Shown here: positions 1 to 64,000 of the stretch, piece after piece
Position numbering within the stretch: the stretch's first letter is position 1
Layout: each line of letters starts with the position of its first letter
NCBI GenBank assembly: GCA_043797125.1
Contig: JAZDPX010000006.1
Coordinates: forward strand, 70,921-134,920
Source: Candidatus Omnitrophota bacterium
GTDB lineage: Bacteria > Omnitrophota > Gorgyraeia > JABMRG01 > JAFGKX01
Length of the DNA stretch: 64,000 nucleotides
Direction of reading: 5' to 3'
Notes under the pieces: model-generated
The model's input: only the letters and a program-made list of their open reading frames with translations
Told to the model about the DNA's origin: nothing
Database searches by the model: none
Made by a program: the position numbers and the translations under genes

Positions 1-602
1 TCTATCATAACCTGAGGCGTTCGCATATCCAGCTTCGCAAGCGTAGCTTCTATTAAAGAGAAATCCGAGGGCACGGATGTTACAATAAGGCTGTTTGTTC
101 TTTGGTCTATCAACACCTCGCCAAAAGTTTTCCCACCGCTGTCTTTGGCAAGCAACTTTTCCATGATAGACTTTATATCCCCGCCTTGCTGGCTGCCTGC
201 ACCGCCTGTGCCTGTATTGACCTTCGCATAATTAAGGTTATAGACTTTGGTAACCATCTTTATCCGCGGCGTAGTTGCCTCCTTTACGATAAAAACAGAG
301 CTGTTTGGCTTCTGCTCATAGGTAAGGTTGTTTGCGTCTATTATAGAATCCAAAGCATCTTGCACAGTAACGCCGTCTAAATAAAGGGTAAGTTGTTTGT
401 TCTCAATTTCCCTGGTTGCTACAAAGTTTAAGCCTGCCTGTTGAGAAAATATCTTAAGCACGTCTTTAAGCGCGGCTTGCTGAAAATCCATCGAAATAAG
501 CCTTTGTTCGTCTTGCGCGTAATTTAAATTCGGATAAAAGACAAAACAGATAACGCATAAAAATACAGTGAAACCCCTAATCCCACCGATTATATTCTTC
601 AT
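1..602 (-). CDS. pilQ: Secretin PilQ/GspD, N-terminal part; the gene continues past the window start
   Basis: Minus-strand translation from the ATG at 600-602 gives MKNIIGGIRGFTVFLCVICFVFYPNLNYAQDEQRLISMDFQQAALKDVLKIFSQQAGLNFV..., i.e. a signal peptide followed by a secretin N-domain pattern. The frame stays open to position 1. It sits immediately downstream of pilP. The ORF track does not list it because it is truncated. Confidence 0.7.
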   Translation of the reverse strand, partial: MKNIIGGIRGFTVFLCVICFVFYPNLNYAQDEQRLISMDFQQAALKDVLKIFSQQAGLNFVATREIENKQLTLYLDGVTVQDALDSIIDANNLTYEQKPNSSVFIVKEATTPRIKMVTKVYNLNYAKVNTGTGGAGSQQGGDIKSIMEKLLAKDSGGKTFGEVLIDQRTNSLIVTSVPSDFSLIEATLAKLDMRTPQVMI

Positions 603-626
603 TTTTTCTCCTCGCCCGCAGGCGGG

Positions 627-1118
627 CTACTTCTTTACGAAAAACTCTATACCTTTATATTCTACAGTTATCCCGTTTTTATCCACCGAAAGGAGCTTTG
701 CGCCTTCTATCTGGTCTCCAACTGAAAATACCTTGCCGTTTGCAATTACCTGCGGCCTATCTGAATTCCACACAAGCCCGCTTATGCTAATCTTGGGCGG
801 CTCGACACCTTGAGCCTTTAATAACTTTGTTTGCATATTCGGAAGCATGCCGACCATATAAACAAAAAACTGGTCTTTTAGAGGATCAATGGCATCAAGC
901 GCTTTATATTCTGCCTTTTTAAGCTCTGCTTTTATTTTCTCCAATGTCTTCTGTTCTTCTTCTATAAACGGTTGAGCCTGCGCGGAAGAGGCCGCTTCTA
1001 AAGTTTCGGGTGCGGGGGCTTTTTTAAAACTGCCTATAAACTTCGATGCCAAACCTAAAGCAAAAATAGGTAAAAGGACTATAAGTATTAGCTTTTCTGC
1101 TTTTTGTTTTTCCATCAT
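627..1118 (-). CDS. pilP: Pilus assembly protein PilP-like (the secretin-associated protein GspC/PilP)
   Basis: 163 aa with an N-terminal TM/signal segment and a Lys/Glu-rich linker. The C-terminal beta-domain reads ...ISGLVWNSDRPQVIANGKVFSVGDQIEGAKLLSVDKNGITVEYKG. It lies between pilO and the secretin. Confidence 0.55.
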   Translation of the reverse strand: MMEKQKAEKLILIVLLPIFALGLASKFIGSFKKAPAPETLEAASSAQAQPFIEEEQKTLEKIKAELKKAEYKALDAIDPLKDQFFVYMVGMLPNMQTKLLKAQGVEPPKISISGLVWNSDRPQVIANGKVFSVGDQIEGAKLLSVDKNGITVEYKGIEFFVKK

Positions 1119-1708
1119 TGCCTCGATGAATAAGTTTCCAATACAATATTTACTCCCGCAACCGCCGGAGCATTAATATCGGTGGAAGCCTGTTGAGATT
1201 CCCATCTTTGCGCTTGAGGCTGCGGGCCCGTAGCCTCGAAGCTAATGCTTTTTATCTCAATGCGCGGTTTCGCATTTTCGATTATTTCTACAAATTTACC
1301 AAGTTGATCATAGGTGCATTCTAACTGCATCGTTGTGGAAAATACTACATATTTATCTGCGCCGTACTCTCTTGTTGAACTTATAGACACAACCTTCACC
1401 TTCGACTCCGATGCCAGCTTTGATAGTTGCCTCCTGATTGCATCAGCATCTTTGCTTTGAAGAACGATATCTTCATAACCCTTACTTATACTGCCTAACT
1501 TGCTTATTTCTTCGCGTAGGTTATTTTTTGTCGTCTGTTCCTGGCACTGTTTATTATACTGCGCCACATTATTAGCTCCCTTTTGATATATGCCCTTATA
1601 ACATATAAAAAGTGCCAACACTAAAACAATGCCGCCAATTATATAGTCTCTTTGTTTTTGATCAATCGCGCTAAGAAATTCAAGAATTTTCATTTTTCCC
1701 CGCCGCAT
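1115..1708 (-). CDS. pilO: Pilus assembly protein PilO-like (related to GspM)
   Basis: 197 aa with one N-terminal TM helix (IIGGIVLVLALFICY), a coiled-coil, and then a periplasmic domain. The start overlaps the upstream pilM/N gene by 19 bp. Confidence 0.55.
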   Translation of the reverse strand: MRRGKMKILEFLSAIDQKQRDYIIGGIVLVLALFICYKGIYQKGANNVAQYNKQCQEQTTKNNLREEISKLGSISKGYEDIVLQSKDADAIRRQLSKLASESKVKVVSISSTREYGADKYVVFSTTMQLECTYDQLGKFVEIIENAKPRIEIKSISFEATGPQPQAQRWESQQASTDINAPAVAGVNIVLETYSSRQ

Positions 1709-3204
1709 TGAATTGTGTAATTTGTTACCTCATATGAAGCTGTATTGTATGAGCTAACATTTTCTTTCCTAATATCCCCGAGCTTGCAACTACTAAATCC
1801 CTGCATAAACAGCTTATCCTGTTTAAGCGTTTCTAAAAATTTATTTACAGCGTCTATCTGGTTTGTGCCTTCCTGAAAAAATGCCTTTCCTTTAAGCAGC
1901 ATTGTGATTTCAGCCTCAAAAAGATTCTCTGCCCTGACCATATTAATCCATACGCCTTGAGGCAAATCCGCGGCAATGCGATTCAGTTTATCTGTTAAAA
2001 ATATCTTTTTTGTAATCAATGATTTTAAAAACTCGATTGTTTTTGTTTCTTTGTCCTTTAATTGCAAAAGCCCGTCAATTCCAAGATTCCCAGTCTGCGC
2101 AGGCAGGGTCCTTGCTTTATCCATTACTGCGTTTAAGCGCGTCTTGGCGGAGATAACTGTTCCAATGCTGTAAAAAAGCGTAAGTAAAATAAGCGCTGCC
2201 GCAATGCCGGCTGCAACAAAAAGCTGCCTGCTTAACTTGAACTCTCTAACTCTTGTTTTAGGAGGCAGAATATTTACCGAATACACATCCTTTCCTAAGC
2301 CGACCATTGCCGCCCCTGCGGCAATAATCGCGCCGAGTGAATGAACCTTTTCGCCTTTAATTACTTTACTAAAATCCACTGTCTCTATAGCCATATTAAG
2401 GTCCTCTGCCAACTTTTTTCTTAAATCAGAGGCATCCTCTTTTGCGCATATGATTAATTTCTTAATTTCTTTTGACGCGGGTTTTCTCTTATAATAATCA
2501 AATGATAACCTCATCTCGCTGACTAATTTCTCTATAAGGGCGTCTTTGTCTTTGGGTATCGCAATACCCCTGTTTATGGTGGGGCAATTTTCTTCGATGA
2601 TGCTTATGCTTGCCACATCCTCCGCGACGCTAAGCTGCAGCAGGGCTATTGTATCCTTTTCTTTAAAAAACCTCTTGTTCTGATTAATAACCCTCAACAA
2701 GGCAAACGGAACAATATCCATTATGCCTGTTTTTAGCCCCGCGTCGGAAAATAGTTTTAATTCTGATTCTACGTCGGCTTTTTGCGCGGCAACAAAAAAT
2801 ACGCGCATTGTCTTGTGCTCTCTATTGGTATCTATTACTCTAAAATCCGAGTAAATATTCTCTATCTTAAAAGGAACATATTTTCTGGCCTCAAAATTAA
2901 TTGCCTGCCCTTGCTCTGATTTAGGCAAAAGAGGCATATCAAAATGCCTGATCATCACCCCTTCTTCAGACAGAACAGAATAAACGATATCAGAGCTTAT
3001 CTTAAGCTTGCCAATGGAGGATTTTATCGCTGCGACTATCTTGGCGCGCTGTTTTTGGTCGGAAGAAGGAACCTGTTCGTTTTGCGGCAGAGTAATATCC
3101 TCTCTTATGTGATCCACCAAGAAGGGCTTGTTAATAGCTCCTGTAACTGCCGCCACATCCACAAAATTTTTGCCTACATATATGCCGATGCCTTTGTTAG
3201 CCAT
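1690..3204 (-). CDS. pilM: PilM (actin-like ATPase fold) fused to PilN (TM + periplasmic) pilus assembly protein
   Basis: 504 aa. The N-terminal ~330 aa is a PilM/FtsA-like domain (GIGIYVGKNFVDVAAV...). It is followed by a TM helix (LFVAAGIAAALILLTLFYSIG) and a PilN-like C-terminal region. Confidence 0.6.
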   Translation of the reverse strand: MANKGIGIYVGKNFVDVAAVTGAINKPFLVDHIREDITLPQNEQVPSSDQKQRAKIVAAIKSSIGKLKISSDIVYSVLSEEGVMIRHFDMPLLPKSEQGQAINFEARKYVPFKIENIYSDFRVIDTNREHKTMRVFFVAAQKADVESELKLFSDAGLKTGIMDIVPFALLRVINQNKRFFKEKDTIALLQLSVAEDVASISIIEENCPTINRGIAIPKDKDALIEKLVSEMRLSFDYYKRKPASKEIKKLIICAKEDASDLRKKLAEDLNMAIETVDFSKVIKGEKVHSLGAIIAAGAAMVGLGKDVYSVNILPPKTRVREFKLSRQLFVAAGIAAALILLTLFYSIGTVISAKTRLNAVMDKARTLPAQTGNLGIDGLLQLKDKETKTIEFLKSLITKKIFLTDKLNRIAADLPQGVWINMVRAENLFEAEITMLLKGKAFFQEGTNQIDAVNKFLETLKQDKLFMQGFSSCKLGDIRKENVSSYNTASYEVTNYTIQCGGEK

Positions 3205-3396
3205 TTATATACCTCTGCCCATAATCTTTTTAAGGGCCGCAATATCTCTTTCCGTATATTCCCTCCAACCGTTGAGTTTATTTCTCACCGCCTTCGGGAA
3301 TATGCCTTTGATTTCATATCTAATAAGCGTCTGCTTGGAGATATCCAGTATTTCAGCGACTTCATTAACTGAATAATATTTTTCCGCGCGCATCAT
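3205..3396 (-). CDS. Small excisionase/MerR-family HTH DNA-binding protein
   Basis: 63 aa with ...YSVNEVAEILDISKQTLIRYEIKGIFPKAVRNKLNGWREYTERDIAAL, which matches the excisionase-family HTH_17 pattern. Its stop abuts the pilM start. Confidence 0.6.
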   Translation of the reverse strand: MMRAEKYYSVNEVAEILDISKQTLIRYEIKGIFPKAVRNKLNGWREYTERDIAALKKIMGRGI

Positions 3397-3427
3397 TATA
3401 TATTTCTCCTACTCGTAACGGTCGAAT

Positions 3428-3453
3428 GTAGCGCAGGCTTAAGCCTGCGCTAC
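3428..3453. repeat. Family A perfect palindrome GTAGCGCAGGCTTAAGCCTGCGCTAC (copy 1)
   Basis: 26-bp perfect hairpin. Identical copies are at 42733-42758 and 61727-61752. Confidence 0.8.
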
Positions 3454-3613
3454 ATCTGTGTCGCAATACCTTACAAACTTGGTTATAGCATCAGGCGGCA
3501 TCTGATAGCGTCTGATATACTTTGATATGAGTATATACTACCTGAGTGTATGTGTCAAGTATTTTTGGAATTTTTTTGAAATATTTATATCTGTAGGAAA
3601 AGGGGGGTTCTGG

Positions 3614-3997
3614 TTACGCTGCGCTTCTGATTGCTTCTGATGCCTTTTTTGCGCTCTTGAGTGTGAATGATTGAATATCGTAATAGCAGTGTTTAGAGGT
3701 GTACGAAAAATCTGCGTTGAAAGGGCGGCCCCATGAAGTCATATCTATTATTTTAAGTGGCGAAGTTTTCAGTAAAAAGTTTTTTATGCCCCTTCTGCCG
3801 TAAAAATCTGATCCGCTATTGATGTTTTTTGGATAGATTCCCCATGAAGCAGGCACTATTTTAAAAATGTCTTTCCAGGATTTTATTTCCAGCAATCTTT
3901 GCATATCTATTATATTTCCCGACTTTACATCCGCCATAAAGACAATGCCTTTGGATATTAAAATTCTAGATACATCATCCATAATAACCCTGGCCAT
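3614..3997 (-). CDS. Hypothetical protein
   Basis: 127-aa ORF with no recognisable motifs. It lies downstream of the LRP-protein pair. Confidence 0.3.
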   Translation of the reverse strand: MARVIMDDVSRILISKGIVFMADVKSGNIIDMQRLLEIKSWKDIFKIVPASWGIYPKNINSGSDFYGRRGIKNFLLKTSPLKIIDMTSWGRPFNADFSYTSKHCYYDIQSFTLKSAKKASEAIRSAA

Positions 3998-4033
3998 TGC
4001 CAGCTGAATAGAATGTGAAAATTTGTGCCAGCC

Positions 4034-5443
4034 TTACTCCAAAAGCTTATTCTGTTCTTCATCAAGCGGAAACCACTGCTTCCATAAATCTACATAATCT
4101 TTTATTGAGTGCGCAAAATCCTGAATAGCCATTGAAAATACCACAAAATTAGCGGAATTATCTTCAAAAAGCCTTTTATCGATAGGCAAAACGTAATTGA
4201 TTATCTTCTTGGGGTCGCTTATTTCCTCATACAAATCCAACACTTTCTGGATAGGAAATTCTTTTCCAAGCATAGCTTTTTCTTCAATGCCGGATTTCAT
4301 TAATTCATCAATTTTTTTGGCTGCCCTATCGAGAATAAGAGTTGCATCTGCTTTAATAATCTCGACCCGCCCAGCTTCATCATGTGTAATTTCATGTTTA
4401 TCGACCAATTTCTTAAGCGCCCTCTCGGAAAGCCCCCTAGCCAATTCTATTAAAACAATCTTTCTGTATTTAATCGAACCATCGGGAAGCGTTTCTCTTA
4501 GCATCTTTTTCAAAGGCAGACCCGAGAAGTGGCCGCCGCCTAAAACAACCGCCGCGCCTTGCTGTTTTACCCTATTCGATGCCCGCATAATCTCTTGTTT
4601 TACTTTTTCAAAATGCGCATTCAGTCTCCTGCTATGCTCTGTATCCTGCGAAATCATTGATGGATAAATCTCTGCTGCGTAGTTGTGGGTTTCGGCAAGT
4701 ACGGGGCCCAAAACTTCAGGGCCTCTTTCACCTTTAACCCAAAGATTCAAGCCCTCTATGCCCCGCGCAAAATCATCCGGTAAAAAACGCGTTGGCTGCT
4801 CGATGGTAAAAAAACTTAATCCTAATCTATACAGAAAATATGCTCTGTCAAAATCTATGCAGCCCATTCTGTAAATTCTTTCAGCCAAAAAATAAAAAAC
4901 ATCGCTTGGCATGTATAAATCGAAAATTAAATATTCGTATAGGCCTCTTAATGTAAGATCCTCTGCAGCTCCGAGCGCTTCATCATAAGCCTCTATTGCT
5001 TGCTTAGTTTTCCCCTGTGAATGAAAATATATACTTTGCAATATGTGCATAATAGGCCACAAGTTAATTCTAATAATAGTAGTGGCTTCTTCCTGATTAA
5101 TTCCTCTTTTTAGCATTTCGTTAGCAATCATCGTATCTAAAAATTCCGGCATCTTTTCATCCTCTAAAAAGAAAAATTCATCATAGTATTCGGGGGCATA
5201 TTTTATTATCAGGGCCACCAGCTGCTTTCCATCCTTCCATTTAGATTTAAAATACGCTATATTTGCGGTTCTAATTGCAGCTTTATCACGGTTCGGATCC
5301 AGCTCAAAGCCTGTTTTTTCTCTATCTCTATCAAAATTAACTTTGCTGACAGGCCGCAATCCGTCTTCGGCAAAAGCAGGGACTGTCCCTATTTTTGATG
5401 TTGCCAATATAATGGCTATTGCTATGGCGAGGAGTTTTCCCAT
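4034..5443 (-). CDS. Exported hypothetical protein; member of the 'LRP' N-terminal motif family
   Basis: 469 aa. The N-terminus MGKLLAIAIAIILATSKIGTVPAFAEDGLRPVSK has a signal peptide followed by GLRPV. Confidence 0.5.
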   Translation of the reverse strand: MGKLLAIAIAIILATSKIGTVPAFAEDGLRPVSKVNFDRDREKTGFELDPNRDKAAIRTANIAYFKSKWKDGKQLVALIIKYAPEYYDEFFFLEDEKMPEFLDTMIANEMLKRGINQEEATTIIRINLWPIMHILQSIYFHSQGKTKQAIEAYDEALGAAEDLTLRGLYEYLIFDLYMPSDVFYFLAERIYRMGCIDFDRAYFLYRLGLSFFTIEQPTRFLPDDFARGIEGLNLWVKGERGPEVLGPVLAETHNYAAEIYPSMISQDTEHSRRLNAHFEKVKQEIMRASNRVKQQGAAVVLGGGHFSGLPLKKMLRETLPDGSIKYRKIVLIELARGLSERALKKLVDKHEITHDEAGRVEIIKADATLILDRAAKKIDELMKSGIEEKAMLGKEFPIQKVLDLYEEISDPKKIINYVLPIDKRLFEDNSANFVVFSMAIQDFAHSIKDYVDLWKQWFPLDEEQNKLLE

Positions 5444-5471
5444 TTTAACCTTTTGTTCTTATCTCAAAATG

Positions 5472-6332
5472 CTATGCGCTTGCTTCTATAGCTCCTGGAA
5501 GATCCAGCAAGGTGGCAGGGCAGGTAAAGTTATCCTGGCCGCCCATAAAAAACTTTAACACTATCGGCACCTCTATATCTGTTTCATCAACAAAGCCCAT
5601 TTTTAGCAAGAATTTTTTCATTTCACGAAAATTATCGCTTCTTCCCTGAGGTGCTCTCCACCTAAAATCCTCGTCAAAAATTATATATTGAAATTCATCT
5701 ATTTCAGGTGGAAATATATTTCCCCTCTTTGCTATAATCATAAGCGCTGCTAATGCCTCTGGGCCATAACCCTTTCTTGAGAAATCGTGAACATGCGCAG
5801 TATGCGGCCGACCATGAATAGAGTATCTAAAAAATACTGTATGTGGAGTATCTATAGAATACGTTAATATGCCATGGCCAACTATTTCCTGTTTTTTATT
5901 TTCAATTGACAAAACATATGCTTTATCAAAAAATTTCTCATCGGGATTCGTACTAAAACACTGGGCATAACCTGTAGTTTGTGGGAGTTCGGGACGCGCC
6001 TCAAAACAGATTACTCTCAATCTTCCTATTTTGAATATGATACATTCATCGGTGTTTAAGCTTTCTGGCGTATAGGCTTTTGCTAATATTGAGTCGTACT
6101 CATAGCCGGCATCTACCTTATCTCTGTAAGCTATATTTATCAAAGGCGTTACCTTCTTTCGCCTTTTTACTCTTTCAACGCTAAAATCCAATTCATGTAT
6201 AGATTTTTCTAAAGATGCGGAGATAATTTTGCTAGGTGTTTTTCCTTTTGTAGCTGCCGGACGCAGCGCAAGGCTCTGCTGTGGTAAAATTAGTGTTGTT
6301 AGTATTACGAATAGAACTAGTTTCTTTAGCAT
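5472..6332 (-). CDS. Exported hypothetical protein with the LRP motif; the C-terminal half may adopt a GNAT-like fold (weak)
   Basis: 286 aa. The signal peptide ...LPQQSLALRPAATKG is followed by the motif. The C-terminal region has RKGYGPEALAAL, which fits a Q/RxxGxG/A acetyl-CoA motif. Confidence 0.45.
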   Translation of the reverse strand: MLKKLVLFVILTTLILPQQSLALRPAATKGKTPSKIISASLEKSIHELDFSVERVKRRKKVTPLINIAYRDKVDAGYEYDSILAKAYTPESLNTDECIIFKIGRLRVICFEARPELPQTTGYAQCFSTNPDEKFFDKAYVLSIENKKQEIVGHGILTYSIDTPHTVFFRYSIHGRPHTAHVHDFSRKGYGPEALAALMIIAKRGNIFPPEIDEFQYIIFDEDFRWRAPQGRSDNFREMKKFLLKMGFVDETDIEVPIVLKFFMGGQDNFTCPATLLDLPGAIEASA

Positions 6333-6574
6333 TTCCCTTTATATCCCCATTAATTAAATGTTTTATCCTTCGGCTTGCTCAGGATAACCCTGAGCAAGCG
6401 AAGCGTGTCGAAGGGTTAATTTAGCCCAAAATAATGAAACCCCGAAGGTAGACTCTTATGAAGTTCTACATTCGGGGCCCTTTTCATTTACTAATTATAT
6501 AGTGTAACACATAGATATGGGCATTACAAGGAAATTAAGCCTTAAGGCCACCAAGTCACAAGTGAACGTATAAA

Positions 6575-6775
6575 ACGTATAATAAGTGAGGTTTTTGCAA
6601 TGTGAGGTGCATTAGAAATTTTTTTCCAAATGTCTTTTTAGAACTTACGACGAGGGAACGGCTAAGTTTGGATGTTTGGGAAAGTGACCGAGTCGTAAGT
6701 TCAAAAAGACGGAAAAAAATTTCAGCACCGAACATTGCGAAAACCGAACTATGACAGAGATTGCTTCGTCGCCTG
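6575..6775. repeat. Long-hairpin element with conserved termini (family D, copy 1; MITE-like)
   Basis: The 5' end GTGAGGTTTTTGCAATGTGAGGT and the 3' end TTCAGCACCGAACATTGCGAAAACCGAAC are partially inverted (TTTTGCAATG / CATTGCGAAAA). The interior is self-complementary (GAAATTTTTTTCCAAATGTCTTTTTAGAACTTACGACGAG / GAGTCGTAAGTTCAAAAAGACGGAAAAAAATTTC). Confidence 0.6.
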
Positions 6776-6830
6776 GAATAGGCAAAGGCTCCTCGCAATG
6801 ACGGCGATGTGGAAGCTTTAGCGGGATTTG

Positions 6831-7481
6831 TTACAACTTCAGCTTTTCGATATTCACGGCCTTCCCGATAACTACGAAAGCGCTGTCTGCTTTTATTACG
6901 TAGCTTGGCTCGGGAACCAGGTAAAATTCATCGTGAAGCACATCTTTAATAGCTATTATTTCAACGCCGTATTTGTTGCGCAGTTTAAGTTCGCTTAACT
7001 TCTTTCCTATCAGATTTTCAGGGATGGCTATTTCAACAATGCTGTATTCATCTGCCATGGGAATGTGCTCTATAAGATTCTTTGTAGTCAGCTTTATAGC
7101 CAGCGCGATAGCCCTGTCCCTTTGAGGATAGATAACTTCCGTGGCGCCTGTTAGCTCCAGTATCCTGCCGTGGTTTTTATTAATTGCTTTTGCTATAATA
7201 TCTTTAATTCCTAAGCTCTGCAGATTAAGCACCGCCAATACGCTTGACGCTATATCGCTGCCAAGGCTTACTATTACAGCGTCGGCAAAATCCTCAACAA
7301 GTTTAGCTAAAACCTTTTCGTCCCTGGCGTCGGCTATTACCGCCACGCTTACCTTATCGCTTATATCCTGTATTTTTTTTTCATCTTTGTCTATAACCGT
7401 TACCTTATGCTGGCGCTGCGCTAAAGCCAGCGCTAAATTATATCCGAATTTATCCATTCCTATTATTATATAATGTTTCAT
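6831..7481 (-). CDS. TrkA/KtrA-type K+ transport regulatory protein with RCK_N and RCK_C domains
   Basis: MKHYIIIGMDKFGYNLALALAQRQHKVTVIDKD is a Rossmann GxGxxG motif. The domain order is TrkA-N followed by TrkA-C. Confidence 0.75.
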   Translation of the reverse strand: MKHYIIIGMDKFGYNLALALAQRQHKVTVIDKDEKKIQDISDKVSVAVIADARDEKVLAKLVEDFADAVIVSLGSDIASSVLAVLNLQSLGIKDIIAKAINKNHGRILELTGATEVIYPQRDRAIALAIKLTTKNLIEHIPMADEYSIVEIAIPENLIGKKLSELKLRNKYGVEIIAIKDVLHDEFYLVPEPSYVIKADSAFVVIGKAVNIEKLKL

Positions 7482-8611
7482 TTTTTAGCTCCTTTATACA
7501 CTCTCGGCACTCTCGAACTAATCCAGCAAACCACCTCATAGGGAATAGTGCCGCAAATAAAAGCAATCTCTTCTGCTGTTATGCGCTCCTTGCCCTTCGC
7601 GCCGATTAAAACTACTTCATCGTCTACTGCGGCATCCTTAATATGGCCGACATCCACCATAATCTGGTCCATGCATACCCTGCCTACTATGGGGGCTCTT
7701 TGGCCTCTTACAAGAACCGAGCCTTTGTTTGAAAGCAGCCTGTTATACCCGTCAGCATACCCGATAGGCAAAACAGCAATCTTAGTATTCCTTTTTGTAA
7801 TATACGTACCGCCGTAACTTATCTGCCTGCCCGAAGGAGTGTCTTTTATGTAGCAAATTTTACTTTTTAATGTTAATGCAGGGCGAAGCGTAATTGTTTT
7901 CTTAAGTTCCATATTGGGGTAAAGCCCGTAAATCATGATTCCGGGCCTTATAATATTAAAATGCGCGTCTTTACATGTAACGGCACCTGCGCTGTTGGCG
8001 GTATGCTTATATTTTATATATACCCCTTTCTGCTCCAATTCATTAAGCAAATTTATAAAATTCTCTATCTGTTCACCGGTAAAATCGATATTATCGTCTG
8101 CGGAGGCAAAATGCGTAAAGATGCCCTCAACAGCTAAATGTTTCATACCTAATACCTCTTCCGCAAAATGCACTGCCTCGCTGTGCCACACTCCTAATCT
8201 GCCCATTCCCGTGTCTATTTTAAGATGGATCTTTACCTTTGTTTTCTTTTTTTCCGCAACGCGGTTAATGGCCTTTGCCAATTTTAATCCGGGAACTGTT
8301 TGTATTATTCTGCTATCCAGAAGGGCCGGTATTTCCTTTTCTGTGATTGCGGTGAGATTTAAAATAGGAACTCCCAGGTTAAACTTTTTTAATTCTATTG
8401 CCTCATCAATACTTCCGACGCCAAAATAATCAACGCCGCAGGCCTCTAGCGCCCTACATACGCCAAGCATTCCATGGCCGTAAGCATTTGCCTTTACGGC
8501 AACGAGTATTTTAACAGAGCTGCCAGCCAGTTTCCTGAATTGCAAAAAATTATGTCTTATCGCTGACAGGTCTATCTCTGCATATGTCGGCCGGTACGTA
8601 GGTATTTTCAT
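7478..8611 (-). CDS. alr: Alanine racemase
   Basis: ...KILVAVKANAYGHG... carries the PLP-lysine motif; the protein is 377 aa with a C-terminal beta domain. Confidence 0.85.
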   Translation of the reverse strand: MKIPTYRPTYAEIDLSAIRHNFLQFRKLAGSSVKILVAVKANAYGHGMLGVCRALEACGVDYFGVGSIDEAIELKKFNLGVPILNLTAITEKEIPALLDSRIIQTVPGLKLAKAINRVAEKKKTKVKIHLKIDTGMGRLGVWHSEAVHFAEEVLGMKHLAVEGIFTHFASADDNIDFTGEQIENFINLLNELEQKGVYIKYKHTANSAGAVTCKDAHFNIIRPGIMIYGLYPNMELKKTITLRPALTLKSKICYIKDTPSGRQISYGGTYITKRNTKIAVLPIGYADGYNRLLSNKGSVLVRGQRAPIVGRVCMDQIMVDVGHIKDAAVDDEVVLIGAKGKERITAEEIAFICGTIPYEVVCWISSRVPRVYKGAKK

Positions 8612-8617
8612 ATCAAC

Positions 8618-8735
8618 TTTATCCGCCTTCCTTGCTTTTGAACTTCGTGGTAGATAACGTACGGCGGATAACCCGCCGTAGGCTATCTACTCCGAACTGC
8701 CCAATACACGAAGGCGGGCTATCTGGCATTCCTTC
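8618..8735. repeat. Family C composite GC-hairpin repeat (GGCGGATAACCCGCCGTAGGCTATCTAC ... ACACGAAGGCGGGCTATCT), copy 1
   Basis: It shares TTATCCGCCTTC, GAACTTCGTGGTAGATA, GGCGGATAACCCGCCGTAGGCTATCTAC and GAACTGCCCAATACACGAAGGCGGGCTATCT with 15378-15580. It overlaps the tsaB 3' end. Confidence 0.75.
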
Positions 8736-9391
8736 GGATATATATAAAGCGGCAGCAGTTTATAGGGTGAATCCTTATATCCTGCCTTATATCTTACCAA
8801 TGCCAGCTTTCCTAATACATCAGCCTTCGGATAACACGACTCCTCGGGCGCAAAAAAGACAAGCCCCTTTTTTGCCTTTAAAATCTTTTCCTTGTGCTGT
8901 TTGATTATGTCGCCGGCTATAATAGTCGGCTGTTTTATCAAATCCAGAATATCTTCTAACGGCTTTAAAATAAAATCTGTATACGGTTCTGCAGATGCCT
9001 CTTTTTGTTTATAAAAGCGCGCATAGGCATTATTCTGCCTGGCATCAAACAAGATACAAACATCGGTATTGGCCTGCCCTGTAAAATTATTTGCAATTAC
9101 ATCGAAACTCGAAACCCCGACCAAAGGCCTCTTTAGCGCTATGCTAAAAGTTCGTATGGCAGCAAGAGATGTCCTTAATCCTGTAAATGAACCCGGCCCT
9201 GTGCCTGCGCAAAAAAGCTCTATTTCTTCTATGCGCCAATTGATATTTTCCAGCAGTTTCTTAACTTCAGAAACAACTGCTGAGCCCTGGCTTCTTAAAA
9301 AATTCTTGTGCAACAGCGCCATGGGCTTTTCATCGCTTAAAAGGGCTATGCTAATTGTTTTTGTTGATGTATCTACCGCTAATATCTTCAT
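8687..9391 (-). CDS. tsaB: tRNA t6A biosynthesis protein TsaB (YeaZ); the C-terminal ~16 aa are encoded by a family-C repeat element
   Basis: MKILAVDTSTKTISIALL... is an inactive Kae1 paralog. The C-terminal PKECQIARLRVLGSSE* lies inside the repeat at 8687-8735. Confidence 0.75.
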   Translation of the reverse strand: MKILAVDTSTKTISIALLSDEKPMALLHKNFLRSQGSAVVSEVKKLLENINWRIEEIELFCAGTGPGSFTGLRTSLAAIRTFSIALKRPLVGVSSFDVIANNFTGQANTDVCILFDARQNNAYARFYKQKEASAEPYTDFILKPLEDILDLIKQPTIIAGDIIKQHKEKILKAKKGLVFFAPEESCYPKADVLGKLALVRYKAGYKDSPYKLLPLYIYPKECQIARLRVLGSSE

Positions 9392-9864
9392 CCCGCACCT
9401 TTTTTATATTCATTTTTAAATTGTTCAAAGGTGCGGGATTCATATCTTTTTCCGAAACCCTGCAACTCTATTTCTCTTGAATTTTCATCTAAAATTTTTA
9501 TTTTAATCTCCAAGTACTGCTTGGGCAGCAGGGCCTTTATTTTCTGCGCCCATTCTATCACGCAAACGCCGTCATTATAAAGATATTCTTCAATGCCCAA
9601 CGATTCTGCGCCTGTTAAATTATCTAGGCGGTATAAATCAATGTGATAAAGCTGGAGCCTGCCCTCATACTCTCTTATTAAAACAAAGGACGGGCTATTT
9701 ACATAGTCGGAATTTTTTACGCCAAGGCCCTCGGCAATGCCTTTTGTTAAAGTGGTCTTTCCGCTGCCGAGTTCGCCTGTCAACGCTATAACATCTCCGG
9801 CGTTAAGGCAAGTTGAGAGTTCTTTGCCGAAATCTATTGTATGCTTTGCAGTTCGAGTAATCAT
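9388..9864 (-). CDS. tsaE: tRNA t6A biosynthesis ATPase TsaE (YjeE)
   Basis: GDVIALTGELGSGKTTLTKGIAEGLG is a P-loop; the size and context next to tsaB fit. Confidence 0.8.
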   Translation of the reverse strand: MITRTAKHTIDFGKELSTCLNAGDVIALTGELGSGKTTLTKGIAEGLGVKNSDYVNSPSFVLIREYEGRLQLYHIDLYRLDNLTGAESLGIEEYLYNDGVCVIEWAQKIKALLPKQYLEIKIKILDENSREIELQGFGKRYESRTFEQFKNEYKKGAG

Positions 9865-9867
9865 ACT

Positions 9868-9965
9868 TATGGGGACGTTTCACTCCCAAGATTGGGAAGT
9901 GTCCCCTTTACCCCACTTCTATGCTCTGGGGACACTTTCCACGCTTGGGAGTGAAACGTCCCCTT
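9868..9965. repeat. About 95-bp nested inverted repeat between thiL and tsaE
   Basis: GGGGACGTTTCACTCCCAAG ... CTTGGGAGTGAAACGTCCCC forms a 20-bp outer stem around GGGAAGTGTCCCC / GGGGACACTTTCC. Confidence 0.75.
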
Positions 9966-9977
9966 TTTTTCTTTTTT

Positions 9978-10874
9978 TTAAAAGTGTTCATATCCTTCAG
10001 GCTCAAGCCGGCTTTCCTTGCCCCTTCTATCAACCAAAACCATCCTTCCTGCATTATTCGTTATCTCGCCTATCGCGGTTATCTTTATTTTTCTTTTTTT
10101 GGAACTTGAAAGCAGCCTTTTGGCGTCTTTTTTCGCTGTCGTAAAAAGGAGCTCAAACTGCTCGCCTGTTGTAAGCGCTCTTTTTACGGATGCGCCTTCA
10201 TAAGGAATTAAAGACTCGTAAATTTTAGCGCCTTTTTTGCTTTCAGATAAAATGCGCCATAGGTCAAGCGCAAGTGAGTCAGATATATCTATCATGGAAT
10301 TTATCTTAAAATTATCCGCCAAAAACTGCGCTTCTTTAATCCTGGGAGAAAAACCTAAATCATTAGGATAAGGCCTTAAAGCCCCTGTTATAAATATCAC
10401 ATCTTGATCCTTCGCGCCGCTGCGAAGGGCAAGCCTTTTCTTGGATACTTCACCGATTAGAGTAACGGATAAAACCATTTTTTTTGAAAAATTTGTATCG
10501 CCGCCTACTATGGATATGCCGAATTCAGAAGCTGTCTTATGCATGCTAAGATAGAGCCTTTTAATAAAATCGACACTAATGTCCTTTGGCAGGCCTACTG
10601 AAACAAGCGCCCATTTTGCCTTGCCGGCGCATGCTGCTATATCGCTTATGTTCACCGCCATTGCCTTATGGCCTATCTGTTCCGGGGATGCCTTATCCAG
10701 CCTAAAATGCGCATCTTCAATTATCATATCGGTAGTAACAAGAAGATATTTGTCTTTAGTATATTTAAGCACGGCGCAGTCATCGCCAATGCCTTTAAAC
10801 ACCGAAGGGGGAGTCTTTGTAAGTGCGGCTATTTTATTTATTAGAGCTATTTCGCCTATGTCGCGTAGTTTCAT
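9978..10874 (-). CDS. thiL: Thiamine-monophosphate kinase
   Basis: The AIR-synthase-related fold shows in ...GDDCAVL...LLVTTDMIIEDAHF. Confidence 0.75.
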   Translation of the reverse strand: MKLRDIGEIALINKIAALTKTPPSVFKGIGDDCAVLKYTKDKYLLVTTDMIIEDAHFRLDKASPEQIGHKAMAVNISDIAACAGKAKWALVSVGLPKDISVDFIKRLYLSMHKTASEFGISIVGGDTNFSKKMVLSVTLIGEVSKKRLALRSGAKDQDVIFITGALRPYPNDLGFSPRIKEAQFLADNFKINSMIDISDSLALDLWRILSESKKGAKIYESLIPYEGASVKRALTTGEQFELLFTTAKKDAKRLLSSSKKRKIKITAIGEITNNAGRMVLVDRRGKESRLEPEGYEHF

Positions 10875-11907
10875 GTTTTAATCTGTTTAAACTTTCTCGA
10901 TACGGCTTCCTGTACGTCCCCTTCTCCGTAACAAACGCTGTAACCAATTCCCCCGGCGTAACATCAAATGCCGGATTATATACTTTTACATTTTTCGGCG
11001 CTATATAAACAGGCCCGACCTTTCTTACTTCATCTGGGCCTCTCTGTTCTATCGGAATATTTTTACCGTCGCTTAAGCTAAAATCGAAGCTTGAGCTCGG
11101 GGCACAGACATAAAACGGTATTTTATGAAATTGCCCCAGCAGCGCTAAATTATAAGTGCCTATCTTATTTGCAAAATCGCCGTTTGCAGTTATTCTGTCT
11201 GCGCCGACTATTATCTTGCTTACCTTACGCGCCTTCATCAGGGAAGCTGCCATATTATCGCAGATTAACGTAACATCAATTCCCTTCCTCATAAGCTCCC
11301 ATGTAGTGAGCCTGGCTCCCTGCAAAAGCGGCCTTGTTTCATCCGCGTATACCTTTATTCTCTTGCCCCTTTTTTTTGCCGCGTAAATAACCGATAGCGC
11401 AGTCCCGTCGCCTGCTGTGGCCAATGCCCCGGCATTGCAGTGGGTAAGCACAACATCTTTATTCTTTAAAAGCCTTTGGCCGAATTCACCGATTTTTCTG
11501 CACATGGCCTCGTCCTGCGAATGAATCCATTTTGCTTCCTTAAGTAAAATGGAACATATTTGCTCTACGGATTTATTTTTATTTTTACAGGCTTTTGCCT
11601 TTATCCTTTCCATGGCCCAGGACAGATTCACGGCTGTGGGCCGCGCAGCTTTCATCTTTTCTACTATTTCATACAATTTCTTAAAAAAATCTTTTCTTTT
11701 CTTAAATTTCAAATTTCGGATTGATACATACACTCCGTATGCGGCGCAAACTCCAATGGCCGGCGCGCCTCTGACTGAAAGCGCCTTTATAGCGCGCGTT
11801 ACGTCTTTTAAGGACCCCAAGGTTTTATAGGTAGTGTTGTTTGGAAGCCTGCGCTGGTCTATAATCTTTAGTTTACCGTTTCTATATTCTACTGTTTTTA
11901 CTCTCAT
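10834..11907 (-). CDS. mtnA: Methylthioribose-1-phosphate isomerase, or an eIF-2B-family isomerase
   Basis: ...GKLKIIDQRRLP...RGAPAIGVCAAYG... is the eIF-2B alpha/beta/delta family signature. Confidence 0.7.
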   Translation of the reverse strand: MRVKTVEYRNGKLKIIDQRRLPNNTTYKTLGSLKDVTRAIKALSVRGAPAIGVCAAYGVYVSIRNLKFKKRKDFFKKLYEIVEKMKAARPTAVNLSWAMERIKAKACKNKNKSVEQICSILLKEAKWIHSQDEAMCRKIGEFGQRLLKNKDVVLTHCNAGALATAGDGTALSVIYAAKKRGKRIKVYADETRPLLQGARLTTWELMRKGIDVTLICDNMAASLMKARKVSKIIVGADRITANGDFANKIGTYNLALLGQFHKIPFYVCAPSSSFDFSLSDGKNIPIEQRGPDEVRKVGPVYIAPKNVKVYNPAFDVTPGELVTAFVTEKGTYRKPYRESLNRLKHETTRHRRNSSNK

Positions 11908-11909
11908 AT

Positions 11910-12965
11910 TTAACCTGCTTGAGCCATTACGCTTTTGACAAAAAACATAATCGATGCCAATGCGGCATTATGCGTAATATGGACGATGATAGACGGAATA
12001 AGCGAGCCTGTCTTTTCCCTTAAATATGCCAAAAAGATGCCGAGGCCGAGTATCGGGAAAAATCCAATTATATTCGTATGAAGCGCGGAAAAAATCAACG
12101 CAGTAATAATTATAGAGGCTGCCGCGCTTAGAGTCTTTTTTAAGGCGGGATATAAAAACCCCCTGAAGAAAATCTCTTCTATTACAGGCCCGATAAAGGC
12201 CGCCATAACCGATACTACCATCAACACAGAGAATCTGCGCTCTTTAAATATCAATTCGTATATCGGTTGGGGTTGCGGCATATAGTTGAGCAGCTTGGCA
12301 ATAAATACTACGCATAAAAATGTCGCGGCCAAAACCGGCAAAAATGCCAAATATCCATAAACCGCTACACCTATATTTTTTGCAACGGCTTTTAATGAAA
12401 TGCCTAATGCGGTTATCTTCTGTTTATATTTTACCGATACAAAATAAATAACTACTATGAGCATAAGCATATCCATCAGCGTAGTATCCAAAATCATAGA
12501 TAGCCTTTCATCCAGTAAAGGTTTGTTAAAAAAGCCTGCCAGAACATTCCCAAGCGCAAAAACCAGATGATTAAAAAATAAAAATATTATTACAATCTTT
12601 ACAGCATCTTTCCAGCTCCAGAGGGCCGGATCTTCATCAAGCATCTTTGGAATTAAATCTTTGCCTTTTGCCTTATTAACAATGAAGGTGGCAAGAAAAA
12701 TAATCCCCAAAACAAACAATACAAATACAATGAAACAAATATAAGCGAACCTTGTGGCAATTTTAGGATTTTCAGCAAGCGCCTTTTCAAAAAGGCCTTT
12801 GTCTTCATCGAGCTGCTGTTTGAAACTCTGCGCCTTTTGCGGCCTGGCCTTCAAGCTTTGTTTAGGGTCTTGCGCATGAATAAAAATGCCGTGTGCCTGA
12901 ATAAGCAATATCCCTACAATCAGCCATACGTAGAATTTATTATTGGCGTAAGCCCCGCGTATCAT
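11910..12965 (-). CDS. CPBP-family (CAAX) intramembrane metalloprotease
   Basis: Multi-TM protein with an EEIFFRG...HITHNA motif arrangement. Confidence 0.65.
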
Positions 12966-14491
12966 ATCCTTGGAAAAAGCGGCACAGGCTTTGATACTGT
13001 ATGGCCCTTTTTGATATAACCTTTATTCAATATCAGCCCTGCGCAATCTGTTATATCCTCTTTTATTCCAAGCTGCAAGGCCATCTTACTGCTTGTAGAC
13101 GGCATGGACGGGTATATTAATACGGCGATCGTCTCCAACGCCTTTAACAGCGACATTATGAATGCTGCCAGCCTTTGGGCGTCGCCTGACTTGGCAATAT
13201 TCCACGGTTTTGAATCCTCTATATATTTATTAGCGGCATTTATAAGCGCCCAGATGCCTGCCAGGGCCTTGCTTATCTGCAGCTCGCCCATCTGCTTGTC
13301 GACTTCTTTAATAGTATCGTTCCTTAGTTTAAGCAGCTGTTTTTCCTCGTCTGACATAAGCCCTTCTGAAACTATTTTCCCGTCGAAATATTTATGCACC
13401 ATATTCAGGGTTCTGTTCAGCAAATTACCTAAATCATTTGCCAGGTCCGCGTTGTATCTTTCTATAAACAAGGCCTGATTAAAATTGCCGTCTAAGCCCA
13501 TTGTCACCTCCCTTAACAAAAAAAGGCGCAAGGGGTCTGCCCCGTATTTTTCTATTAAAGGTTTTGGATCTACCACGTTGCCCTTTGACTTAGACATTTT
13601 CTCTCCTGACATAATCCACCAGCCGTGCGCCAAAACGCATTTTGGCGGTTCGATATCCAAGGCATGCAGCATTATGGGCCAGTAGACCGCGTGAAAACGC
13701 AGTATATCCTTGGCCATTACATGTATATCCGCGGGCCATATCTTTTTAAAATTATCAGGATTGCCGGCAAAGCCTGGGGCGCTTATATAATTTAACAACG
13801 CATCAATCCACACATAGGCTACATATTCCGGAGCAAAAGGCATCTCGATGCCCCACGAAAGCCTCTTGCGCGGCCTGGAAACGCAAAGATCAGGCAGCGG
13901 TTCCTTTAAAAGGCCCAGAACTTCGTTTTTTCTGAAATCCGGCTTAATAAAATCAGGGTGCGCGAGTATGTGGTCTTTCAGCCAGCCCTGATATTTTGAA
14001 AGCTTAAAAAAATAATTTTTCTCGCTTATATATTCCGTATCGCGGGCGCAATCAGGGCAGAGCTTATCCTGAACAAGTTGAGTTTTCTGCCAGAATGTTT
14101 CGCAAGGCACGCAGTAATAACCGTCATATGTATCCTGGAAGATATCGCCTTTTTCATAAAGTATCTTCAGGGCCTTTCCCACAGCCTGCATGTGACGGGG
14201 CTCTGTCGTCCTTATAAAATCATCGTAGGAAATATCCAGGGCCTTCCAAAGCTCTTTAAATTTCAAGACTATTTCGTCGACAAATTCCAGCGTATCCTTA
14301 CCTGAGGCTTCCGCGCAGGTTTTAACCTTCTGGCCATGCTCATCCGTGCCTGTCAAAAAGTATACCTTCTCGCCCTTTAGCCTTTTATATCGCGCTATAC
14401 AATCGCAGATAATCTGCGTGTAGGAATGGCCTATATGAGGGGAGGAATTGACGTAATATAACGGAGTAGTTATGTAAAATATCTTTTTCAT
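12962..14491 (-). CDS. metG: Methionyl-tRNA synthetase
   Basis: HIGH (PHIGHSY) and KMSKS motifs are present, together with zinc-knuckle cysteines. Confidence 0.9.
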
Positions 14492-14496
14492 AATTT

Positions 14497-14580
14497 AGTC
14501 TATGGTCTATGGTCGATGGTCGATGGTTGATGGTCGATGGTTGATTACCGACTATAGACTATCGACTATTGACCATCGAC
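14497..14580. repeat. Family E repeat (GGTCGATGG / GACTATCGAC direct and inverted units), between ricT and metG
   Basis: TCTATGGTCTATGGTCGATGGTCGATGGTTGATGGTCGATGGTTGATTACCGACTATAGACTATCGACTATTGACCATCGACTATT. A related copy lies at 29470-29545. Confidence 0.7.
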
Positions 14581-15368
14581 TATTTATTATAATCCACCTT
14601 CACGTGCCTGCCGTCTTCAAGCTCAACCGTAACAACGCGTTTTAAAAAATTAACATCCACTACCTTCCCTGTTTCGTTCTGATATTTTATCTTTTGCCCC
14701 GGGTGCGGCAGGCCCTTGGAAAGTTTCTTGTAATGGGTATGTTCGTATGACAGGCAGCACATAAGCCTGCCGCAAAGCCCTGAAATTTTTGCCGGGTTTA
14801 GGGGAAGGTTCTGGTCCTTTGCCTGTTTTATCGAAACAGGTTCAAAGTCCCTCAAGAAACTTCTGCAGCAAAGCATCCTGCCGCAAGGCCCGAAACCTCC
14901 GAGGATCTTCGCTTCGTCGCGCACGCCGACCTGCTTTAATTCAATCCTGGCCTTGAACATCTTTGCTAAGTCTTTGACTAATTCCCTGAAATCTATTCTT
15001 TCCTCAGCTGTAAAATAAAATATGATCTTGCTGCAGTCAAAAGAGAATTCCCCCTTGATCAACTTCATGTTAAGTTTATGCTGGATTATTTTACCGTCGC
15101 AGGTCTTCATGACCTCTTTTATTTTTTCGCGGTTTTCTTTTATTTTGTTTATGTCTGCCTGGTCGGCGATTCTAACTGCTCTTGGAAGCTCCTCTTTAAG
15201 CTTTTTTTCATCCAACACCAGCTCTGCCTCTGATAAAATCTGCCCGTAATCAAGGCCCCTGTCCGCTTCGATAATAACATACGCTCCGGGAAAAACATTT
15301 AAATCGCCTATGTCATAAACCTCTATCTTGCCGAATTCTCTCTGTCTTATCTGTATCGCTCTCTTCAT
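14580..15368 (-). CDS. ricT: PSP1 C-terminal domain protein RicT/YaaT
   Basis: Strong similarity pattern to B. subtilis YaaT: ...IFYFTAEERIDFRELVKDLAKMFKARIELKQVGVRDEAKILGGFGPCGRMLCC. Confidence 0.8.
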   Translation of the reverse strand: MKRAIQIRQREFGKIEVYDIGDLNVFPGAYVIIEADRGLDYGQILSEAELVLDEKKLKEELPRAVRIADQADINKIKENREKIKEVMKTCDGKIIQHKLNMKLIKGEFSFDCSKIIFYFTAEERIDFRELVKDLAKMFKARIELKQVGVRDEAKILGGFGPCGRMLCCRSFLRDFEPVSIKQAKDQNLPLNPAKISGLCGRLMCCLSYEHTHYKKLSKGLPHPGQKIKYQNETGKVVDVNFLKRVVTVELEDGRHVKVDYNK

Positions 15369-15377
15369 TGTCTATCC

Positions 15378-15580
15378 TTTATCCGCCTTCGCTGTTAATA
15401 AGAACTTCGTAGTAGATATGCTTCGGCGGATAACCCGCCGTAGGCTATCTACCTTCGCCAAGCAGCTTTCGCGCTTGGCTTCGGCGGATACGCCCGCCGA
15501 AGGCTATCTACACCGAACTGCCCAATACACGAAGGCGGGCTATCTACTACGAACCCACCCGATACACGAAGGCGGGTTAA
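15378..15580. repeat. Family C composite repeat, copy 2 (longer, with internal duplication), between holB and ricT
   Basis: Same modules as copy 1, with extra units GGCGGATACGCCCGCCGAAGGCTATCTAC and CACGAAGGCGGG repeated. Confidence 0.75.
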
Positions 15581-16428
15581 CCTTTTAAGCCAACTATTCT
15601 ATCAAGCAAATAGTCCGCAACCAGTTTCGAATTGACATTAGCCTGCACTAATGTTTTTGACTTAAAAACTTCCTTCATAAGCTCGAGTGTGCCCTCGGCT
15701 GAATAACGCTGCGATATCTTTTGTATATCCTCTTGTTTTGCTTTACTGATAAAATTTATTTTATCCTCCAAAAATCTATGAATAAGGGCATCTCTAAAAT
15801 ATAGAAGCAATAAATCAATTACCCGCAGCTGTCGTTGCCTGCTTGAGCCTGTAAACTCGAGGCTTTCGGCAGAAAATCTGTCCGGGGCATTTAAAAGTTC
15901 GTTTGCCAGCGCTATTTCCTTTTCGGAAAAATTCATATATTCCGCTTCGGAAAATTTTATAACCTGGCAGCGGGAGATTATCGTCGCCAGAAAAACGCTT
16001 AAATTCGAGCTTATTAAAATAATAATAACATCTTTAGGCGGCTCTTCCAAAGTCTTAAGCAGGCAGTTGGAAGCCTCCTCAGTCATGGTATCAGCATCGT
16101 ATAATATGTAAACCTTTTTGCGCGCCTCTATCGCCTTCAGGTGCGCGTGCCTTTGAAGGCTCCTTATTTGCTCAATCTTTATCTGCCGCGAATCCTCTTC
16201 GGCGCGTATGTGCATTATATCAGGATGATTAAAATGCCCGATCTTTGTGCAGGATATGCATTTTCCGCAGCCGCAGAGGCTGTCTTTTTTTTCAAGGCAG
16301 TTTAAGCAAGCCGCGAGTTTAAGCGCCGTCTTTTCCGTTGCTGCCTTATCCTGACCTGAAAAGATGTATGCGTGAGGCAGGCTGCCTGATTTAACCGCAT
16401 TATCTAATATATTGTCTGCTAATTGCAT
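15577..16428 (-). CDS. holB: DNA polymerase III delta-prime subunit
   Basis: LPHAYIFSG... together with a Zn-module CxxC...C and an AAA+ lid; it lies next to tmk as in Firmicutes. Confidence 0.75.
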   Translation of the reverse strand: MQLADNILDNAVKSGSLPHAYIFSGQDKAATEKTALKLAACLNCLEKKDSLCGCGKCISCTKIGHFNHPDIMHIRAEEDSRQIKIEQIRSLQRHAHLKAIEARKKVYILYDADTMTEEASNCLLKTLEEPPKDVIIILISSNLSVFLATIISRCQVIKFSEAEYMNFSEKEIALANELLNAPDRFSAESLEFTGSSRQRQLRVIDLLLLYFRDALIHRFLEDKINFISKAKQEDIQKISQRYSAEGTLELMKEVFKSKTLVQANVNSKLVADYLLDRIVGLKG

Positions 16429-17056
16429 CTTTTGCTGCTTTCTGTATAAGCGCCTGTATCTGGTGGATACTGTTCTTTTGCGCTGAAAATACCATTATGC
16501 GCTTTTTGTCTTTTCTTGCAAGCGCCAGGTATCCGTTTCTTACCTTACAATGAAAAGATACAGGCCTTTTTTCTATTCTGTCAATAAAACCTTTGGCTGT
16601 TTTTGAACGTCCCAGGCCCAAGCGCGCCTCAATATCCAAGATAAACGTAATATCCGGCTTTATATTTCCGACACTAAAATTATTAATATTATCCAGAGCC
16701 TTTATGTCAAGGCCTAAGCCATATCCCTGATAAGCCAGTGTGGCGTCTGCAAACCTGTCGCATACAACTATCCTGCCGGATTCAAGGGCAGGTATTATTT
16801 TTTCCGATACAAGCTGTGCCCTTGCCGCGATATAAAGAAACGCTTCTGCCTTTGAGTCAATAGCTATGTTTTTTGATTTTAACAAAATAGTCCTTATAAG
16901 CTCGCCTAATTTTGTAGCGCCGGGCTCCCTAAGGTGCAGCACATTAAGCCTGCGCCTTTTTAAAAATGCGCAAAGCAGCTTCGAGTGCGTGGATTTCCCG
17001 CTTCCCTCCGGCCCCTCGAATGTAATAAATACGCCTTTTTTCATGCCGGCCGCCAA
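16400..17056 (-). CDS. tmk: Thymidylate kinase
   Basis: GVFITFEGPEGSGKST is a P-loop; the LID DRF motif is present. Confidence 0.85.
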   Translation of the reverse strand: MAAGMKKGVFITFEGPEGSGKSTHSKLLCAFLKRRRLNVLHLREPGATKLGELIRTILLKSKNIAIDSKAEAFLYIAARAQLVSEKIIPALESGRIVVCDRFADATLAYQGYGLGLDIKALDNINNFSVGNIKPDITFILDIEARLGLGRSKTAKGFIDRIEKRPVSFHCKVRNGYLALARKDKKRIMVFSAQKNSIHQIQALIQKAAKDAISRQYIR

Positions 17057-18441
17057 ACTGTACCCTCCTTAGTATCTTCTATTGCTATGCCTTTGGCCTT
17101 TAATTCCTGCCTTATCAAATCTGCCTTTTTAAAATCTTTGGAGTTTCTTGCTTTATTGCGTTCGCTTATCTTTGACTCAACATAAGTCTCTAGTTGTGCG
17201 TCTATCTGTTTGCCCCTTAAAAATAGGCCGAATATGCCGCCCAACTCTTTTATCAACGTCGCTGCATATAGCATGTTTTCATCCGATGATTTATTTGCCT
17301 CTCTAAGCATATCAAATAAACAAGCCAATGCCTGCGGGGTGTTGAAATCGTCGTCCATTGCCTCTATAAATTTTTCTTTAAGCGCGTCTATTTGGGCTGC
17401 CTGCCCCGCACCTGAACGAAGTGAATGGTGCGGGGTGGGCTCTAGTCTATTTACTTTATCAAATAATATATAAAACCTCTCAAGCGCTGCCTTAGCCTCA
17501 TTCATCCTCTCGTCGCTAAAATCTATGGGCTGGCTGTAATGGCTGCTGATCATAAAAAATTTGATTGTTTCCGCGTCGTATTTTTTCAAAGCAGCCTTAA
17601 TTGTTATAAAATTCCCTAAAGACTTTGCCATCTTTTGGCCGTTTATGGTCAACAGGCCGTGGTGTATCCAGTATTTTGCAAATGGTTTACCTGTGCGCGC
17701 CTCTGCCTGCGCAATCTCGTTTTCGTGGTGAGGAAATATCAGGTCCCTGCCGCCTGCGTGTATATCAAGCGTATCTGTCTTTAAAAACTTCTGGCTCATT
17801 ACAGAACATTCTATATGCCAGCCTGGCCTGCCGCCCCCCCAGGGGCTATCCCATGAAGGCTCGCCTTCCTTTGAAGTCTTCCATAACGCAAAATCCAGCG
17901 CATCCTGTTTTTTCTCATCAGGCTCAATGCGCACTCCCTCACGCATCTGGTCTATATTCTGCCCTGAGAGCTTGCCGTAACCGGAAAACTTCTTTACATT
18001 AAAATACACATCCCCGCCTGCTTTATAAGCATAGCCTTTGTCTATCAATACCTTTATATATTCGATAATATCAGCAATAGTCTTGGTTGCCCTTGGTTCC
18101 TCTTTATCTTTATCTAATATGCCTTTACGTATATTCAACAACCCTAAATCTTTGTTATAGCTTTCAATGTATTTACTAACAAGTTCTTTCCAATCAACTT
18201 TCAGCTCTTTGGCGCGGTTTATTATTTTATCGTCGATGTCTGTAATGTTGCGCACAAAATTAACCTTATAACCTCTATATTCTAAATACCGTCTCATTAC
18301 ATCGAAAACATAAAGGCTCCTGGCATGGCCTACATGAGACTCGTCATATACGGTTACCCCGCACGTATACATATTCACCGTCTTCGGCTTTATCGTCTCG
18401 AACTCTTCTTTCTTGTTTGTAAGCGAATTATATATTTTCAT
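17041..18441 (-). CDS. cysS: Cysteinyl-tRNA synthetase; carries an in-frame palindromic repeat insertion (family F)
   Basis: HIGH (HVGHARS) and KMSKS (KMAKSLGN) motifs are present. The insertion peptide LEPTPHHSLRSGAGQAAQ is encoded by the element at about 17395-17450. Confidence 0.9.
   Translation of the reverse strand: MKIYNSLTNKKEEFETIKPKTVNMYTCGVTVYDESHVGHARSLYVFDVMRRYLEYRGYKVNFVRNITDIDDKIINRAKELKVDWKELVSKYIESYNKDLGLLNIRKGILDKDKEEPRATKTIADIIEYIKVLIDKGYAYKAGGDVYFNVKKFSGYGKLSGQNIDQMREGVRIEPDEKKQDALDFALWKTSKEGEPSWDSPWGGGRPGWHIECSVMSQKFLKTDTLDIHAGGRDLIFPHHENEIAQAEARTGKPFAKYWIHHGLLTINGQKMAKSLGNFITIKAALKKYDAETIKFFMISSHYSQPIDFSDERMNEAKAALERFYILFDKVNRLEPTPHHSLRSGAGQAAQIDALKEKFIEAMDDDFNTPQALACLFDMLREANKSSDENMLYAATLIKELGGIFGLFLRGKQIDAQLETYVESKISERNKARNSKDFKKADLIRQELKAKGIAIEDTKEGTVWRPA
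17395..17450. repeat. Family F hairpin element inserted in-frame in cysS
   Basis: GGGCTGCCTGCCCCGCACCTGAACGAAGTGAATGGTGCGGGGTGGGCTC, with stem CCCCGCACC / GGTGCGGGG. It is flanked by GTCTATTT ... AGTCTATTT, a possible 8-bp direct duplication. Confidence 0.7.
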
Positions 18442-18467
18442 TATCTTTTACCAACCAAACTCTTCTC

Positions 18468-18700
18468 ACGGGTGAGGTTTTTGCGATGTGAGGTACTTAA
18501 AAAGCTTTTGTGTGTGTTGCCGGAGCGACTGTCAAAAATTGCGAAAACCCGGCGAGCAGTGAGCAATTTTTGCCACAGCGAGCAAAAAGCGCCTTTCGCC
18601 GAAGGCGAAAAATCCTTTTTGCGAGCGGCAAGCGAAGGCAACCACACAAAAGCTTAAAATTTCAGCACCGAGCATTGCAAAAGCCGAACTTTGGTAATAG
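18468..18700. repeat. Family D long-hairpin element, copy 2, between cysE and cysS
   Basis: Same termini (GTGAGGTTTTTGCGATGTGAGGT ... TTCAGCACCGAGCATTGCAAAAGCCGAAC). The interior is a different perfect inverted repeat (AAGCTTTTGTGTGTGTTGCC / GGCAACCACACAAAAGCTT). Confidence 0.6.
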
Positions 18701-19372
18701 CTATTTTTTCTCCTCCAGCTCCTTAACCCTTCTCTCCAAATCCTCAAGCGTCTGCTTCAGCGGATCCAACACATGGATATGATCCATCGTAGAGTCTATT
18801 CTTCTTCCGTCCTGCTTTGTTACTCTTCCTGGCACACCCACTACAGTTGAATTTGACGGAACATCCTTTAGCACCACCGCGTTTGCGCCTATGTATGAAT
18901 TATCGCCAATATTGATATTTCCCAATACTTTCGCGCCTGTGCCTACAACAACATTATTTCCTATGTTTGGGTGGCGCTTGCCTTTTTCCTTGCCTGTCCC
19001 GCCCAGGGTAACGCCCTGGAATAATGTAACATTATCCTTTATAACTGTTGTCTCGCCAATGACCACGCCCATGCCATGGTCTATAAAAAACCCTTTGCCT
19101 ATTTGGGCGCCGGGGTGTATCTCAACCCCCGTAAGAAATTTTGCAAATTGCGATAAAAACCTCGGCAAAAAAGGAATCTTCATTTTGCGCAAAACGTGCG
19201 TTACCCGGTACATCATAATCGCGTGCAGGCCTGAATACGTAAGCAAAACCTCAAGAAAATTCGTAGCCGCAGGATCCCTGTCAAACGCCGCTTTTATTTC
19301 GTCTTTAAAAACCACAGTTATTATCGCCATAAAAAATATTATTATGCCTGATATAACTAACAAGGTAATCAT
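18701..19372 (-). CDS. cysE: Serine O-acetyltransferase
   Basis: Has the N-terminal SAT helical domain and C-terminal hexapeptide repeats. Confidence 0.8.
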   Translation of the reverse strand: MITLLVISGIIIFFMAIITVVFKDEIKAAFDRDPAATNFLEVLLTYSGLHAIMMYRVTHVLRKMKIPFLPRFLSQFAKFLTGVEIHPGAQIGKGFFIDHGMGVVIGETTVIKDNVTLFQGVTLGGTGKEKGKRHPNIGNNVVVGTGAKVLGNINIGDNSYIGANAVVLKDVPSNSTVVGVPGRVTKQDGRRIDSTMDHIHVLDPLKQTLEDLERRVKELEEKK

Positions 19373-19385
19373 CTTTATTCTCCTG

Positions 19386-19844
19386 TTATTTCAGCAAAAC
19401 AACGGCATATGCTGCGATTGCTTGCGAATTGCGCGTTCCCTCTTCGGTTGTTGCTTTTATGTTGATATTATCCAAATCTATGCTTAGCGTCTTTGCAATA
19501 TTTTCCTTCATTTTATTTTTAAAGGGGAGCATCTTCGGCTCCTCTGCTATTATCACGGCATCTATATTATGTATGGTGTAGCGCTTGCTGCTTATGATAG
19601 ATAGGGTCTCTTTTAGGATCTTAAGGCTGGATATGCCTTTGTAGCGGCTGTCTGTATTCGGAAAATGCTCGCCTATATCGCCGCAGGCTGCCGCGCCTAA
19701 AAGCGCGTCGCATATTGCGTGTATAAGTACATCCGCGTCGGAATGGCCTAGCAGGCCTTTTGTATGAGGAATCCTCACCCCGCCAATAATCAGCTTGCGC
19801 TTTTCTACAAGCTTGTGTATGTCGTAGCCTATTCCTATTCTCAT
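19386..19844 (-). CDS. ispF: 2-C-methyl-D-erythritol 2,4-cyclodiphosphate synthase
   Basis: [12 protein letters not shown]...[19 protein letters not shown]. Confidence 0.9.
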
Positions 19845-20530
19845 CTTCTCGCCAGAGCCTGCGCTATCTTCAAATCTTCTCTCGTCGTTATCTTAATGTT
19901 TCTATAATCCCCGGGTATTACCTTAACCTTTATGCCGCATGCTTCAGCAAGCGAAGCATCGTCGTTAAACCTCCATGCCCTCACATTTAATTTTTCATAA
20001 GCTGCGAGTAGCTGCTTTCTGTTAAAAGCCTGGGGGGTCTGCGCCTCCCACAAAGAGTTGCGGTCCGGCGTATTTAATACGTATCTGTTTTTTAAATTTA
20101 TTTTTTTTATCGTGGCTTTAACTCCGACTGCTAAAAGGCAGTTGGTGCCCTTTGAAACCGTGTCGGCGCATTTTTTTATTAAAGAAGGCGCTATAAACGG
20201 CCTTGCCGCATCGTGTATCAAAACATAAAAAGAATCTTTGCAGGCGCATAATCCATTATAAACAGAACGCGCGCGCGTTGAACCGCCTGAAACTATACGG
20301 CTTATCTTTTTATACTTTCTTTTTTCAATAAGGCCTTTTGCCTTTTTTAAAAAATACCTTGCTGCGACAAAAACAATATCATCTACGAATTTTGATTTTT
20401 CAAATGCATCGAGCGAGTAAAATAAAAGTTTCCTGTCGCCGATTTTAATTAACGGCTTAGGCGTGGCAAGGCGCATCCTCTTGCCCGTGCCGCCGGCCAC
20501 TATTATTGCTGTTATCTTTTTCTTATCCAA
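19841..20530 (-). CDS. ispD: 2-C-methyl-D-erythritol 4-phosphate cytidylyltransferase
   Basis: ...[12 protein letters not shown]... is a nucleotidyltransferase fold; the gene is adjacent to ispF. Confidence 0.85.
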
Positions 20531-21556
20531 TTATTTCTGTTTCGGATAATACACGTTTGAAACCTTGGCAAATATCATCCTGCCTGCCGCGGTCTGCAAA
20601 ACGCTGGTGACCACCACGCTTTTGGTCTGGCCGATAAGCTGCCTTCCGCTTTCAACCACTATCATGGTGCCGTCATCCAAATAGCCAATGCCCTGATTTT
20701 GCTCTTTGCCTTCCTTTATGACCTTTACCTCGACTATCTCGCCCGGCAGCATAACAGGCTTTAACGCGTTAGCAAGCTCATTAATATTAAGCACTGTAAC
20801 ACCCTGCAGCTCCGCTACCTTGTTAAGATTATAGTCATTGGTAAATATCCTGGCATTTAATATCTTTGAAAGCTTTACCAGCTTTGAATCCACCTCGGGT
20901 ATATCAGCGAAATCCTCTTCATGTATCTTAACGTCAACATGAGGCTTTTTCTGCATCCTATTAAGTATATCCAGCCCCCTGCGCCCGCGGTTTCGCTTTA
21001 AAGAATCCTGCGAGTCCGCAATCTGCTGAAGTTCCTTAAGCACAAACCTCGGTATGATAAACCTGCCGTGTATAAAATGCGTGTCGCATATATCCGCGAT
21101 TCTTCCGTCAATTATTACGCTGGTGTCCAATATGATTATCTCTTCATCTTTATCCTGCCTCGAAAATTTAACATAAGGTATGACAAGGCTGAACTCATCC
21201 TTGCCCCTTATGGCAATGGTCATCCCTAGATAACAAAATATCAATGTCAATACAACCTGCATTATCAATGCCAGCGTTTCATTAAGCTGGTCTATGGACC
21301 TTAATATAAAGGAATCTGTAAGGATCTTTGACATAAGCAGTCCGAACAAAAGGCCAAACACCCCGGCGGAAAGCCCTCTTATAGATATCCGTCTTAAGCT
21401 AAACTCCGCAAAAATAATGAGCAGCGCAACTACAGCCCCTCCTACCATTCCTACAAAAGGCCAGTAACTATTATATTGCTCGAATATAAGCCCTATCTGA
21501 TAACCAACCGCCGTACTTATAACCGCAAAAAATATGCGTATGAAAAAAATTGTCAT
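20531..21556 (-). CDS. yacL: YacL-like membrane protein with PIN and TRAM domains
   Basis: N-terminal TM helices, then a PIN domain ([13 protein letters not shown]), then a C-terminal TRAM-like beta domain. Positioned radA-yacL-ispD as in Bacillus. Confidence 0.7.
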
Positions 21557-21575
21557 TTGCGCTCCTTTCTATGAA

Positions 21576-22937
21576 CTAAAAACTAATATCTGCCGCTTCC
21601 TGAATATTTTTAACTCCTAAAAGCTTTATTTGTTTATGCGCTTTTATATGAGTCATGTCCTGCTTGGGCAAAATGCATCTTTTAAAACCTAAGCGGCTTG
21701 CTTCATTAACCCTTAGCTCTATTTGCCCAACGCCGCGTATTTCTCCCCCAAGGCCTATCTCGCCTATAAATATGGTTTCATTATCAACCGGCTTGTTTTT
21801 AAAGCTGGAGGCGATTGCGACAGTTACCGCTAAATCGCAGGCCGGCTCAGCTATCTTTATTCCTCCTGCTACATTTACAAATACATCGTGGTTTACCAAA
21901 TTTAAACCAAGCCTTTTCTCCAGGACAGCTATTAACAGCAACAGCCTGTTTAAGTCATATCCTATGGCGCGCTGCCTGCTCATAGAAAAATTAGAGGCTG
22001 TTACCAAAGCCTGTATCTCAACAAGGATAGGCCTTGTCCCTTCTATAGTCGAAACAACCGTGCTGCCGGAAATATTTTCACCGCGCGCTGAAAGGAAAAC
22101 TTCAGAAGGGTTTTCGACCTCTATTAACCCTTTCTGCGTCATGTGAAATACCCCTATCTCGTTAGTGGGGCCGAATCTGTTTTTTGTGCTCTTTAGTATC
22201 CTGAACGCTGTCAGGTTTGCGCTTTCAAAATATATCACGCAATCAACCATATGCTCCAATATTTTCGGTCCGGCTATCGAGCCTTCCTTTGTAACATGGC
22301 CCACAATAAACAGAGAAAATCCTTTGTATTTTGCCAGGGCGGTTAATGCGCCGGCTGATTCCTTTATCTGCGTAACGCTTCCCGCTGTCTGGGAAAAATC
22401 CTTATTATACAAAACCTGTATTGAGTCTATAACTACTATATCGGGGTTTAGACTTTCAATGTGCTCCGCGATGGACGAGACCTCGATATCATTAATCACG
22501 TATAGGTTATCTGACGAAATACCCAGCCTTTCCGAGCGCATTTTAGTCTGCGTGATGGATTCCTCGCCGCTGACATAAAGCACTCTTTTCTCTTTTGCCA
22601 GAATATTGGAAACCTCGAGCAAAAGAGTGGATTTGCCTATTCCGGGTTCGCCCCCGATTAAAATAACGGAGCCGGCTACTATGCCTCCTCCGAGGACTCT
22701 GTCTAATTCATTTATATTTGTTTTTGTTCTTATGCAGTCGTTCTGTTTTACATCTTTAAGCCTTTGCGGCGGCATATTTGAAGAATAAGACCTTCTTGTA
22801 ATGCTCTCGGAAACAGCGCCTTGCGCCATCTCTTCCATTAAGCTGTTCCACTTCTGGCAATCAGGGCAGCGGCCCAGCCATTTCGGGCTTTGGCACCCGC
22901 ATTCCTGACAGATAAATATAGTCTTCGTAGTAGTCAT
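21576..22937 (-). CDS. radA: DNA repair protein RadA/Sms. The true start is probably the ATG at 22937, not the ORF-track start at 22979
   Basis: MTTTKTIFICQECGCQSPKWLGRCPDCQKW is the N-terminal Zn finger. It is followed by a RecA-like P-loop (GGEPGIGKST), a KNRFG motif and a Lon-like C-terminal domain. The 14 codons upstream of 22937 are encoded by an AT-rich family-B repeat. Confidence 0.85.
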   Translation of the reverse strand: MTTTKTIFICQECGCQSPKWLGRCPDCQKWNSLMEEMAQGAVSESITRRSYSSNMPPQRLKDVKQNDCIRTKTNINELDRVLGGGIVAGSVILIGGEPGIGKSTLLLEVSNILAKEKRVLYVSGEESITQTKMRSERLGISSDNLYVINDIEVSSIAEHIESLNPDIVVIDSIQVLYNKDFSQTAGSVTQIKESAGALTALAKYKGFSLFIVGHVTKEGSIAGPKILEHMVDCVIYFESANLTAFRILKSTKNRFGPTNEIGVFHMTQKGLIEVENPSEVFLSARGENISGSTVVSTIEGTRPILVEIQALVTASNFSMSRQRAIGYDLNRLLLLIAVLEKRLGLNLVNHDVFVNVAGGIKIAEPACDLAVTVAIASSFKNKPVDNETIFIGEIGLGGEIRGVGQIELRVNEASRLGFKRCILPKQDMTHIKAHKQIKLLGVKNIQEAADISF

Positions 22938-22940
22938 GGA

Positions 22941-23048
22941 TTTAATTAAAAATTCAAAATTAAAAATGCAAAATTGCAATTAAAAATTTAAAATTTAAAA
23001 TTTTGAATTTTTAATTGTAATTTTTAATTTTACATTTTTAATTTTTAA
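22941..23048. repeat. Family B AT-rich palindromic repeat (AATTAAAAAT..AAAATTGCAATT..), copy 1, between mlaD and radA
   Basis: Long AT-rich dyad built from AATTAAAAATT / AATTTTTAATT and GCAAAATTGCA units. Related copies are at 30440-30556 and 44884-44960. Confidence 0.7.
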
Positions 23049-23049
23049 T

Positions 23050-23730
23050 TTATCTAATGCCTTTATCCTTATCCTCTTCTGTCTTCCTCGGCTCTCTTGG
23101 CTTGCTCAAAAGCTTCCAGGGGTTTTGCCTTATATCCTTGATCATCGCTTTTATATCTTCCGATATCTCTTCTATATTATTATATAATTTATCATCCATA
23201 AGCAGCTTGCCGACCGTACCTTCTTTTGCCTTTACCTTATCCAGGATGCCATTTATAGAATCCAGCATTGTTTCTATTTTAAGTATGACATCATAACCTT
23301 TTTGCGTCATCTTCTGCATCGAAACGGAATCAAATCCTATGATAACATCTCCGTCCTGCAAAACAGGGCTCTCGGGCGTGCCGGGAATTATCTCAACATA
23401 TTTTTCTCCTATAAGCCCCAATGTGTTTATAAGCACTGTGGCGTCCTTCTCAATCTTGGCATCATCAGTAAGCCACACCATTAATTCAACTTTTGTCTTT
23501 TTGGTCTCGGGGTCCTTAAATATACTAGTGCTTTTTACTTCTCCTACTTCGACACCGGCAACTCTGACAGGAGCCGCTATCTGAACGCCGTCGGCAAAAT
23601 TCAGGTGTATTTTTATATTGTATCCTGTTTTAAAGAGAAAATCCCCTATTGAAAAAACTACCATGGCAAGAAGTATAATGCCTACAAATACGAATATACC
23701 TATTCTTATTTCAAAACTATTCTCTTTCAT
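23050..23730 (-). CDS. mlaD: MlaD (MCE domain) phospholipid transport substrate-binding protein
   Basis: An N-terminal TM segment is followed by an MCE domain. Confidence 0.75.
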   Translation of the reverse strand: MKENSFEIRIGIFVFVGIILLAMVVFSIGDFLFKTGYNIKIHLNFADGVQIAAPVRVAGVEVGEVKSTSIFKDPETKKTKVELMVWLTDDAKIEKDATVLINTLGLIGEKYVEIIPGTPESPVLQDGDVIIGFDSVSMQKMTQKGYDVILKIETMLDSINGILDKVKAKEGTVGKLLMDDKLYNNIEEISEDIKAMIKDIRQNPWKLLSKPREPRKTEEDKDKGIR

Positions 23731-24490
23731 TTTCCCCCCTGTCAGCTTCCTTAGTAATCGGGCCTATGGCCGCTCCTGTTATGAATTGTTTTACAACCGG
23801 ATTTTTCGTATTTTTTATTTCATCCGGAGTGCCTGTTTCAATTATTTTGCCTTTATAAAGCATAGAAATCCTGTCGGCAATCTTGTAAGCGCTCACCATG
23901 TCGTGCGTAACAACTATTGACGTTATCTCAAGCTTGTTTTGTAAATCCATAATAAGTTCATTTATCGCATCCGCCATTATCGGGTCAATGCCTGTTGTCG
24001 GCTCATCATACAATATAAACTTCGGCCTCATGCATATAGCCCTTGCCAGGCCGACCCTTTTTTTCATCCCACCCGAAAGCTCGGCAGGCCTTAAATCCTG
24101 TATGCCTTCAAGCCCGACTAATGCCAATGACTCTTTTACCCTCTTTGCTATTGTCTGCGAATCCAGATCCGTGTGCTCAATCAAGTTAAATCCGACATTT
24201 TCGTATACTGTAAGCGAATCAAAAAGGGCAGCCCCCTGAAAAAGCATTCCGAAATTAAGCCTCAATTTATTTAGTTCTTTAGGAAGCAGCTTTGTAACAT
24301 CTAACCCATCCACAATAACCTGCCCTGAATCAGGCTTCAAGATACCTATTATATGCTTAAGAAAAACACTCTTTCCGCAGCCTGAACGGCCTATAATAAC
24401 CTCTGTGATATTGCTGTCTATCTTAAGGTTTAAATCCCTTAATACCTTATTGCCTCTGAAAGTTTTATTCAAATTTATCGCTTCTATCAT
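23717..24490 (-). CDS. mlaF: MlaF ABC transporter ATP-binding protein
   Basis: Walker A (GRSGCGKS), ABC signature (LSGGMKKRV) and Walker B are present. Confidence 0.8.
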   Translation of the reverse strand: MIEAINLNKTFRGNKVLRDLNLKIDSNITEVIIGRSGCGKSVFLKHIIGILKPDSGQVIVDGLDVTKLLPKELNKLRLNFGMLFQGAALFDSLTVYENVGFNLIEHTDLDSQTIAKRVKESLALVGLEGIQDLRPAELSGGMKKRVGLARAICMRPKFILYDEPTTGIDPIMADAINELIMDLQNKLEITSIVVTHDMVSAYKIADRISMLYKGKIIETGTPDEIKNTKNPVVKQFITGAAIGPITKEADRGENERE

Positions 24491-24492
24491 TT

Positions 24493-25278
24493 TTACCTTC
24501 CTATAAAATAAAACAGCGCGGTAAACAGGCAGTTTGCCGCGATAATCAGGATAAACGCTGTTACAACGCTGGTTGTGGTGGAATATCCCACTCCTTCGGC
24601 GCCGCCTTCTGTTCTGAAACCCTCGTAACAGCCTATTATTGTTATAATAACGGCAAATATCGAACTTTTAAACAGGCCGCTAAACACATCCTTTAAATCC
24701 AAAGGATTGGTAGTCATATTCATATATATGTTCGGGCTTAAGTGAAGTTTAAAAACGCCCACAATATATCCGCCGAAAATTCCTATGCAATCCGCGTATA
24801 ATGTAAGCAAAGGCAGCATAATAAACAATGCCAGCATGCGCGGCACCACAAGATATTTTATCGGATTTGCCGCGAGCGTTTCCAACGCATCGATTTGCTC
24901 GGTGACCTTCATTGTCCCTAATTCGGCTGTTATCGAGGCCCCGACCCTGCCTGCAACTACAAGGCCTGTTAATACAGGCCCTAGCTCTCTGGTCATTGAC
25001 AACGCGACAAGGCTCGGGATGTATATCTCGGCCGAGACCCTTTGCATCTGATTGGCGCTCTGCAGCGCCAAAACCATACCTGTAAACAGGCTTGTTAAAA
25101 ATACTATCGGCAAAGAATCCACGCCTGTCCTTTTCATCTGCAAAAATATCTGCTTGATCTTTAATGGAGGGGTAAAGCACAAAAATAAAGTTCTAATAAA
25201 TAATAATGTTGCTCCGCCCATATAAGAAAGCAGGTCTTCAAACTTTCCTGCTGCCATTGATTTAATATTCTGTTTCAT
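24493..25278 (-). CDS. mlaE: MlaE ABC transporter permease
   Basis: Multi-TM permease of the MlaE/YrbE family. The start was chosen at the internal Met (MKQNIKSMAAG) to avoid a 40-bp overlap with clpC. Confidence 0.7.
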   Translation of the reverse strand: MKQNIKSMAAGKFEDLLSYMGGATLLFIRTLFLCFTPPLKIKQIFLQMKRTGVDSLPIVFLTSLFTGMVLALQSANQMQRVSAEIYIPSLVALSMTRELGPVLTGLVVAGRVGASITAELGTMKVTEQIDALETLAANPIKYLVVPRMLALFIMLPLLTLYADCIGIFGGYIVGVFKLHLSPNIYMNMTTNPLDLKDVFSGLFKSSIFAVIITIIGCYEGFRTEGGAEGVGYSTTTSVVTAFILIIAANCLFTALFYFIGR

Positions 25279-27722
25279 TTTTGCGCCTTTGTAAAGGTAA
25301 GCCTGTCGTTCTGGCAATCAATCTTTATCTTCTTGGCGTCTTTTATGCCGCCTGCTATAATCTCCTCTGCTAACGGATCCTCTAAGTGGCTTTGTATTGT
25401 CCTTTTTAAAGGCCTTGCACCGTATATTTTATCAAAACCCTTTTCAATTAAAAAGTCTTTTGCCTTTTTGGTAAGCTCTATGTCTATATTCTGCTCGGCT
25501 AACCTCACCTTTACATAACCGACTTCTATCTCTATGATGCTTTGCAAATCTTCCATGGTAAGCGGATGAAATACTATTGTTTCATCTACCCTGTTTAGAA
25601 ATTCCGGCTTAAATGTCTTTTTCAAAACATCAAGCACTTGTTCTTTTGCCTGTTCGTAGGTTACGTCCTCTTTTTGGGCCTTAAACCCGAGAGCGCCCTG
25701 TTTCTTCCATAAATCAGCGCCGACATTAGAGGTCATAATAACAACGGTATTTCTGAAGTTTACTCTCCTGCCGTATGAATCAGTAAGTCTTCCTTCCTCA
25801 AATATCTGCAATAACATATTAAAAACATCCGGGTGCGCCTTTTCAATTTCATCCAGCAAAACCACCGAATAAGGCTTTCGCCTTACCTTTTCCGTAAGCT
25901 GGCCTCCTTCTTCATACCCTACATATCCCGGAGGCGCGCCAACTAATCTTGATACGTTGAATTTTTCCATATATTCGGACATATCCAGTTGTATCAGGGC
26001 CTCTTCATTGCCGAATAAAAATTCGGCTAAAACACGCGCAAGCAAAGTCTTTCCCACTCCTGTGGGGCCAAGGAATAAAAACGAACCTACCGGGCGTCGT
26101 TGATCCTTTATTCCGGCTCTGGAGCGTCGGACTGCCCTGGCTATGGCCTTTATCGCTTCTTCCTGGCCGATTATGCGCCTGTGCATTTCTTCTTCCATCT
26201 TAAGCAGCTTCTCGGATTCTTTTTCCTCAAGGCGAACGAGCGGGATATTGGTCCATTTAGAGACTATACGCGCGACTTCTTCAACGCCGACTTCAGGGAT
26301 GCTTTCTTTGGTTGTCTCTTTCCATTTATTTTTTTGTTTTTCTATTTCTATTTTTGCCTGCCTCTCTTTATCCCTAATTTTGGCAGCCTGCTCAAAATCC
26401 TGGGCCCTTACAGCCAGCTCTTTTTCCTTCCTTATCTCTTCAAGTTTTTTCTCTAAATCTTTTACATCAGGAGGGGCTGTCATCACATCAAGCCTGGCGC
26501 GCGAACCTGCCTCATCTATGACATCCACTGCCTTATCCGGAAGAAACCTGTCGCTTATGTATCTGTCTGAAAGCTTAGCCGCCGCATCTATTGCAGCATC
26601 TGTAATCTTGATTTTATGATGCGCCTCATACCTGCTTCTTAAGCCCTTTAATATTTCCACTGTCTCAAGCACTGTTGGAGGATTGACCATTATGGTCTGG
26701 AATCTTCTTTCCAGCGCCGCGTCTTTTTCTATAAATTTCCTGTATTCATCAAGCGTGGTTGCGCCTATGCATTGTATCTCCCCGCGGGAAAGCGCGGGTT
26801 TTAATATGTTTGAAGCGTCAATGGCGCCTTCCGCGCCGCCGGCCCCCACTAATGTGTGCAATTCGTCGATAAAAACTATTATATTCGCGGAGCGTTTTAT
26901 TTCATCCATTACAGCCTTTATTCTTTCTTCAAATTGCCCGCGATATTTTGTTCCTGCAACCATAAGCGCAAGATCAAGCGTAATCACTCTTTTGTCGCGC
27001 AGGACCTCAGGGATATCGCTGACTATTATCTTCTGCGCCAGGCCTTCAACAATTGCGGTTTTTCCTACGCCGGCCTCGCCTAATAACACGGGATTATTTT
27101 TGGTGCGGCGGCTTAATATCTGTATAACCCTTTCTATTTCTTCTTTTCTTCCGATAACAGGATCGAGTTTATTGTCTTTGGCAAGCTCGGTTAAGTCCCT
27201 GCCAAAGGCATCCAGCGCCGGAGTCTTGCTTTTTTCTTTTGGCTTTTTTGAAACATCGGGTTGCTCAATTCCCGCTCCGGGAATGGCTGAACCCAGCAAA
27301 GACATGATCTCAACCCTGACCCTTTCAAGGTCAAGGCCTAAATTCAGCAGCACCTGGCTGGCGATACCTTCGCCTTCCCTTAGCAAGCCTAAAAGCAGGT
27401 GCTCTGTCCCGATATAATTATGCCCGAGATGCCTGGCCTCATCCATGGCAAGCTCTATCACCTTTTTCGCTTTTGGCGTAAATGGTATATCGCCGGATAT
27501 TACCGTTGACGGGCCCGGCTTTACCAATTTTTCCACTTCAAATCTTATGACATCCAGGCTTAAGCCTAAATTCTGCAATACGGCTGCCGCTACGCCTTCG
27601 CCTTCCTTTATCAGGCCCATAAGCAAATGCTCGGTCCCGATATAATCGTGATTTAACCTCTTTGCTTCGTCCTTCGCCAGAATAACAACTTTTCTGGCCC
27701 GTTCCGTAAATCTGTTAAACAT
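25275..27722 (-). CDS. clpC: ATP-dependent Clp protease ATP-binding subunit ClpC
   Basis: Two Clp_N repeats, two AAA+ modules (GEAGVGKT; GPTGVGKT) and a UVR motif between them; 815 aa. Confidence 0.9.
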   Translation of the reverse strand: MFNRFTERARKVVILAKDEAKRLNHDYIGTEHLLMGLIKEGEGVAAAVLQNLGLSLDVIRFEVEKLVKPGPSTVISGDIPFTPKAKKVIELAMDEARHLGHNYIGTEHLLLGLLREGEGIASQVLLNLGLDLERVRVEIMSLLGSAIPGAGIEQPDVSKKPKEKSKTPALDAFGRDLTELAKDNKLDPVIGRKEEIERVIQILSRRTKNNPVLLGEAGVGKTAIVEGLAQKIIVSDIPEVLRDKRVITLDLALMVAGTKYRGQFEERIKAVMDEIKRSANIIVFIDELHTLVGAGGAEGAIDASNILKPALSRGEIQCIGATTLDEYRKFIEKDAALERRFQTIMVNPPTVLETVEILKGLRSRYEAHHKIKITDAAIDAAAKLSDRYISDRFLPDKAVDVIDEAGSRARLDVMTAPPDVKDLEKKLEEIRKEKELAVRAQDFEQAAKIRDKERQAKIEIEKQKNKWKETTKESIPEVGVEEVARIVSKWTNIPLVRLEEKESEKLLKMEEEMHRRIIGQEEAIKAIARAVRRSRAGIKDQRRPVGSFLFLGPTGVGKTLLARVLAEFLFGNEEALIQLDMSEYMEKFNVSRLVGAPPGYVGYEEGGQLTEKVRRKPYSVVLLDEIEKAHPDVFNMLLQIFEEGRLTDSYGRRVNFRNTVVIMTSNVGADLWKKQGALGFKAQKEDVTYEQAKEQVLDVLKKTFKPEFLNRVDETIVFHPLTMEDLQSIIEIEVGYVKVRLAEQNIDIELTKKAKDFLIEKGFDKIYGARPLKRTIQSHLEDPLAEEIIAGGIKDAKKIKIDCQNDRLTFTKAQK

Positions 27723-27759
27723 CTCTTACCTCCTGTTATCAATAAAATAGAACGTTATA

Positions 27760-27880
27760 AAACTCATTCTTTTGCTTTGCGCAGATTAGCACAGATTAAA
27801 GGATGCAAGATGATCACAGATATTTTCCTAAAGAATCTGCGATCATCTGTTTCTTTTGATCTGCGATTATCTGTGTAATC
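27760..27880. repeat. Inverted-repeat cluster (GATCACAGAT / ATCTGTGATC, GATCTGCGATTATCTGTG) between mcsB and clpC
   Basis: CAGATTAGCACAGATTAAAGGATGCAAGATGATCACAGATATTTTCCTAAAGAATCTGCGATCATCTGTTTCTTTTGATCTGCGATTATCTGTGTAATCATC. This is the position where a CtsR-type operator would sit in Firmicutes, but it is not a CtsR heptad. Confidence 0.5.
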
Positions 27881-28934
27881 ATCTATCTTTTTTTAACTTA
27901 GCTCTGATTATCTTTGCCCTTTCAATATCTCTTTCTGAAGCTGATAGTTTTTTCTTTTTTAATTTTTGCAAATGCGCCGGTTGAATAATAATAAAAAGCT
28001 CGTTAAGCACCGAGCTGTCTACATCGGTTATTACATTTGTCTCAACGCCTAATCTAACCAGAGAGAGAAGCTCAAGCGCTTCCTCGCTGCTTATAACATG
28101 GGCATTTTTAAATGTAGCGTAAGCCCTTGAAATCCTGTCCTCGACAACTTCTCTTTTCTTGGCCATAAGAAAATTGCGGGAATTTTCTTCCTGGGATATC
28201 AGCTGCTGTATGACCCTTTCCAAGCTATTTATTATATCCTGCTCTCTGTGCCCGAGTGTAACCTGATTTGACACCTGGAAAAAGTTGCCGCTGGCCTGCG
28301 TGCCCTCTCCGAAAAAACCGCGCACGGTAAGCCCGAGCCTTGATATGGCCTTTATAACTTCTTTAATCTGGCCTGTCATGACTATTGCCGGAAGATGCAT
28401 CATTACCGAAGCGCGCATGCCTGTGCCGACATTGGTGGGGCATGCGGTTAAATACCCTAATTGTTCTGAATAGGCAAAATCAAAATTTTTCTCCAAATCT
28501 TTATCAAAACCTTCCAGGATATCCCATGCGCCTGTTAAATTAAGGCCCGCCTGAAGGACTTGAATTCTTAAATGGTCTTCCTCGTTTATCATAATACTTA
28601 TTATCTCTTTCTCGCTTATAAACACGGCCTTATGCGCCGTGTCCTGAAGATGCTCTCTGCTTACCATGTGCCTTTCAAGAAGAAATTGCCTGTCTATCGG
28701 GCTTACCTTATCCATCTCTAGGTAAAGAGAGTTTTTCATGAAATTCAAAGAAGAGATTTTCTCTTTAGCAATGGTTTTTATCTTTTCTTTTACAGCGTCA
28801 TCCGCCCAGTTAAAAAAAGCGAAACCCTTTATATTCCTTGCCAGCCTGACCCTGCTGGATACAACAACTCCGGCGCCCGGGCTTGCACCTTTATACCATT
28901 CACCGGTCTGATTTAGCAGATCATCGAGCGTCAT
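27879..28934 (-). CDS. mcsB: Protein-arginine kinase McsB
   Basis: ATP:guanido phosphotransferase signature (CPTNVGTGMRASV). Confidence 0.85.
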   Translation of the reverse strand: MTLDDLLNQTGEWYKGASPGAGVVVSSRVRLARNIKGFAFFNWADDAVKEKIKTIAKEKISSLNFMKNSLYLEMDKVSPIDRQFLLERHMVSREHLQDTAHKAVFISEKEIISIMINEEDHLRIQVLQAGLNLTGAWDILEGFDKDLEKNFDFAYSEQLGYLTACPTNVGTGMRASVMMHLPAIVMTGQIKEVIKAISRLGLTVRGFFGEGTQASGNFFQVSNQVTLGHREQDIINSLERVIQQLISQEENSRNFLMAKKREVVEDRISRAYATFKNAHVISSEEALELLSLVRLGVETNVITDVDSSVLNELFIIIQPAHLQKLKKKKLSASERDIERAKIIRAKLKKDR

Positions 28935-29455
28935 TTAGGTTCCTTCTCAAGATCTCTTATTCTATCCCTTAGCGCTGCTGCCTTTTCATAATCTTCCGAT
29001 CTAATAGCCTGTTGCAGTTTTTGTTTTAAGTGCTGGATCTTTTCATAGCTTGTCAACTCCTTAATTTCCTCAGGGTGTTCGGTTTCACCGCCGGCTGGCA
29101 ATGCCTTGGGCTCTTTGCCTGTATGATGGGTTGAGCCATGTATGTTCTTGAGCAAAGGCAGCAATGCCTTGTTAAATGCCATGTAACAATCGCTGCAGCC
29201 GAGCCTTCCTATTTTTCTGAAATCAGAGTAAGTCATGCCGCAGGAGGGGCATTTTAAATATTGCTCCTTTTCCTCGGCTAAGGTCGGAAAATCCACTAAA
29301 CCGGAAAGCAAATCAGCAATGCCGAAACTCTGCTGCGCCTTAATACTCTCTGCTTCCGCGCAGCTCTGGCACACATGCAGCTCGCTTGCCTCGCCGTTGA
29401 CTATTTCCGTTATGTGTATCGTGGCTTCTTTTTTATGGCATATATCGCATATCAT
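28931..29455 (-). CDS. mcsA: McsA, activator of protein-arginine kinase
   Basis: CxxC zinc fingers are present at the N-terminus and in the middle (MICDICHKK...CQSC...CPSC...CSDC). The C-terminal UVR motif reads YEKAAALRDRIRDLE. Confidence 0.8.
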   Translation of the reverse strand: MICDICHKKEATIHITEIVNGEASELHVCQSCAEAESIKAQQSFGIADLLSGLVDFPTLAEEKEQYLKCPSCGMTYSDFRKIGRLGCSDCYMAFNKALLPLLKNIHGSTHHTGKEPKALPAGGETEHPEEIKELTSYEKIQHLKQKLQQAIRSEDYEKAAALRDRIRDLEKEPK

Positions 29456-29469
29456 CGAAACTCCCTAAT

Positions 29470-29545
29470 TTGGTCCATAGTCTATGGCCAATGGTCTATA
29501 GTAAATTATCGACCATAGACTATCGACTATTGACTATCGACTAAA
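29470..29545. repeat. Family E repeat, copy 2, between ilvE and mcsA
   Basis: GGTCCATAGTCTATGGCCAATGGTCTATAGTAAATTATCGACCATAGACTATCGACTATTGACTATCGACT uses the same units. Confidence 0.7.
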
Positions 29546-30428
29546 TATCATACCTCACCCCAACCTTTTTTGTCACCTTATGAAACTCTTCCGTTAGCAT
29601 CTTCGTCATGGGCCCTGGTTTTCCCGAACCTATCTTTCTGTCATCCACCTTTACTACCGGTATAACTTCGGCCGCTGTCCCGGTGAGAAAACATTCATCT
29701 GCTTTGTAAACTTGGCCTAACTTAAATTTCTTATGGGAAAATGAGATCTTCTTTTTTCCGGCAATCCCGATAATTGTCTCACTGGTAATACCTTCTAATG
29801 CGCCTATATCATAGGGCGGGGCAAAAAGCTTACCCTCTTCGGCAATAAAAATATTATCTCCGCTGCATTCGGCAACATAGCCTCTATAATCCAGCATGAT
29901 TGCCTCTTCCGAACCGGCATTTATAGCGTCGGTTTTAGCCAATATATTATTAAGATAATTAAGGGATTTTATCCTCGGGTCCAGCGCATGGGGAAGATTT
30001 CTCCTTGTCTTGGCAGTAATAATATTCAAGCCCTTTTGATAAAATTCCTGGGGATAAAGCTTTATCTTGTCGGTTATTATAATAATACGCCCTTTTCCGC
30101 ATTTTCGAGGATCAAGCCCTAAATCACCCGTACCTCTGGTTATAATAAGCCTGATATAAGCGTCTTTTAGCTTGTTTTCTTTTAATGTTCTTATAGTTTC
30201 TTTTATTAACTCAGGCCTGTCTAAAGGTATTTTGAGCCCTATTGCCTTGGCTGATTTAAACAACCTGTCTATATGTTCGTCTAATTTAAACACAAGGCCG
30301 TCATAGGACCTTATGCCTTCAAATACGCCATCGCCGTATAATAACCCGTGGTCAAAAACAGAAACCTTGGCATCCTGCTTCTTGAAAAATTCACCGTCTA
30401 TGTAGACCTTTGGCGGCATAATATTCAA
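29541..30428 (-). CDS. ilvE: Class IV aminotransferase (branched-chain amino acid or D-amino-acid aminotransferase)
   Basis: ...FDHGLLYGDGVFEGIRSY... shows the PLP fold type IV pattern. Confidence 0.7.
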   Translation of the reverse strand: MNIMPPKVYIDGEFFKKQDAKVSVFDHGLLYGDGVFEGIRSYDGLVFKLDEHIDRLFKSAKAIGLKIPLDRPELIKETIRTLKENKLKDAYIRLIITRGTGDLGLDPRKCGKGRIIIITDKIKLYPQEFYQKGLNIITAKTRRNLPHALDPRIKSLNYLNNILAKTDAINAGSEEAIMLDYRGYVAECSGDNIFIAEEGKLFAPPYDIGALEGITSETIIGIAGKKKISFSHKKFKLGQVYKADECFLTGTAAEVIPVVKVDDRKIGSGKPGPMTKMLTEEFHKVTKKVGVRYDI

Positions 30429-30439
30429 ATCCTCTCTAG

Positions 30440-30556
30440 TGTTTAATTAAAAATTTAAAATTAAAAATGTAAAATTGCAGTTCAAAATTAAAAATTGTTT
30501 TAAATTTTGAATTTTTAATTGTAATTTTGAATTTTGCATTTTTAATTTTTAATTAT
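30440..30556. repeat. Family B AT-rich palindromic repeat, copy 2, between lolD and ilvE
   Basis: TTCAAAATTAAAAATTG ... CAATTTTTAATTTTGAA dyad centred on GTTTTAAA. It shares AAAATTGCA and TTTTAATTGTAATTTT with copy 1. Confidence 0.7.
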
Positions 30557-31274
30557 TCTCCAGCTTTCCATTAGCTAAATACTTGACATTCTTAAATAAT
30601 TTAGCATATTCACGCTCATGTGTCACTATAATAAAAGAACAATTTTTCTTACTGTTAAGCTCTTTAATCAACTCAAATACAGCCACAGAATTATCGTGGT
30701 CTAAATTACCCGTAGGCTCATCGCATAATACTATATCGGGTTTATTCATCAATGCCCTTGCTATTGCCACCCTCTGAGACTCCCCGCCTGAAAGTTGCGA
30801 CGGCCGGTGGCTGGTTCTCTTTTCGAGCCCAACCGCGCTTAAAAGCTCCTGCGCCCTTTGCTTTGGGCTTTGGGCTCTGTGCTGTGGGCTGCCTGCCCCG
30901 TATCCGAGCGAAGCGAGTGGTGCGGGGTGGGCTCCAATCAGCGCGGGCATCATAACATTTTCCAAAGCGGTAAATTCGCCAAGCAGGTTGTAAAACTGGA
31001 ATACAAATCCAATGCGTTCATTGCGTATCCTGCTTATCTTTGCATCATTCATCTTATATACAGAGGCGCCGTCTAGCAGGACCTCGCCTTTAGTCGGTGA
31101 ATCCAAAGCGCCGAGTATATGAAGCAGCGTGGACTTGCCGCAGCCTGATGGCCCGAATACCAGCATTATCTCGCCGGCACAAAGAGAAAGATCTATTCCG
31201 TTCAATACATGCAACTTGCGGCTTCCGTCCTGATATACCCTGTGCACGTTTTTCGCGGCTAAAATTTCACTCAT
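30549..31274 (-). CDS. lolD: Lipoprotein-releasing ABC transporter ATPase LolD; carries an in-frame repeat-derived insertion
   Basis: Walker A (GPSGCGKST), signature (LSGGESQRVA) and Walker B are present. The insertion GAHPAPLASLGYGAGSPQHRAQSPKQ is encoded by the heptamer tract plus family-F hairpin at about 30858-30945. Confidence 0.8.
   Translation of the reverse strand: MSEILAAKNVHRVYQDGSRKLHVLNGIDLSLCAGEIMLVFGPSGCGKSTLLHILGALDSPTKGEVLLDGASVYKMNDAKISRIRNERIGFVFQFYNLLGEFTALENVMMPALIGAHPAPLASLGYGAGSPQHRAQSPKQRAQELLSAVGLEKRTSHRPSQLSGGESQRVAIARALMNKPDIVLCDEPTGNLDHDNSVAVFELIKELNSKKNCSFIIVTHEREYAKLFKNVKYLANGKLENN
30858..30947. repeat. Heptamer tract plus family F hairpin inserted in-frame in lolD
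   Basis: CTTTGGGCTTTGGGCTCTGTGCTGTGGGCTGCCTGCCCCGTATCCGAGCGAAGCGAGTGGTGCGGGGTGGGCTCC. The GCTGCCTGCCCCG...GGTGCGGGGTGGGCTC part matches the cysS insertion. Confidence 0.7.
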
Positions 31275-32445
31275 ATTTTAAAGCCTGAACAGGGTCTAAT
31301 CTTGATGCCTGATAAGCAGGGTATACAGAAGCCAACAGGCTGATTATCAATGCTGCCAGCGCTATTACAACAGAATCAAGAATATTAAACTTTACCGGTA
31401 TGTAATCTATATAATATATATCGGGCGGCAGCTTAAAAAATTCCTTTAATAAAAATGATACTCCAACGCCTCCCAGAAACCCGAGGCCCGTGCCTATCGA
31501 TCCGATAATAAGGCCCTGCAATGAAAATATTGCGAGAATCCCCTTCTTGGACGCGCCTATGGATTTTAATATGCCTATATCCTTGGCCTTTTCAAGCACC
31601 ATCATAACCAGCACAGCCACTATACTAAAACACGCGACAACAACTATCAACGTCAATATCACAAACATGGCAAGCTTCTCAAGCTTTATAGCGGAAAATA
31701 AATTTCTATTTCTATCAGCCCATGTGGTTATGGAAAAATTCCCCTTCAATGATTCTTGCAGCGCGCGCTTTATCTTATCACAATTTGCCGGCAACAGACA
31801 ATCAACGCCAATACCGCTTACAACTGCCTTTCCTTCAAATATGGCGGACATTTTATTTAAGCCTATATACGCGATATTGGAATCATAATCATACATGCCT
31901 GATTTAAATATCCCGGTCACCTTTATCTTTTTAGGCCCGTTTGACTCCGGAGTGACCAAAACAACTTCATCGTCAATATAAACACCCAGCAAAGACGCTA
32001 TTTCGCTTCCCATTATCAGGCCGTCTTCGATATCAGCATCAGCTGCGGAAGATACAATGTGAGGCAACAGCTTCGAAGCGTCAATCTCATTTTTGGTATC
32101 CACGCTTCTTAATACAATGCCCCTTTTCCTGTTGCGAAACTCTACTATCCCCTGGCTCCATATATATGGGAAAGAACCTTTAACGCCTTCTATGCTGTTT
32201 ATCGCCTCTGACAAACCCTGCGGATTCTGTATTCCAAACTCGCTTTCAATAAAAATATGCGGATTTGAACCTATTACCCGCGCCTGCAATTCGCTGCTAA
32301 ACCCGCTCATAACAGCTAAAGTGGCTATTAACGCGCCTACTCCGACAGCAACTCCCAGAATAGAGATAATCGTGATTATAGAAATAAATTTTTCTTTGCG
32401 TCTGGTGAACAGGTAACGCAGCGCTATAAAAAGTTCGTATCGCAT
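31267..32445 (-). CDS. lolE: LolC/LolE lipoprotein-releasing permease with FtsX-like and MacB periplasmic domains
   Basis: Four-TM topology with a large periplasmic loop; it is adjacent to lolD. Confidence 0.75.
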   Translation of the reverse strand: MRYELFIALRYLFTRRKEKFISIITIISILGVAVGVGALIATLAVMSGFSSELQARVIGSNPHIFIESEFGIQNPQGLSEAINSIEGVKGSFPYIWSQGIVEFRNRKRGIVLRSVDTKNEIDASKLLPHIVSSAADADIEDGLIMGSEIASLLGVYIDDEVVLVTPESNGPKKIKVTGIFKSGMYDYDSNIAYIGLNKMSAIFEGKAVVSGIGVDCLLPANCDKIKRALQESLKGNFSITTWADRNRNLFSAIKLEKLAMFVILTLIVVVACFSIVAVLVMMVLEKAKDIGILKSIGASKKGILAIFSLQGLIIGSIGTGLGFLGGVGVSFLLKEFFKLPPDIYYIDYIPVKFNILDSVVIALAALIISLLASVYPAYQASRLDPVQALKYE

Positions 32446-33881
32446 TATTCCGGCTTAAGCTGCGGGAATAAAATAACTTCCCTGATTGATTCCTCGCCTG
32501 TAAAAATCATTACAAGCCTGTCAATTCCGATACCCAGGCCGCCTGCAGGGGGCATGCCGTATTCTAGCGCCCTTACATAATCCTCATCCACCATGCCTTC
32601 GGGCTCAACTTCAAGCTGTTGTTGGAATCTTCGTTTTTGCTGAATAGGGTCATTTAATTCAGAATACGCATTCGCCACTTCCATGCCTCCCATGTAAAGT
32701 TCAAACCGCTCGGATATGGCGGGGTTGTCTTTTCTTGTCTTGGCAAGCGGGCAAAGTTCGCTGTAATAATCTATAACAAATGTCGGCTTGTTGCTCGCCT
32801 GGTCTTCCTTGGGCTCTAATACATCGCCGATTATATTTATAAGTTTTGTCCTGCTTATGTCGCCTTCTTCAACTTCAATGCCTTTTGCCTTTAACTTCTT
32901 TGCCCAGCTTGTGTGTTCGTCCTGCGGGGTGATTCCGAAATTTTCCTTCATCACCTGCGCGAATGAAACTCTTCTCCATGGCGGAGTAAGATCAATTGTT
33001 TTGCCTTTATATGATATTTCAAGCGTGCCTAATAATTCCTTTGCAAGGAAACTTATGAGTGTTTCAGTAAGCTGTATGATGTCATTATAATCTGCATAAG
33101 CTGTGTATGCCTCGAGCATTGTAAATTCAGGATTATGCCTGGGGGAGATACCCTCGTTTCTGAATGATTTGTTTATCTCGTAAACCTTATCCATCCCTCC
33201 GACTAAAAGCCTTTTTAAGTATAACTCCGGAGCTATTCTCATAAACAGGTCTATATCGTAAATATTATGGCGCGTCTTAAACGGCCTTCCGGCAGCTCCT
33301 CCCGGTATAGGATGAAGAATCGGCGTTTCAACTTCCAGGTATCCTCTTTCGTCAAAAAATGAGCGCATCTTATTTATAAGCTTGCTGCGCAATAAAAAAA
33401 TCTCTCTTGTCTTTTCATTTGCAATAAGGTCCAAATACCTTTGCCTGTACCTTGCCTCAAGATCTTTTAGCCCGTGCCACTTTTCCGGCAACGGGCGCAA
33501 TGCCTTCGCCAGCACTGTAAATGAAAGCGCGTTTATGGTGATCTCGCCCCTTTGAGTCTTAAAAGCCTCGCCGTTAACGCCGATTATATCGCCTATATCC
33601 ATCTCCTTAACCTGGTTAAAAAGCTCATCACCTATGATGTTTTTCCTAAAATAAAGCTGTATTTTACCGGTAAAGTCTTTTATGTCGCAGAACATGCTCC
33701 CGCCATGAGCCCTTATGGTGGTAACCCTGCCTGCTGTTGAGAACCTTTTGCCTTCTTCATACGCGTCAGCCGTGGCTTTTATAGTCAGCGGTTTGTCATA
33801 TTTATAGGCATAGGGCAGAACGCCTGCCTTCTCCATGGCCTTAATCTTATCCAGTCTTATATTTAATATATCATCTTCCAT
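32445..33881 (-). CDS. lysS: Lysyl-tRNA synthetase (class II)
   Basis: An OB-fold anticodon-binding N-terminus is followed by class II motifs (...FRNEGISPRHNPEFTMLEAY...GGLGIGIDRL). Confidence 0.9.
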   Translation of the reverse strand: MEDDILNIRLDKIKAMEKAGVLPYAYKYDKPLTIKATADAYEEGKRFSTAGRVTTIRAHGGSMFCDIKDFTGKIQLYFRKNIIGDELFNQVKEMDIGDIIGVNGEAFKTQRGEITINALSFTVLAKALRPLPEKWHGLKDLEARYRQRYLDLIANEKTREIFLLRSKLINKMRSFFDERGYLEVETPILHPIPGGAAGRPFKTRHNIYDIDLFMRIAPELYLKRLLVGGMDKVYEINKSFRNEGISPRHNPEFTMLEAYTAYADYNDIIQLTETLISFLAKELLGTLEISYKGKTIDLTPPWRRVSFAQVMKENFGITPQDEHTSWAKKLKAKGIEVEEGDISRTKLINIIGDVLEPKEDQASNKPTFVIDYYSELCPLAKTRKDNPAISERFELYMGGMEVANAYSELNDPIQQKRRFQQQLEVEPEGMVDEDYVRALEYGMPPAGGLGIGIDRLVMIFTGEESIREVILFPQLKPE

Positions 33882-33957
33882 AATATTGCACCTTTTTGGT
33901 TTAACATATAAGGCGTATTATATAGTAATACTATTACACTGTCAATTGTAATTCGTG

Positions 33958-34626
33958 TTACTCTTTTGCTATTTTTTGGGCTAAGTTATAGAGGGCGGTG
34001 TTTGCTAAAGCTAAAACTTTCTTTTTAACACGGCGGGAAAAATACTCGCGCTCTGTCTTTGTAAATTTTTCTCCTTTAAGCCTTTTCAGAAACAGCTCTT
34101 TTTGTTTCTTTGAAAACAGCTGCGATAAAGCATATTCAAGGTCAAACTCATCCTTCATTTGCGTATATTCTGTCAAACTGGCTTTTTTCTCCTTAAAGTA
34201 GCTTTCAAAAACATTAACTACTCTTACCGAAGACAGTTTCAATGTCGTCCCTTTTAAGTCATCTTTGCTCTTAAAGCTTTTAAGAAATGCCTCAAATGCC
34301 TTTTTGTTAAAAAAATCCATATTATACAACTGATCGACAAAAGACAATTTTAACCCCAGATAATCATACAGCGCAAGCGACATAACAACTAAGCCTTCAA
34401 AACTGCTTTTTTCAGGCTTTGCCTTTAAATATTTTTTGGCCGCTGTGTAATCGAAGAGCCCTTTTTCCATGCTGTTTACAAGCAACAACGGAAAACCTTC
34501 ATGCAGGCGGGAGTCTTTGCTCTTTACAACTTCCGCCAATGTCTTATTCGCATTGGTGGTTTCCCATTTTCCCAGCAAAGGATATCCTAATTCTCTCAAG
34601 TTTTTTAATAGCTCTTGCTTTTTCAT
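33958..34626 (-). CDS. Hypothetical protein; probable partner of the upstream nucleotidyltransferase in a two-gene module
   Basis: 222 aa, Lys-rich, with a 4-bp overlap with the NTase gene. No recognisable catalytic motif. Confidence 0.35.
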   Translation of the reverse strand: MKKQELLKNLRELGYPLLGKWETTNANKTLAEVVKSKDSRLHEGFPLLLVNSMEKGLFDYTAAKKYLKAKPEKSSFEGLVVMSLALYDYLGLKLSFVDQLYNMDFFNKKAFEAFLKSFKSKDDLKGTTLKLSSVRVVNVFESYFKEKKASLTEYTQMKDEFDLEYALSQLFSKKQKELFLKRLKGEKFTKTEREYFSRRVKKKVLALANTALYNLAQKIAKE

Positions 34627-35207
34627 ATATTAAACCCCTCTTTTTCTAAAATATGCAAAAAAAGCCTGAAATTCCTTTTATTCCTTTCATCAGAAACATC
34701 ATAGGAAGAGGTTTCATAAAATCTTTCTTTTAATTTCTCGATATCTATCTCTTTGCGCTTGGCTTTAAATAAAACCAAGCAATCTTCCATATCCACAGAA
34801 GTAAATCTAAAAATTTTACTTATCAGTAAATCGTAATAATTCAAAATCCCTAAATATATATACGAAAACTCTTTAAATAAAGTATTGTTGCCCTCTTCCA
34901 ACGAAGATTCAAGTAGTTCTGTTGTAAATATTTTCTTTCCAACAAATAAATCGAACTCAAAACCCTTACCCCTTCTCCACGATGTGCCGGTTTTCGGTTC
35001 ATACCCTAATCCTTCTAAGGCTTTTATCAAATATTTATACTCTGCTTCATCAGGTATAAGAAAATCAACGTCTTTCGTAGATTCCTTTAGATCCAATAAA
35101 GTCAGCGCTGTCCCGCCGCACGCTACAAGACACACCTTTCTCTTTATATGGCTATTCCATATAGAGAGTATATCCAGTAGTTGTGCCTTGTCTATTCTAT
35201 ATTCCAT
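34623..35207 (-). CDS. Nucleotidyltransferase, AbiEii/DUF1814-like
   Basis: ...VCLVACGGTALTLLDLKESTKDVDFLIPDE resembles the GGTAL ... DxD NTase motif. TACAA/TTGTA palindromes lie directly upstream. Confidence 0.45.
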   Translation of the reverse strand: MEYRIDKAQLLDILSIWNSHIKRKVCLVACGGTALTLLDLKESTKDVDFLIPDEAEYKYLIKALEGLGYEPKTGTSWRRGKGFEFDLFVGKKIFTTELLESSLEEGNNTLFKEFSYIYLGILNYYDLLISKIFRFTSVDMEDCLVLFKAKRKEIDIEKLKERFYETSSYDVSDERNKRNFRLFLHILEKEGFNI

Positions 35208-35213
35208 ATTATA

Positions 35214-35250
35214 TACAATTTATTGTATCTATTTATACAACTCCTTGTAT
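35214..35250. promoter_or_regulatory. Tandem palindromic operator-like sites (TACAATTTATTGTA; ATACAACTCCTTGTAT) upstream of the AbiEii-like NTase gene
   Basis: Two TACAA…TTGTA dyads lie within 45 bp of the start codon at 35207. Confidence 0.5.
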
Positions 35251-35319
35251 TTAAATATACAACACAAGCACCAAAAAGTCAAGGGTTTTCTATGCTCTAT
35301 GCACTATGCTCTTTGCTGA

Positions 35320-37437
35320 TTACGCTGCCTGGTCTAAGGCCTGGAGGGATTTTTTCTCTTTTATCTGCTCGAGGACATTAAGGAAAGATGCCTTTGTATC
35401 AATTTCATACTGCTTTTTGAATTTGATTTTCTGGAGCGTATCAACTAATTTTTGCGGCAGTTTATCCGCTTGTTCCTTCAAATCTATCCATTCAAGGGTT
35501 TTTAAATAATATTTATATAACTTGGAATCCTCGGACGTAATATCTCCATGGAGAACTTTCGTAATTTCAGAATCTTCAAAATCATCCGCTGTTAAATCTT
35601 TATAAATATATCCTGTGTTTCCGTCAAGCGTAATAGCCTCTCCCGCATTAAGTCTTGCGATTTCTTTTTTGTCATTATCTTGTATACTAAGGATGCCTTT
35701 TTCTGGTATCTCTCCGTATAACACAACATAAGGTATTCGTTTATTACTCTTTCTAATACCCTCTGCTACGTGGTCAAAGAGCCCCCCCCTCAAAGATATA
35801 ATTCCCGGAATATTATATTTCAAAATGCGTTCCTGGTATGGACCGATCATTGCTTCTGCTATGTGTGCGGTTACGTCTCTGCCGCTGCTTTCGGCTTCAT
35901 TAATCAAAAGCATTAAACAAATATGATCAGGTAATAAATCCATTCCCTCATTCTTTTTCGCGCCAATTCCTTCAAAAGGGTTTGGAATAACCGGGATGCA
36001 GCCTTTTAATAGTAATTCGTTTCTATCATCTCCTATGCTAACCTCAGCGGTCGCTATGCCCGGAAAAAGCGACGCGCCCCAAGCGATTGCCTTACCCTGA
36101 CTTTCTTTTTTAACAACAGGCTGCTCAAAGTAACTCTTAAGCCACTCCAAATCAGCTAATGAGATTTTTTCAAAAGCCTCTGATTCGTTCAGTATGCCTT
36201 CTTCTGCTAAATCAACTAAAGTGCGCGCTTGCGCCAATGGCGTTGTTGTATCCAAAGCATCTCGTGTCTGAACAATCCATAATTTGCCGGCAGATACAAC
36301 TATTTCAACATGCTGAATGCTCTTTTGATGTGCTTCTAATATTTTTATATAATTCAGGAGTTGTTTATAAATTTCAGGATGGCTATTTTCTAAATCCTTA
36401 TATTGCTTTTCTATTTCTCGTCTTACTCCTCTGGCCCCGTCTCCTAACTCAGCATATGGGGTAACGATAGAACTTCCGTCTACTGCAAATTCATAGTTTC
36501 CAACAATCCCCGGCTCTCCTGTAAAAGGGCTTCTGGTGCATAAGACGCCGCTTAACGACTTACCATCGTTTATATTGCCGAAAACCTGCCATTGGACATT
36601 AATTCCTCCTGTCAACTCATCGGTGTCCGTGTATATAAATGTATACTTGCCCCTGTTTTTTGTATATGAATTAGCGACCGCTGTTATTGCCTCTTTTAAT
36701 TGCTGCTTTGGATCCGAGAAATCGTGTTTAGTCATCTTTTTATATTCTTCTTCCACTTTTAATAATACCTCTTGTAATTTTTCAAAATTGATACGTTTTT
36801 TAAGCCCTTTACAAGCAGCGCAATTTAAATCACTATAATAGATTTTGTTGTTAGTTAATATTTTAAAAATTGAATCCGATTCTCTGTGGTTATCAACACA
36901 ACTTATGTAATCATAAATATATCTGATATATTCCAAATATGCCTGGTAACGGTCTCCTAATATCTGCGCATATGCATCAATATTGCTTCTATGCAGCCCT
37001 ACTTTATTTATTGTACGATATTCACCTGGTTTTGATTTTACAGCGCCCGCCCTGACTGCCAAAAGCATAAAATTATCCGAAGAACCATATTTTAATTTTT
37101 TACCTTCTTGCCGGGATGCTTTTTCCTCAATCCTTACCAGCCCACTTTCTATGTGTGGCCATAATGCTTGGTTAATTTCGTGATTTTCAATAATATCTTC
37201 TACCTCTTCATACGGTATCGTAAAACCCGCAGGCACAGGAAGCCCTAGATTAGTCATCTCCGCCAAATTAGCGCCTTTATTCCCTAAAATGTCCTTCATG
37301 TCTATTGAGCCGTCTGTATGGTCGCCGCCAAAATCATAGACGCGCTTGCCGCATTCTTCTGCTATCGGGCGCAAGGCATAACCCGGCTGAGACATCGCCA
37401 ACACAATCACTATTAATATCGTTATTATTTTTCTCAT
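35320..37437 (-). CDS. Signal-peptide-bearing PPDK/PEP-synthase-like dikinase (ATP-grasp plus phosphohistidine swivel domain) that lacks the PEP/pyruvate TIM-barrel domain; LRP motif family
   Basis: The N-terminus is MRKIITILIVIVLAMSQPGYALRPIAE. GNKGANLAEMTNLGLPVPAGFTI, AVRAGA...KPG and INVQWQVFGN match PPDK N-terminal motifs. RGGLFDHVAEG...AITLDGNTGYIY matches the PPDK phosphohistidine segment, with the His retained. The protein ends about 80 aa later. Confidence 0.6.
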   Translation of the reverse strand: MRKIITILIVIVLAMSQPGYALRPIAEECGKRVYDFGGDHTDGSIDMKDILGNKGANLAEMTNLGLPVPAGFTIPYEEVEDIIENHEINQALWPHIESGLVRIEEKASRQEGKKLKYGSSDNFMLLAVRAGAVKSKPGEYRTINKVGLHRSNIDAYAQILGDRYQAYLEYIRYIYDYISCVDNHRESDSIFKILTNNKIYYSDLNCAACKGLKKRINFEKLQEVLLKVEEEYKKMTKHDFSDPKQQLKEAITAVANSYTKNRGKYTFIYTDTDELTGGINVQWQVFGNINDGKSLSGVLCTRSPFTGEPGIVGNYEFAVDGSSIVTPYAELGDGARGVRREIEKQYKDLENSHPEIYKQLLNYIKILEAHQKSIQHVEIVVSAGKLWIVQTRDALDTTTPLAQARTLVDLAEEGILNESEAFEKISLADLEWLKSYFEQPVVKKESQGKAIAWGASLFPGIATAEVSIGDDRNELLLKGCIPVIPNPFEGIGAKKNEGMDLLPDHICLMLLINEAESSGRDVTAHIAEAMIGPYQERILKYNIPGIISLRGGLFDHVAEGIRKSNKRIPYVVLYGEIPEKGILSIQDNDKKEIARLNAGEAITLDGNTGYIYKDLTADDFEDSEITKVLHGDITSEDSKLYKYYLKTLEWIDLKEQADKLPQKLVDTLQKIKFKKQYEIDTKASFLNVLEQIKEKKSLQALDQAA

Positions 37438-37480
37438 GTTAATCTGGCCTTTCTAACCAGGTTGGATAATACAAACAATA

Positions 37481-38980
37481 CTATGCAGCAGCTCCAAATG
37501 CTAACATTATATTATATGAATTGTTCAATTCTTCAAATTTGAATCTGCCACACCCATCCTCAGTTCTAAGCGATGAAGCAATATCGTTCCATTTCAGTTT
37601 TTTCAGATTATCAATTGCGGCGCACACTTCATTTTTATTATTATCGAATTGTGCTTCCGCCCGCACCATGACTCTTATCCAATCTTCATATGCGCCTTTA
37701 TCCAACAATTCAATATAGCCTTTCAATTTGTTGGCAATTGTTTCATTCGCTTTGTATATATGCTGAATGTCGCCTGTTTTTGCATACTCTAAAAAAGCAG
37801 GTAAAAACTCCCATGTCAGTTTTTCTCTTTCTTTAATAACAGGGTTCTTTCTGTCAAGATACTTAGCAAAATTTAAACATAATATCCCAAAGCAAACGTC
37901 TCTATCCAGCTCGGCCACAGCACTGTACCTGCCTTTAATTTTTCTGTATACTATTGTATCGGCTATTGCATCAGCTAAGGCATGTGCAAAATACTCCAAC
38001 TCTCTATATTGCTCTTTCATTGAATATTCCAGGGCCTTAACATATATCTTTTTTGGTAAGGGTTTTTTAAATTGCGCAATATGACCATTTTCGTGTGCTA
38101 ATGGCTCTTCTAACAACAGCCTTGCCGCCTTTTTAACCTTTTGTGCCATCTCTTCAGGCTTCGCCGTAAGCATTTCTTGCTCTGTCATGCCTAATAATTT
38201 TTCCAGGCCTAACCTCGCCAAAAACTCGCTATAGGTGTTTCTTGACTTGTCATTTTTGTATATATAAATTTGACGCCACATAAAAAACTCGGATGCTTTT
38301 TCACGACCGACAACAATTTTTCTATCCGGCTGCATAAATGCTTGCACACTTATATTGTGGTTACTAACCGCTTCTTCTCCGATAGTGTATGCGGTATACC
38401 CGTTAATGTGTCTTTTACTTATTATCTTTCCCAATATGTACAAAGTTTTGCCGCCGTTGCCTACACTTCTGCTATACAGCCACCCTTGCGGTATAAGATA
38501 TTTATTGATTTTTTTTATATTAGTTGCTGATACTTGCATCTTTTTGCCTTTTGAGGTGACTACGGTTAGGCATTGATTAGGACTGGGGGATTTAAACATC
38601 TGCATGAGTTTGTTTACACGCAACAAATCTAATTGCGTTTCAAGATCAGATTTTTCCGCAAAAAAATATAATGGTTTAAACCGGTAATATCTAGCCAGGG
38701 GAGTGCCATTTAAATCCCTCCAGTATGGGTCGTCTAAAAATTTTATATCCTCCTGTTCCGCTAACTCATTTAACTGGTCTGCGAACAATTTGAGAGAATC
38801 GGGTAGAGTGCCATAATGACGTTTAGGATATAGGTTATTTAAAGAAGATTCAACAGAAAAAGATTCAAAGCTATCTGAATTATCAGATGCTACCGGCCGC
38901 AGACAGAAAGCTTCATTAGGCATTATTATAGTAATACATAGAATAATAAAAATTATAGTAATCGGATAGTATCGTTTCAT
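37481..38980 (-). CDS. Exported HExxH protein (putative zinc metallopeptidase); LRP motif family
   Basis: The N-terminus ...IIMPNEAFCLRPVASD carries the motif. The HExxH site is LAHENGHIAQ, with a downstream Glu (ALEYS). Confidence 0.5.
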   Translation of the reverse strand: MKRYYPITIIFIILCITIIMPNEAFCLRPVASDNSDSFESFSVESSLNNLYPKRHYGTLPDSLKLFADQLNELAEQEDIKFLDDPYWRDLNGTPLARYYRFKPLYFFAEKSDLETQLDLLRVNKLMQMFKSPSPNQCLTVVTSKGKKMQVSATNIKKINKYLIPQGWLYSRSVGNGGKTLYILGKIISKRHINGYTAYTIGEEAVSNHNISVQAFMQPDRKIVVGREKASEFFMWRQIYIYKNDKSRNTYSEFLARLGLEKLLGMTEQEMLTAKPEEMAQKVKKAARLLLEEPLAHENGHIAQFKKPLPKKIYVKALEYSMKEQYRELEYFAHALADAIADTIVYRKIKGRYSAVAELDRDVCFGILCLNFAKYLDRKNPVIKEREKLTWEFLPAFLEYAKTGDIQHIYKANETIANKLKGYIELLDKGAYEDWIRVMVRAEAQFDNNKNEVCAAIDNLKKLKWNDIASSLRTEDGCGRFKFEELNNSYNIMLAFGAAA

Positions 38981-39139
38981 AAATTCTTTATAAAAGGTTT
39001 ATAGAGATAAATATTTTAACACTCTGCTCCTGCTAAGTCAAGAAAATATCGGACTTTTTTTGAATTAGATCCCCGCTCCCCGTTTTCACGGGGACAAGTT
39101 TCGCGGGGATGACAAAAGAAGCTTTGTGTGCGTTGCCAA

Positions 39140-39372
39140 AATTATTTTTTACAAGGTGAGGCTTTTGCAATAGCACATTACAATTTGCTTAAGGCCTGTG
39201 GCAAGCCGAGCAGGGCTTGCGAGGCCGAGCGGGCATGGTTCGCCCTTGTTTCCATACAGGCGAGAGCGAAGGCCGAGGTCAGAGCACAAAAATCCACGCT
39301 GGGGATTTTTGTGCGTCCCTGCGAGAATTGCCACAAGCCTTAAGCAAAACAGCATCAAGTATTGCAAAAGCC
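39140..39372. repeat. Family D long-hairpin element, copy 3, upstream of the AsmA-like gene
   Basis: Termini GTGAGGCTTTTGCAATAGCAC ... GTATTGCAAAAGCCGAGCC. The interior inverted repeat is GCTTAAGGCCTGTGGCAA / TTGCCACAAGCCTTAAGC. Confidence 0.55.
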
Positions 39373-39430
39373 GAGCCTATGCCCCGAGGCTTTTTGTTGT
39401 TGCAGGTTTGCGCATTGCGGGGTATAATTT

Positions 39431-42142
39431 GTGTCTGTGAATAAGATGAATAAGATATTAAAGATTGGCATAGTGATATATGTAATTATAGTAATAGTCT
39501 ACCTTTCTGTTTGGTATATCAACCGCACCCTTGTTCCCTATAAACTGCAGGACTATATCGTAAGCTCAATCGCTCAAAAAACGCCTTACGCCATAACAAT
39601 AGAAAAAACCACCTTCAGCTTATCTAAAGGCATTGCGCTAAAAAATATTCAAATCACCGACAAACTTAACCCCTCGAAGCCTATTCTTTCAGCAGCAGGC
39701 GCGCATTTCAGAGTGATACCGATTCCAAGCCTGCGCGGAATAAAAATACTCATCCCTTCTATTTCTCTTGAATCACCTCAAGCGTCTATTGAAAGAACCG
39801 CCGACGGGCTGTGGCAATTTCTTCCTGCGGATGAAATGCCGGCAAAGGCTAACGGCAATTTATCTGTGCTGGGCATAACTTTTACAGATGCGAGCGTATC
39901 TTTTGTTGATAATTACAAAGAATTAAATTTTCGCCGCAATATTAACGGCTTAAAAGGCAGAATAAGGTTATCGCTGCCTAATTCCGTAAGTTTCGCGGTT
40001 TCTGGAATTATCAACGACTTAAAAAAACATGATGAGGAATTCAGCGCCTCGGGAGGCTATCATTTTATTCAAAAGAGGATAATAGCCAACGTGGATATAA
40101 AAAATGCTTCTCTCGCAAACTACACAAACGCATATTTAAATCTTGAGAATTTCAAAATCTCATCCGGAATTTTTGATATTAACGCAAGATTTACCCTTAA
40201 CGACAAAAAACAATTACTATCAAACGTTAAATTTGACTTTAAAGATGCTAAAGCTACTATGGGGACTGCTGGTATAAACGGCGCAGGCAAAGTAAGCGGG
40301 ACCTTTTCGTATGAACTCGGGCATATAGATACATTGAATTATAATTTCGACTACGATGTAAAAAATTTACAATTAGTCGCGCCGCACCCTATTGTTGACA
40401 GCTTTTTTATAAGAGAATCCTCGGGAAACCTAAACAACGAGTTGTGGAAAATAAAAAATCTGATAGGCAACGTTTATGACGGGCCGATAATTTTAAGCGG
40501 CACGATCACCAGCCCTTTAAAAGACCCGAAAGCGAAATTAAGAATTACTTCCGAGGTAAAGCTTAAAAAAATCAAGGGTTCTTCTGCGGCCGGCGTTAAG
40601 GACGGCATTGCCAAAATCAGCGCTGATATAGCGCCAAAAGGCGAGAACGGCCATCTTATTAGAGGGACTGTAAATATAAAGGCGCTTAAGTTTGAAAAAG
40701 AGGGGCGCCTTCTTGAAGGGGATTTTGATATATATGGCCACATGGAAATAGGCGCCCAGGCCAAAAGCATATCCGACTACAAAGGCAATATTGTATTCAA
40801 TAACGCAAAGATACGCATATCAGAAATACTGCCCCTAATCTATGGCGCAAAAGGTAAAGTGCTTTTCTCGACCAATGCATTGTTAATAAAAGATCTCACG
40901 GGATACGCCGGGGATGCAAAAATAACTTCTGACGGAAAACTGGATTATTCCCTCCAGCCACCTGCCATAGAGATAAATGCCTATACAGAAAAGATGGTTC
41001 TAAGCAAGTTGCTGGAAAGCCTGCCCGAATCCATGAAGCAAAGATTATCAAAAATAGAAATAGCCGGCTTTGGCGACTTAAATTTGAGCATACGTAATTC
41101 TAAAGATGACCCTGATACACTGGTATATCAGGGTGAATTAAAAATTGAAGATGCCGTCGTCGGCATGCCATGGCTAAAGGAAAAAATAAACGGCATAAAC
41201 TGCGAATTGATTTTTGAAAAGGATGCTTTGACGTGGAATAAATTAACCTGCATGTATAAAAACGAACAATACATATCAAGCGGTACTGTCGTAGAACTAA
41301 ATTCTCCCTTGATAAACGCTGCCTTGGAATCTAAAGATTTTAACCTAAAAACTACATTAAAAATTCATGATGACTACCTGGATATACAAAAACTGGATGC
41401 TACATATAAAAAATATTCTTTTTTTGCAAAAGGCTATGTGCAGGACTTCAAAAAACAGCCCATTGCAAACCTGCTCATCAATGCTTATGACGGAACCGCA
41501 GAGGTAAATGCAAAGGTAAACCTGGAATCTGAAGACAAGCCGTATCTTGTAAGCATAGCCGCAAAAGATATCAATATTGAAAAACTGATTCCGAATGAAA
41601 ACCCGAACCAGCCCAGTAAAATGAGCGGAAACCTCGCATTAACCGCTACTCTAAACGGGTATCTGAATGACAGAAATTCTCTTAAAGGCGGCGGCTGGCT
41701 GCAGGTAAGCGGCGGCTATCTTGGCAGGTTTCCTGTTATTTTTGCTTTTTTAGACGCGATTCTCGGCATACCGCCTGAATACCTTATACTTACAGATGCG
41801 TTTGGAAATTTTTCAATTTTCGATAACAGGATTCATACAAACGATTTTAAGGTATTAAGCCAGAAGGCCGCGCTTCTGTGGCAGGGGTCTTTAGGCTTCG
41901 ACGGGACGCTCGATTTTAATGTAACGGGAAGATTCGCGGGAGATATAATAAAAATGACGAATTCATTAGGCAAGATTGCATCTGCGGTCCTTGACGAGGC
42001 AGGCGCGTATATTGTTGAGGCAAAACTGACTGGCACGCTGAAGGAGCCAAAATACAGCATTGTGCCTTTTCCGATAAAAAAGATTTTAAACGAGAAGGTC
42101 GTTGATAAGGTTAAAGATATATTCGGAGATATTTTCCAATAA
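39431..42142 (+). CDS. AsmA-family / TamB-like outer-membrane biogenesis protein
   Basis: 903 aa with one N-terminal TM anchor and a long beta-rich periplasmic region with AsmA-like repetitive composition. It is the only substantial plus-strand gene. Confidence 0.55.
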   Translation: MSVNKMNKILKIGIVIYVIIVIVYLSVWYINRTLVPYKLQDYIVSSIAQKTPYAITIEKTTFSLSKGIALKNIQITDKLNPSKPILSAAGAHFRVIPIPSLRGIKILIPSISLESPQASIERTADGLWQFLPADEMPAKANGNLSVLGITFTDASVSFVDNYKELNFRRNINGLKGRIRLSLPNSVSFAVSGIINDLKKHDEEFSASGGYHFIQKRIIANVDIKNASLANYTNAYLNLENFKISSGIFDINARFTLNDKKQLLSNVKFDFKDAKATMGTAGINGAGKVSGTFSYELGHIDTLNYNFDYDVKNLQLVAPHPIVDSFFIRESSGNLNNELWKIKNLIGNVYDGPIILSGTITSPLKDPKAKLRITSEVKLKKIKGSSAAGVKDGIAKISADIAPKGENGHLIRGTVNIKALKFEKEGRLLEGDFDIYGHMEIGAQAKSISDYKGNIVFNNAKIRISEILPLIYGAKGKVLFSTNALLIKDLTGYAGDAKITSDGKLDYSLQPPAIEINAYTEKMVLSKLLESLPESMKQRLSKIEIAGFGDLNLSIRNSKDDPDTLVYQGELKIEDAVVGMPWLKEKINGINCELIFEKDALTWNKLTCMYKNEQYISSGTVVELNSPLINAALESKDFNLKTTLKIHDDYLDIQKLDATYKKYSFFAKGYVQDFKKQPIANLLINAYDGTAEVNAKVNLESEDKPYLVSIAAKDINIEKLIPNENPNQPSKMSGNLALTATLNGYLNDRNSLKGGGWLQVSGGYLGRFPVIFAFLDAILGIPPEYLILTDAFGNFSIFDNRIHTNDFKVLSQKAALLWQGSLGFDGTLDFNVTGRFAGDIIKMTNSLGKIASAVLDEAGAYIVEAKLTGTLKEPKYSIVPFPIKKILNEKVVDKVKDIFGDIFQ

Positions 42143-42716
42143 GGCGCCTGGCCTTTCTAAAGGCCCTGGCCCTGTGGCTGATTTTATTTTTAAACGACGC
42201 ACTCATCTGCGCAAACGTCTTTTTATATCCCGCCGGAACAAATACGGGGTCATACCCGAAACCGCTTTCCCCAAGCGCGTTCCTTATTATGTTTCCAAAA
42301 ACTTTTCCTTCGCAGGCAGCTAAAATTTTATTTTCCATGGCTATGGCAACGGTGCAGATAAAAAAGGCTTTTCTCTTTTTTGCCCTTGCCATGTTTTTTA
42401 ATAATTTAGCGATATTATTTTTGTCAATTTGCGCAGCCCCCGCGTACCTGGCTGAATTAACTCCGGGTGAACCTTTTAAATAATCGACGCAAAGCCCGGA
42501 GTCATCGGCAAGGACAAGCGCATCTTTATATATCCCGGAAATTGCAAGCGCCTTTTTCGCTGCGTTTCCCGCAAACGTCTTTCTGTCCTCTTTAACCTGC
42601 GGGATTTTCTTACTAAGATCATCGAGCCCGAGCACTTCTACGGGCAAACCCTTAAGCAAAGTTTTTATTTCTCTCAACTTATTATTATTTCTCGTCGCAA
42701 TTATTAGTTCCAACAC
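42111..42716 (-). CDS. rdgB: Non-canonical purine NTP pyrophosphatase (RdgB/HAM1)
   Basis: MLELIIATRNNNKLREI...FGYDPVF. Confidence 0.85.
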   Translation of the reverse strand: MLELIIATRNNNKLREIKTLLKGLPVEVLGLDDLSKKIPQVKEDRKTFAGNAAKKALAISGIYKDALVLADDSGLCVDYLKGSPGVNSARYAGAAQIDKNNIAKLLKNMARAKKRKAFFICTVAIAMENKILAACEGKVFGNIIRNALGESGFGYDPVFVPAGYKKTFAQMSASFKNKISHRARAFRKARRLIGKYLRIYL

Positions 42717-42732
42717 AATATGTTCCTATCAG

Positions 42733-42758
42733 TAAGATAGTAGCGCAGGCTTAAGCCT
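42733..42758. repeat. Family A palindrome (copy 2), between rph and rdgB
   Basis: Identical 26-mer. Confidence 0.8.
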
Positions 42759-42789
42759 GCGCTACTACTATACGCTATCGACCATCTTT

Positions 42790-43512
42790 TTACAGTTCCA
42801 GCCTCAACACATCTTTCTGCTTCTTAACCAGGCTCGCGATCCCCAACTTTGCAAGTTCAAGCATCTGCTCCATCTGCATCTTAGTAAATAGCGCGCCTTC
42901 CGCAGTGCCCTGAATTTCCACGAATTTTCCGCTTTGCGTCATAACTATATTCATATCAACATCAGCCTTAGAGTCTTCCTCGTAGGTCAAATCCAGCATA
43001 GGTTTACCCTGCACAATGCCTACGCTTATCGCGGCAACATAATCTATAAGCGGTATATTTTTAATAAGCCCGTCTTTCTGCATTTTTTTAAGCGCTAAAG
43101 CCAGGGCCACAAATGCGCCAGTAATGCTGGTTGCGCGGGTACCGCCGTCGCCCTGGACCACGTCGCAATCTAACCATATGGTGCGCTCGCCCAAACAAGA
43201 AGCATCAACTACTGATCTTAAGCTTCTGCCGACTAACCTTTGTATTTCCTGGGTCCTGCCTCCTATTTTGCCACGCGAGGATTCGCGCGAGATACGCTCC
43301 CTGCATGAACGCGGCAGCATGGCATATTCAGCTGTAATCCATCCCTTGCCTAAGTTCCTCATAAAAGGCGGCACGCCATCCTCAACCGATGCCGAACATA
43401 CCACTTTCGTATTTTCCGCTTCGATTAAGCAGGAGCCTTCCGCGTATTTTAAGAAATCCTTTTTTATAGTAACTTTTCTTATTCCGTTGTTTGTGCGCCC
43501 GTCAGCTCTCAT
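42790..43512 (-). CDS. rph: Ribonuclease PH
   Basis: [16 protein letters not shown]... has a 3'-exoribonuclease domain 1 and 2. Confidence 0.9.
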
Positions 43513-44026
43513 ATATGTTCCTCCCTTTGGTATCTATTCCCACAATTACCGGAAAATCCTCAACCTTCAACTTGTAAATTGCTTCCGGGCCAAGGTCTGT
43601 GTACGCTATTTGTTTGGCAGACTTCACCCTTAACGCCAGATATGCGCCTGCTCCTGCAGGCGCGACAAAATATACGCCCCTGTATCTTTTTATGGCATTT
43701 AGCACTTCCTTGGAGCGATTTCCCTTTCCTATCATGCCAAGCAGGCCTTTGGATAAAAGCATTGGGGTAAATTCATCCATTCTTTTGGACGTGGTTGGCC
43801 CGCATGCGCCTATTGGTTTTCCCTTTGGCGCAGAAGTCGGGCCGCAGTAGTAAATTATTTGCTCTTTTATATCTATGGGCAACTTTTTTTTCTTAATAAT
43901 GCATTCGCACGCTCTTTTATGAGCAGCATCGCGCGCTGTGTATATAACCCCTGAAAGCAAAACCTCGTCTCCCGCTTTAAGTTTCGCGGCATCTTTCCTT
44001 GTAATCGGCAGCATTATCCTTTTCAT
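43502..44026 (-). CDS. Class I fumarate (or L-tartrate) hydro-lyase beta subunit
   Basis: Fe-S hydro-lyase beta-type subunit pattern (...[20 protein letters not shown]...); it pairs with the alpha subunit upstream. Confidence 0.75.
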
Positions 44027-44877
44027 ATTATAACCTCTGCGCTACGGAGAGCATGGCAGCATACATTCACGCAAACCGGCAGACCAGCAATGTGCGTCGG
44101 ATATGTTAATATGTTGACTCCAAGGCAGGTTGTCCTACCGCCTAAGCCCATGGGGCCGATGTTTAGACGGTTGATTTCCGTCAACAAATCTTTCTGTAAT
44201 TTTGCTGTGAGCTTTGAGCTGTGGGCTGTGGGCTGTGGGCTGTGGGCTGTGGGCTCAAGGAGCGCTTTCTTTGCCAATAGACAGGCGTAATCTGCGGTCC
44301 CGCCTATGCCTACGCCTATGATATACGGCGGGCAGGCATCCGCGCCTGCGCATTTAACAACTTCGACAATAAATTTTTTAATCTCGCCGATTCCAACAGT
44401 TGGATTAAACATCTTTAGCTTAGTCTTGTTCTCGCTTCCAAAACCTTTTGGCATTACTGATATTTTTATTTTATCGCCGGATATGATATCGTAGTGTATG
44501 ACTGCCGGCGTATTGGTGTTTGTATTTTTTCTTACCAAGGGATCATCCACTACAGATTTTCTTAAACATCCCTGTTTATACGCTGCTTTTATGCCATTAT
44601 TTATTGCCTTGCTTACATCGCCTATGATCTGTACCTTATTGCCTATTTGACAAAATACTACTACCATACCTGTATCTTGGCATATCGCTATTTTTTGGCA
44701 CCTAGCAATACAGGCATTCTCAATTAATATCTTAAGCATCTTTTTAGCAACAAGCTTTGTTTCGGTTTTAACCGCTTTTTTTAAAGCAGATAAAACATCG
44801 CCGCGTAAATTAAAATTCGCCTTTAACGCCGCCTCACACACCTTTTTTTCTATCTCTTTCACCTTTATTTTTCTCAT
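44023..44877 (-). CDS. Class I fumarate (or L-tartrate) hydro-lyase alpha subunit; contains an in-frame (GCTGTGG)n-derived insertion
   Basis: Fe-S hydro-lyase alpha region (...CQDTGMVVVF...). The PTAHSPQPTAHS insertion is encoded by a heptamer tract at 44205-44260. Confidence 0.75.
   Translation of the reverse strand: MRKIKVKEIEKKVCEAALKANFNLRGDVLSALKKAVKTETKLVAKKMLKILIENACIARCQKIAICQDTGMVVVFCQIGNKVQIIGDVSKAINNGIKAAYKQGCLRKSVVDDPLVRKNTNTNTPAVIHYDIISGDKIKISVMPKGFGSENKTKLKMFNPTVGIGEIKKFIVEVVKCAGADACPPYIIGVGIGGTADYACLLAKKALLEPTAHSPQPTAHSSKLTAKLQKDLLTEINRLNIGPMGLGGRTTCLGVNILTYPTHIAGLPVCVNVCCHALRSAEVII
44205..44260. repeat. Heptanucleotide tandem repeat: GCTGTGG x5 perfect, 7-mer periodicity over 8 units, inside the fumarate hydratase alpha gene
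   Basis: GCTGTGAGCTTTGAGCTGTGGGCTGTGGGCTGTGGGCTGTGGGCTGTGGGCTCAAG. Confidence 0.8.
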
Positions 44878-44883
44878 TTTTTA

Positions 44884-44960
44884 CCTATTTTTAATTTTTA
44901 ATTGTAATTTTGCATTTTGCATTCCTGCCTGCCGGCAGGCAGGTTTAATTTTGAATTTTT
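44884..44960. repeat. Family B repeat, copy 3, plus GC palindrome CCTGCCTGCCGGCAGGCAGG; overlaps the queF 3' end
   Basis: TTTTTAATTGTAATTTTGCATTTTGCATT shared with the other copies. It supplies the queF C-terminus and stop. Confidence 0.6.
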
Positions 44961-45350
44961 TATATATTCTCTCTCCAGCGTCGTCTTAATCCCTCCCCTT
45001 ACATTAAACTCACACATTATCTGCGCCCAGCGCGGCTTGCAGCAGGATATAAAGTCATCTAATACCTTGTTCGCTATATGCTCATGAAATATGCCTACAT
45101 TCCGATAGCCGTACAAATACAGTTTAAAGGATTTAAGTTCCACGCATAATTTATCCGGAATATATCTTAAGACAACGCGCGCAAAATCAGGCAGCCCTGT
45201 CTTGGGGCACACGCAGGTAAACTCCGCGGTCTCTAAGGTCACAACATACTCTTTATCGGAATATTTATTTTCGATAGTATCTATCTTCGGAGTTTTCAGC
45301 TTTCTTATATTCTCCTGTAGGCCTTTATAGGATTTATTTATTTTTTTCAT
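44898..45350 (-). CDS. queF: NADPH-dependent 7-cyano-7-deazaguanine reductase QueF; the C-terminal tail and stop come from a family-B repeat
   Basis: ...FTCVCPKTGLPDFARVV... matches the QueF active-site Cys motif. The last ~19 aa (NSKLNLPAGRQECKMQNYN*) are encoded by the repeat at 44884-44960. Confidence 0.8.
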   Translation of the reverse strand: MKKINKSYKGLQENIRKLKTPKIDTIENKYSDKEYVVTLETAEFTCVCPKTGLPDFARVVLRYIPDKLCVELKSFKLYLYGYRNVGIFHEHIANKVLDDFISCCKPRWAQIMCEFNVRGGIKTTLEREYIKNSKLNLPAGRQECKMQNYN

Positions 45351-46024
45351 CTCACTCCCAGCGCTTTGTGCACCTGCGGAATTACCAGTACGGTGTCTAA
45401 ATGTTTCAAGGCATAATTCTGTAATTTGCGCAAATGATTAATTCCTATTTTAATTTTTTTGCCGTCGGTCTGCGGCTGTATTATAAGCGGTATTTTATCG
45501 CTTATCTTTTCTACTAAAGAAACCCCCCTCCTAAAATCGTTCATTTTTAATTTATCAGACACAACTATTTTTATGAAAATATTTTTTTTGCAGCCGACCT
45601 TAATAAAATCCGAATGCGCCTTCCAAAAGCCTTTTTCTTTGGTAACGCTCGGAAGCTTAATATCCGCGGCAATTATATCTACATATTTTAAAATTGCCTT
45701 TAAATTCCTGGGTAATGTGGCGTTTGTTTCTAAATAAACCATGAATTTAAGGCTTTTCAGCTTAGGCAGCAGGATTTTTAAAAAATCTATTTGCAAAAGC
45801 GGCTCTCCGCCTGTTAAGGAAACTGTTTGCGCTTTTAGCTTTTTTATTTGAGAAATAATTCTGCCGCAGCTTTGTCTGATTGCCTTTTTATTCTTCGGCA
45901 CATCGCAATATGAGCAGGCTAAATTGCAATCCGCAAATCTTATAAATGCCTGCCTTTGGCCAACGTAAGGCCCTTCTCCCTGAATCGATGAGAATATCTC
46001 GATGATATTTGCTTTGGTTACCAT
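45347..46024 (-). CDS. queE: 7-carboxy-7-deazaguanine synthase (radical SAM)
   Basis: ...GEGPYVGQRQAFIRFADCNLACSYCD is a CxxxCxxC-type cluster motif. Confidence 0.85.
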   Translation of the reverse strand: MVTKANIIEIFSSIQGEGPYVGQRQAFIRFADCNLACSYCDVPKNKKAIRQSCGRIISQIKKLKAQTVSLTGGEPLLQIDFLKILLPKLKSLKFMVYLETNATLPRNLKAILKYVDIIAADIKLPSVTKEKGFWKAHSDFIKVGCKKNIFIKIVVSDKLKMNDFRRGVSLVEKISDKIPLIIQPQTDGKKIKIGINHLRKLQNYALKHLDTVLVIPQVHKALGVR

Positions 46025-46686
46025 AATCTTAGCGTAGGAGCGATATCTTTTACTCCCGCTTCCCTGAACCCCTTCTTACGAATGATACACGAGGGACATT
46101 CGCCACAGGGTTTTGGTCCACCCATATAGCACGACCATGTTAACCTAATTGGCGCGCCTAACTTTACGGCAAGCTTTATTATCTGCGCCTTTGTCTTATT
46201 AAGCAAAGGCGCTATAATTCGAAGGCTGTTGCCCATCACGCCTGATCTCGTGCCTTTTTTTACGGCATCCTGAAATGCTTTTAAAAATTCTAAACGGCAA
46301 TCGGGGTAATTACTGTAATCAAGCTGGTTCGCGCCGATAATAATAGTATCGGCTTTTATTGACTCGGCGTATGATGCGGCAAAACTTAAAAATATAATAT
46401 TGCGCCCCGGCACATAAGTTGAAGGAATGGCTTTCGCGCCAATCTTCTTTGGCACCGCCATATTTTTGTCAACGAGCGAACTCCCGCAGCCTGAAAGGCC
46501 AATCTTCAATGTTTTGTGCAGGCATTTTGCCCTTTTCGCTATCAGGCGCGCTCTTTTTATTTCTTTTTTATGGCGCTGGTTGTAATCAAATACCAGGCAG
46601 AAGCACTTATAGCCTTTTGAAAGAGCCCAGTATAGTGACGTGGCAGAATCAAGGCCGCCGGATAATAAAACAACAGCTTTCTTCAT
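46018..46686 (-). CDS. queC: 7-cyano-7-deazaguanine synthase
   Basis: VVLLSGGLDSAT is a PP-loop; C-terminal Zn cysteines are present. Confidence 0.9.
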   Translation of the reverse strand: MKKAVVLLSGGLDSATSLYWALSKGYKCFCLVFDYNQRHKKEIKRARLIAKRAKCLHKTLKIGLSGCGSSLVDKNMAVPKKIGAKAIPSTYVPGRNIIFLSFAASYAESIKADTIIIGANQLDYSNYPDCRLEFLKAFQDAVKKGTRSGVMGNSLRIIAPLLNKTKAQIIKLAVKLGAPIRLTWSCYMGGPKPCGECPSCIIRKKGFREAGVKDIAPTLRLW

Positions 46687-46687
46687 T

Positions 46688-47056
46688 TTACCGACTATAA
46701 CTAGCGCACGACGTAGGCGTTTCCCAAACTGAAACTTTTTCTAATCTCGCTTTGTTCGCGACAGCTTTTTCTATTTTTTTGAACACAAATTTCGCGATGA
46801 GTTCGGATGTAGGATTGCACTTCTTAAAAACCCCTATCTTATTTATATCTTTATGATCAAGTTCAAATAGCGCCTGCTCCAGGATTTTTTTTGCATCATT
46901 AAAATCCATAACCAGGCCTATTTTGTCCAAGGACTTTTTGGTAAAGGTTGCTTGAATGCGCCAGTTATGCCCGTGGAGGTTTTCGCATTTACCTTTATAG
47001 CCTTTTAAGCGGTGCGCTGCGCTGAAACTCGATTCGACTGTTATTTCGTATGTCAT
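46688..47056 (-). CDS. queD: 6-carboxy-5,6,7,8-tetrahydropterin synthase
   Basis: ...FSAAHRL...CENLHGHNWRI. Confidence 0.85.
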   Translation of the reverse strand: MTYEITVESSFSAAHRLKGYKGKCENLHGHNWRIQATFTKKSLDKIGLVMDFNDAKKILEQALFELDHKDINKIGVFKKCNPTSELIAKFVFKKIEKAVANKARLEKVSVWETPTSCASYSR

Positions 47057-47058
47057 TT

Positions 47059-47865
47059 TTAATCCACCTTAGCCCGATAAACGCAATCTATCCTTTGCCC
47101 GAGAAACTGTTGCGCCAATTTTTTAAAATTATGCGGTTGGTCAGTCAAATAGAACCTTACCCTGCCTTTTCTTTTCGCATTAGCGCAGATAGCCTTTTGC
47201 TGCATTAATCTTTTGCAATTCAGGGCAACTTCTCTCGCTGAATCGACCAGGTTTATTCCCGGGCCCATTGCCCTTGCTATAGATGTCTTCAATAAGGGAT
47301 AGTGCGTGCATCCTAATATTAACGTGTCTATCTTCTGTTTTTTTAAGGGCTTGAGATACCTTTGAATCACTTCAAACGTCACTTTATCATTAAGCCAGCC
47401 CTCTTCTGCTAATGGCACAAATAGGGGACAGCTTTTTGTAAAGACCTTTATTGACGGGTTTTGCCTTTTTATTTTATCCTGATAGGCGTTACTTTCTATT
47501 GTGGCGTTGGTGCCTATTACACCGATACGAGAGTTTTTGGTTATCTCCAATGCCTTTTTAACTCCCGGCTCTATCACTCCTATTATCGGAATCTGAAAAT
47601 ATCTTTTAAGCTGTGGCAAGGCCAGGCTTGAAGATGTATTGCACGCGATAACTATGAGCTTGACCTTGAACTTGAATAAATAAAGCGCGTTCTGGACGGA
47701 AAATTTTATTATAGTGTCTTTAGATTTATTTCCGTACGGGACGCGGGCAGTGTCTCCGAGATAGATAATATCCTCGTTGGGCAGGAATTTAATCAACTGT
47801 CTTACAGAAGTAAGCCCGCCTGCGCCTGAATCAAATACGCCTATAGGCCTGTTAACATAACTCAT
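47059..47865 (-). CDS. murI: Glutamate racemase
   Basis: IGVFDSGAGGLTS ... CTHYP are the two-Cys racemase motifs. Confidence 0.9.
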   Translation of the reverse strand: MSYVNRPIGVFDSGAGGLTSVRQLIKFLPNEDIIYLGDTARVPYGNKSKDTIIKFSVQNALYLFKFKVKLIVIACNTSSSLALPQLKRYFQIPIIGVIEPGVKKALEITKNSRIGVIGTNATIESNAYQDKIKRQNPSIKVFTKSCPLFVPLAEEGWLNDKVTFEVIQRYLKPLKKQKIDTLILGCTHYPLLKTSIARAMGPGINLVDSAREVALNCKRLMQQKAICANAKRKGRVRFYLTDQPHNFKKLAQQFLGQRIDCVYRAKVD

Positions 47866-49037
47866 TTGGTGAAACCTTCTGTCCGCTCATATTTGTCTTT
47901 ATATAAAAGAATTCCATCCGCTATGGACCTTGCCAGCTTTTCCTGGTAAACAGGGTCTTTCAGCTTCATTGCCTCTTCCTGGTTTGAAAGGAAACCTATT
48001 TCAACAAGAACATCCGGCATCTGGGCGCCTTTCAGTACATAAAATTTGGCAGGCTTGGCGCCCCTGTTTTTGGCGTCCAGGTCTTCGGAGACTCCCTTGG
48101 ATATGCACTCAGCTAATTCTACGGACTCTGCCCTGTTTTCCGTGCAAAGCATATCCCATAATGTGGCTGCAAGAGCTGATTTTGGCCCATGGATCCCAAA
48201 AGACGAGGTTTCATATTCCAATGCCGCGTTTTCCGCATCCGCTGTCTTTCTTGCAAAATCATCGACAGCGTCGGATAAATAAAATACCTCTATGCCGCTT
48301 GCGTATTTTGCCCTGCAGGCATTTGCGTGTATGCTTACAAAAAAATCCGCTTCTATCCTGTTTGCTATTTTGGGCCTTTCGCCAAGCGTTATAAACCTGT
48401 CTCTGTCTCTTGTTAGAATCACTTCAATGCCGTAATCCTGCAGATACTGTTTTGTCTTTTTTGCGACGCTTAAAACAATATCCTTTTCTCTTATCTTTTT
48501 CGCAGACATTGCCCCCGGGTCTTTGCCGCCGTGGCCGGGATCAAGCACTATTCTGCGTATGGCGTATTTGCCTTGCGCCGGGGCATACTTTATCCTCTTA
48601 GCTGTAGCTGCAAAGGGCGCGAATAGTTTTTTTAATTCAGAAGCCGCAAACGCGGCAGGGATCATGACCTCGCCCGATTGCATCCGTATTGCTTCGGGCA
48701 TTTTTACCACGCTTCCGTCTACAAGGGCAGTATCGGAGCCTACGCAAAATACTACCTCCTTGCCTTGCCTGCTTATTGAAAGCGAGCGCGTAACAGGGTC
48801 CCACGCGGACTGCGCGTTGTAGCTTTTGGCTATTGCGCCGAAGGGAATATATTGTGCGCCTTCTATCTCAAGAGACGGTATCTCTATTAACGCGACATCC
48901 GAGACACCCACGCCTTTTTTCGGAACGTCCGCGCATCCGGATACTAATATAAATAAGAATACTATAGGTATAAGTTTTTTCATAATATTTAGTATTAAAA
49001 CACCACTACTTATACCAAACTTTTCCTGAAAAAGCAA
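47862..49037 (-). CDS. N-acetylmuramoyl-L-alanine amidase (Amidase_3) with an N-terminal signal/AMIN-like domain
   Basis: ...IVLDPGHGGKDPGA... together with a Zn-binding His/Glu pattern of the AmiC/CwlD type. Confidence 0.8.
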   Translation of the reverse strand: MLFQEKFGISSGVLILNIMKKLIPIVFLFILVSGCADVPKKGVGVSDVALIEIPSLEIEGAQYIPFGAIAKSYNAQSAWDPVTRSLSISRQGKEVVFCVGSDTALVDGSVVKMPEAIRMQSGEVMIPAAFAASELKKLFAPFAATAKRIKYAPAQGKYAIRRIVLDPGHGGKDPGAMSAKKIREKDIVLSVAKKTKQYLQDYGIEVILTRDRDRFITLGERPKIANRIEADFFVSIHANACRAKYASGIEVFYLSDAVDDFARKTADAENAALEYETSSFGIHGPKSALAATLWDMLCTENRAESVELAECISKGVSEDLDAKNRGAKPAKFYVLKGAQMPDVLVEIGFLSNQEEAMKLKDPVYQEKLARSIADGILLYKDKYERTEGFTK

Positions 49038-49081
49038 CTGGAAAAAATAGGGCGGGACAGGAACAGAAATTTTAAATGACT

Positions 49082-49531
49082 TTATATGTTTTTACAGTAT
49101 TTGGAAAATTCTTTCTCGAGCTTACCTTTAACATAAACTACGAAAGACCTGGTTTCTTTAAGCAGCTCATTGAATTCTGCTTCACTGACAACATCTGTGT
49201 GGTCATAAAACGCATTGCCTCTTTTTTGTCTTGCGTCATCGAATAACATAATTATGCCTTTTATATAAGAATCTTCCATATTCCTCAATGCTTCCCATGT
49301 CATGTAATGATAGCTCTCTCTCGGGGCTTTATATCCCCGGCAAGCCAAAAGGCATTCTGCGGCAGCTAATGCGGCCTGATATGTTGAAATAAATCTTAAA
49401 TCCAAGGAAATGTTTGTCTGCGCCGCGTCTTTTAAGCATCTTTTTATCACATCAAAACGATCCCCTACTTCTTCCGGGTTTGTTTTATGTTTTTTTAGTT
49501 TTCCGAACCTGTATAAATCCTCTAAACTCAT
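49082..49531 (-). CDS. HEPN domain protein, partner of the MNT
   Basis: 149 aa, alpha-helical, with a candidate Rx6H motif (RGNAFYDH). It overlaps the 3' end of the MNT gene by 47 bp. Confidence 0.5.
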   Translation of the reverse strand: MSLEDLYRFGKLKKHKTNPEEVGDRFDVIKRCLKDAAQTNISLDLRFISTYQAALAAAECLLACRGYKAPRESYHYMTWEALRNMEDSYIKGIIMLFDDARQKRGNAFYDHTDVVSEAEFNELLKETRSFVVYVKGKLEKEFSKYCKNI

Positions 49532-50099
49532 CCTCGGTTCCTTTCAGAAATATTTTAGGCTCTTTTATTATGCTGCTTATAAAATGATTTTTGTCCTTCA
49601 GTTTTTTTAAAAATTCGCCTTCGGTATAAATAATGCTGTTTATTTCTCTGCCTACTGCGGATTGGTAGTTATACAAATCGGATTTTATATCTTTTAAACC
49701 TGCTTCCGCTATTATCACAATATCTATATCGCTTAAGCCTCTCTCCTGGCCTTTCGCAAACGATCCATATATAAAAGCAAATTGAATCTGCTTGTGTTTG
49801 GCCGCAATGCTTCTGAGCGCGCCTTCTATGCTGACAGTTTTTCTTATCACGCCCTTAATCTCCATATATAGCGGATAATCCAAGTTTAGTTTATAAAGCT
49901 TTATCCTCCCAAGCATTCTATGCGTAAATAGGCCTCCGGATTCAAGGGCCGCCATTTCCCTTCTAATGTTGCCTACCGAATAACCCGACAGCTTTTCAAT
50001 CTGCCTTAGATAATACTCTTTCTCGGGATCGTTAAAAAACAACTCCAGCATGGCGACTCTTGTTTTAGACTTGGTAATGTGGAATATCTCTTTTCCCAT
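49485..50099 (-). CDS. wHTH plus minimal nucleotidyltransferase (MNT)
   Basis: An N-terminal winged-helix is followed by ...FAFIYGSFAKGQERGLSDIDIVII, which is a GSx(n)...DxD Pol-beta NTase motif. A perfect palindrome GACTACAATTGTAGTC lies 14 bp upstream of the start. Confidence 0.65.
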   Translation of the reverse strand: MGKEIFHITKSKTRVAMLELFFNDPEKEYYLRQIEKLSGYSVGNIRREMAALESGGLFTHRMLGRIKLYKLNLDYPLYMEIKGVIRKTVSIEGALRSIAAKHKQIQFAFIYGSFAKGQERGLSDIDIVIIAEAGLKDIKSDLYNYQSAVGREINSIIYTEGEFLKKLKDKNHFISSIIKEPKIFLKGTEDEFRGFIQVRKTKKT

Positions 50100-50128
50100 T
50101 GTAGTCCTTTTTGACTACAATTGTAGTC
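50100..50128. promoter_or_regulatory. Perfect 16-bp palindrome GACTACAATTGTAGTC, plus an extra half-site TGTAGTCC abutting the MNT start codon
   Basis: 50113-50128 is a perfect dyad. The core TACAA/TTGTA is the same as at 35214-35250. Confidence 0.55.
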
Positions 50129-50194
50129 TATTATGAATACAACGTCAAGAAGATTTTTTTAGAAAAATGGGCAGGTGTTTGGGAAATTTGGGAC

Positions 50195-50232
50195 AACAAC
50201 GATTCGGTAAACGGTACCGGTTTTACGCTGCC
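50195..50232. repeat. Family J shared 3' element (…CGATTCGGTAAACGGTACCGGTTTTACGC[T/C]GCC) at the end of the 998-aa gene
   Basis: The 30-bp core is identical to 53421-53450. It contains the CGGTACCG palindrome and supplies the …AA* stop. Confidence 0.7.
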
Positions 50233-53219
50233 TGCGCTATTACATTTTCATTACGGCTGTTTTTGTTGAGCTTCTCCGTCTGGTTATAATATATAAGCGG
50301 ATCCTTAAGATATTTCGTATAATATTCCGGGCCAAACTTTACAGGTTCTGCCGGTTCTAAAATATCATTAATAAGCTGCTCTATAAATTGCGGATTGGGA
50401 ATCTTGTCGCCGTTTGCGGCAATAAATTTTATAATTTTTCCCATTTCACTATTTATAATGCTTCCGTGTTTTTTCATTACAAAATGCACAACCATATGAT
50501 AGTACCAATCAGCGTACATGTAGCGGATGGGCAAATAAACCGTAAACCATATATAATGAATGAGCGCGCAATACCTCGGGTATTTTCTAAGTTCAGCCGG
50601 TGCGGGAAATTTTTTCACTTCGTCAAGATTATCCCATTGCAGCTTTTTTAGGGCTTCGAGCTCAGGGACATCGAGGCTGCCGAACATTTCTTTATATTTT
50701 TCTGGTTCATATTTTTTTACATCCGATATCATATATAAAAGCTCATCTATATTCATGTCGGCAAAGTAATCAGCCTTACTTCTGTATCCGACAAGGTCCT
50801 CCAAACGGTGGGCGATTAAAAACTTTTTTATTAACTCGAGCGGCATTTGTTCGCCTTTGGAATTCCGGGGATATTTTGCCAGCCATTCTGGGGTATAAAG
50901 CATATTTTCAATAAATCTTGCCATACCCTCCTTCATTCTTGTGTCGCACGAAGCAAACGTCGGCCCCTCTCTGTAATCAGAATAGAGATGGTCAATCGCG
51001 TGTCCCGACTCATGAAACATCACCCATGCGGTTAACCGACCACCTGAGGCAAGCGTAATTATAATTCGCGTATCTTTCTCGCCAAGCGCGCAGCATACTC
51101 CGGGATGTTTAAACCTCCCTGTCTCCGTTTTTCTTGAGTCTGAGGGGTTTGTATCAAAGTATATCATTTCCGCGTCTAAACCGAGGTCTTTTAAAGTTTC
51201 CAGAAACATACCCATAAGTTTGTTCGCGGGAAGATATTCATCCACCTCTTTATAAACATCTCGCAGGGCCCAACTTGTGTTCCAGGGCGCCGGTTCAAGC
51301 TCAGCACTTTCTTTTTTAAGAAGATCGGCAATCTCTTGGTCAGCTCGCTTTATGTCATCTTTCAAATCAACTTTCATCTGCTTCATAAAACGCTTATACT
51401 CATCGAAATCAGCTCTTTGAACTCGAGCTTGTAATTGATGATAATTGGTAAGAGACGGGATATTGTACTTTTCAGCCACCAACTTGGTTGCCTCATTTTG
51501 CAAATCTTTCACTTGTTCTTTTCGCGGTTCAAATGCCTCTGCGCGCCACATCCAAAGCATATATGCCCATTCTCTCAACTCTTCTTTAGGTTCAGTTTCG
51601 AATATCTCAAGTATGTTATTATCGCCTACCGGCCTTGCTTTAAATGCCGTGGATATCACATTATATATCGCGTCTTTCTTTTTCCAATCTTTTTCCTCAT
51701 TTAATATACTAAGAACTTTTTTATCATCCGCGATTTCCTTTTTCCCCTTGTAGATATTCGATATTGATGTATACAATTTTTGCTTTTTTTTTGCATCGTT
51801 ATTGCTTGCAAGCGTCTCGCTGGCCTCATCATTATCCACGACTGTCCCGCTAGCCCGGGATAAGAGCAGATATGCTTCTCTTTTTTTGATTTTGTCTTTT
51901 GCCTTATCCAATACATTGAATGCCATAGAATTGTTTTTAATATATTTGCCTCTGAAAAATGTCGATATATACATATATGCTTTGCACTTTTTCACTTTAT
52001 CAGGGTCATCTGATAACAAAGAAAGCGTGTCTTTCTTATATATGGCCTTCCCATAGAGCTTGTATAAAAAATCATATATCTTTCCTAGTTCTTTCCTCCT
52101 GCCCTCTTTTTGCAACTCCTCCATCGCCTGGTTTGCCGCGACAGGACTATTAATTCTTTTAGTGCCCGTAAGCCAGGATATAATTTTATACATTTCCCAT
52201 TTTTTTATCTCGCTGGTTTCGGCTGTTAACAGCTTTTTAACATCGTTGTCGTCATAAATAAGCGGGCCGCCATAAATCATAGGGAAACTCATATAATCTG
52301 CATCCATTGTGTTTTTAAACGTCGATACTGGAGGGCTTTCCTCAACCTGGCTTAGCAAAAGCGAGTCGAAAAGATCCTCATACTTTCTTTTAAGATAATA
52401 TTCGCTAACCAGCTTTGAATACGCTAAGACCTTTTTAGATAAGGTTTCGTCTGTAACTATTTTTAATATTTCCTTTCCGATTTCAGCGTATTTCTTAGCG
52501 GTAGCCTGCGCCAACTCTTTATCACAAGTAAACATGGGCTGTTCTTCGTATAACCTGCTTTCACGCCAGGTTTCACCCCAGTTGGCACCGAAACGCTTTC
52601 TTTGAAGGAGCATCTCCTTTTCTTCCTCGCTCAATGTGGCTAAATATTTTTCATACTCCTGTTTACTTCCTTCAAATTCCCCGATAGCGCTCATTAACCG
52701 AAACTGAACAATACCATGCTCTATACCTTTATTGTATAATGGCAGGTAAGCCTCATCAAAAAATTTGCGCGCGGATTTTTCCAAATCTCTTTTCTTGAGT
52801 ATGCCGTTTGGAAATATATCTTTAATGCACTGGGCATATTGCAGGATATCTTGCTGTTTTTCTTTTTCCTTTATTGCTCTGCTCTTAAAAAACTTCGACA
52901 CATTGCTGTTTTTTAGTGATATTTCTTGCTTTAATGGCTCGCCCTTTTTTCTCGGCAGTTTCGACAGCGCGACAATCAACTCCTGCGCCAAGGCAATATT
53001 CTCCGCTTTTTGCTGGTCGGGCGCCTCTTGGCGCATATCATCATATTTCTTTTTCAGCATATCATATGTTATAGAATCTTTGATAAACGATATGGGCCGC
53101 AAAGCGGAAGAATCGCTGTTTGTTCTGGTGCATATTTGCGACTTTTGGAAAGCTAGCTGGTTGGATAAAAAGACAGTTGCTAATAATAATGATGATATTC
53201 TCTTTATAAGTATTTTCAT
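50223..53219 (-). CDS. Large exported HExxH protein (putative gluzincin-type metallopeptidase); LRP motif family
   Basis: 998 aa with a signal peptide followed by ...SDSSALRPISF. The HExxH site is MFHESGHAIDHLY with a downstream Glu (MKEGMARF). The C-terminal ...QAA* and the stop are contributed by the family-J repeat. Confidence 0.55.
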   Translation of the reverse strand: MKILIKRISSLLLATVFLSNQLAFQKSQICTRTNSDSSALRPISFIKDSITYDMLKKKYDDMRQEAPDQQKAENIALAQELIVALSKLPRKKGEPLKQEISLKNSNVSKFFKSRAIKEKEKQQDILQYAQCIKDIFPNGILKKRDLEKSARKFFDEAYLPLYNKGIEHGIVQFRLMSAIGEFEGSKQEYEKYLATLSEEEKEMLLQRKRFGANWGETWRESRLYEEQPMFTCDKELAQATAKKYAEIGKEILKIVTDETLSKKVLAYSKLVSEYYLKRKYEDLFDSLLLSQVEESPPVSTFKNTMDADYMSFPMIYGGPLIYDDNDVKKLLTAETSEIKKWEMYKIISWLTGTKRINSPVAANQAMEELQKEGRRKELGKIYDFLYKLYGKAIYKKDTLSLLSDDPDKVKKCKAYMYISTFFRGKYIKNNSMAFNVLDKAKDKIKKREAYLLLSRASGTVVDNDEASETLASNNDAKKKQKLYTSISNIYKGKKEIADDKKVLSILNEEKDWKKKDAIYNVISTAFKARPVGDNNILEIFETEPKEELREWAYMLWMWRAEAFEPRKEQVKDLQNEATKLVAEKYNIPSLTNYHQLQARVQRADFDEYKRFMKQMKVDLKDDIKRADQEIADLLKKESAELEPAPWNTSWALRDVYKEVDEYLPANKLMGMFLETLKDLGLDAEMIYFDTNPSDSRKTETGRFKHPGVCCALGEKDTRIIITLASGGRLTAWVMFHESGHAIDHLYSDYREGPTFASCDTRMKEGMARFIENMLYTPEWLAKYPRNSKGEQMPLELIKKFLIAHRLEDLVGYRSKADYFADMNIDELLYMISDVKKYEPEKYKEMFGSLDVPELEALKKLQWDNLDEVKKFPAPAELRKYPRYCALIHYIWFTVYLPIRYMYADWYYHMVVHFVMKKHGSIINSEMGKIIKFIAANGDKIPNPQFIEQLINDILEPAEPVKFGPEYYTKYLKDPLIYYNQTEKLNKNSRNENVIAQAA

Positions 53220-53344
53220 AACAACTCCAAATCTATATTGCTTAATCCTTTATCAGTATCTTATAAAAGGTATAATTATTTTAACATAAAAAAAGCCGAA
53301 GTCAAATAAAATTTCCAGGAACGGCCTTAGGCCTTAGAGACGTT

Positions 53345-53452
53345 TTCGAAGTTATTCGGGACAGTGTCCTGTTTCTGTTCGGGTAGCTGTTTCCCGAACA
53401 GCTTTGGGACAGCTTCCCGAACGATTCGGTAAACGGTACCGGTTTTACGCCG
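53345..53452. repeat. Family J element, copy 2, at the end of the MFS gene, with adjacent GTTCGGGAAACAGC / GCTGTTTCCCGAAC-type inverted repeats
   Basis: AACGATTCGGTAAACGGTACCGGTTTTACGCCGCCCGC. Upstream of it is TTCGGGTAGCTGTTTCCCGAACAGCTTTGGGACAGCTTCCCGAAC. Confidence 0.65.
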
Positions 53453-54644
53453 CCCGCATTTTCCTGGAGTATATAAGCGTCGCTATTATGCAGCATACGC
53501 CGCCGAAAAACAGGGTACTGGGCGCGCCGATTTTGCCTGCTAAAAATCCCGCTAACAAGCTGCCGAACGGCGCCATGCCTATAAACGCCATGGTAAAAAG
53601 GCTCATGATCCTGCCGCGCTTATCTTCCTCCACGACAGTCTGTAAAACCGTATTGCTCGCCGCCATCTGAACCATTAACGCGAAGCCTGCGGCGAATATA
53701 ACCGCCATTGAAAACCACAAAACTTTTGATAAGGCAAACACAATAATCCCCAATCCGAAAATTCCCGAGGCTATCGCTATTATTTTATGTAAACCTGCAA
53801 CGCCTTTTCTGCGGGCAAGGTAAATGGCGCCCGTCAAAGCGCCTGCGCCGGCTGCTGCCATAAGAAAGCCGAGTGTTTCAGGCCCTTTGTGAAAAATATC
53901 CTTCACAAAGACAGGCATTAATAACTGGTAAGGCGCGCCTAATAAACTCGCCGCGCCAAGCAGAATAAGAACTGCCCTTATAGGGACGAAGTTAAAGGCG
54001 TAAACAAAGCCTTCTTTCAAATCCTGCAGTATATGCTTATCAGATGGTATTATTGCCCTGGGGGTAACATTCATCGCCAATAAAGCTATAATAGCGGCTA
54101 TATAGCTTGCTGCATTTAACAAAAAACATGGGCCCTCGCCAAATGCCGCGATTATTATGCCCGCGATTGAAGGGCCTAGAAGCCGAGCGACATTGACCAT
54201 CGAAGAATTTAACGCTATGGCATTGCCCAGGTCTTCCTTTTTCCCTATCATCTCAACGGTAAAAGCCTGCCTTATAGGCATGTCAAAGGAATTCACCACG
54301 CCAAGAATTACGCTTAGCGCTATAATATGCCATATCGCCACGATATCCGCCAGCACAAGCACTGCCAATACCAGCGCCTGGATCATCGCAAGTATCTGCG
54401 TAACTACCAGAATACGGTGCCGGTTGTATCTGTCGGCTATAACTCCCGCCAAAGGCATCAATAAAAAAGCAGGCAGCTGGCCCATAAACCCAACGATACC
54501 CAGCAGCAATGCGGAGTTCGTAAGCCTGTAAACCAGCCAGCTCATGGCAATCTGCTGCATCCATGTGCCGATTAAGGATATACCCTGGCCTATAAAAAAT
54601 AAGCGGTAGTTTCTATATCGCAATGCCCTAAATAAAAATTTCAT
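53445..54644 (-). CDS. MFS transporter (EntS/YbdA-like efflux family)
   Basis: 12-TM pattern with ...LFFIGQGISLIGTWMQ... Confidence 0.7.
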   Translation of the reverse strand: MKFLFRALRYRNYRLFFIGQGISLIGTWMQQIAMSWLVYRLTNSALLLGIVGFMGQLPAFLLMPLAGVIADRYNRHRILVVTQILAMIQALVLAVLVLADIVAIWHIIALSVILGVVNSFDMPIRQAFTVEMIGKKEDLGNAIALNSSMVNVARLLGPSIAGIIIAAFGEGPCFLLNAASYIAAIIALLAMNVTPRAIIPSDKHILQDLKEGFVYAFNFVPIRAVLILLGAASLLGAPYQLLMPVFVKDIFHKGPETLGFLMAAAGAGALTGAIYLARRKGVAGLHKIIAIASGIFGLGIIVFALSKVLWFSMAVIFAAGFALMVQMAASNTVLQTVVEEDKRGRIMSLFTMAFIGMAPFGSLLAGFLAGKIGAPSTLFFGGVCCIIATLIYSRKMRAA

Positions 54645-54720
54645 TTTTTTCCGTGAAGCTCTAAACTACTCACTTGCCCCAAACCACTCGCTGCTTCGCA
54701 GCTCGGGTTCAGGGCACTTA

Positions 54721-54791
54721 CCACTCACAAAAATTTGGAATGGCCTGCCACGAACCCGAACAAAAATTTAAAAAAGAAATTTTTGTGAGTG
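54721..54791. terminator. Long hairpin immediately 3' of the tmRNA (CCACTCACAAAAATTT … AAATTTTTGTGAGTGG)
   Basis: Perfect 16-bp inverted repeat, 40 bp apart, directly downstream of the tmRNA CCA end on the transcribed strand. Confidence 0.45.
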
Positions 54792-54796
54792 GTTCG

Positions 54797-55233
54797 TGGT
54801 GGAGGCGAGGGGAATTGAACCCCTGTCCTTGAGCGTTCAGCAATAGGCGCTACATGCTTGTCCTGTGCTTTGAATTCGCCCCGATAATCTTGCATAGGCA
54901 CAATCTCATCGGGACTAGCTTTTAAAAATCTCATCCTGCTCTCTAAAAGCTAAAAAAGCGGGACCAGCCTATTAATGACGCCAGACCCGGGCTAAATAGG
55001 CAAACCCGGCTGACGGTAGCCGCGTATTAGGCGGCTAGCGGCATCATGGAAACCATTCCTGTGTTAACAGGAACAACTTCCATGACTTTAGCGCGAATTG
55101 TATCCGCACTTATCATGTAGTCGGCTTTTGCTCCTCGCTTTCGCTCGGAGTCCCTTACGGGACAAGGCCAACCGACCAACCTTGGCATGCTCCTAGTTGC
55201 CCAATCGCATCAAGTCGAACCCTGTTCGCCCCC
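54797..55233 (-). ncRNA. ssrA: tmRNA (SsrA)
   Basis: The minus-strand 5' end GGGGGCGAACAGGGTTCGACTTGATGCG pairs with the 3' end ...GGACAGGGGTTCAATTCCCCTCGCCTCCACCA to give a tRNA-like acceptor/T-arm with CCA. It lies immediately downstream of smpB. A candidate tag ORF ends ...MMPLAA-UAA at about 55026. Confidence 0.8.
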
Positions 55234-55239
55234 ATTTGT

Positions 55240-55305
55240 GTATTGAGTATTGAGTCGTGAGTATTGAGCACTCAATACTCAATACACACGACTCACGACT
55301 AAACA
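55240..55305. promoter_or_regulatory. Imperfect palindrome of GTATTGAG / CTCAATAC units between smpB and ssrA
   Basis: GTATTGAGTATTGAGTCGTGAGTATTGAGCACTCAATACTCAATACACACGACTCACGAC. It could be the smpB terminator and/or ssrA promoter region. Confidence 0.4.
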
Positions 55306-55311
55306 CCTAAT

Positions 55312-55767
55312 CTATTTGCTTCCGCGAGACTTAAACGAGCGTTGTATCTCGCGTTCAACTTGCTTCTCGCGCAACTTTTCTCTCTTATCAAAGAACCTTT
55401 TGCCCTTTGCAACCGCAATCTCTAATTTTACTTTTCCTTTTTTAAAATAGGCCTTTATCGGAATTACCGTATAGCCTTTTTGCGATGTTAAACTTGCAAG
55501 TTTTTGTATCTGCGCTTTATGAAGCAGAAGTTTTCTTGTTCTTGTTGGATCAGGCGCAAACTGGCCGCTTTGCTTATAAGGGCTTATATGCATACCATAC
55601 ACGTAAGCCTGATTATCTGTTATCCTGACGAAACTATCTTTCAGGTTGGCTTCTGCCTGCCTTATGGATTTTACTTCAGCGCCCTTTAGTTCTATGCCTG
55701 CTTCAATGCTGTCAAAAAGAACATAATCAAACGCGGCTTTTCTGTTTGTGATAACTGGGTTTTTCAT
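55312..55767 (-). CDS. smpB: SsrA-binding protein SmpB
   Basis: ...NRKAAFDYVLFDSIEAGIELKGAEVKSIR... Confidence 0.9.
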   Translation of the reverse strand: MKNPVITNRKAAFDYVLFDSIEAGIELKGAEVKSIRQAEANLKDSFVRITDNQAYVYGMHISPYKQSGQFAPDPTRTRKLLLHKAQIQKLASLTSQKGYTVIPIKAYFKKGKVKLEIAVAKGKRFFDKREKLREKQVEREIQRSFKSRGSK

Positions 55768-55777
55768 AGAAGCAGGC

Positions 55778-56263
55778 TTACTTTTTCCTTTTTACCGCGG
55801 CCTTCCTTATAACTCTGAATTTGTTTAAGTCTTGAGCTATTGCTTCATTCAGCGCAACATAATAAGTCGATAACACCTCAATATAAATCTCCGAGGTTGA
55901 CTCTATAGCCTGCTTCGAAAATTTTTTCAGGCTCTCGATATTCAACTCGTTATTAGTCTTTATCTTGTTAAGCCATTTTTCAGGATAATCAATAGCGGCT
56001 TCATTTAAATCCTGCTCCTTTATCATGTTAAAAACCCCTAAAATCGAAGAATACGCCTCAAGCTGCGTCATGGTTATAATACAGGAATCCCACAGGCTGC
56101 TCAATAAAAGTATGTCTTTTGATACTTTCATCAGCGGCTTTATCTCTTTTGCCGTCTCGTACACCTTTGTGTACATCTTAGCCAAGTCGCTATCTACGGC
56201 ATAGATATTAGAGCTGGCAAATATGGCCGAAATAATAATTACAGCTGCCAACATTTTCTTCAT
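55778..56263 (-). CDS. Exported hypothetical protein, the last gene of the T2SS-like cluster
   Basis: 161 aa with a signal peptide (MKKMLAAVIIISAIFASSNIYA). A conserved hairpin-plus-RBS element lies upstream. Confidence 0.4.
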   Translation of the reverse strand: MKKMLAAVIIISAIFASSNIYAVDSDLAKMYTKVYETAKEIKPLMKVSKDILLLSSLWDSCIITMTQLEAYSSILGVFNMIKEQDLNEAAIDYPEKWLNKIKTNNELNIESLKKFSKQAIESTSEIYIEVLSTYYVALNEAIAQDLNKFRVIRKAAVKRKK

Positions 56264-56299
56264 CTTACCCTCCCTGTCTCGCCCGCAGGCGGGCTTTTG

Positions 56300-56860
56300 T
56301 TATTTCGGTATAACGGTTTTTGACACGGTCATGGAGCAAACAGCAAGGCTTGAATCTTTAGATTTCGGGGTTATCCGGTATTTTTCAACCGTAAGCAAGC
56401 TGTCCGAGCTCTCTATATTATACATAAAATCTACCATCTGCTCCATCTGCGCTTCGCAGTTTAAATTTAACACGTACCTCATAGCTCCTTCCTGAAGCTC
56501 CAGTTTGCCCGGCTTCATATCAACAAGATAAACGGAAGATTTATTCGCTATCTTCTCTACCTCTTTTAAGAAAGACGCTATTGCCTCTTCCTCTGACTCT
56601 GCCTTGCTGAAAAAAGTGGAATACTTTTGCATCTTTGTCCCTATTTTGTCCTTTTGCGATAATATATGCAAATTCCTTTTGATGCCTGACTGCCTGTCTT
56701 GAATCTGTTCGTTAAGCGATTTTATTTTTGATAAAATCGGATTTATTATAAGCCTGTCTAAAAGCGCTAATGAAATAATAATGGCTGCCCCGTAAAAAAT
56801 AATCTTTTCTCTTTTTGATAAACGCGACAGATAGTTATAAATATTCTGCACTTTAAACAT
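56300..56860 (-). CDS. gspM: GspM/PilO-like assembly-platform protein
   Basis: 186 aa with a single N-terminal TM helix and a periplasmic alpha/beta domain; it follows the gspL-like gene. Confidence 0.5.
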   Translation of the reverse strand: MFKVQNIYNYLSRLSKREKIIFYGAAIIISLALLDRLIINPILSKIKSLNEQIQDRQSGIKRNLHILSQKDKIGTKMQKYSTFFSKAESEEEAIASFLKEVEKIANKSSVYLVDMKPGKLELQEGAMRYVLNLNCEAQMEQMVDFMYNIESSDSLLTVEKYRITPKSKDSSLAVCSMTVSKTVIPK

Positions 56861-58341
56861 TAGCTGCCTTTTTCCTTATTTATTAAACTGATTATTTCAA
56901 AATCTGCCACATCTACATCGCCTTTTTTTCTTTTTGTGGTATACCTATTCTTTACATCCTTAAAATATCGTGATTTTTCCATCTCCTCAACAAAGGAAAA
57001 GACCGCTGCCATGGAATCTGCCGTGCCCTTTATGGAAAATATATCTGTTATGTCAAATTTTATATCTGTCAGCTGCACATTTTCAGGAAGGACACTATAA
57101 AGGTCAGCTAAAACCTCTAAGGAATAACCGCGTTTGTAAAGATAAGCTTTTGTTGCCTGGACCTTTAAAAAGGAGTTTTCCAGATTTTGCACATCCGGAA
57201 GCTGCGATTGGTATTTTTCATCCAGCTTGCTTAAGTAAGCGCTTTGAAAATAAATTTTGCTTGTAAGCATAATGCAAACAAAAACAAAGATGACCAACGC
57301 GAGAAAGCCGGTTTTAATAATCTCTTTGCTTTTCTCCTCAAAGGCCCTTTTTAATTTTACTTCCTCCGGAACAAGCGCAAGCCTTAATTCGTTTTGCACA
57401 AAAAGCACGGATATAACATCCAAAAAAGATACGGCGCTGCCCGGGCTTGTGGATTTTAACACTTCCTGCGATAATGGCAGATTTTTAAGATAATCAAACG
57501 TCCTCACGGGCTTCTGCATGCTGCTTGTAAAAATTGACTCCAAATTCTTAACCCGTTCAAAAGCGCCTGTTAGGATAATACCGTCGGGCTTTTGCTCAAT
57601 ATCTTCAGCCTCATATGCCTCCAATGAACTTTTTACCTCATCAACAAATCTATTCTGCGGCGCTAAAATTTGGCTTGCTAAGCTCTCTATTTCTGTAGGA
57701 ATGCTTCTTACATATATTACCTTGCCTTTAAATACAACGGTAAAATCCGTAAAACCTTCATCCACATGGACTATGCAGGTAGGCATGGCCTTGTTCTCAA
57801 GTTTCATCATTTTAGAAACAAACTTGCTTACACTCTCTGGTGAAAAAATAATCTGCTCCAGTTTAAAGCCTGCCTTGTTCAATATCGCGGAGTGCCTTTT
57901 TATAACATCGCGCGACACAATAACCAGCAACACTTTGGTATAGCTGCGTTTGAAAGTGCCGAGCTCTACATAATCAACAACTATCTCCTCGCGTGAATAG
58001 GGAGTGTGCCTTCCGGCCTGAAGGTTTATTATTTCTTTTATCTCTGACGGGTCAAGAGACGGTATTTCTATGTTTTTGGTTATGCTTAAATGCGACGGTA
58101 TCATACTTATGATATCCGTAGGCCTTAAGCCCTGCTCATTTAAAGAGGCCTTGATAGCCTTAGAGATATCCTCGTCGCGCAGGCCCCTTATGTTTTTGCT
58201 TGAGAAACCTATTCTTTTAACCGCATGCCCGACAACCTGCGCGTGGGCAAGTTTTAAATTGTTGCCGCTAAAATCCACGGAAACAATCACCCTGCTGTTT
58301 AAGGCGCCTAACAATTTAATTTGCGCTAAGATTCCTGCCAA
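56860..58341 (-). CDS. gspL: GspL-like (PilM-fold cytoplasmic domain, TM helix, periplasmic domain) assembly-platform protein
   Basis: 493 aa with an actin-like N-domain, a TM helix (GFLALVIFVFVCIMLTS) and a periplasmic C-terminal region. It is a paralog of the architecture at 1690-3204. Confidence 0.55.
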   Translation of the reverse strand: MAGILAQIKLLGALNSRVIVSVDFSGNNLKLAHAQVVGHAVKRIGFSSKNIRGLRDEDISKAIKASLNEQGLRPTDIISMIPSHLSITKNIEIPSLDPSEIKEIINLQAGRHTPYSREEIVVDYVELGTFKRSYTKVLLVIVSRDVIKRHSAILNKAGFKLEQIIFSPESVSKFVSKMMKLENKAMPTCIVHVDEGFTDFTVVFKGKVIYVRSIPTEIESLASQILAPQNRFVDEVKSSLEAYEAEDIEQKPDGIILTGAFERVKNLESIFTSSMQKPVRTFDYLKNLPLSQEVLKSTSPGSAVSFLDVISVLFVQNELRLALVPEEVKLKRAFEEKSKEIIKTGFLALVIFVFVCIMLTSKIYFQSAYLSKLDEKYQSQLPDVQNLENSFLKVQATKAYLYKRGYSLEVLADLYSVLPENVQLTDIKFDITDIFSIKGTADSMAAVFSFVEEMEKSRYFKDVKNRYTTKRKKGDVDVADFEIISLINKEKGS

Positions 58342-59348
58342 TATAAAACCTTTCCTTTTTTATCAACTACGCATAAAATGCGCATTTTGCTCTTTTTATT
58401 ATTCAGCTTGGCGTTGCATTGAATCGTAAAATTTTCAGAATACACAACTAAATCCTTTTCAGAAACCGCGGCGGTAAGCTGCGCTGCCTCAAAATCCCCG
58501 AGATTAAAGACCTGGCTTAAAGTCAGCACTATCCCTTCGCTAGATTCAAAGACAAAGTCATCCTCGGTCCCCTCCAGCTTATCCGCGCCGCAGCGAAAAG
58601 CCAGAATCTTTTGCACGACATCATTATTTAAACCCAATGAATATAATACCGCTGCGGGAGCGGTATTTATATTCATTTTACCTTCCCCGTAAACAGTGAT
58701 ATAATCGCGCACCCTGTCAAATATTTCGTTGGTCATACCTTTGACCAGCAAGACCTCTTCAAGCGCCTCAAAATCGCCGTCCTTCGCCTCATAGGGATGC
58801 GAAAGATACCTGTAGTAAGAATCCTCGGCGCTGCCTATGGGTATAGATAGGTTTCCGTCGCCGTCCTGCCAGTCAATAATAGAAGCGGCTAATTCTTGGG
58901 CTTGAGTTTCCTCAAGGCCGAGCACACTTTTAAAAAGCTTCTGTATCATTGGCCTGGACGCCTTGTTTAAATTTATCTTTCTCTCCTCGTCAATAAGCCC
59001 GTATCTTGTTTTTATGGAACGCGTCTTTTTATCAACATAATTGTACGAGATAGAAAAAGTCCCGTCGCCAAGCCTTACGTTTTTAAACTGTGCCGCATTA
59101 TCGCTCCAGTCGCTTCTCAGACAATCGTATGAGGCCGCCTCTGCCCCTTCAGAATTACGGTCTGCCCTTATTTTCGAGTGCGCGTATTTTACACCGGCCT
59201 CGGCTATAGCCCGCAACTTGGCTTTGTCATTAAGCCTATAGACAAGGGTGGTTCTTTGCCTCACCTGGTAGCCTAAAATCAAGGCAAACGCGGATAAAAG
59301 AGAAAGCGCCCAGAGCGTAACCAACAATATGCTTGCTGTCTTTTTCAT
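58326..59348 (-). CDS. gspK: Minor pseudopilin GspK
   Basis: The N-terminus reads ...SILLVTLWALSLLSAFALIL; the size and position after gspJ fit. Confidence 0.6.
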   Translation of the reverse strand: MKKTASILLVTLWALSLLSAFALILGYQVRQRTTLVYRLNDKAKLRAIAEAGVKYAHSKIRADRNSEGAEAASYDCLRSDWSDNAAQFKNVRLGDGTFSISYNYVDKKTRSIKTRYGLIDEERKINLNKASRPMIQKLFKSVLGLEETQAQELAASIIDWQDGDGNLSIPIGSAEDSYYRYLSHPYEAKDGDFEALEEVLLVKGMTNEIFDRVRDYITVYGEGKMNINTAPAAVLYSLGLNNDVVQKILAFRCGADKLEGTEDDFVFESSEGIVLTLSQVFNLGDFEAAQLTAAVSEKDLVVYSENFTIQCNAKLNNKKSKMRILCVVDKKGKVLYWQES

Positions 59349-59352
59349 AAGA

Positions 59353-59949
59353 TCATCCGCCCGCCGGAATGTTCACCGTTCTTGTGAGCTTTTCCTCTGT
59401 AGCGCCGTTTTTAAGCTCTAATATTATCCTGACAGCCAGAGGCAGCTTTTCGTCGCGCCAGTCTTGCGCCCAGTTATACTTTTTCGCTGTCTCGTCGTAA
59501 AAATAATATTCAAACTTCAGATACTTAACTTTGGCAATGGCCTGTTTTGAACTTGAGCCCTTTCTCTGATAAGCTAAAGAGTAATCAGCCTCTTGCCTGT
59601 TAAGGATGTTTTTATAAGCATCATAGGAATAGGTTATCCTGCCCACACTCCTTTTGCCTAAGGCCGGGCTGTTAACAAGCGCGGCAAATTCAAGGCCCTG
59701 GCTTTTGCCCTTAAAATCAATGCCTGTAAATTTGAAACTTGTTTTTATGTCCGAGGAAAATCTCTCAAAAAATATCACTAAGTCCTCTTCCTCAACGGGC
59801 TTATTCAGCTTGTGCCATATCTTAAGCCCGCTGCTTAAGGTGCTGTATATTGCCGTAGAAATAACAGATAATATTATTGTGACAATAAGCATCTCCATCA
59901 AGGTCATGCCAGAACTTGTGACTTTATTATGCCTTTTCTCTGTTCTCAT
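59353..59949 (-). CDS. gspJ: Minor pseudopilin GspJ-like
   Basis: Prepilin-type N-terminus SSGMTLMEMLIVTIIL (G|MTLxE). Confidence 0.6.
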   Translation of the reverse strand: MRTEKRHNKVTSSGMTLMEMLIVTIILSVISTAIYSTLSSGLKIWHKLNKPVEEEDLVIFFERFSSDIKTSFKFTGIDFKGKSQGLEFAALVNSPALGKRSVGRITYSYDAYKNILNRQEADYSLAYQRKGSSSKQAIAKVKYLKFEYYFYDETAKKYNWAQDWRDEKLPLAVRIILELKNGATEEKLTRTVNIPAGG

Positions 59950-60349
59950 ACGCTATGTAAGTAGTCCTTGTAACGCTTATGCCTCTTTGCGCTTCTTGCC
60001 AAAAAACAGATAAATTAATTTTATACAACCCTTGGTTTGCGTCTATGGCAGAACTTGACAGCTCCCACTGAAAATATTTTCCCTTTTTTTCAAACCCCCC
60101 TGTTTCGCCGACTCCCTCCAAAGTCCCGGCCTGATTTAAATAATCTTCGGCCTGCCAGGCCTTTTCATCCATCCATGGTAGGACGCTTAAATAATGTATA
60201 GAATAATTATACAGGTCAAAAAATAAAAAATACGCCTCGTGAATCAAAACAGCGCCCATCGATAGAATTGCTGTTGTTACAATCACCTCCAAGAGGGTAA
60301 AACCAGCTATGAATTGCTTACACCTTTTACTGCCAATTCGCGATATCAT
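59927..60349 (-). CDS. gspI: Minor pseudopilin GspI-like
   Basis: Prepilin N-terminus AGFTLLEVIVTTAIL. Confidence 0.6.
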   Translation of the reverse strand: MISRIGSKRCKQFIAGFTLLEVIVTTAILSMGAVLIHEAYFLFFDLYNYSIHYLSVLPWMDEKAWQAEDYLNQAGTLEGVGETGGFEKKGKYFQWELSSSAIDANQGLYKINLSVFWQEAQRGISVTRTTYIAYENREKA

Positions 60350-60752
60350 CGGAGCTTTCTGTTCCGTCTTTGCCTAACGAATACAAATCATAATCCTGCC
60401 TATTTTCTCCGGGAGATTTGTACTCATATCTTTTCCCCCACGGGTCTAACGGCTCTTTCTCTAAATACGGGCCATTCCATTGCTGCGCGGACGGCGGCCT
60501 CTTAAGCAAAGCTTCCAACCCTTCGTCTGTGCTGGGAAAATTACCATTATCCAGTTCGTAAATTTTTAACGCTGTGGCAATATTTGTATTTATGTCCGCT
60601 CTGGCTACGGCGACGCGCGCCTGCTCGCCCCGGCCTGTAAGCCTCGGCATTACCATCGCCACCAGCGCTCCAATAATAATAACTACAAGCATTAGTTCAA
60701 TTAAGGTAAATGCCCTAAGCTCTAAACCATAAACTCTAAATTGTTTTTTCAT
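60327..60752 (-). CDS. gspG: Major pseudopilin GspG
   Basis: ...RAFTLIELMLVVIIIGALV... with the C-terminal DPWGKRYEYKSPG...YDLYSLGKDG signature of GspG. Confidence 0.85.
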   Translation of the reverse strand: MKKQFRVYGLELRAFTLIELMLVVIIIGALVAMVMPRLTGRGEQARVAVARADINTNIATALKIYELDNGNFPSTDEGLEALLKRPPSAQQWNGPYLEKEPLDPWGKRYEYKSPGENRQDYDLYSLGKDGTESSDDIANWQ

Positions 60753-61687
60753 TTTTCCTCCCCGTGCCTGTACGAACGCAAAATACCGGTTATATATTCT
60801 TCGCTCATATCGCTGTCATCCTTTATGCTTGCCTCAAGGTATTTTCTCCAGCCTTCAGCAAGCTCTTCCTTATTGCGTATATACGATGGATAGGCAAAAC
60901 TTAGCGCTTCTTCAGCGGTTTTTCCGTCGCGCAGCTGCCTGCAGAATTCCGAAAACATTTCCGCGCCATATCTTTCTATTAAAAAATCTACCAAAGAAAA
61001 AGACCCTATATAAAATACGTCAACAAGCGCTTCTGTATCCAAAAACAGCACTCCGTCCTCGCCCTCTCTTGTTACTGCCGGGCGTATAAATAATCTATTT
61101 TCGCGCTTAAAGTGGGCGCTGTTAATACGCATTAAATCTTTTATTGAAAGCATCTTCCCTTTTTTATGCAACTGGGTGGATATATGCCTTCTTTTATCCC
61201 TTCTTAATTCTTCTGCCCATTGCGCTACGCCCTCATACAGCCAAAGCGGCACCTTACCATTAGCCTGGCCAAGATAGCCCAAGAAAATCATGTGAGCTAT
61301 TTCGTGCGGAAGGATTGATTCAGTAAATTCGGCGTTTAAATTATATCCCGCTATTTCTTTTATATCATAAAAAGCGACGCCGTCAGACCATTGCGGCTGG
61401 TTTGTCCCTTTTATATAAGAGTCGTGATCAGGATAAATGGTAATCTTCACCCTGCTGTTCCACGACCAGAATTTCGAATATTTCGCGTATCCAAACTCAT
61501 CGCCGATATTTCTGTAATAATACTCTGCCTTATCCAATACTTCTTTTGCAAAATTTTTATCGCCGGTGAAACTTACCTTAAAATGCTCGCTTGCGAGCTC
61601 TTCCTGAAAAGCAAGCGCCGTCGCGCTTACGGCAAACAAAACAATCCCCACTAAAAAAAATAAAAATCCCTTAATTTTTTTATACAT
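60749..61687 (-). CDS. Exported HExxH protein (peptidase MA-like) embedded between gspF and gspG
   Basis: A signal peptide is followed by ...ILPHEIAHMIFLGYLG...LWLYEGVAQWAEE, i.e. HExxH plus a downstream Glu. Confidence 0.55.
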   Translation of the reverse strand: MYKKIKGFLFFLVGIVLFAVSATALAFQEELASEHFKVSFTGDKNFAKEVLDKAEYYYRNIGDEFGYAKYSKFWSWNSRVKITIYPDHDSYIKGTNQPQWSDGVAFYDIKEIAGYNLNAEFTESILPHEIAHMIFLGYLGQANGKVPLWLYEGVAQWAEELRRDKRRHISTQLHKKGKMLSIKDLMRINSAHFKRENRLFIRPAVTREGEDGVLFLDTEALVDVFYIGSFSLVDFLIERYGAEMFSEFCRQLRDGKTAEEALSFAYPSYIRNKEELAEGWRKYLEASIKDDSDMSEEYITGILRSYRHGEEK

Positions 61688-61726
61688 TTCTTCTCTTCTG
61701 TTTCTGCGTAAGTATATCGACTCGGA

Positions 61727-61752
61727 CGTAGCGCAGGCTTAAGCCTGCGCTA
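61727..61752. repeat. Family A palindrome (copy 3), between gspF and the HExxH gene
   Basis: Identical 26-mer with flanking CG. Confidence 0.8.
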
Positions 61753-61772
61753 CGTTTATAGATGATCGACCA

Positions 61773-63017
61773 TTAATGCGCCATCACATTTATTTCAAAC
61801 ACAGGCAGCAATATCGCCATCACGATAAATCCGACAATCAGGCCCATCACTAAAATCATCAAAGGTTCAAGCAGCGAAACCATCAGCCTTATTGCCTCAT
61901 CCGTATCGCGTTCATAGTAATCCGCTACTTCTGCAAAGGCCTCGTGTAGTTTGCCGGATTCTTCGCCGACGATTACGAGACTGCTCATAAAAGAAGGTAT
62001 GACCTTCGAGCCTTTCAGGCTTTTGCCGAAAGAGCCGCCTGCTTCCAGTTCTTTGCGGCTTGAGCTTAATTTTGTTTTTATAATCTCGTTTCCCAAAACA
62101 GGAATAGATATATCAATGGCCTTAAGTACCGGGGTACCGCTTTTTATAAGAAGCTCCATGGTCCTGCCAAAACAGGCAAGTTCCGCCTTAAGCGCAAATT
62201 TTCCATATATGGGCATGTGCAATTTAAGCATGCTTAATAAAAGCCTCCCCGGCCTTGTTTTGTTCTGGGCCTTAATAATTAAAATAAAAGCTGCTAAAAA
62301 CAAGGCTATTGCCGGCCAGCCCTGTTGAAGATAGGAGCTTGTGGAAATTAAAATACGCGTCGGTAAAGGAAGCTTTTGGCCCATATTGGCAAAAATTCCC
62401 ATAAGCCTCGGCATTACATATGTGAGCATAAAAATCACCGTAGAAAGCCCTACAAGAGCCATAAGAACCGGGTATGCCATTGCCATGCGGAAACGCGAAA
62501 CAATATCTTCTTGCTGCGAACGGTATTCAAAAACACGCATAAGCGCGTCGTGCAAAGAACCGCTGTCTTCTCCCGCGCGTATAACAGCTCCATAAATAGA
62601 AGGAAAAACCTTTGGATAACGCTCAAGGGTAGATGAAAAGGTGGCGCCGTCCTTTATGGCATTGTGCATATCCAAAAGCAAGGCCCTTAGTTTAAGGTTG
62701 TCGGTTTGTTCTGAAATTATATTAAGCCCGTCTAATATAGGGACCCCTGATTTTAATAAGCTTGCCAATTGCCTGCTAAAAATGGTAATCTCGCGATTTC
62801 TTATCCTGCCTGATGGCAGTTTAAAAGAAACAGGCTTACGATAAGCGTTATGATAAACAGGCGCTATAATTTCCTCAGCGGTAATTTCTTCTATAGACAC
62901 GGGCAGATAACCCATCCGGCTGATTTTATCAATGGCCTCTGCTTCTGACTGGGCATGTATCCGGTCTTCTCTTACATCCTGCGGCCCTTTTTTAGCTTTG
63001 TATTTATATATCGGCAT
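61773..63017 (-). CDS. gspF: Type II secretion / type IV pilus platform protein GspF/PilC
   Basis: Two T2SSF repeats and a polytopic membrane pattern; 414 aa. Confidence 0.85.
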   Translation of the reverse strand: MPIYKYKAKKGPQDVREDRIHAQSEAEAIDKISRMGYLPVSIEEITAEEIIAPVYHNAYRKPVSFKLPSGRIRNREITIFSRQLASLLKSGVPILDGLNIISEQTDNLKLRALLLDMHNAIKDGATFSSTLERYPKVFPSIYGAVIRAGEDSGSLHDALMRVFEYRSQQEDIVSRFRMAMAYPVLMALVGLSTVIFMLTYVMPRLMGIFANMGQKLPLPTRILISTSSYLQQGWPAIALFLAAFILIIKAQNKTRPGRLLLSMLKLHMPIYGKFALKAELACFGRTMELLIKSGTPVLKAIDISIPVLGNEIIKTKLSSSRKELEAGGSFGKSLKGSKVIPSFMSSLVIVGEESGKLHEAFAEVADYYERDTDEAIRLMVSLLEPLMILVMGLIVGFIVMAILLPVFEINVMAH

Positions 63018-63039
63018 ATGTAGTCTCCGTCTATTTCAG

Positions 63040-63185
63040 CATAGCTGAAGTTAGAGTATCAGATGATCAGATTACCAGAACAGGATTATCAGAGTATCAG
63101 AGTATCAGATTATCAGAATTTTATCTGATACTCTGATTCTCTGATGTTCTCGTTCTGATACTCTGATTCTCTGATGTTCTAATAC
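63040..63185. repeat. ATCAGA/TCTGAT-rich direct and inverted repeat region between gspE and gspF
   Basis: ATCAGAGTATCAGAGTATCAGATTATCAGAATTTTATCTGATACTCTGATTCTCTGATGTTCT...GATACTCTGATTCTCTGATGTTCT. It contains a dyad and a 24-bp direct duplication. Confidence 0.7.
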
Positions 63186-64000
63186 CTATATCTTATCCTT
63201 GCACAGCCTTCTTAACCTAACCCTCTCTGAAGCGCTTATATCCATAAAACATACACCAATCTCATATGTTGCCAGCATTGTCTTTTCCAATATCCTCACC
63301 GCTCTCCCTAAACATTCCATTGGTTTTGAGCCGTCAGGCAGTTTCAGGCTTAACTCCAAGAATGAACCTATATCCAACGGTTCATTCGATACAAATGACA
63401 TGCCGCCGGCGCTTATATTTTTTGTAACATTAGCGTAAGTATAGGCGTCCTTGCGGTCGCGCAGATCCTGTTTAGACCTATAAACCTTATAAGTAAAATC
63501 TATATTATAATTTATGCGCACGTAGTCCCTTCTATCAGAAAAATCTTCTTCAGCTTCTTCTTTTTTAACAACGCCTTCGGCTAAGGGTTTAGGAATTTCA
63601 GCTGCGGGCCCACCAAGCGCTATTTCTTCAATTTGAGTCACCCTCATAACTTCTTCGGGCGTGGTTATACCGTCAATAACCTTACGCCAGCCGTCCTGAC
63701 GAAGCGTGCGCATTCCCGAAGCTAAAGCTGTCTTTTTAATCTCGCCGGCAGCAGCCCTTCTTACGATTAAATCTTTTATCTTATCGTCTATCACCAAAAT
63801 TTCATATATAGCGGTCCTGCCGAAAAACCCGGTGAAATTACATTCGTTGCAGCCCTTGCCCCTGTATATCTTGATATCCTTTTCAAGTTTTATTCCTGAT
63901 TCGCCGCTTATCTGCTTTATAAGCTCCTTGCTGTGCTGGCTATCTTCGTATTTGCAATGCGGGCATATAACCCTTACCAAGCGTTGTGCTATGAAAGCCT
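63186..64000 (-). CDS. gspE: GspE/PilB-family secretion ATPase, C-terminal part (the gene continues beyond the window end), with a fused C-terminal PilZ domain
   Basis: The reading frame stays open to the window edge (…AFIAQRLVRVICPHCK...). The C-terminal Zn motif CPHCK...GCNECNFTGFFGRTAIYEIL is typical of GspE. It is followed by DRRDYVRINY ... NISAGGMSF, which is the RxxxR + D/NxSxxG PilZ signature. Confidence 0.7.
   Translation of the reverse strand, partial: AFIAQRLVRVICPHCKYEDSQHSKELIKQISGESGIKLEKDIKIYRGKGCNECNFTGFFGRTAIYEILVIDDKIKDLIVRRAAAGEIKKTALASGMRTLRQDGWRKVIDGITTPEEVMRVTQIEEIALGGPAAEIPKPLAEGVVKKEEAEEDFSDRRDYVRINYNIDFTYKVYRSKQDLRDRKDAYTYANVTKNISAGGMSFVSNEPLDIGSFLELSLKLPDGSKPMECLGRAVRILEKTMLATYEIGVCFMDISASERVRLRRLCKDKI

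Follow-up and report, generated by a model that had tools for sequence, protein, structure and literature searches.

Small palindromic repeats, probably of at least two mechanistic kinds, in the gene junctions of a gene-dense Omnitrophota chromosome

Why should a chromosome with so little room between its genes carry a palindrome in most of the gaps that remain? The window analysed here – the whole of a 64-kb stretch of Omnitrophota DNA – is ~94% coding, with almost all genes on one strand, and repeat elements make up ~60% of its ~3.7 kb of non-coding DNA (both figures are our own arithmetic). An initial annotation had described dense palindromes in these spacers, divided them into at least nine distinct families and offered two readings: REP/MITE colonisation, or a strategy of RNA processing or transcript insulation. 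The density is real: 15 of 25 intergenic spacers are structured at an MFE z-score < -3, compared to one of 75 coding controls of matched length. The start of an element falls between -9 and +22 nt relative to the stop codon upstream of it, and 2-40 nt separate its end from the following start codon (Table 1). Because the 64 kb lie almost entirely on one strand a phage origin was suspected, but it was rejected: there was no match in a phage collection, and the genes – housekeeping genes, together with a tmRNA – are those of Omnitrophota. The PSP1 and LolD proteins encoded here are 100% identical to proteins of a Candidatus Omnitrophota MAG. The reading we consider probable is that the gene junctions of a gene-dense Omnitrophota chromosome, which would otherwise have no spacers, were colonised by small palindromic repeats of two or more kinds that differ in mechanism.

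Table 1. Repeat elements of the 64-kb window, by family (positions are those of the window; a full stop in the strand column stands for elements given no strand).
Element	Positions	Strand	Description
Family A copy 1	3428-3453	.	26-nt perfect palindrome GTAGCGCAGGCTTAAGCCTGCGCTAC
Family A copy 2	42740-42765	.	between rph-like and rdgB-like genes (names by eye)
Family A copy 3	61728-61753	.	between gspF-like gene (name by eye) and peptidase-MA gene
Family B copy 1	22944-23051	-	AT-rich (AATTAAA)n / (AATTTTT)n dyad, mlaD-to-radA junction
Family B copy 2	30444-30557	-	AT-rich dyad, lolD-to-ilvE junction
Partial B-like element	44887-44963	-	A-rich direct heptamers and nested 20-nt GC palindrome CCTGCCTGCCGGCAGGCAGG
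Family C copy 1	8623-8724	-	GTAG-footed hairpin GTAGATAACGTACGGCGGATAACCCGCCGTAGGCTATCTAC and flanking arms, tsaB-to-alr junction
Family C cluster	15383-15579	-	three CCGCC..GGCTATCTAC units, BIME-like, fills holB-to-PSP1 spacer
Family D copy	6560-6800	-	shared ends of ~25-30 nt, TTCGGYTTTYGCAAT... / ...ATTGCAAAAACCTCAC
Family D copy	18442-18700	-	~250-nt structured region between cysE and cysS
Family D copy	39184-39375	.	in divergent spacer 38981-39430; 32-nt inverted arms and shared end motif
Family E copy 1	14496-14598	-	(TAGTCGA)n then (TCGACCA)n, fills PSP1-to-metG spacer
Family E copy 2	29471-29559	-	starts at stop codon TAG of upstream ilvE-like gene (by eye)
Family F in lolD	30860-30939	-	hairpin core and (GCCCAAA/GCACAGA) heptamers
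Family F in class I fumarate hydratase alpha gene (fumA)	44204-44255	-	(CCACAGC)n
Family F in cysS	17393-17447	-	55-nt hairpin, 85% identical to lolD copy
Family J copy 1	50198-50226	-	29-nt exact repeat overlapping stop codon of gene 50223-53219
Family J copy 2	53420-53448	-	overlaps stop codon of MFS-like gene (name by eye)
ATCAGA/TCTGAT cluster	63051-63184	-	dyad of tandem 8-nt units; 60-nt arms, 82% complementary
Heptamer dyad	55236-55306	-	(GTATTGA)n / (CTCAATA)n between smpB stop codon and 5' end of tmRNA gene
Two-module CAGAT-rich dyad	27757-27877	-	1 nt after mcsB-like stop codon (by eye), upstream of clpC
Direct heptamer array (GCATAGA)n	35289-35317	-	starts 2 nt after a stop codon
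GCCCGCAGGCGGGC hairpin copy 1	614-627	-	then GAGGAG; upstream of secretin gene
GCCCGCAGGCGGGC hairpin copy 2	56281-56294	-	5 nt after stop codon of pilO-like gene (name by eye)
Unique hairpin	9871-9963	-	36-nt arms, 92% complementary; fills thiL-to-tsaE spacer

Family A had been reported as a 26-bp perfect hairpin in three identical copies. All three are present, where shuffles lead one to expect none. The sequence reads GTAG-CGCAGGC-TTAA-GCCTGCG-CTAC, in which a perfect stem of 11 bp closes a loop of 4 nt (26 nt in total); the TTAA loop is itself palindromic, which makes the whole element a perfect DNA palindrome, and its orientation is therefore undefined. Copy 1 has a strong promoter-like site (3558-3530) on one side and a merR-like gene (3205-3396) on the other. 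Upstream of copy 2, read in the mRNA sense, a stop codon is followed by ATGGTCGAT and then by 11 nt; ATGGTCGAT plus 11 nt likewise precedes copy 3. All copies in the window are singletons: no REPIN doublets of family A were found there. The initial annotation had allowed that its repeats might prove unique to this region, but the identical 26-mer recurs in other Omnitrophota genomes – eight times in nzgw291, a fragmentary MAG, and twice in the MAG RIFCSPLOWO2_01_FULL_45_10, with unrelated flanks – and is also found on six metagenome contigs. Every one of the 19 copies examined is extragenic, and most lie <100 nt from a stop codon. Matches to the stem in Acidobacteriota, Chloroflexota, Cytophagales and a cyanobacterium were not taken as family A, their loops being different; it is plausible that they are chance coincidences of an 11-bp stem, given billions of bases and many GC hairpins, although they may instead be independent GTAG REPs. 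The defining features of GTAG REPs as published (PMC3733652) agree with those of family A: it is a GTAG-type REP.

A further suggestion of the initial annotation was to look for a REP-associated transposase (RAYT), and one flanked on both sides by family A is present in a relative. The ORF at 2517-3023 of L007, an Omnitrophota MAG, matches Pfam Y1_Tnp (PF01797, E = 2.8e-15), and its best solved relative is TnpA-REP of E. coli (PDB 4ER8, E = 8.4e-11); the identical family A 26-mer stands at 2449-2474 and again at 3009-3034. Orthologous RAYT loci lie upstream of spoVG-yraN-comM in three of the four cases examined, with comEC preceding the gene in L034 and L007, and in most loci examined the gene is found once, at a single syntenic position. 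At each RAYT locus examined, 26-nt GTAG-N7-TTAA-N7-CTAC hairpins with lineage-specific stems flank the gene: compensatory changes affect 5 of 11 stem pairs, while GTAG/CTAC and TTAA are invariant. Within the window there is no transposase-family Pfam match among the ten ORFs without a function recognisable by eye (names for the others were assigned by eye or from synteny), and a six-frame scan of the 64 kb for HUH/Y motifs yielded nothing; a metagenome scan with the RAYT protein returned no relatives. The REP half of the proposed REP/MITE colonisation is thus supported for family A, with its GTAG foot, its extragenic location and a RAYT in a relative. Judged from sequence, GTAG REPs (family A and probably family C) would act as single-strand DNA hairpins of the form GTAG-stem-TTAA-stem-CTAC, recognised and copied by a domesticated single-copy Y1 transposase, the RAYT.

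Family C, whose two copies were confirmed, is probably a GTAG-type REP as well. A GTAG-footed palindrome, GTAGATAACG..CGTAGGCTATCTAC, lies at 8650-8690; four GTAGATA..GGCTATCTAC units occur in total, three of them clustered at 15435-15547; and the copies are 90-96% identical in blocks. The holB-to-PSP1 spacer is absent in species X, a sister species, and in species Y. The copy numbers given earlier for three other groups also hold. The three long hairpins of family D are best matched by three regions of ~200-250 nt with common ends of ~25 nt; the region between cysE and cysS has a core that is kept in species X and Y and outer ends that recur at the two other window sites, and an 80-aa ORF (6556-6798) at another copy is probably spurious. 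The two copies of family J are best matched by an identical 29-nt pair, the second of which is followed by a CCCGAACAG hairpin (53375-53401). The hairpin-plus-RBS element corresponds to the two copies of GCCCGCAGGCGGGC, the first abutting the stop codon TAG of gene 627-1118 (local sequence GTAGCCCGCC). Where the window has its unique hairpin, at the thiL-to-tsaE junction, species Y has a heptamer dyad and species X has no spacer.

Such dyads are the second kind of repeat. Thirteen of the 16 tandem arrays in the window (at least three copies each) have a period of 7, and 11 of these 13 are intergenic. The architecture of a dyad is a run of tandem 7-nt (once 8-nt) units followed by an inverted run, so that the arms can pair in any register. 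Families B and E, the ATCAGA/TCTGAT cluster and the hairpin upstream of the tmRNA gene are one architectural class: because they share inverted arrays of 7- or 8-nt units, the count of nine distinct families is too high. The unifying 7-nt periodicity does not appear in the initial annotation. Family B, listed there with three copies, comprises two full dyads, ~93% identical over ~112 nt with sharp ends and the order of unit variants kept; the third is partial only, consisting of direct heptamers, and overlaps the 3' end of a queF-like ORF (name by eye). Family E does have its two copies, ~85% identical with the same order of unit variants and sharp ends, and in copy 1 the first unit includes the stop codon TAG. 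The ATCAGA/TCTGAT cluster was likewise recovered; an exact 30-nt tandem duplication is present in only one arm of this dyad. The hairpin at 27757-27877 probably belongs to the same class, although the tandem-array scan did not detect it as an array. All six occurrences of ATGGTCGAT fall in family E arrays or beside family A copies, and this adjacency alone links the heptamer dyads to the RAYT.

Comparison between species and strains shows how these dyads change. At the PSP1-metG junction the TAGTCGA units of the window are replaced in species Y by TAATCAG/TAGTCAG units that keep the same phase relative to the stop codon; in species X the two genes overlap and there is no dyad. Three heptamer dyads of species Y have near-identical centres. 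Among strains of species Y that are 99.7% identical, only two indels were found in ~20 kb, both in heptamer dyads: one, of 14 nt (two units), separates strains L023 and L027 from L024, L025 and L026; the other, of 100 nt, is the presence or absence of a whole heptamer element. Comparison of the filled (L023) and empty (L024) alleles shows 103 nt in place of AAT, with SNPs clustered around the site; because 3 nt are replaced and SNPs cluster there, the element in L023, which carries its own GAGGA ribosome-binding site, could have come by recombination instead of transposition. Heptamer dyads thus lengthen and shorten in multiples of a unit, as expected of replication slippage; they are also copied into further junctions, and entire elements are gained or lost. 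Like MITEs, the dyads have inverted terminal arms and occur as discrete, sharp-ended dispersed copies, and one is present or absent between strains; set against this, no convincing target-site duplications were seen at the boundaries of B, E or the L023 insertion, no clean empty site for the dyads, and no partner transposase in the 64-kb window. The term MITE, as used by the initial annotation, is therefore applied to them loosely. Some agent would copy the dyads between junctions. A bolder version, which we regard as rather unlikely, is that they are more than debris of slippage, a distinct self-propagating class of hairpin with register-independent arms whose pairing withstands the gain or loss of units, seeded at stop codons, copied by a hairpin-recognising enzyme (possibly the RAYT), serving as landing pads for REPs and open to exaptation as in-frame peptides in essential proteins.

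The three intragenic sites assigned to family F were all located. In lolD the element adds ~13-15 aa in frame to a loop, an insertion that the six closest relatives lack, and an independent insertion, 'TAHSS', occupies the same LolD loop in P0179; in fumA it encodes PTAHSPQPTAHS, a 5-aa insertion relative to a solved homologue. An insertion in cysS was considered and rejected: when aligned with species X and Y the site is of equal length and is simply a variable linker. Related heptamer/hairpin sequence is also placed in frame in the surface loops of proteins.

Might the hairpins instead be a selected RNA system, acting as terminators (factor-dependent or lacking a U-tract), RNase sites or 3'-end stabilisers that insulate cistrons and share a recognition factor? 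Their position, tight against stop codons and just short of the next start, is what such a system would show; two hairpins bracket the tmRNA gene, the L023 element supplies a ribosome-binding site, the structure upstream of cysS is kept in three species, and for GTAG REPs of other bacteria both transcription and a role as RNA elements have been reported (PMC3733652). Against this, orthologous junctions in species X are overlapping genes with no hairpin, a single junction holds different element types in different species, and strains that are 99.7% identical differ in the presence of an element. Nor does folding favour the transcribed strand: summed over 31 elements it amounts to -1160 kcal/mol for the sense and -1190 kcal/mol for the antisense strand, and G-U pairs are not over-represented on the mRNA strand. 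The major hairpins have no U-tract, no T-runs follow the A, B, E and 8-mer dyads, and a terminator scan of positions 1-20000 picked out no family hairpin as an intrinsic terminator except a short GCCCGC hairpin. Rfam yields the tmRNA alone at gathering score, and nothing meaningful in the cysS leader. With spacers missing in a sister species, turnover between strains, no strand bias and no U-tracts, we judge a selected RNA system quite unlikely, and the RNA-processing or insulation strategy of the initial annotation is not supported, although function, as opposed to mere tolerance, could lie behind the stop-codon placement and the hairpins that bracket the tmRNA gene.

The dyads might also be purely local and immobile, formed by slippage of 7-nt units and intrastrand template switching from a stop-proximal palindrome, with likeness between copies owed to convergence or gene conversion. 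A length polymorphism of exactly two units, the exact 30-nt duplication in one arm of the 8-mer dyad, a stop codon within the first unit of both E copies, and a unit that differs between species at one junction in unchanged phase are all of this kind, and heptameric simple-sequence repeats, over-represented in many bacteria, have been ascribed to slippage (PMC4692102). A strictly local origin is nonetheless distinctly improbable: the ~112 nt over which the B copies agree, variant order and sharp bounds included, lie at unrelated junctions, the E copies show the same pattern, three dyads of species Y share near-identical centres, and a whole 100-nt element differs between strains, so copying between loci is required. 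Extremely improbable is a role as DNA architectural sites that bind nucleoid or topology proteins, or as cruciforms that organise supercoiling domains. The perfect palindromy of family A, loop included, the lack of strand bias in folding, the BIME-like cluster in family C and the length of three heptamers (21 bp, by our own inference ~two helical turns) accord with it, and BIMEs of E. coli bind IHF and gyrase; yet no binding protein or positional regularity was detected, and turnover between strains and species speaks against required sites.

If colonisation by repeats is the correct reading, most elements would be selfish or neutral DNA that is tolerated nowhere but at the boundaries of genes. 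Where transcribed, they would place a strong hairpin 0-20 nt from the upstream stop codon, and might therefore secondarily affect the stability of the mRNA 3' end or termination-coupled translation, both of which are affected by REPs in E. coli. The window shows that gene-dense genomes with overlapping genes can still gather repeats, almost only between a stop codon and the next start, and that for annotation such elements are a source of spurious ORFs (6556-6798, for example) and extended gene ends. As the fastest-changing sites between near-identical strains, heptamer dyads could be used as strain markers in metagenomes. Family A brings the uncultured phylum Omnitrophota into the known range of the REP-RAYT partnership, and because its form is unusually clean – a perfect GTAG...CTAC palindrome, an invariant TTAA, co-varying stems – it offers a convenient natural series for the recognition of hairpins by RAYTs.

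The nearest known systems are the GTAG REPs and RAYTs of E. coli, Pseudomonas and Stenotrophomonas (Di Nocera et al. 2013, PMC3733652; Bertels & Rainey 2011, PMC3116915). Like those short (20-40 bp) stem-loop palindromes, family A, at 26 nt, is GC-rich, begins with GTAG, is extragenic, mostly just downstream of genes, and recurs in related genomes; in both cases a Y1 transposase related to TnpA-REP is flanked by the repeat, and the stems change along with the lineage of the transposase. Intragenic copies of repeats are a further common feature. Family A departs from that pattern in several respects. Its GTAG is base-paired with the terminal CTAC and reads the same on both strands, whereas in most published REP families GTAG is unpaired (PMC3733652); its TTAA loop is invariant; and its copies in the window stand alone instead of forming REPIN doublets. 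The eight phyla listed in the 2013 survey of GTAG REPs (PMC3733652) do not include Omnitrophota, and, unlike published REP-RAYT pairs, the RAYT is known here from relatives and not from the window's own genome.

Family F recalls the Rickettsia palindromic elements (RPEs), and intragenic REPs, which are likewise palindromic inserts set in frame in conserved housekeeping genes, and like RPEs it adds a peptide to a permissive surface loop. It differs in length (~40-80 nt as against ~100-150 nt), in being partly built of heptamers and in occupying three sites, and has no sequence relation to RPEs.

For the heptamer arrays the comparison is with the STRR of Calothrix, Nostoc and Anabaena and the GGGAATC repeats of Xanthomonas (PMC4692102), which are also tandem 7-nt units, strongly intergenic and found inside operons as well. 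Some of those occur as inverted pairs able to form stem-loops, and close relatives differ at one and the same junction in the number and sequence of their units, as in the dyads described here. In the window, however, almost all arrays form an arm of a dyad, and they abut stop codons; several unrelated units, some purely AT and none G4-prone, coexist in one genome; whole dyads are dispersed as discrete copies; and the host phylum is different. The units also differ: TAGTCGA, AATTAAA, GTATTGA and CCACAGC, compared to CCCCAGT and others in STRR and GGGAATC in Xanthomonas. The heptamer arrays are thus an analogue of the STRR and Xanthomonas repeats, not a member. Small dispersed repeats are said to have been described in 2008, by Elhai and colleagues, nested in the heptamer arrays and hairpins of Nostoc; reportedly similar arrangements would be the GC palindrome CCTGCCTGCCGGCAGGCAGG inside the A-rich array at 44887-44963 and the family A copies flanked by E-type units.

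The window contains repeat families C, E and F as well as the GCCCGCAGGCGGGC pair and the ATCAGA cluster, and also family A, a 26-nt perfect palindrome (GTAGCGCAGGCTTAAGCCTGCGCTAC) present in three identical copies with none expected by chance. Of the three copies claimed for family B in the initial annotation, two are full dyads (~93% identical over 112 nt) and the third is a partial element only. Families D and J had been listed there without coordinates: three long hairpin regions with common ends fit the former, a 29-nt exact repeat the latter. Strong structure (z < -3 against dinucleotide shuffles) is evident in 15 of 25 spacers but in just 1 of 75 coding controls. Element starts fall between -9 and +22 nt relative to the upstream stop codon, and 2-40 nt separate their ends from the next start codon; by our own arithmetic the elements make up roughly 60% of the non-coding DNA, itself ~3.7 kb (~6% of the window).

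The minus strand carries nearly all long ORFs, with one clear plus-strand exception, and no phage similarity was found for the window. The PSP1-family protein and LolD each match an NCBI protein from a Candidatus Omnitrophota MAG at 100% identity. Pfam-based names for positions 1-27,700, obtained via synteny with two related species, give the order clpC, mlaEFD, radA, ispDF, cysE, cysS, tmk, holB, PSP1, metG, mtnA, thiL, tsaEB, alr, a merR-like gene, pilMO and a secretin gene. Two toxin-antitoxin-like modules lie elsewhere in the window, among housekeeping genes: one pairs a HEPN (SAV_6107-like) gene with a nucleotidyltransferase gene, the other is a DUF6036 nucleotidyltransferase that has a small partner upstream of it. 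In five proteins an (A)LRP motif follows a hydrophobic segment at the N-terminus; 35320-37437 alone among them has a recognised function, and a Pfam scan of four of the five gave no informative match. Several ORFs have Ala-Ala C-termini (..QAA, ..GAAA, ..RAA), and CAGGCAGCGTAA-like DNA is common to three gene ends.

Coordinates of features in the window and (L prefixes) in DNA pieces fetched from other genomes
Feature	Location	Strand	Remark
Family A	3428, 42740, 61728		
Family J, fitting pair	50198, 53420		
Family D, fitting regions	~6560-6800, 18442-18700, 39184-39375		
Family C cluster	15435-15547		
cysS hairpin, 55 nt	17393-17447		
lolD site	30885-30939		
A-rich array	44887-44963		
Inverted array, family E			TAGTCGA / TCGACCA
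Inverted array, family B			AATTAAA / AATTTTT
Inverted array (heptamer hairpin)	55236-55306		GTATTGA units
Inverted array	63051-63184		8-mer units
22-nt-arm hairpin	54715-54798		
tmRNA gene	54797-55233	-	adjoins smpB
PSP1-family protein gene	14580-15368		
LolD gene	30549-31274		
cysE-cysS structured region, ~250 nt	18442-18700; L020:6830-7079; L024:6918-7142		L020, species X; L024, species Y
~80-aa ORF	6556-6798	-	
~80-aa ORF	L020:6844-7083		
Plus-strand ORF	39431-42142	+	
(A)LRP-motif proteins	4034-5443, 5472-6332, 35320-37437, 37481-38980, 50223-53219	-	
HEPN pair; DUF6036 pair	49082-50099; 33958-35207	-	
RAYT ORF	L007:2517-3023		
aaaaaagataaaatttagtgaacgaaaaac direct repeat	L007:2386-2422, 3044-3080		
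CACACTAAG / GCAGACTAAG motifs	L035:1380-1470, 2000-2066; L037:1400-1470, 1990-2058		beside REPs
GTAGCGCAGGC/GCCTGCGCTAC stem	L001, L003, L004, L005, L009, L010, L014, L018, L019		outside Omnitrophota

A scan of species-representative genomes recovered eight copies of the family A 26-mer, including its TTAA loop, in nzgw291, a fragmentary Omnitrophota MAG, and two in Omnitrophica RIFCSPLOWO2_01_FULL_45_10, with flanks bearing no relation to the window; metagenome contigs yielded six further copies, and each of the 19 copies is extragenic. When all retrieved DNA was scanned for the motif, one HUH...Y ORF emerged, in nzgw291, which matches Pfam Y1_Tnp (E = 2.8e-15) and among solved structures is closest to E. 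coli TnpA-REP 4ER8 (E = 8.4e-11), with IS200/IS605 transposases ranking behind. Two family A copies flank this REP-associated transposase (RAYT), the downstream one supplying its stop codon, because TAA sits in the hairpin loop. It has about 25 close homologues; RAYT lies upstream of spoVG-yraN-comM in three of the four orthologous loci examined, and comEC precedes it in nzgw291 and L034. Hairpins of 26 nt, built on the plan GTAG-N7-TTAA-N7-CTAC, flank the RAYT loci, and their stems differ by lineage: compensatory changes occur at 5 of 11 stem pairs, and GTAG/CTAC and TTAA are invariant. A RAYT such as the initial annotation proposed to look for is present, flanked by family A, in a relative, but the window itself yielded no transposase: a six-frame motif scan for HUH/Y transposases found none, and the ten ORFs whose function could not be recognised by eye had no Pfam match to a transposase family, the remaining ORFs being named by eye or from synteny. 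Hairpins of family C are also GTAG-footed and form a BIME-like cluster of three units. Family A, and probably family C, are new GTAG REP/RAYT members, from a phylum absent from the 2013 GTAG REP survey list.

In the nzgw291 REP-RAYT-REP unit, each REP has on its outer side a copy of a ~31-nt direct repeat, aaaaaagataaaatttagtgaacgaaaaac, which may be a duplicated junction or a piece of a larger unit; 'gaacgaaaa'-like text stands ahead of RAYT in L034, L035 and L037. In two other lineages (L035, L037) CACACTAAG / GCAGACTAAG motifs, repeated ~15 nt apart, precede the RAYT-flanking REPs; the window is therefore not alone in having short periodic repeats beside REPs. The 11-bp stem of family A, GTAGCGCAGGC/GCCTGCGCTAC, is also found in MAGs of Acidobacteriota, Chloroflexota and Cytophagales, where its loops differ (TTCA, TGAA, TTTA, TAAA, AGAA), surrounded in L009 by tandem GTAGCGC-like units: such stems could be independent GTAG REPs or could match by chance.

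Most 'families' beyond the REPs have one common architecture, in which a tandem array is followed by its inverted array. Among 16 arrays with at least three copies, Tandem Repeats Finder gave period 7 in 13 and period 8 in two. The trait is lineage-restricted: the window and species Y (81% PSP1 identity) carry tandem arrays, whereas ~20 kb of species X and ~58 kb of more distant Omnitrophota loci lack them. ATGGTCGAT occurs six times (0.4 expected), always either within an E array or preceding family A copies 2 and 3 at a distance of 11 nt, TCGACC follows copy 1, and a GC palindrome is nested within an A-rich array; REP-like palindromes therefore tend to sit in or beside heptamer runs.

Two readings had been offered for these elements, REP/MITE colonisation and an RNA-processing strategy. 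At the PSP1-metG junction a TAGTCGA dyad fills the 88-nt spacer in the window; the dyad of species Y is 136 or 150 nt long and consists of TAATCAG/TAGTCAG units that keep the same phase relative to the stop codon, and in species X the genes overlap. The thiL-tsaE junction holds an unrelated 36-nt-arm hairpin in the window, a heptamer dyad in species Y and no spacer in species X; the family C cluster occupies holB-PSP1 in the window, where neither species has a spacer. Across three strains of species Y (99.7% identical) only two indels occur in ~20 kb, both within heptamer dyads: one of 14 nt (two units), the other the presence or absence of a whole 100-nt element, which lies amid a local SNP cluster and carries its own GAGGA ribosome-binding site. 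Dyad copies at different junctions share the same order of unit variants, and were therefore copied rather than independently grown; an exact 30-nt tandem duplication in one 8-mer dyad arm shows that arms also change on their own. Nor does the sense strand fold better than the antisense. Together these data show turnover of tolerated DNA, not conserved, required RNA structures: the RNA-processing reading is without support, and the colonisation reading is largely right.

The cysE-cysS structured region could be a cis-regulatory cysS leader and not a repeat. Its core is kept in three species, changes in its outer stem in species X appear compensatory, and it has no Rfam match. The ~80-aa ORFs over family D and cysS-leader DNA, of low-complexity translation and overlapping the conserved structured region, look spurious. 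The tmRNA has a long predicted tag (ADTIRAKVMEVVPVNTGMVSMMPLAA, 26 residues), and its gene is bracketed by the heptamer hairpin, 2 nt upstream, and by the 22-nt-arm hairpin at its 3' end.

Family F copies are intragenic. The cysS hairpin, 85% identical to the lolD site, lies in a variable linker without change in length. The lolD site and adjoining heptamers add a loop of about 13-15 residues that is missing in E. coli LolD and the six closest relatives; in P0179, a more remote relative, this loop holds an independent 'SPKGTAHSSQP' insertion. The (CCACAGC)n array of the fumarate hydratase alpha gene encodes PTAHSPQPTAHS, a 5-residue insertion. In their effect, such in-frame copies are similar to Rickettsia palindromic elements and to intragenic REPs.

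The published hallmarks of GTAG REP/RAYT systems (PMC3733652) match family A and its RAYT loci; the differences from most published families are that the GTAG of family A is paired and that its copies are singletons. The heptamer dyads are analogues of the heptamer repeats of cyanobacteria (STRR) and Xanthomonas, which likewise occupy intergenic DNA, vary and in some cases are inverted (PMC4692102); unlike those repeats, the heptamers of the window are almost always dyads, dispersed as discrete elements.

Follow-up and report, generated by a model that had tools for sequence, protein, structure and literature searches.

Five otherwise unrelated proteins of a Candidatus Omnitrophota bacterium share an L-R-P motif behind their predicted signal peptides

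The prepilin leader is short and basic and carries G^[F/M]-T-L-x-E (here and below, the caret marks a cleavage site), its hydrophobic segment following the cleavage site. Sorting motifs behind the signal peptide are known in the lipoprotein export signal (LES) of Bacteroidota, which follows the Cys of the lipobox, and in the Lol-avoidance +2 rule; the oomycete RxLR(-dEER) and the Plasmodium PEXEL (RxLxE/Q/D) are eukaryotic host-targeting motifs. To our knowledge, linear and portable post-Sec signals are rare in diderm bacteria, and the cargo of the T2SS has no known linear signal. In Omnitrophota, giant multi-enzyme ORFs with multiple TM segments have been tied to predation (West-Roberts et al., preprint 10.1101/2023.11.21.568195; 10.64898/2026.06.07.730766).

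The sample analyzed here, referred to as the window, is a 64-kb stretch from one MAG of this phylum (locus-tag prefix V2A72; protein accessions MFH0731413-15 and MFH0731460), the contig being 159.8 kb long. On its minus strand, five genes encode proteins that begin with a signal peptide of the Sec type, behind which comes [A/C/G]-L-R-P-[V/I/A]-[S/A]. All five ORFs, including the N-termini quoted in a preliminary description, were indeed found at the coordinates below, and the common LRP motif after the five signal peptides is confirmed as a real observation.

4034..5443, minus strand: p1, 469-aa orphan (NCBI tag V2A72_00640); leader MGKLLAIAIAIILATSKIGTVPAFA^EDG-LRP-VSK; LRP codons TTGCGGCCT at 5351-5359
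5472..6332, minus strand: p2, 286-aa orphan; leader MLKKLVLFVILTTLILPQQSLA^LRP-AATK; LRP codons CTGCGTCCG at 6258-6266
35320..37437, minus strand: p3, 705-aa truncated PPDK-like enzyme; leader MRKIITILIVIVLAMSQPGYA^LRP-IAEE; LRP codons at 37366-37374
37481..38980, minus strand: p4, 499-aa DUF6866/Sfum_1244-family HExxH protein, HENGH at residue 296; leader MKRYYPITIIFIILCITIIMPNEAFC^LRP-VASD; LRP codons at 38894-38902
50223..53219, minus strand: p5, 998-aa orphan HExxH protein, HESGH at residue 736; leader MKILIKRISSLLLATVFLSNQLAFQKSQICTRTNSDSSA-LRP-ISF; LRP codons at 53094-53102

The motif begins at residue 29 of p1 (DG-LRP), 23 of p2 (LA-LRP), 22 of p3 (YA-LRP), 27 of p4 (FC-LRP) and 40 of p5 (SA-LRP). 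The NCBI annotation uses the same start codons in four of the five genes; the exception is p4 (37481-38980), for which NCBI starts at Met20, and the leader is therefore missing from the NCBI p4 protein.

With cleavage sites assigned manually by the -3/-1 rule, not by a trained predictor, all five leaders resemble ordinary Sec/SPase I signal peptides (basic n-region, h-region of ~7-15 residues, small residues at -3/-1). Their n-regions are basic (MGK, MLKK, MRK, MKRYY and MKILIKR), the hydrophobic cores are 12-17 residues long, mostly 12-13 with a stretch of 17-18 in p4, and the polar c-regions contain Pro, Gln, Asn or Gly, with small residues at -3/-1. A canonical site lies immediately before the motif in p2 (SLA^LRP), p3 (GYA^LRP) and p4 (AFC^LRP). 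The best site of p1, AFA^EDGLRP, is 3 residues upstream of the motif, and the LRP of p5 is ~22 residues past the hydrophobic core, where the Sec/SPase I criterion becomes ambiguous; thus, the earlier placement of the motif at the signal-peptidase site in four of the five proteins stood for p2, p3 and p4 but not for p1 and p5. Overall, the distance from core to LRP ranges from 6 to 22 residues. As judged from sequence, the short cores and the SLA^, GYA^, AFC^ and AFA^ sites speak for cleavable signal peptides rather than for membrane anchors. Ordinary signal peptides differ in having no conserved residues past the cleavage site, and indeed six further window proteins with good signal peptides have no LRP (the secretin-like 3-602, and 11910-12965, 47862-49037, 55778-56263, 58326-59348 and 60749-61687).

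The motif fits none of the described N-terminal signals with which it was compared, in agreement with the preliminary description. The lipobox, [LVI][ASTVI][GAS]-Cys, is absent, as Cys precedes LRP in p4 only, within E-A-F-C with Phe at -1, and the residue before LRP is A or G in p1, p2, p3 and p5; a true lipobox, LVSGC, is found elsewhere in the window (47862-49037). The Tat pattern S/T-R-R-x-F-L-K does not occur, there being no RR in any of the five n-regions. A type IV prepilin (class III) leader does not fit either, since the hydrophobic segment precedes the motif in all five; the genuine pseudopilins of the window (59353-60752) read FTLIE, FTLLE and MTLME. The YSIRK and KxYKxGKxW motifs belong to the n-region and occur in none of the five, whereas the element conserved here follows the h-region, and NCBIfam gave no N-terminal match. 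RxLR and PEXEL are not matched in sequence, with neither an Arg at -2 from Leu nor an acidic residue at +2. As to C-terminal sorting signals (LPXTG, PEP-CTERM, GlyGly-CTERM, T9SS CTD), the five proteins end in ..KLLE, ..EASA, ..DQAA, ..GAAA and ..AQAA, with no TM segment and no Pfam or NCBIfam match. No account of an LRP-type signal was found in the literature, and the tag is apparently undescribed.

Closer parallels are found in architecture. In the LES and the Lol +2 rule, a few residues at the mature start set the post-Sec destination and are portable between cargos, as may be the case here; however, those signals need a lipidated Cys, whereas four of the five window proteins have none, the EAFC of p4 is no lipobox, and the LRP sequence is unlike both. 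RxLR and PEXEL proteins likewise combine a signal peptide, a short motif within ~1-40 residues, unrelated effector domains and variable genome regions, and for the phylum of the producer a predatory or parasitic life has been proposed, but sequence, domain of life and secretory pathway all differ, so that the analogy is one of architecture only. A likeness to the giant polyproteins was also seen in L001, where an ORF of >4113 aa contains a PPDK-like module, 33% identical to its homologue p3, along with acetyltransferase-like, LysM-YkuD and HAD modules, each after a hydrophobic spacer. In both cases a PPDK-like enzyme follows a hydrophobic segment, which in the window is the hydrophobic leader of a stand-alone gene; the window proteins differ in being separate genes, mutually out of frame. 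In the L001 spacers a different repeat, hP[FLM]xxGxGxE, precedes ~17 hydrophobic residues ending in GMV/AMAG, and no LRP occurs in the PPDK-like module or the spacers of that polyprotein.

Regarding the proteins themselves, p1 is a singleton among 15 billion proteins, and neither p1 nor p2 has a relative in Pfam, NCBIfam or PDB. For p1, p2 and p5, nothing was retrieved from Pfam, PDB, PADLOC and PHROG; no close relative of p4 was found, and p5 is absent from JGI metagenome contigs. The four proteins other than p3 have no match in IMG/VR and no homologue in 44 lysS loci, which serve chiefly as a negative control because most come from other phyla. The single-sequence AF2 model of p2 was too poor for use (pLDDT 41). 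In p3, an ATP-grasp nucleotide-binding domain and a swivel phospho-His domain were recognized, with the ATP-grasp invariants and the catalytic His556 retained. The third, PEP/pyruvate TIM-barrel domain is missing: the TIGR01828 match spans positions 2-407 only and scores 226 bits, where the cut-off is 843. p3 is therefore PPDK-like rather than a PPDK. Its AF2 model is of low confidence over residues 12-22, with the LRP (22-24) at the end of that stretch, and the confident domain begins at about residue 31. The earlier PPDK-like assignment of p3 and HExxH assignment of p4 and p5 are confirmed. Going by these domain assignments, the cargo is enzyme-like and would in part need cytoplasmic cofactors, p3 combining ATP-grasp and phospho-His domains. 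It is to be noted that an ATP-dependent cargo in the periplasm poses a paradox unless the proteins continue to another cell.

The leader appears as an add-on to these proteins. An all-against-all BLASTP gave a single match, between the leaders of p2 and p4 (residues 6-48, E=0.003), all remaining pairs having E>0.1, and the 5' DNA of the five genes is dissimilar, save for a motif-centered match between p1 and p3. The mature parts are without mutual similarity and distinct in Pfam content, as the preliminary description had stated of the downstream domains. Its alternative suggestion of a paralogous family or a common N-terminal domain was excluded on these grounds, and homologues of two of the proteins are leaderless: 30 remote p4 (DUF6866) homologues, 380-410 aa long, correspond to p4 from residue ~63 onward and have neither a leader nor a hydrophobic N-terminus, and true PPDKs begin straight at the KxVYxFGG motif. 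Two p3 orthologues, P0003 and P0004, are 36-45% identical to p3 (P0003 45%, P0004 38% in alignment A1) and carry ..DISC-LRVP-I and ..DICY-LRVP-M, respectively, which extends the consensus to [A/C/G]-L-R-(V)-P-[V/I/A/M]-[S/A]. The rest of their N-termini is unalignable, including an insert of ~170 aa in P0003; LRVP was thus kept while its surroundings diverged, which argues for selection on the tag alone. Like p3 in the window, P0004 is encoded immediately upstream of lysS, and this common neighbor identifies these proteins as true orthologues in a distant relative. A more distant orthologue, P0005, has MLAPPG in place of LR(V)P. The PPDK-like alignment retrieved only true cytoplasmic PPDKs from IMG/VR, and a search of GTDB genomes with the PPDK-like family found a single locus. 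The motif was observed in one MAG and two metagenomic orthologues.

A chance origin of the motif was ruled out by three comparisons. By composition, 3.2 LRPs are expected in the 19,940 residues of the window proteins and 10 were found, five of which occupy the one N-terminal position after a signal peptide. Of the 22 window proteins with an N-terminal hydrophobic segment, five have LRP in the 34 residues that follow, more than have any other tripeptide there; the runners-up occur in 3 of 22, and one of them, ALR, is a portion of the LRP motif. Lastly, a hydrophobic stretch followed by [ACGS]Y?LR.?P[VIAM] matched exactly the five N-termini in the window and, in 1.49 Mb of comparison DNA, only the orthologue P0004. 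These results document a short, portable and non-random motif on unrelated proteins.

The surroundings of the five genes contain the following features.

3614..3997, minus strand: 127-aa ORF in the frame of p1, ending in ..RSAA, annotated by NCBI apart from p1
34623-35207, minus strand: DUF6036 nucleotidyltransferase (NTase) with a weak AbiEii match; partner ORF at 33958-34626
49082..50099, minus strand: NTase/HEPN pair just downstream of p5, matching the PADLOC candidate defence pair PDC-M05 A/B
50198..50235: first copy of a direct repeat of 38 nt, holding the last codons and stop of p5
53420..53457: second copy of the repeat, holding the last codons and stop of an MFS_3 gene (53445-54644)

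The genes occur in adjacent pairs (p1/p2, p3/p4) or beside NTase modules (near p3/p4 and p5), as described before. The ORF at 3614..3997 may be the C-terminal continuation of p1, the two being divided by a single TAA and 36 stop-free nucleotides. The stretch 5472-3614 is immediately followed by a pilM/pilO/gspB-like/secretin-like operon downstream of it; the T2SS-like genes and a CPBP protease (11910-12965) are associated with the motif genes only by their position nearby. L013, the closest relative contig, lacks the block of p3, p4 and the NTase with its partner (33958..35207), and the p5 cassette is flanked by the two 38-nt repeats, 36/38 identical. In this respect the five genes are accessory, island-encoded and mobile-looking.

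Could the motif be a nucleic-acid element, such as a recombination site, a regulatory RNA or a translational pause site, that is merely read as Leu-Arg-Pro? All five LRPs are encoded by YTG-CGN-CCN although AGR makes up 64-70% of the Arg codons in the window, there is DNA-level conservation, CAGGCAGCGTAA, at the 3' ends of p3 and p5, and direct repeats surround p5. However, the third positions vary, YTG-CGN is a generally favored Leu-Arg codon pair in the window (25/86), and the 9-mer YTGCGNCCN has 21 window occurrences in all contexts. The YTG-CGN bias, five of five N-terminal LRPs against one of five internal ones, is real but weak, and this general preference accounts for part of it. P0004 encodes its motif as CTG-AGA-GTC-CCT, its Arg codon being AGA as against CGN in the window; no significant RNA structure was found at the motif (z from -1.5 to +0.5), and Rfam returned only the tmRNA over the window. 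The AGA of P0004, together with the lack of RNA structure and of 5' DNA similarity, indicates selection at the protein level. A DNA-level cause was accordingly rejected on the general codon-pair preference, the orthologue's AGA and the lack of flanking similarity, and a nucleic-acid element of any of these kinds is extremely improbable. An inert protein signature is a more serious, though still unlikely, alternative. LRP would then be either a preferred +1..+3 context of SPase I or the remnant of a single ancestral leader that recombination has carried onto new cargo genes, with no role after cleavage. The exact placement at a canonical site in three of five, the accessory, mobile-looking genes and the codon bias, which could reflect common descent, are all in its favor. 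Against this, good signal peptides in the same window do without LRP, the leaders are otherwise dissimilar in protein and DNA apart from the p2-p4 and p1-p3 matches, the motif outlived the divergence of the orthologues with a different Arg codon, and it lies off the likeliest cleavage site in p1, p5, P0003 and P0004.

It is also conceivable, but rather improbable, that the leaders are uncleaved inner-membrane anchors, in which L-R-P, with a snorkeling Arg and a helix-breaking Pro, would cap the helix next to the membrane and the catalytic domains may stay on the cytoplasmic face, where ATP is available. Such an arrangement would suit an ATP-dependent phospho-His enzyme such as p3, whose homologous module in L001 lies between TM spacers, and the hydrophobic stretch of p4; many architectures with membrane-anchored cytoplasmic domains have been reported for Omnitrophota (10.64898/2026.06.07.730766). 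Nonetheless, cores of mostly 12-13 residues are below the length of a stable TM helix, the positive n-regions (MRK, MLKK, MKR, MKILIKR) predict an N-in/C-out topology, and the c-regions, with Pro/Gly and small -3/-1 residues, are those of cleaved signals. Moreover, p5 and the orthologues have 14-22 residues between core and motif, which is thus not juxtamembrane.

The explanation that we tentatively prefer, and consider quite possible if short of probable, is a lineage-restricted two-part leader, in which LR(V)P, placed at the start of the mature protein or close to it, serves sorting or processing after Sec export. The five genes would then constitute a lineage-restricted accessory set of Sec-exported enzymes. 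The first part of the leader would be an ordinary cleavable signal peptide, and the second the tag, located after cleavage at +1..+3 of mature p2, p3 and p4 and within the first ~17 mature residues of p1, p5 and the orthologues, outside the catalytic fold and joined to otherwise cytoplasmic-type domains. We infer the cleavage and export of the tagged proteins as well as a recognition partner, i.e., a second-step factor that would read the tag after Sec export. This step may consist of onward sorting that carries the protein across the outer membrane or delivers it onto that membrane, perhaps in the direction of a prey cell, or of further trimming that exposes or protects the LRP N-terminus. 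The variable core-LRP distance, the MLAPPG of P0005, the lack of the motif in L001, the small number of sources in which it was observed and the paradox of an ATP-dependent cargo in the periplasm weigh against a two-part leader. By analogy, LR(V)P might even be a bacterial counterpart of RxLR/PEXEL, marking polymorphic enzymes (kinase-like, metalloprotease-like and others) for delivery into or onto prey, perhaps via T2SS/T4P-like machinery, but this is a speculative and very unlikely extension. Machinery of this kind is encoded in Omnitrophota beside the predation-associated giant genes.

Should LR(V)P prove a true signal, it would offer a simple sequence handle for cataloging the secreted proteins or effectors of this uncultured, ultra-small and putatively predatory phylum, and would point to a new recognition or processing factor. 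The tag also marks a paradox, namely export signals on ATP- or cofactor-dependent enzyme domains, which has also been raised for the giant multi-TM proteins of Omnitrophota. Even if inert, the tag would still be a useful marker for the mobile accessory gene pool of this lineage.

All five exported-protein ORFs named in the preliminary description were indeed found as described there. Their contig belongs to an NCBI MAG labelled Candidatus Omnitrophota (locus tags V2A72_...) and is 159,799 bp long; the window has a G+C content of 41.8%, and nearly every gene is on the minus strand. NCBI start codons were the same as ours for four of the five genes; p4 is annotated there as V2A72_00800, a 480-aa protein starting at Met20 and thus deprived of its hydrophobic leader, and the 499-aa form carries a leader like that of the other four. 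Support for the long forms comes from a Shine-Dalgarno-like AAAGG, AAGGG or TGGAG ahead of the upstream ATG in four of the five genes.

N-termini of the five LRP proteins, with the positions of the tag codons (YTG-CGN-CCN)
4034-5443, minus strand: p1, MGKLLAIAIAIILATSKIGTVPAFAEDG-LRP-VS; tag codons 5351-5359
5472-6332, minus strand: p2, MLKKLVLFVILTTLILPQQSLA-LRP-AA; tag codons 6258-6266
35320-37437, minus strand: p3, MRKIITILIVIVLAMSQPGYA-LRP-IA; tag codons 37366-37374
37481-38980, minus strand: p4, MKRYYPITIIFIILCITIIMPNEAFC-LRP-VA; tag codons 38894-38902
50223-53219, minus strand: p5, MKILIKRISSLLLATVFLSNQLAFQKSQICTRTNSDSSA-LRP-IS; tag codons 53094-53102

The composition of the 19,940 window residues predicts 3.2 LRP tripeptides, and 10 were seen, five of them at the post-leader position. 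LRP was also the commonest tripeptide in the 34 residues after the hydrophobic segment (5 of 22 window proteins), the runners-up after N-terminal hydrophobic segments, one of which is ALR, being found in 3 of 22. An extended pattern, namely a hydrophobic stretch followed by [ACGS]Y?LR.?P[VIAM], matched nothing in the window but the N-termini of p1-p5 (five matches); a further 1.49 Mb of DNA yielded a single match, in the p3 orthologue P0004. The composition expectation, the tripeptide count and the pattern scan exclude a chance origin of the tag; in the source organism, the survey covers 64 kb of one MAG. Good signal peptides free of the tag also occur in the window, in the secretin-like protein 3-602, in 11910-12965, 55778-56263, 58326-59348 and 60749-61687, and in the lipoprotein 47862-49037.

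The leaders have hydrophobic cores of 12-17 residues, followed by c-regions containing Pro, Gln, Asn or Gly, and their cleavage sites were assigned by the -3/-1 rule. The predicted sites are SLA/LRP in p2, GYA/LRP in p3 and AFC/LRP in p4, so that LRP would form mature residues 1-3 of these proteins; the earlier placement of the motif at the cleavage site in four of the five must be reduced to three. The best predicted site of p1 is AFA/EDGLRP. A distance of 13-22 residues separates the hydrophobic core from the motif in p5 and in two metagenomic p3-like proteins, P0003 and P0004; in these the motif is preceded by a common stretch, NQ(E)L[AV][FY]..I[CS].

Behind the leaders, the mature parts of p1-p5 were without mutual similarity in all-against-all BLASTP, which bears out the claim of unrelated downstream domains and rules out a paralogous family with a shared N-terminal domain, one of the two origins proposed previously. 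PPDK-like p3 keeps the ATP-grasp nucleotide-binding and swivel phospho-histidine domains, and the PEP/pyruvate domain was missing in the family-model search; His556 and the ATP-grasp invariants are common to 26 true PPDKs, and the AF2 model (pLDDT 73) matched PPDK structures across ~615 columns. The p4 family is DUF6866/Sfum_1244 HExxH; p5 contains an HESGH motif, and family and structure searches detected no family for it. Searches likewise left p1 and p2 as orphans with no family match; at 90% identity, p1, p2 and p5 each remain a singleton in a set of 15 billion proteins, and four of the five LRP proteins have no close relatives in the databases. The 30 relatives of p4 retrieved by full HMMER search, mostly of 350-410 aa, begin at p4 residue ~63 without a hydrophobic N-terminus, and true PPDKs start directly at the KxVYxFGG motif; the leader of ~25-60 residues is thus an addition to normally cytoplasmic domains.

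The truncated p3 architecture is common to three metagenomic proteins, P0003, P0004 and P0005 (45%, 38% and 35% identical to p3, respectively, in the PPDK-like alignment), the N-terminal regions of which read ...LAYSSDISC-LRVP-IEP, ...LVYPQDICY-LRVP-MGV and ...VAQGM-LAPP-GF. The P0004 gene is directly upstream of lysS, from which p3 in the window is separated only by an NTase module, and the lysS N-termini of the two loci are only 39% identical; the metagenomic proteins are therefore p3 orthologues in a fairly distant relative. Since the stretch from the motif to the catalytic domain is unalignable among them (P0003 has an insert of ~170 residues there), L-R-(V)-P is all that is maintained in the N-terminal region.

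The LRP genes are accessory. The closest relative contig is L013, its lysS being 73% identical. The gene order there is RNase PH - RdgB - AsmA-like facing lysS - lolE - lolD, and the gap from the AsmA-like gene to lysS is only ~240 nt (L013 3506-3760). In the window, p4, p3 and a DUF6036 NTase pair occupy this gap (33958-38980), forming a block that L013 lacks as a whole, and the lysS promoter TTGACAG..TATTACTATATAAT is conserved at its boundary. L012, a more distant relative, still has the PPDK-like gene beside lysS. Between p4 and the AsmA-like gene lies a G+C-rich intergenic stretch of 450 nt (38981-39430) with nested hairpin-forming repeats (..CCCCGCGAAACTTGTCCCCGTGAAAACGGGGAGCGGGGATC..), with neither an L013 counterpart nor an Rfam match. 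Elsewhere, a 38-nt direct repeat (50198-50235 and 53420-53457; 36/38 identical) flanks a 3222-bp segment in which p5 and its promoter are the sole contents; the exact 25-mer of the repeat, AACCGGTACCGTTTACCGAATCGTT, occurs twice against 0 expected. The 3'-terminal codons and stop of a gene fall within each copy, those of p5 (..AQAA) in one and those of the upstream MFS_3 gene (..MRAA) in the other; no recombinase lies inside the segment, and the repeat had no match in IMG/VR. The segment has the look of a cassette that entered the 3' end of the MFS gene through site-specific recombination. Its position, immediately 3' of smpB and the tmRNA gene (54797-55233), is a classical island integration region, and the next genes after it are an NTase/HEPN pair that matches PDC-M05, a PADLOC candidate system. 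The p2-p1-(3614-3997) genes are directly upstream of a pilM / pilO / gspB-like / secretin-like operon (3-3204), and a second T2SS-like cluster spans 55778-63980; T2SS-like loci of Omnitrophota have been reported beside predation-associated giant genes (10.1101/2023.11.21.568195). The LRP genes and these loci are linked by proximity alone.

Several side observations concern C-termini and processing. Of 64 proteins, 0.4 would be expected to end in Ala-Ala, and five do.

Ala-Ala C-termini and stop codons of their genes
3614-3616, minus strand: 3614-3997 ORF, ..RSAA
35320-35322, minus strand: p3, ..DQAA
37481-37483, minus strand: p4, ..GAAA
50223-50225, minus strand: p5, ..AQAA
53445-53447: MFS gene, ..MRAA

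The last 12 nt, CAGGCAGCGTAA, are common to p3 and p5, p2 ends in ..EASA, and neither P0004 nor P0005 has a terminal AA. The tmRNA (minus strand) has an unusually long predicted tag of 26 aa, ADTIRAKVMEVVPVNTGMVSMMPLAA, ending ..MPLAA. From the endings, the shared nucleotides and this tag, the LRP proteins may mimic the ssrA degron end or else share a 3' recombination core. Past the TAA stop of p1, 36 in-frame nt are free of stops and lead to the start ATG of the 3614-3997 ORF, for which a Shine-Dalgarno-like sequence is missing; p1 and this ORF (3614-5443, minus strand) may be one gene split by a stop, through sequencing error, pseudogene formation or read-through, and their fusion would be 609 aa long, ending ..RSAA. 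A CPBP/Rce1-like intramembrane protease (11910-12965, minus strand; PF02517, E=9e-22; C-terminus ..MAQAG) is a conceivable candidate for leader or tail processing, tied to the LRP genes by the shared window alone. A putative McsA/McsB-like protein-arginine-kinase pair, assigned by sequence reading (27879-29455 and 25275-27722), adjoins a ClpC-like gene.

In GTDB genomes, the sole match to the p3 family was a module in a giant ORF that exceeds 4113 aa (5-12346 of contig CAZEUO010000003.1, from a MAG labelled Planctomycetales). Between its hexapeptide-transferase-like, LysM-YkuD, HAD and PPDK-like modules recurs a spacer, e.g. LPFMTGFGVEWLMVLMSGGLFFAMVGMSRQKK, in at least eight conserved copies, consisting of h-P-[FLM]-x-x-G-x-G-x-E, ~17 hydrophobic residues ending GMV/AMAG, and a polar/basic stretch (e.g. 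LPFMTG-FGVEWLMVLMSGGLFFAMVGM-SRQKK). The spacer resembles a repeated, internal form of an LPXTG-like tripartite sorting signal, and the spacers could mark polyprotein processing sites. They do not carry LRP. With its PPDK-like module, the ORF places the p3-type enzyme in the toolkit of multi-TM 'polyproteins'.

As to what the tag does, the defining features of lipobox, Tat, prepilin, YSIRK-type and RxLR/PEXEL signals are absent from the leaders, as are those of C-terminal sorting signals from the proteins, and no description of an LRP-type motif was found in the literature. The YTG-CGN pair is used in 5/5 tag copies against 1/5 internal LRPs; AGR makes up 64-70% of Arg codons, and CGG, 5% of them overall, is used in three of the five tags. 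This is a weak anomaly, partly due to a general codon-pair preference (YTG-CGN in 25 of 86 Leu-Arg pairs), and a DNA-level meaning is contradicted by the AGA of P0004, the tag codons of which are CTG-AGA-GTC-CCT. The differing codons speak for selection at the level of the peptide and not of the DNA. With no RNA structure found around the motif, and only the tmRNA matched in the Rfam scan of the window, it is highly improbable that LRP is a nucleic-acid element.

The best-supported reading, held tentatively, is that of a lineage-restricted bipartite leader, in which a normal cleavable Sec signal would be followed, at the mature N-terminus or close to it, by a short tag to be read in a post-Sec step of sorting or processing. 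It is somewhat doubtful that LRP is instead an inert cleavage context or a relic of an ancestral leader, and unlikely that the leader is an uncleaved anchor, with LRP as its juxtamembrane cap. By analogy with RxLR/PEXEL, the tag might serve effector delivery, which we consider quite unlikely and retain as a possibility because of the enzyme-like, ATP-dependent cargo and the proposed predatory lifestyle of the phylum; if true, this would be the most interesting outcome.

Follow-up and report, generated by a model that had tools for sequence, protein, structure and literature searches.

The stretch of DNA analysed here, referred to as the window, is 64 kb of a metagenome-assembled genome (MAG) of Candidatus Omnitrophota. 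Its GC content is about 42%, its minus strand carries nearly all of the genes, and its proteins are identical to NCBI entries (e.g. MFH0731418.1). The genome is compact: 34 of the 61 gene junctions in the window are overlaps or gaps of at most 15 nt, the commonest class being a 4-nt overlap (ATGA). Palindromic repeats, many of them made of degenerate 7-nt units, occupy nearly all of the longer spacers. The features considered below are these:

8617..8724, minus strand: family-C copy that fills the tsaB/alr junction, a nested palindrome 84-94% identical to 15377-15545
8687..8719, minus strand: repeat-encoded tsaB end, ARLRVLGSSE and TAG by codon reading, absent in 23 of 23 aligned orthologs
8720..8737, minus strand: ancestral tsaB codons PKECQI, with C222 invariant and Y218, P219, K220, E221 and Q223 at least 90% conserved
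14492..14582, unstranded: heptamer palindrome (TAGTCGA/TGGTCAA units) at the PSP1/metG junction, z = -5.6, its first three bases being the PSP1 TAG stop
15369..15576, minus strand: composite family-C array of four modules that fills the holB/PSP1 junction, 208 nt, with a 37-nt period in 2.1 copies
22937..22939, minus strand: ATG at which radA truly starts; in the ORF, residue 15 is matched by position 1 of TIGR00416, and NCBI MFH0731432.1 is the 453-aa product
22943..23051, unstranded: B1, a family-B inverted pair of degenerate heptamers at the mlaD/radA junction, z = -4.7
29456..29543, unstranded: second copy of the TAGTCGA/TGGTCAA palindrome, z = -4.9, its first three bases being the aminotransferase TAG stop
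30444..30557, unstranded: B2, a family-B inverted pair at the ABC ATPase/aminotransferase junction, 90% identical to B1 over 113 nt
44878..44960, minus strand: probable queF/fumarase insertion of about 81-83 nt, a single A-rich family-B arm (44944-44960 and 44887-44923) split by a GC palindrome
44924..44943, unstranded: nested 20-nt perfect palindrome CCTGCCTGCCGGCAGGCAGG, coding for LPAGRQ in the tail of QueF; found once in the window against a chance expectation of 0
50198..50235, minus strand: J copy 1, where the orphan gene for the 998-aa protein ends, covering its last codons and TAA (50223-50235)
53420..53457, minus strand: J copy 2, at the end of the MFS gene, in direct orientation 3222 nt from copy 1

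The tsaB ORF (8687..9391) codes for 234 aa and its stop codon (8689-8687) lies inside repeat family C. This family is defined by two pairings, 8617-8690 with 15377-15452 (84% over 76 nt, E 1e-12) and 8662-8724 with 15482-15545 (94% over 64 nt, E 1e-19); its pattern had no match elsewhere in the genome-contig or metagenome-contig collections. The copy at tsaB has terminal inverted arms CCCGCCTTCG...GAAGGCGG enclosing an inner hairpin GTAGATAGCCTACGGCGG-GTTAT-CCGCCGTACGTTATCTAC, and it folds at -55.3 kcal/mol (z = -7.0), none of 200 shuffles being as good.

An earlier note on this DNA had assigned the last 16 residues of TsaB (8687-8735) to family C. A repeat-encoded tail is indeed present, but it is shorter than that. 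Across 23 orthologs of the clade the motif PLYIYPKECQ[IV][KR]K is conserved, the proteins ending in CQ[IV][KR]K plus 0-16 more residues, and the repeat extends no further than 8724. This makes PKECQI ancestral and leaves just the 10 residues ARLRVLGSSE and the stop to the repeat; the higher count presumably arose because the TsaB profile match ends at residue 217. Bases 8720-8724 (AGATA) are compatible with both the family-C repeat and the ancestral CAG ATA.

At the PKECQI site the DNA of two relatives, L002 and L001, reads tgc cag ata/gta aaa. In L002 tsaB ends in tgc cag ata aaa aaa gtg aaa aaa taa, and 2 nt separate this stop from the alr ATG; the end in L001 is similar but carries a different short repeat-like tail. 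If 8621-8720 is cut out of the window in silico, the sequence left reads tgc cag ata aag ttg ata tga, that is CQIKLI and a TGA that overlaps the alr ATG as an ATGA junction. This reconstruction may represent the state of the junction before insertion. A possible GAT is the only candidate target-site duplication flanking the copy. When genome contigs were searched by alignment for close tsaB loci, only relatives of at most 32% identity were found, and the matches were dominated by the universal GPGSFTGLR motif.

The second family-C copy is the array at the holB/PSP1 junction, whose first base abuts the holB TAA (15577); holB is 4-8 aa shorter in the window than in L002 and L001. Both copies terminate in GAAGGCGGATAAAG, 5-11 nt ahead of the next ATG, and this may be a ribosome-binding site for the downstream gene.

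Other repeat-like sequence was seen in and around tsaB. Several of the orthologs P0004-P0013 (alignment A1, columns 137-160 and 200-245) have in-frame inserts at one loop, e.g. IIRDTRYEIRDT and LTYNLQLTTYN, and one has a 35-aa insert containing GDTCPF. N-terminal extensions also occur in this set, and both inserts and extensions resemble translated repeats. A 36-nt inverted repeat, GGGGACGTTTCACTCCCAAG..., lies at 9871-9963 between thiL and tsaE, and peptides related to it (KGTFPV) are found in TsaB ortholog tails and at the L001 tsaB end. In L002 the tsaB stop and alr start fall within 28 nt (10679-10706) that share 93% identity with an arm of family B (AAAAATAAAAATGCAAGATTCAAAATT), possibly a remnant of a B-like copy that encodes the first residues of Alr.

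The second tail is that of QueF. The queF ORF (44898..45350) codes for 150 aa and the QueF profile ends near residue 130-132. Among the 120 matches listed, QueF homologs mostly have 128-133 aa (about 86% query coverage). Most aligned orthologs end at REYKK(x), where the window protein continues ...REYIKNSKLNLPAGRQECKMQNYN to its stop. Residues K131-N150 and the TAA (44898-44960) are encoded by a family-B arm with its nested palindrome, which bears out the claim that queF ends in about 19 residues encoded by family B. Near-identical 20-nt palindromes occur twice in L001, once in the hisS tail and once in an intergenic spacer. In L004, L005 and L006 the gene order at queF/fumarase is the same and the two genes meet in an ATGA overlap; the window junction therefore probably carries an insertion of some 81-83 nt, and its excision in silico gives REYIK and a stop in an ATGA junction. 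The earlier note had proposed ortholog alignment as a way to check the gene ends, and in such alignments the repeat-encoded tails are missing from the aligned TsaB and QueF orthologs. Like those of TsaB, the orthologs of QueF show further lineage-specific tails and inserts that resemble translated repeats.

At other junctions the repeats reach the stop codon with little or no effect on the protein. Family B pairs 22941-23050 with 30442-30554 (90% over 113 nt, E 7e-36), with a shorter copy at 44887-44923; the ends of B1 and B2, AATTAAAAATT / AATTTTTAATT, are palindromic and TTAA-like, which would mask any target-site duplication. The mlaD TAA (23050-23052) overlaps the first base of B1, and B2 contains the final codon of the ABC ATPase gene together with its TAA (30549-30554). 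In the PSP1/metG spacer of 88 nt the heptamer palindrome extends into the PSP1 stop; the holB/PSP1 and PSP1/metG junctions are both ATGA overlaps in L002. Altogether, the first bases of a repeat form, overlap or adjoin the stop at PSP1 (14580), aminotransferase (29541), MlaD (23050), ABC ATPase (30549) and holB (15577). Repeat-linked stops are thus commoner than the earlier note had listed, and tails of real length are confined to TsaB and QueF. Its statement that repeats donate tails and stops to at least five genes holds for stops, which five unlisted genes share, and for the tails of two genes, but radA and the MFS gene drop out as tail cases. The protein ends VDYNK (PSP1) and VRYDI (aminotransferase) had also been considered as repeat-derived coding sequence; this was rejected for PSP1 because of the conservation of its C-terminal VKVDYNK in L001 and L002. 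The heptamer palindrome that L001 has at PSP1/metG (4958-5013) is a different one (TTATCAG/CTGAGAA), and it too starts at the TAG stop.

Family B is also found at gene ends outside this genome. A 19-mer of the family picked out 120 metagenome loci, and blastn identified 28 B-like copies in 26 of these, many of them single arms. At 8 of the 28 copies, a reading frame open for 90 codons or more has its stop within the element or no further than 3 nt from the edge, giving tails such as KLKTKNEKLKITIKN-stop and AKCKVQNYN-stop. The latter, in locus L191, is in the same frame as the QueF end ...ECKMQNYN-stop, and the ortholog of the L191 protein in L199 stops 8 nt into its copy, after three codons.

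The case of radA concerns the start and not the end of the gene. The start in the ORF track, TTG 22979, lies inside B1, and the claim that the real start is at 22937 is confirmed by the RadA profile, which begins at ORF residue 15. As a donated C-terminal tail, or one of five such genes, radA was rejected, the case being a start-codon artefact of the ORF listing: its 14 extra codons result only from the longest-ORF rule of that listing. The NCBI annotation (PGAP) places RadA at ATG 22937 and the aminotransferase at ATG 30419, and its stops coincide with the ORF stops for tsaB, queF, the 998-aa gene, MFS, PSP1, holB, mlaD, ABC ATPase, aminotransferase and alr. The assertion that automated annotation systematically mis-calls gene ends in this genome is not supported, the radA start being correct and the stops in agreement; translation does truly end at a stop codon even where that codon belongs to a repeat.

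The repeat termed J stands apart. It consists of an identical 31-mer within a 38-mer, present in exactly two direct copies that bracket the 998-aa gene (50223-53219, minus strand), and it is a weakly structured, non-palindromic sequence on folding. It had been grouped with the palindromic repeats; a direct non-palindromic pair does not belong there. The 998-aa and MFS proteins were also said to owe their final Ala-Ala and stop to a shared family-J 30-mer. The shared 38-mer in two copies is real, but upstream of the stop only 8 of 10 bases match, largely because both proteins end in Ala-Ala. Such ends are found in 5 of the 63 genes (3614, 35320, 37481, 50223 and 53445; minus-strand 3' ends), where 0.4 would be expected (binomial P about 5e-5), and three of the genes share GCAGCGTAA without J. 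The MFS protein ends in ...SRKMRAA, and most of its nearest aligned homologs run 20-45 aa further through a conserved LPxLRxxxRPxYxxxGIxP; by this alignment it is truncated by 20-45 aa and not extended. The 998-aa protein has an HESGH (HExxH) motif; a search of 5.8 billion proteins gave no homolog for it, and neither Pfam nor NCBIfam has a match. A tmRNA gene (54797-55233, minus strand) has an unusually long predicted tag of 26 residues, ADTIRAKVMEVVPVNTGMVSMMPLAA, ending ...PLAA, and is preceded by a TTGAGTA heptamer palindrome (55236-55285).

One explanation applies to J only: the two 38-mers would be the duplicated junction of a single event, either an insertion or a local duplication of the orphan-gene segment at the MFS 3' end, and both genes would share their last codon(s) and stop through copying of one 3' end. 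The exact number of copies, two and direct, 3222 nt apart around the orphan gene and its upstream region, fits this, as do the lack of homologs of the 998-aa protein, the loss from the MFS protein of the C-terminal 20-45 aa conserved in its homologs, the weak non-palindromic fold, and the fact that no fetched locus contains a J copy. Against it, the missing MFS C-terminus leaves no remnant downstream of either copy on inspection by eye, no integrase or other mobility gene is evident alongside, and two copies fit a family or a single duplication alike. We regard such an event as tentative, its chances being somewhat short of even, and for J a repeat family is no better an explanation than one duplication or a cassette junction.

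Further repeats were noted within genes and in spacers. The L001 HisS end (2700-2760) is a CTGAAAA heptamer array with a nested palindrome CCTGCCGGCAGGCAGG, translated as ...NLPAGRLKTDN-stop. GC-rich palindromes at 17393-17447 (cysS residues 332-350) and 30885-30939 (ABC ATPase residues 112-130) are 85-88% identical and read in different frames; the second adjoins a heptamer array, GCTTTGG x 4.4 (30860-30890), and the ABC domain match in that gene is about 28 residues longer than the profile. Comparison of the cysS palindrome (17393-17447) with L002 gave no clean net insertion. Another heptamer array, GCTGTGG x 7.4 (52 nt), lies at 44204-44255 inside the fumarase alpha-subunit gene. A perfect 26-nt palindrome, GTAGCGCAGGCTTAAGCCTGCGCTAC, occurs in three copies of 100% identity (3428-3453, 42740-42765 and 61728-61753), two of which share extra flank reaching the preceding stop codon. 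A direct repeat at 27367/27595 was rejected as a DNA element, being the duplicated Clp_N domain of ClpC at the protein level. A non-coding core of about 150 nt is some 92% identical between genomes whose proteins are 55-79% identical (window 18442-18700, L002/L003 959-1111, L006 974-1121); it lies upstream of cysS in the window and in L002 and at queC/queE in L006, and the window copy is enclosed by a shell, the ends of which are found again at 6586-6753 and 39138-39374. A search of Rfam gave no match for this core, and in the window only the tmRNA reached gathering score, no repeat being a known RNA family.

The most probable reading, to which we give a probability of roughly 75%, is that REP/MITE-like hairpin repeats were inserted into tight gene junctions and that the tails are tolerated by-products of read-through. 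Several families of short repeats with strong hairpins, many built from degenerate 7-nt units, would have entered junctions that were ancestrally ATGA overlaps or 2-nt spacers. As such junctions would have had no spare DNA, the one place for an insertion to survive would be the very 3' edge of the gene upstream. There it would remove or displace the native stop, and the ribosome would continue into the repeat as far as the first in-frame stop. Since stops occur in nearly all frames of the repeats, three classes of outcome would follow. The protein would be left unchanged where the stop is formed by or abuts the repeat (PSP1, aminotransferase, MlaD, ABC ATPase and holB), would acquire a new tail in TsaB (+10 aa) and QueF (+ about 19 aa), and would be truncated in the case of the MFS protein. 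J itself does not fit this scheme.

Tight junctions without the repeat are observed in relatives at four places: tsaB/alr (L002), queF/fumarase (L004 and L006), and holB/PSP1 and PSP1/metG (L002). They probably reflect insertion in the window as opposed to loss in the relatives. Family B is also observed at the ends of other genes. The elements are probably mobile. In eleven elements, 31 of the 33 frames reach a stop inside the element, after 0-41 codons. The mean run to a stop expected at random from composition is 15 codons, and tail lengths of 10 and about 19 codons thus match passive read-through. The tails would be translated because there is no earlier in-frame stop, and they are probably neutral. 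Each family has 2-3 copies in the 64 kb, and the window showed neither a transposase or RAYT gene nor a clear target-site duplication. The different PSP1/metG palindrome of L001 counts against insertion, as it fits turnover in place equally well. Also against this reading, many family-B copies are single arms, unable to form the long hairpin.

It is conceivable, if rather unlikely, that the hairpins serve operon junctions as functional RNA or DNA structures (acting in mRNA stability, processing, termination or stop-start adjacency) that are kept in place and evolve by heptamer slippage, overlap with gene ends then reflecting selection for proximity to the stop codon. Every family begins within a few bases of a stop and only a few bases separate its end from the next start, the folds are strong with a helix base that brings stop and start together, and period-7 arrays are pervasive; the L001 palindrome at PSP1/metG is also in keeping with this. 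Against such a role, B1 and B2 are 90% identical over 113 nt at unrelated junctions, family-B copies lie beside unrelated genes in many metagenome contigs, and the close relative L002 has no element at tsaB/alr, holB/PSP1 or PSP1/metG. No Rfam family matches the repeats and no T-run follows the hairpins. A functional role would in any case be compatible with insertion, as a mobile element can also have an effect.

A related proposal, which we consider unlikely, is that heptamer palindromes with or without the nested GC palindrome of about 20 nt are a distinct junction element that occurs throughout Omnitrophota as single arms or inverted pairs and is tolerated or favoured as the hairpin keeps stop and start adjacent and so preserves translational coupling where the junction was once an ATGA overlap. 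If this were true, the stop-rich sequence would provide safe termination in any frame, and Ala-Ala ends derived from repeats or junctions (5 of 63) could be ssrA-like degradation signals.

The earlier note had concluded that the repeats are routinely exapted into coding sequence. Its factual core stands: repeats overlap gene 3' ends, supply stops and give two real tails, and they do so also in relatives and in unrelated metagenome contigs. The idea that the tails were co-opted as functional parts of TsaB, QueF and other proteins is, however, very improbable, and the mis-annotation predicted alongside it is not supported. The QNYN-stop ending recurs in one frame in the window QueF and the unrelated L191 protein, NLPAGR is common to the window QueF and L001 HisS, and Ala-Ala ends exceed chance in the window. 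Yet with three frames available, recurrence in one of them is a chance expectation, with the position of the stop fixed by the sequence of the repeat, and the L199 ortholog of the L191 protein stops after three codons. The tails are absent in all aligned orthologs and are plain frame translations, one repeat giving different peptides in different frames; their lengths are those expected at random, and the MFS protein is shortened, losing a conserved segment. Nothing points to selection for the tail peptides. Finally, chimeric joins caused by repeats during assembly are scarcely credible even in a MAG, given that gene order at every repeat-bearing junction agrees with relatives, that the repeats are at most 208 nt long and that independent contigs from other samples show the same type of overlap.

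The elements were compared with several known systems. REPs of Proteobacteria are short imperfect palindromes that are by definition extragenic; REPs within 15 nt of a stop codon are said to affect translation (a finding attributed to Liang, Rudd and Deutscher in 2015), and REPINs were reportedly described by Bertels and Rainey in 2011. The elements resemble REPs and REPINs as short imperfect palindromes just 3' of stops inside operons, occurring as singlets and inverted doublets. The family-C inner hairpin and the 26-nt perfect palindrome with its three copies have the form of a REP hairpin (a short imperfect palindrome of about 20-40 nt), and B1 and B2 are inverted pairs where B3 and many metagenome copies are single arms. 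Ends of the GTAG...CTAC type are present in family C (GTAGATAGCC...TTATCTAC) and in the 26-nt palindrome (GTAGCGCAGGC...GCCTGCGCTAC) and in none of family B, which is AT-rich with a 7-nt periodicity, unlike REPs. Nor are the elements strictly extragenic, since they contain the stop codons of three genes, tsaB, queF and that of the ABC ATPase. Terminal inverted repeats as in MITEs are found in family C (CCCGCCTTCG/GAAGGCGG) and in B1 and B2 (AATTAAAAATT/AATTTTTAATT).

MIRUs, reportedly placed in intercistronic operon junctions by Supply et al. in 1997, are direct tandem units of 46-100 bp with small ORFs and not hairpins. Like them, the elements described here occupy operon junctions and overlap the upstream stop; they may also supply the region of the downstream start, where family C ends in GAAGGCGGATAAAG, a putative RBS, 5-11 nt before the ATG; they are, however, inverted repeats or hairpins and not direct tandem units with small ORFs. 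Cyanobacterial heptamer repeats (STRR) and nested small dispersed repeats (SDR) are said to have been described by Mazel et al. in 1990 and Elhai et al. in 2008. In these, tandem 7-nt units in non-coding spacers have a palindrome of about 20 nt nested in the array, and the tails of QueF and of HisS in L001, as well as the insert in the ABC ATPase, may be analogous in architecture; the cyanobacterial repeats belong to another phylum and have other sequences.

The closest precedents in outcome come from two other groups. In the ERIC-like elements RU-1/RU-2 studied by Delihas in 2007 the repeat removes the normal stop of an amidase, which grows from 461 to 496 aa (+35) and stops inside the repeat (PMC2759123). 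There too a conserved gene gains a tail past its domain from a small intergenic palindrome lying at its 3' end; the differences lie in sequence, which is unrelated, in host phylum and in architecture, which here is heptamer-built with GC-rich nested palindromes. RPEs and MITEs are known to fuse in frame with host genes, and RPEs are, like the repeats here, non-autonomous palindromic repeats tolerated and translated in housekeeping proteins of a reduced, compact genome (review, PMC10969869). RPEs are about 150 bp long, mostly internal and in frame, with a conserved peptide, whereas the elements in the window lie at the extreme 3' end and give frame-dependent peptides. With these peptides and no Rfam match the likeness to RPEs is one of consequence only, and the two are probably unrelated. 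By resemblance, then, these are REP/MITE-like junction elements, at most putative members of the families compared.

Change at the C-terminus driven by repeats is already documented in Rickettsia and Enterobacteria, and what is new is its occurrence in this phylum and with these repeat families; a literature search on Omnitrophota repeats found nothing relevant. The understanding of the pathways concerned is unchanged by the repeat tails. For the annotation of Omnitrophota the finding means that where a housekeeping protein has an odd C-terminal tail, internal insert or N-terminal extension, this is often a translated repeat and not a new domain, examples being the TsaB and QueF orthologs and L001 HisS, and that the end of a repeat-free ortholog marks the functional boundary of the protein. 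More generally, where a compact genome hosts selfish or structural repeats, the last few codons of genes are the sole free landing sites.
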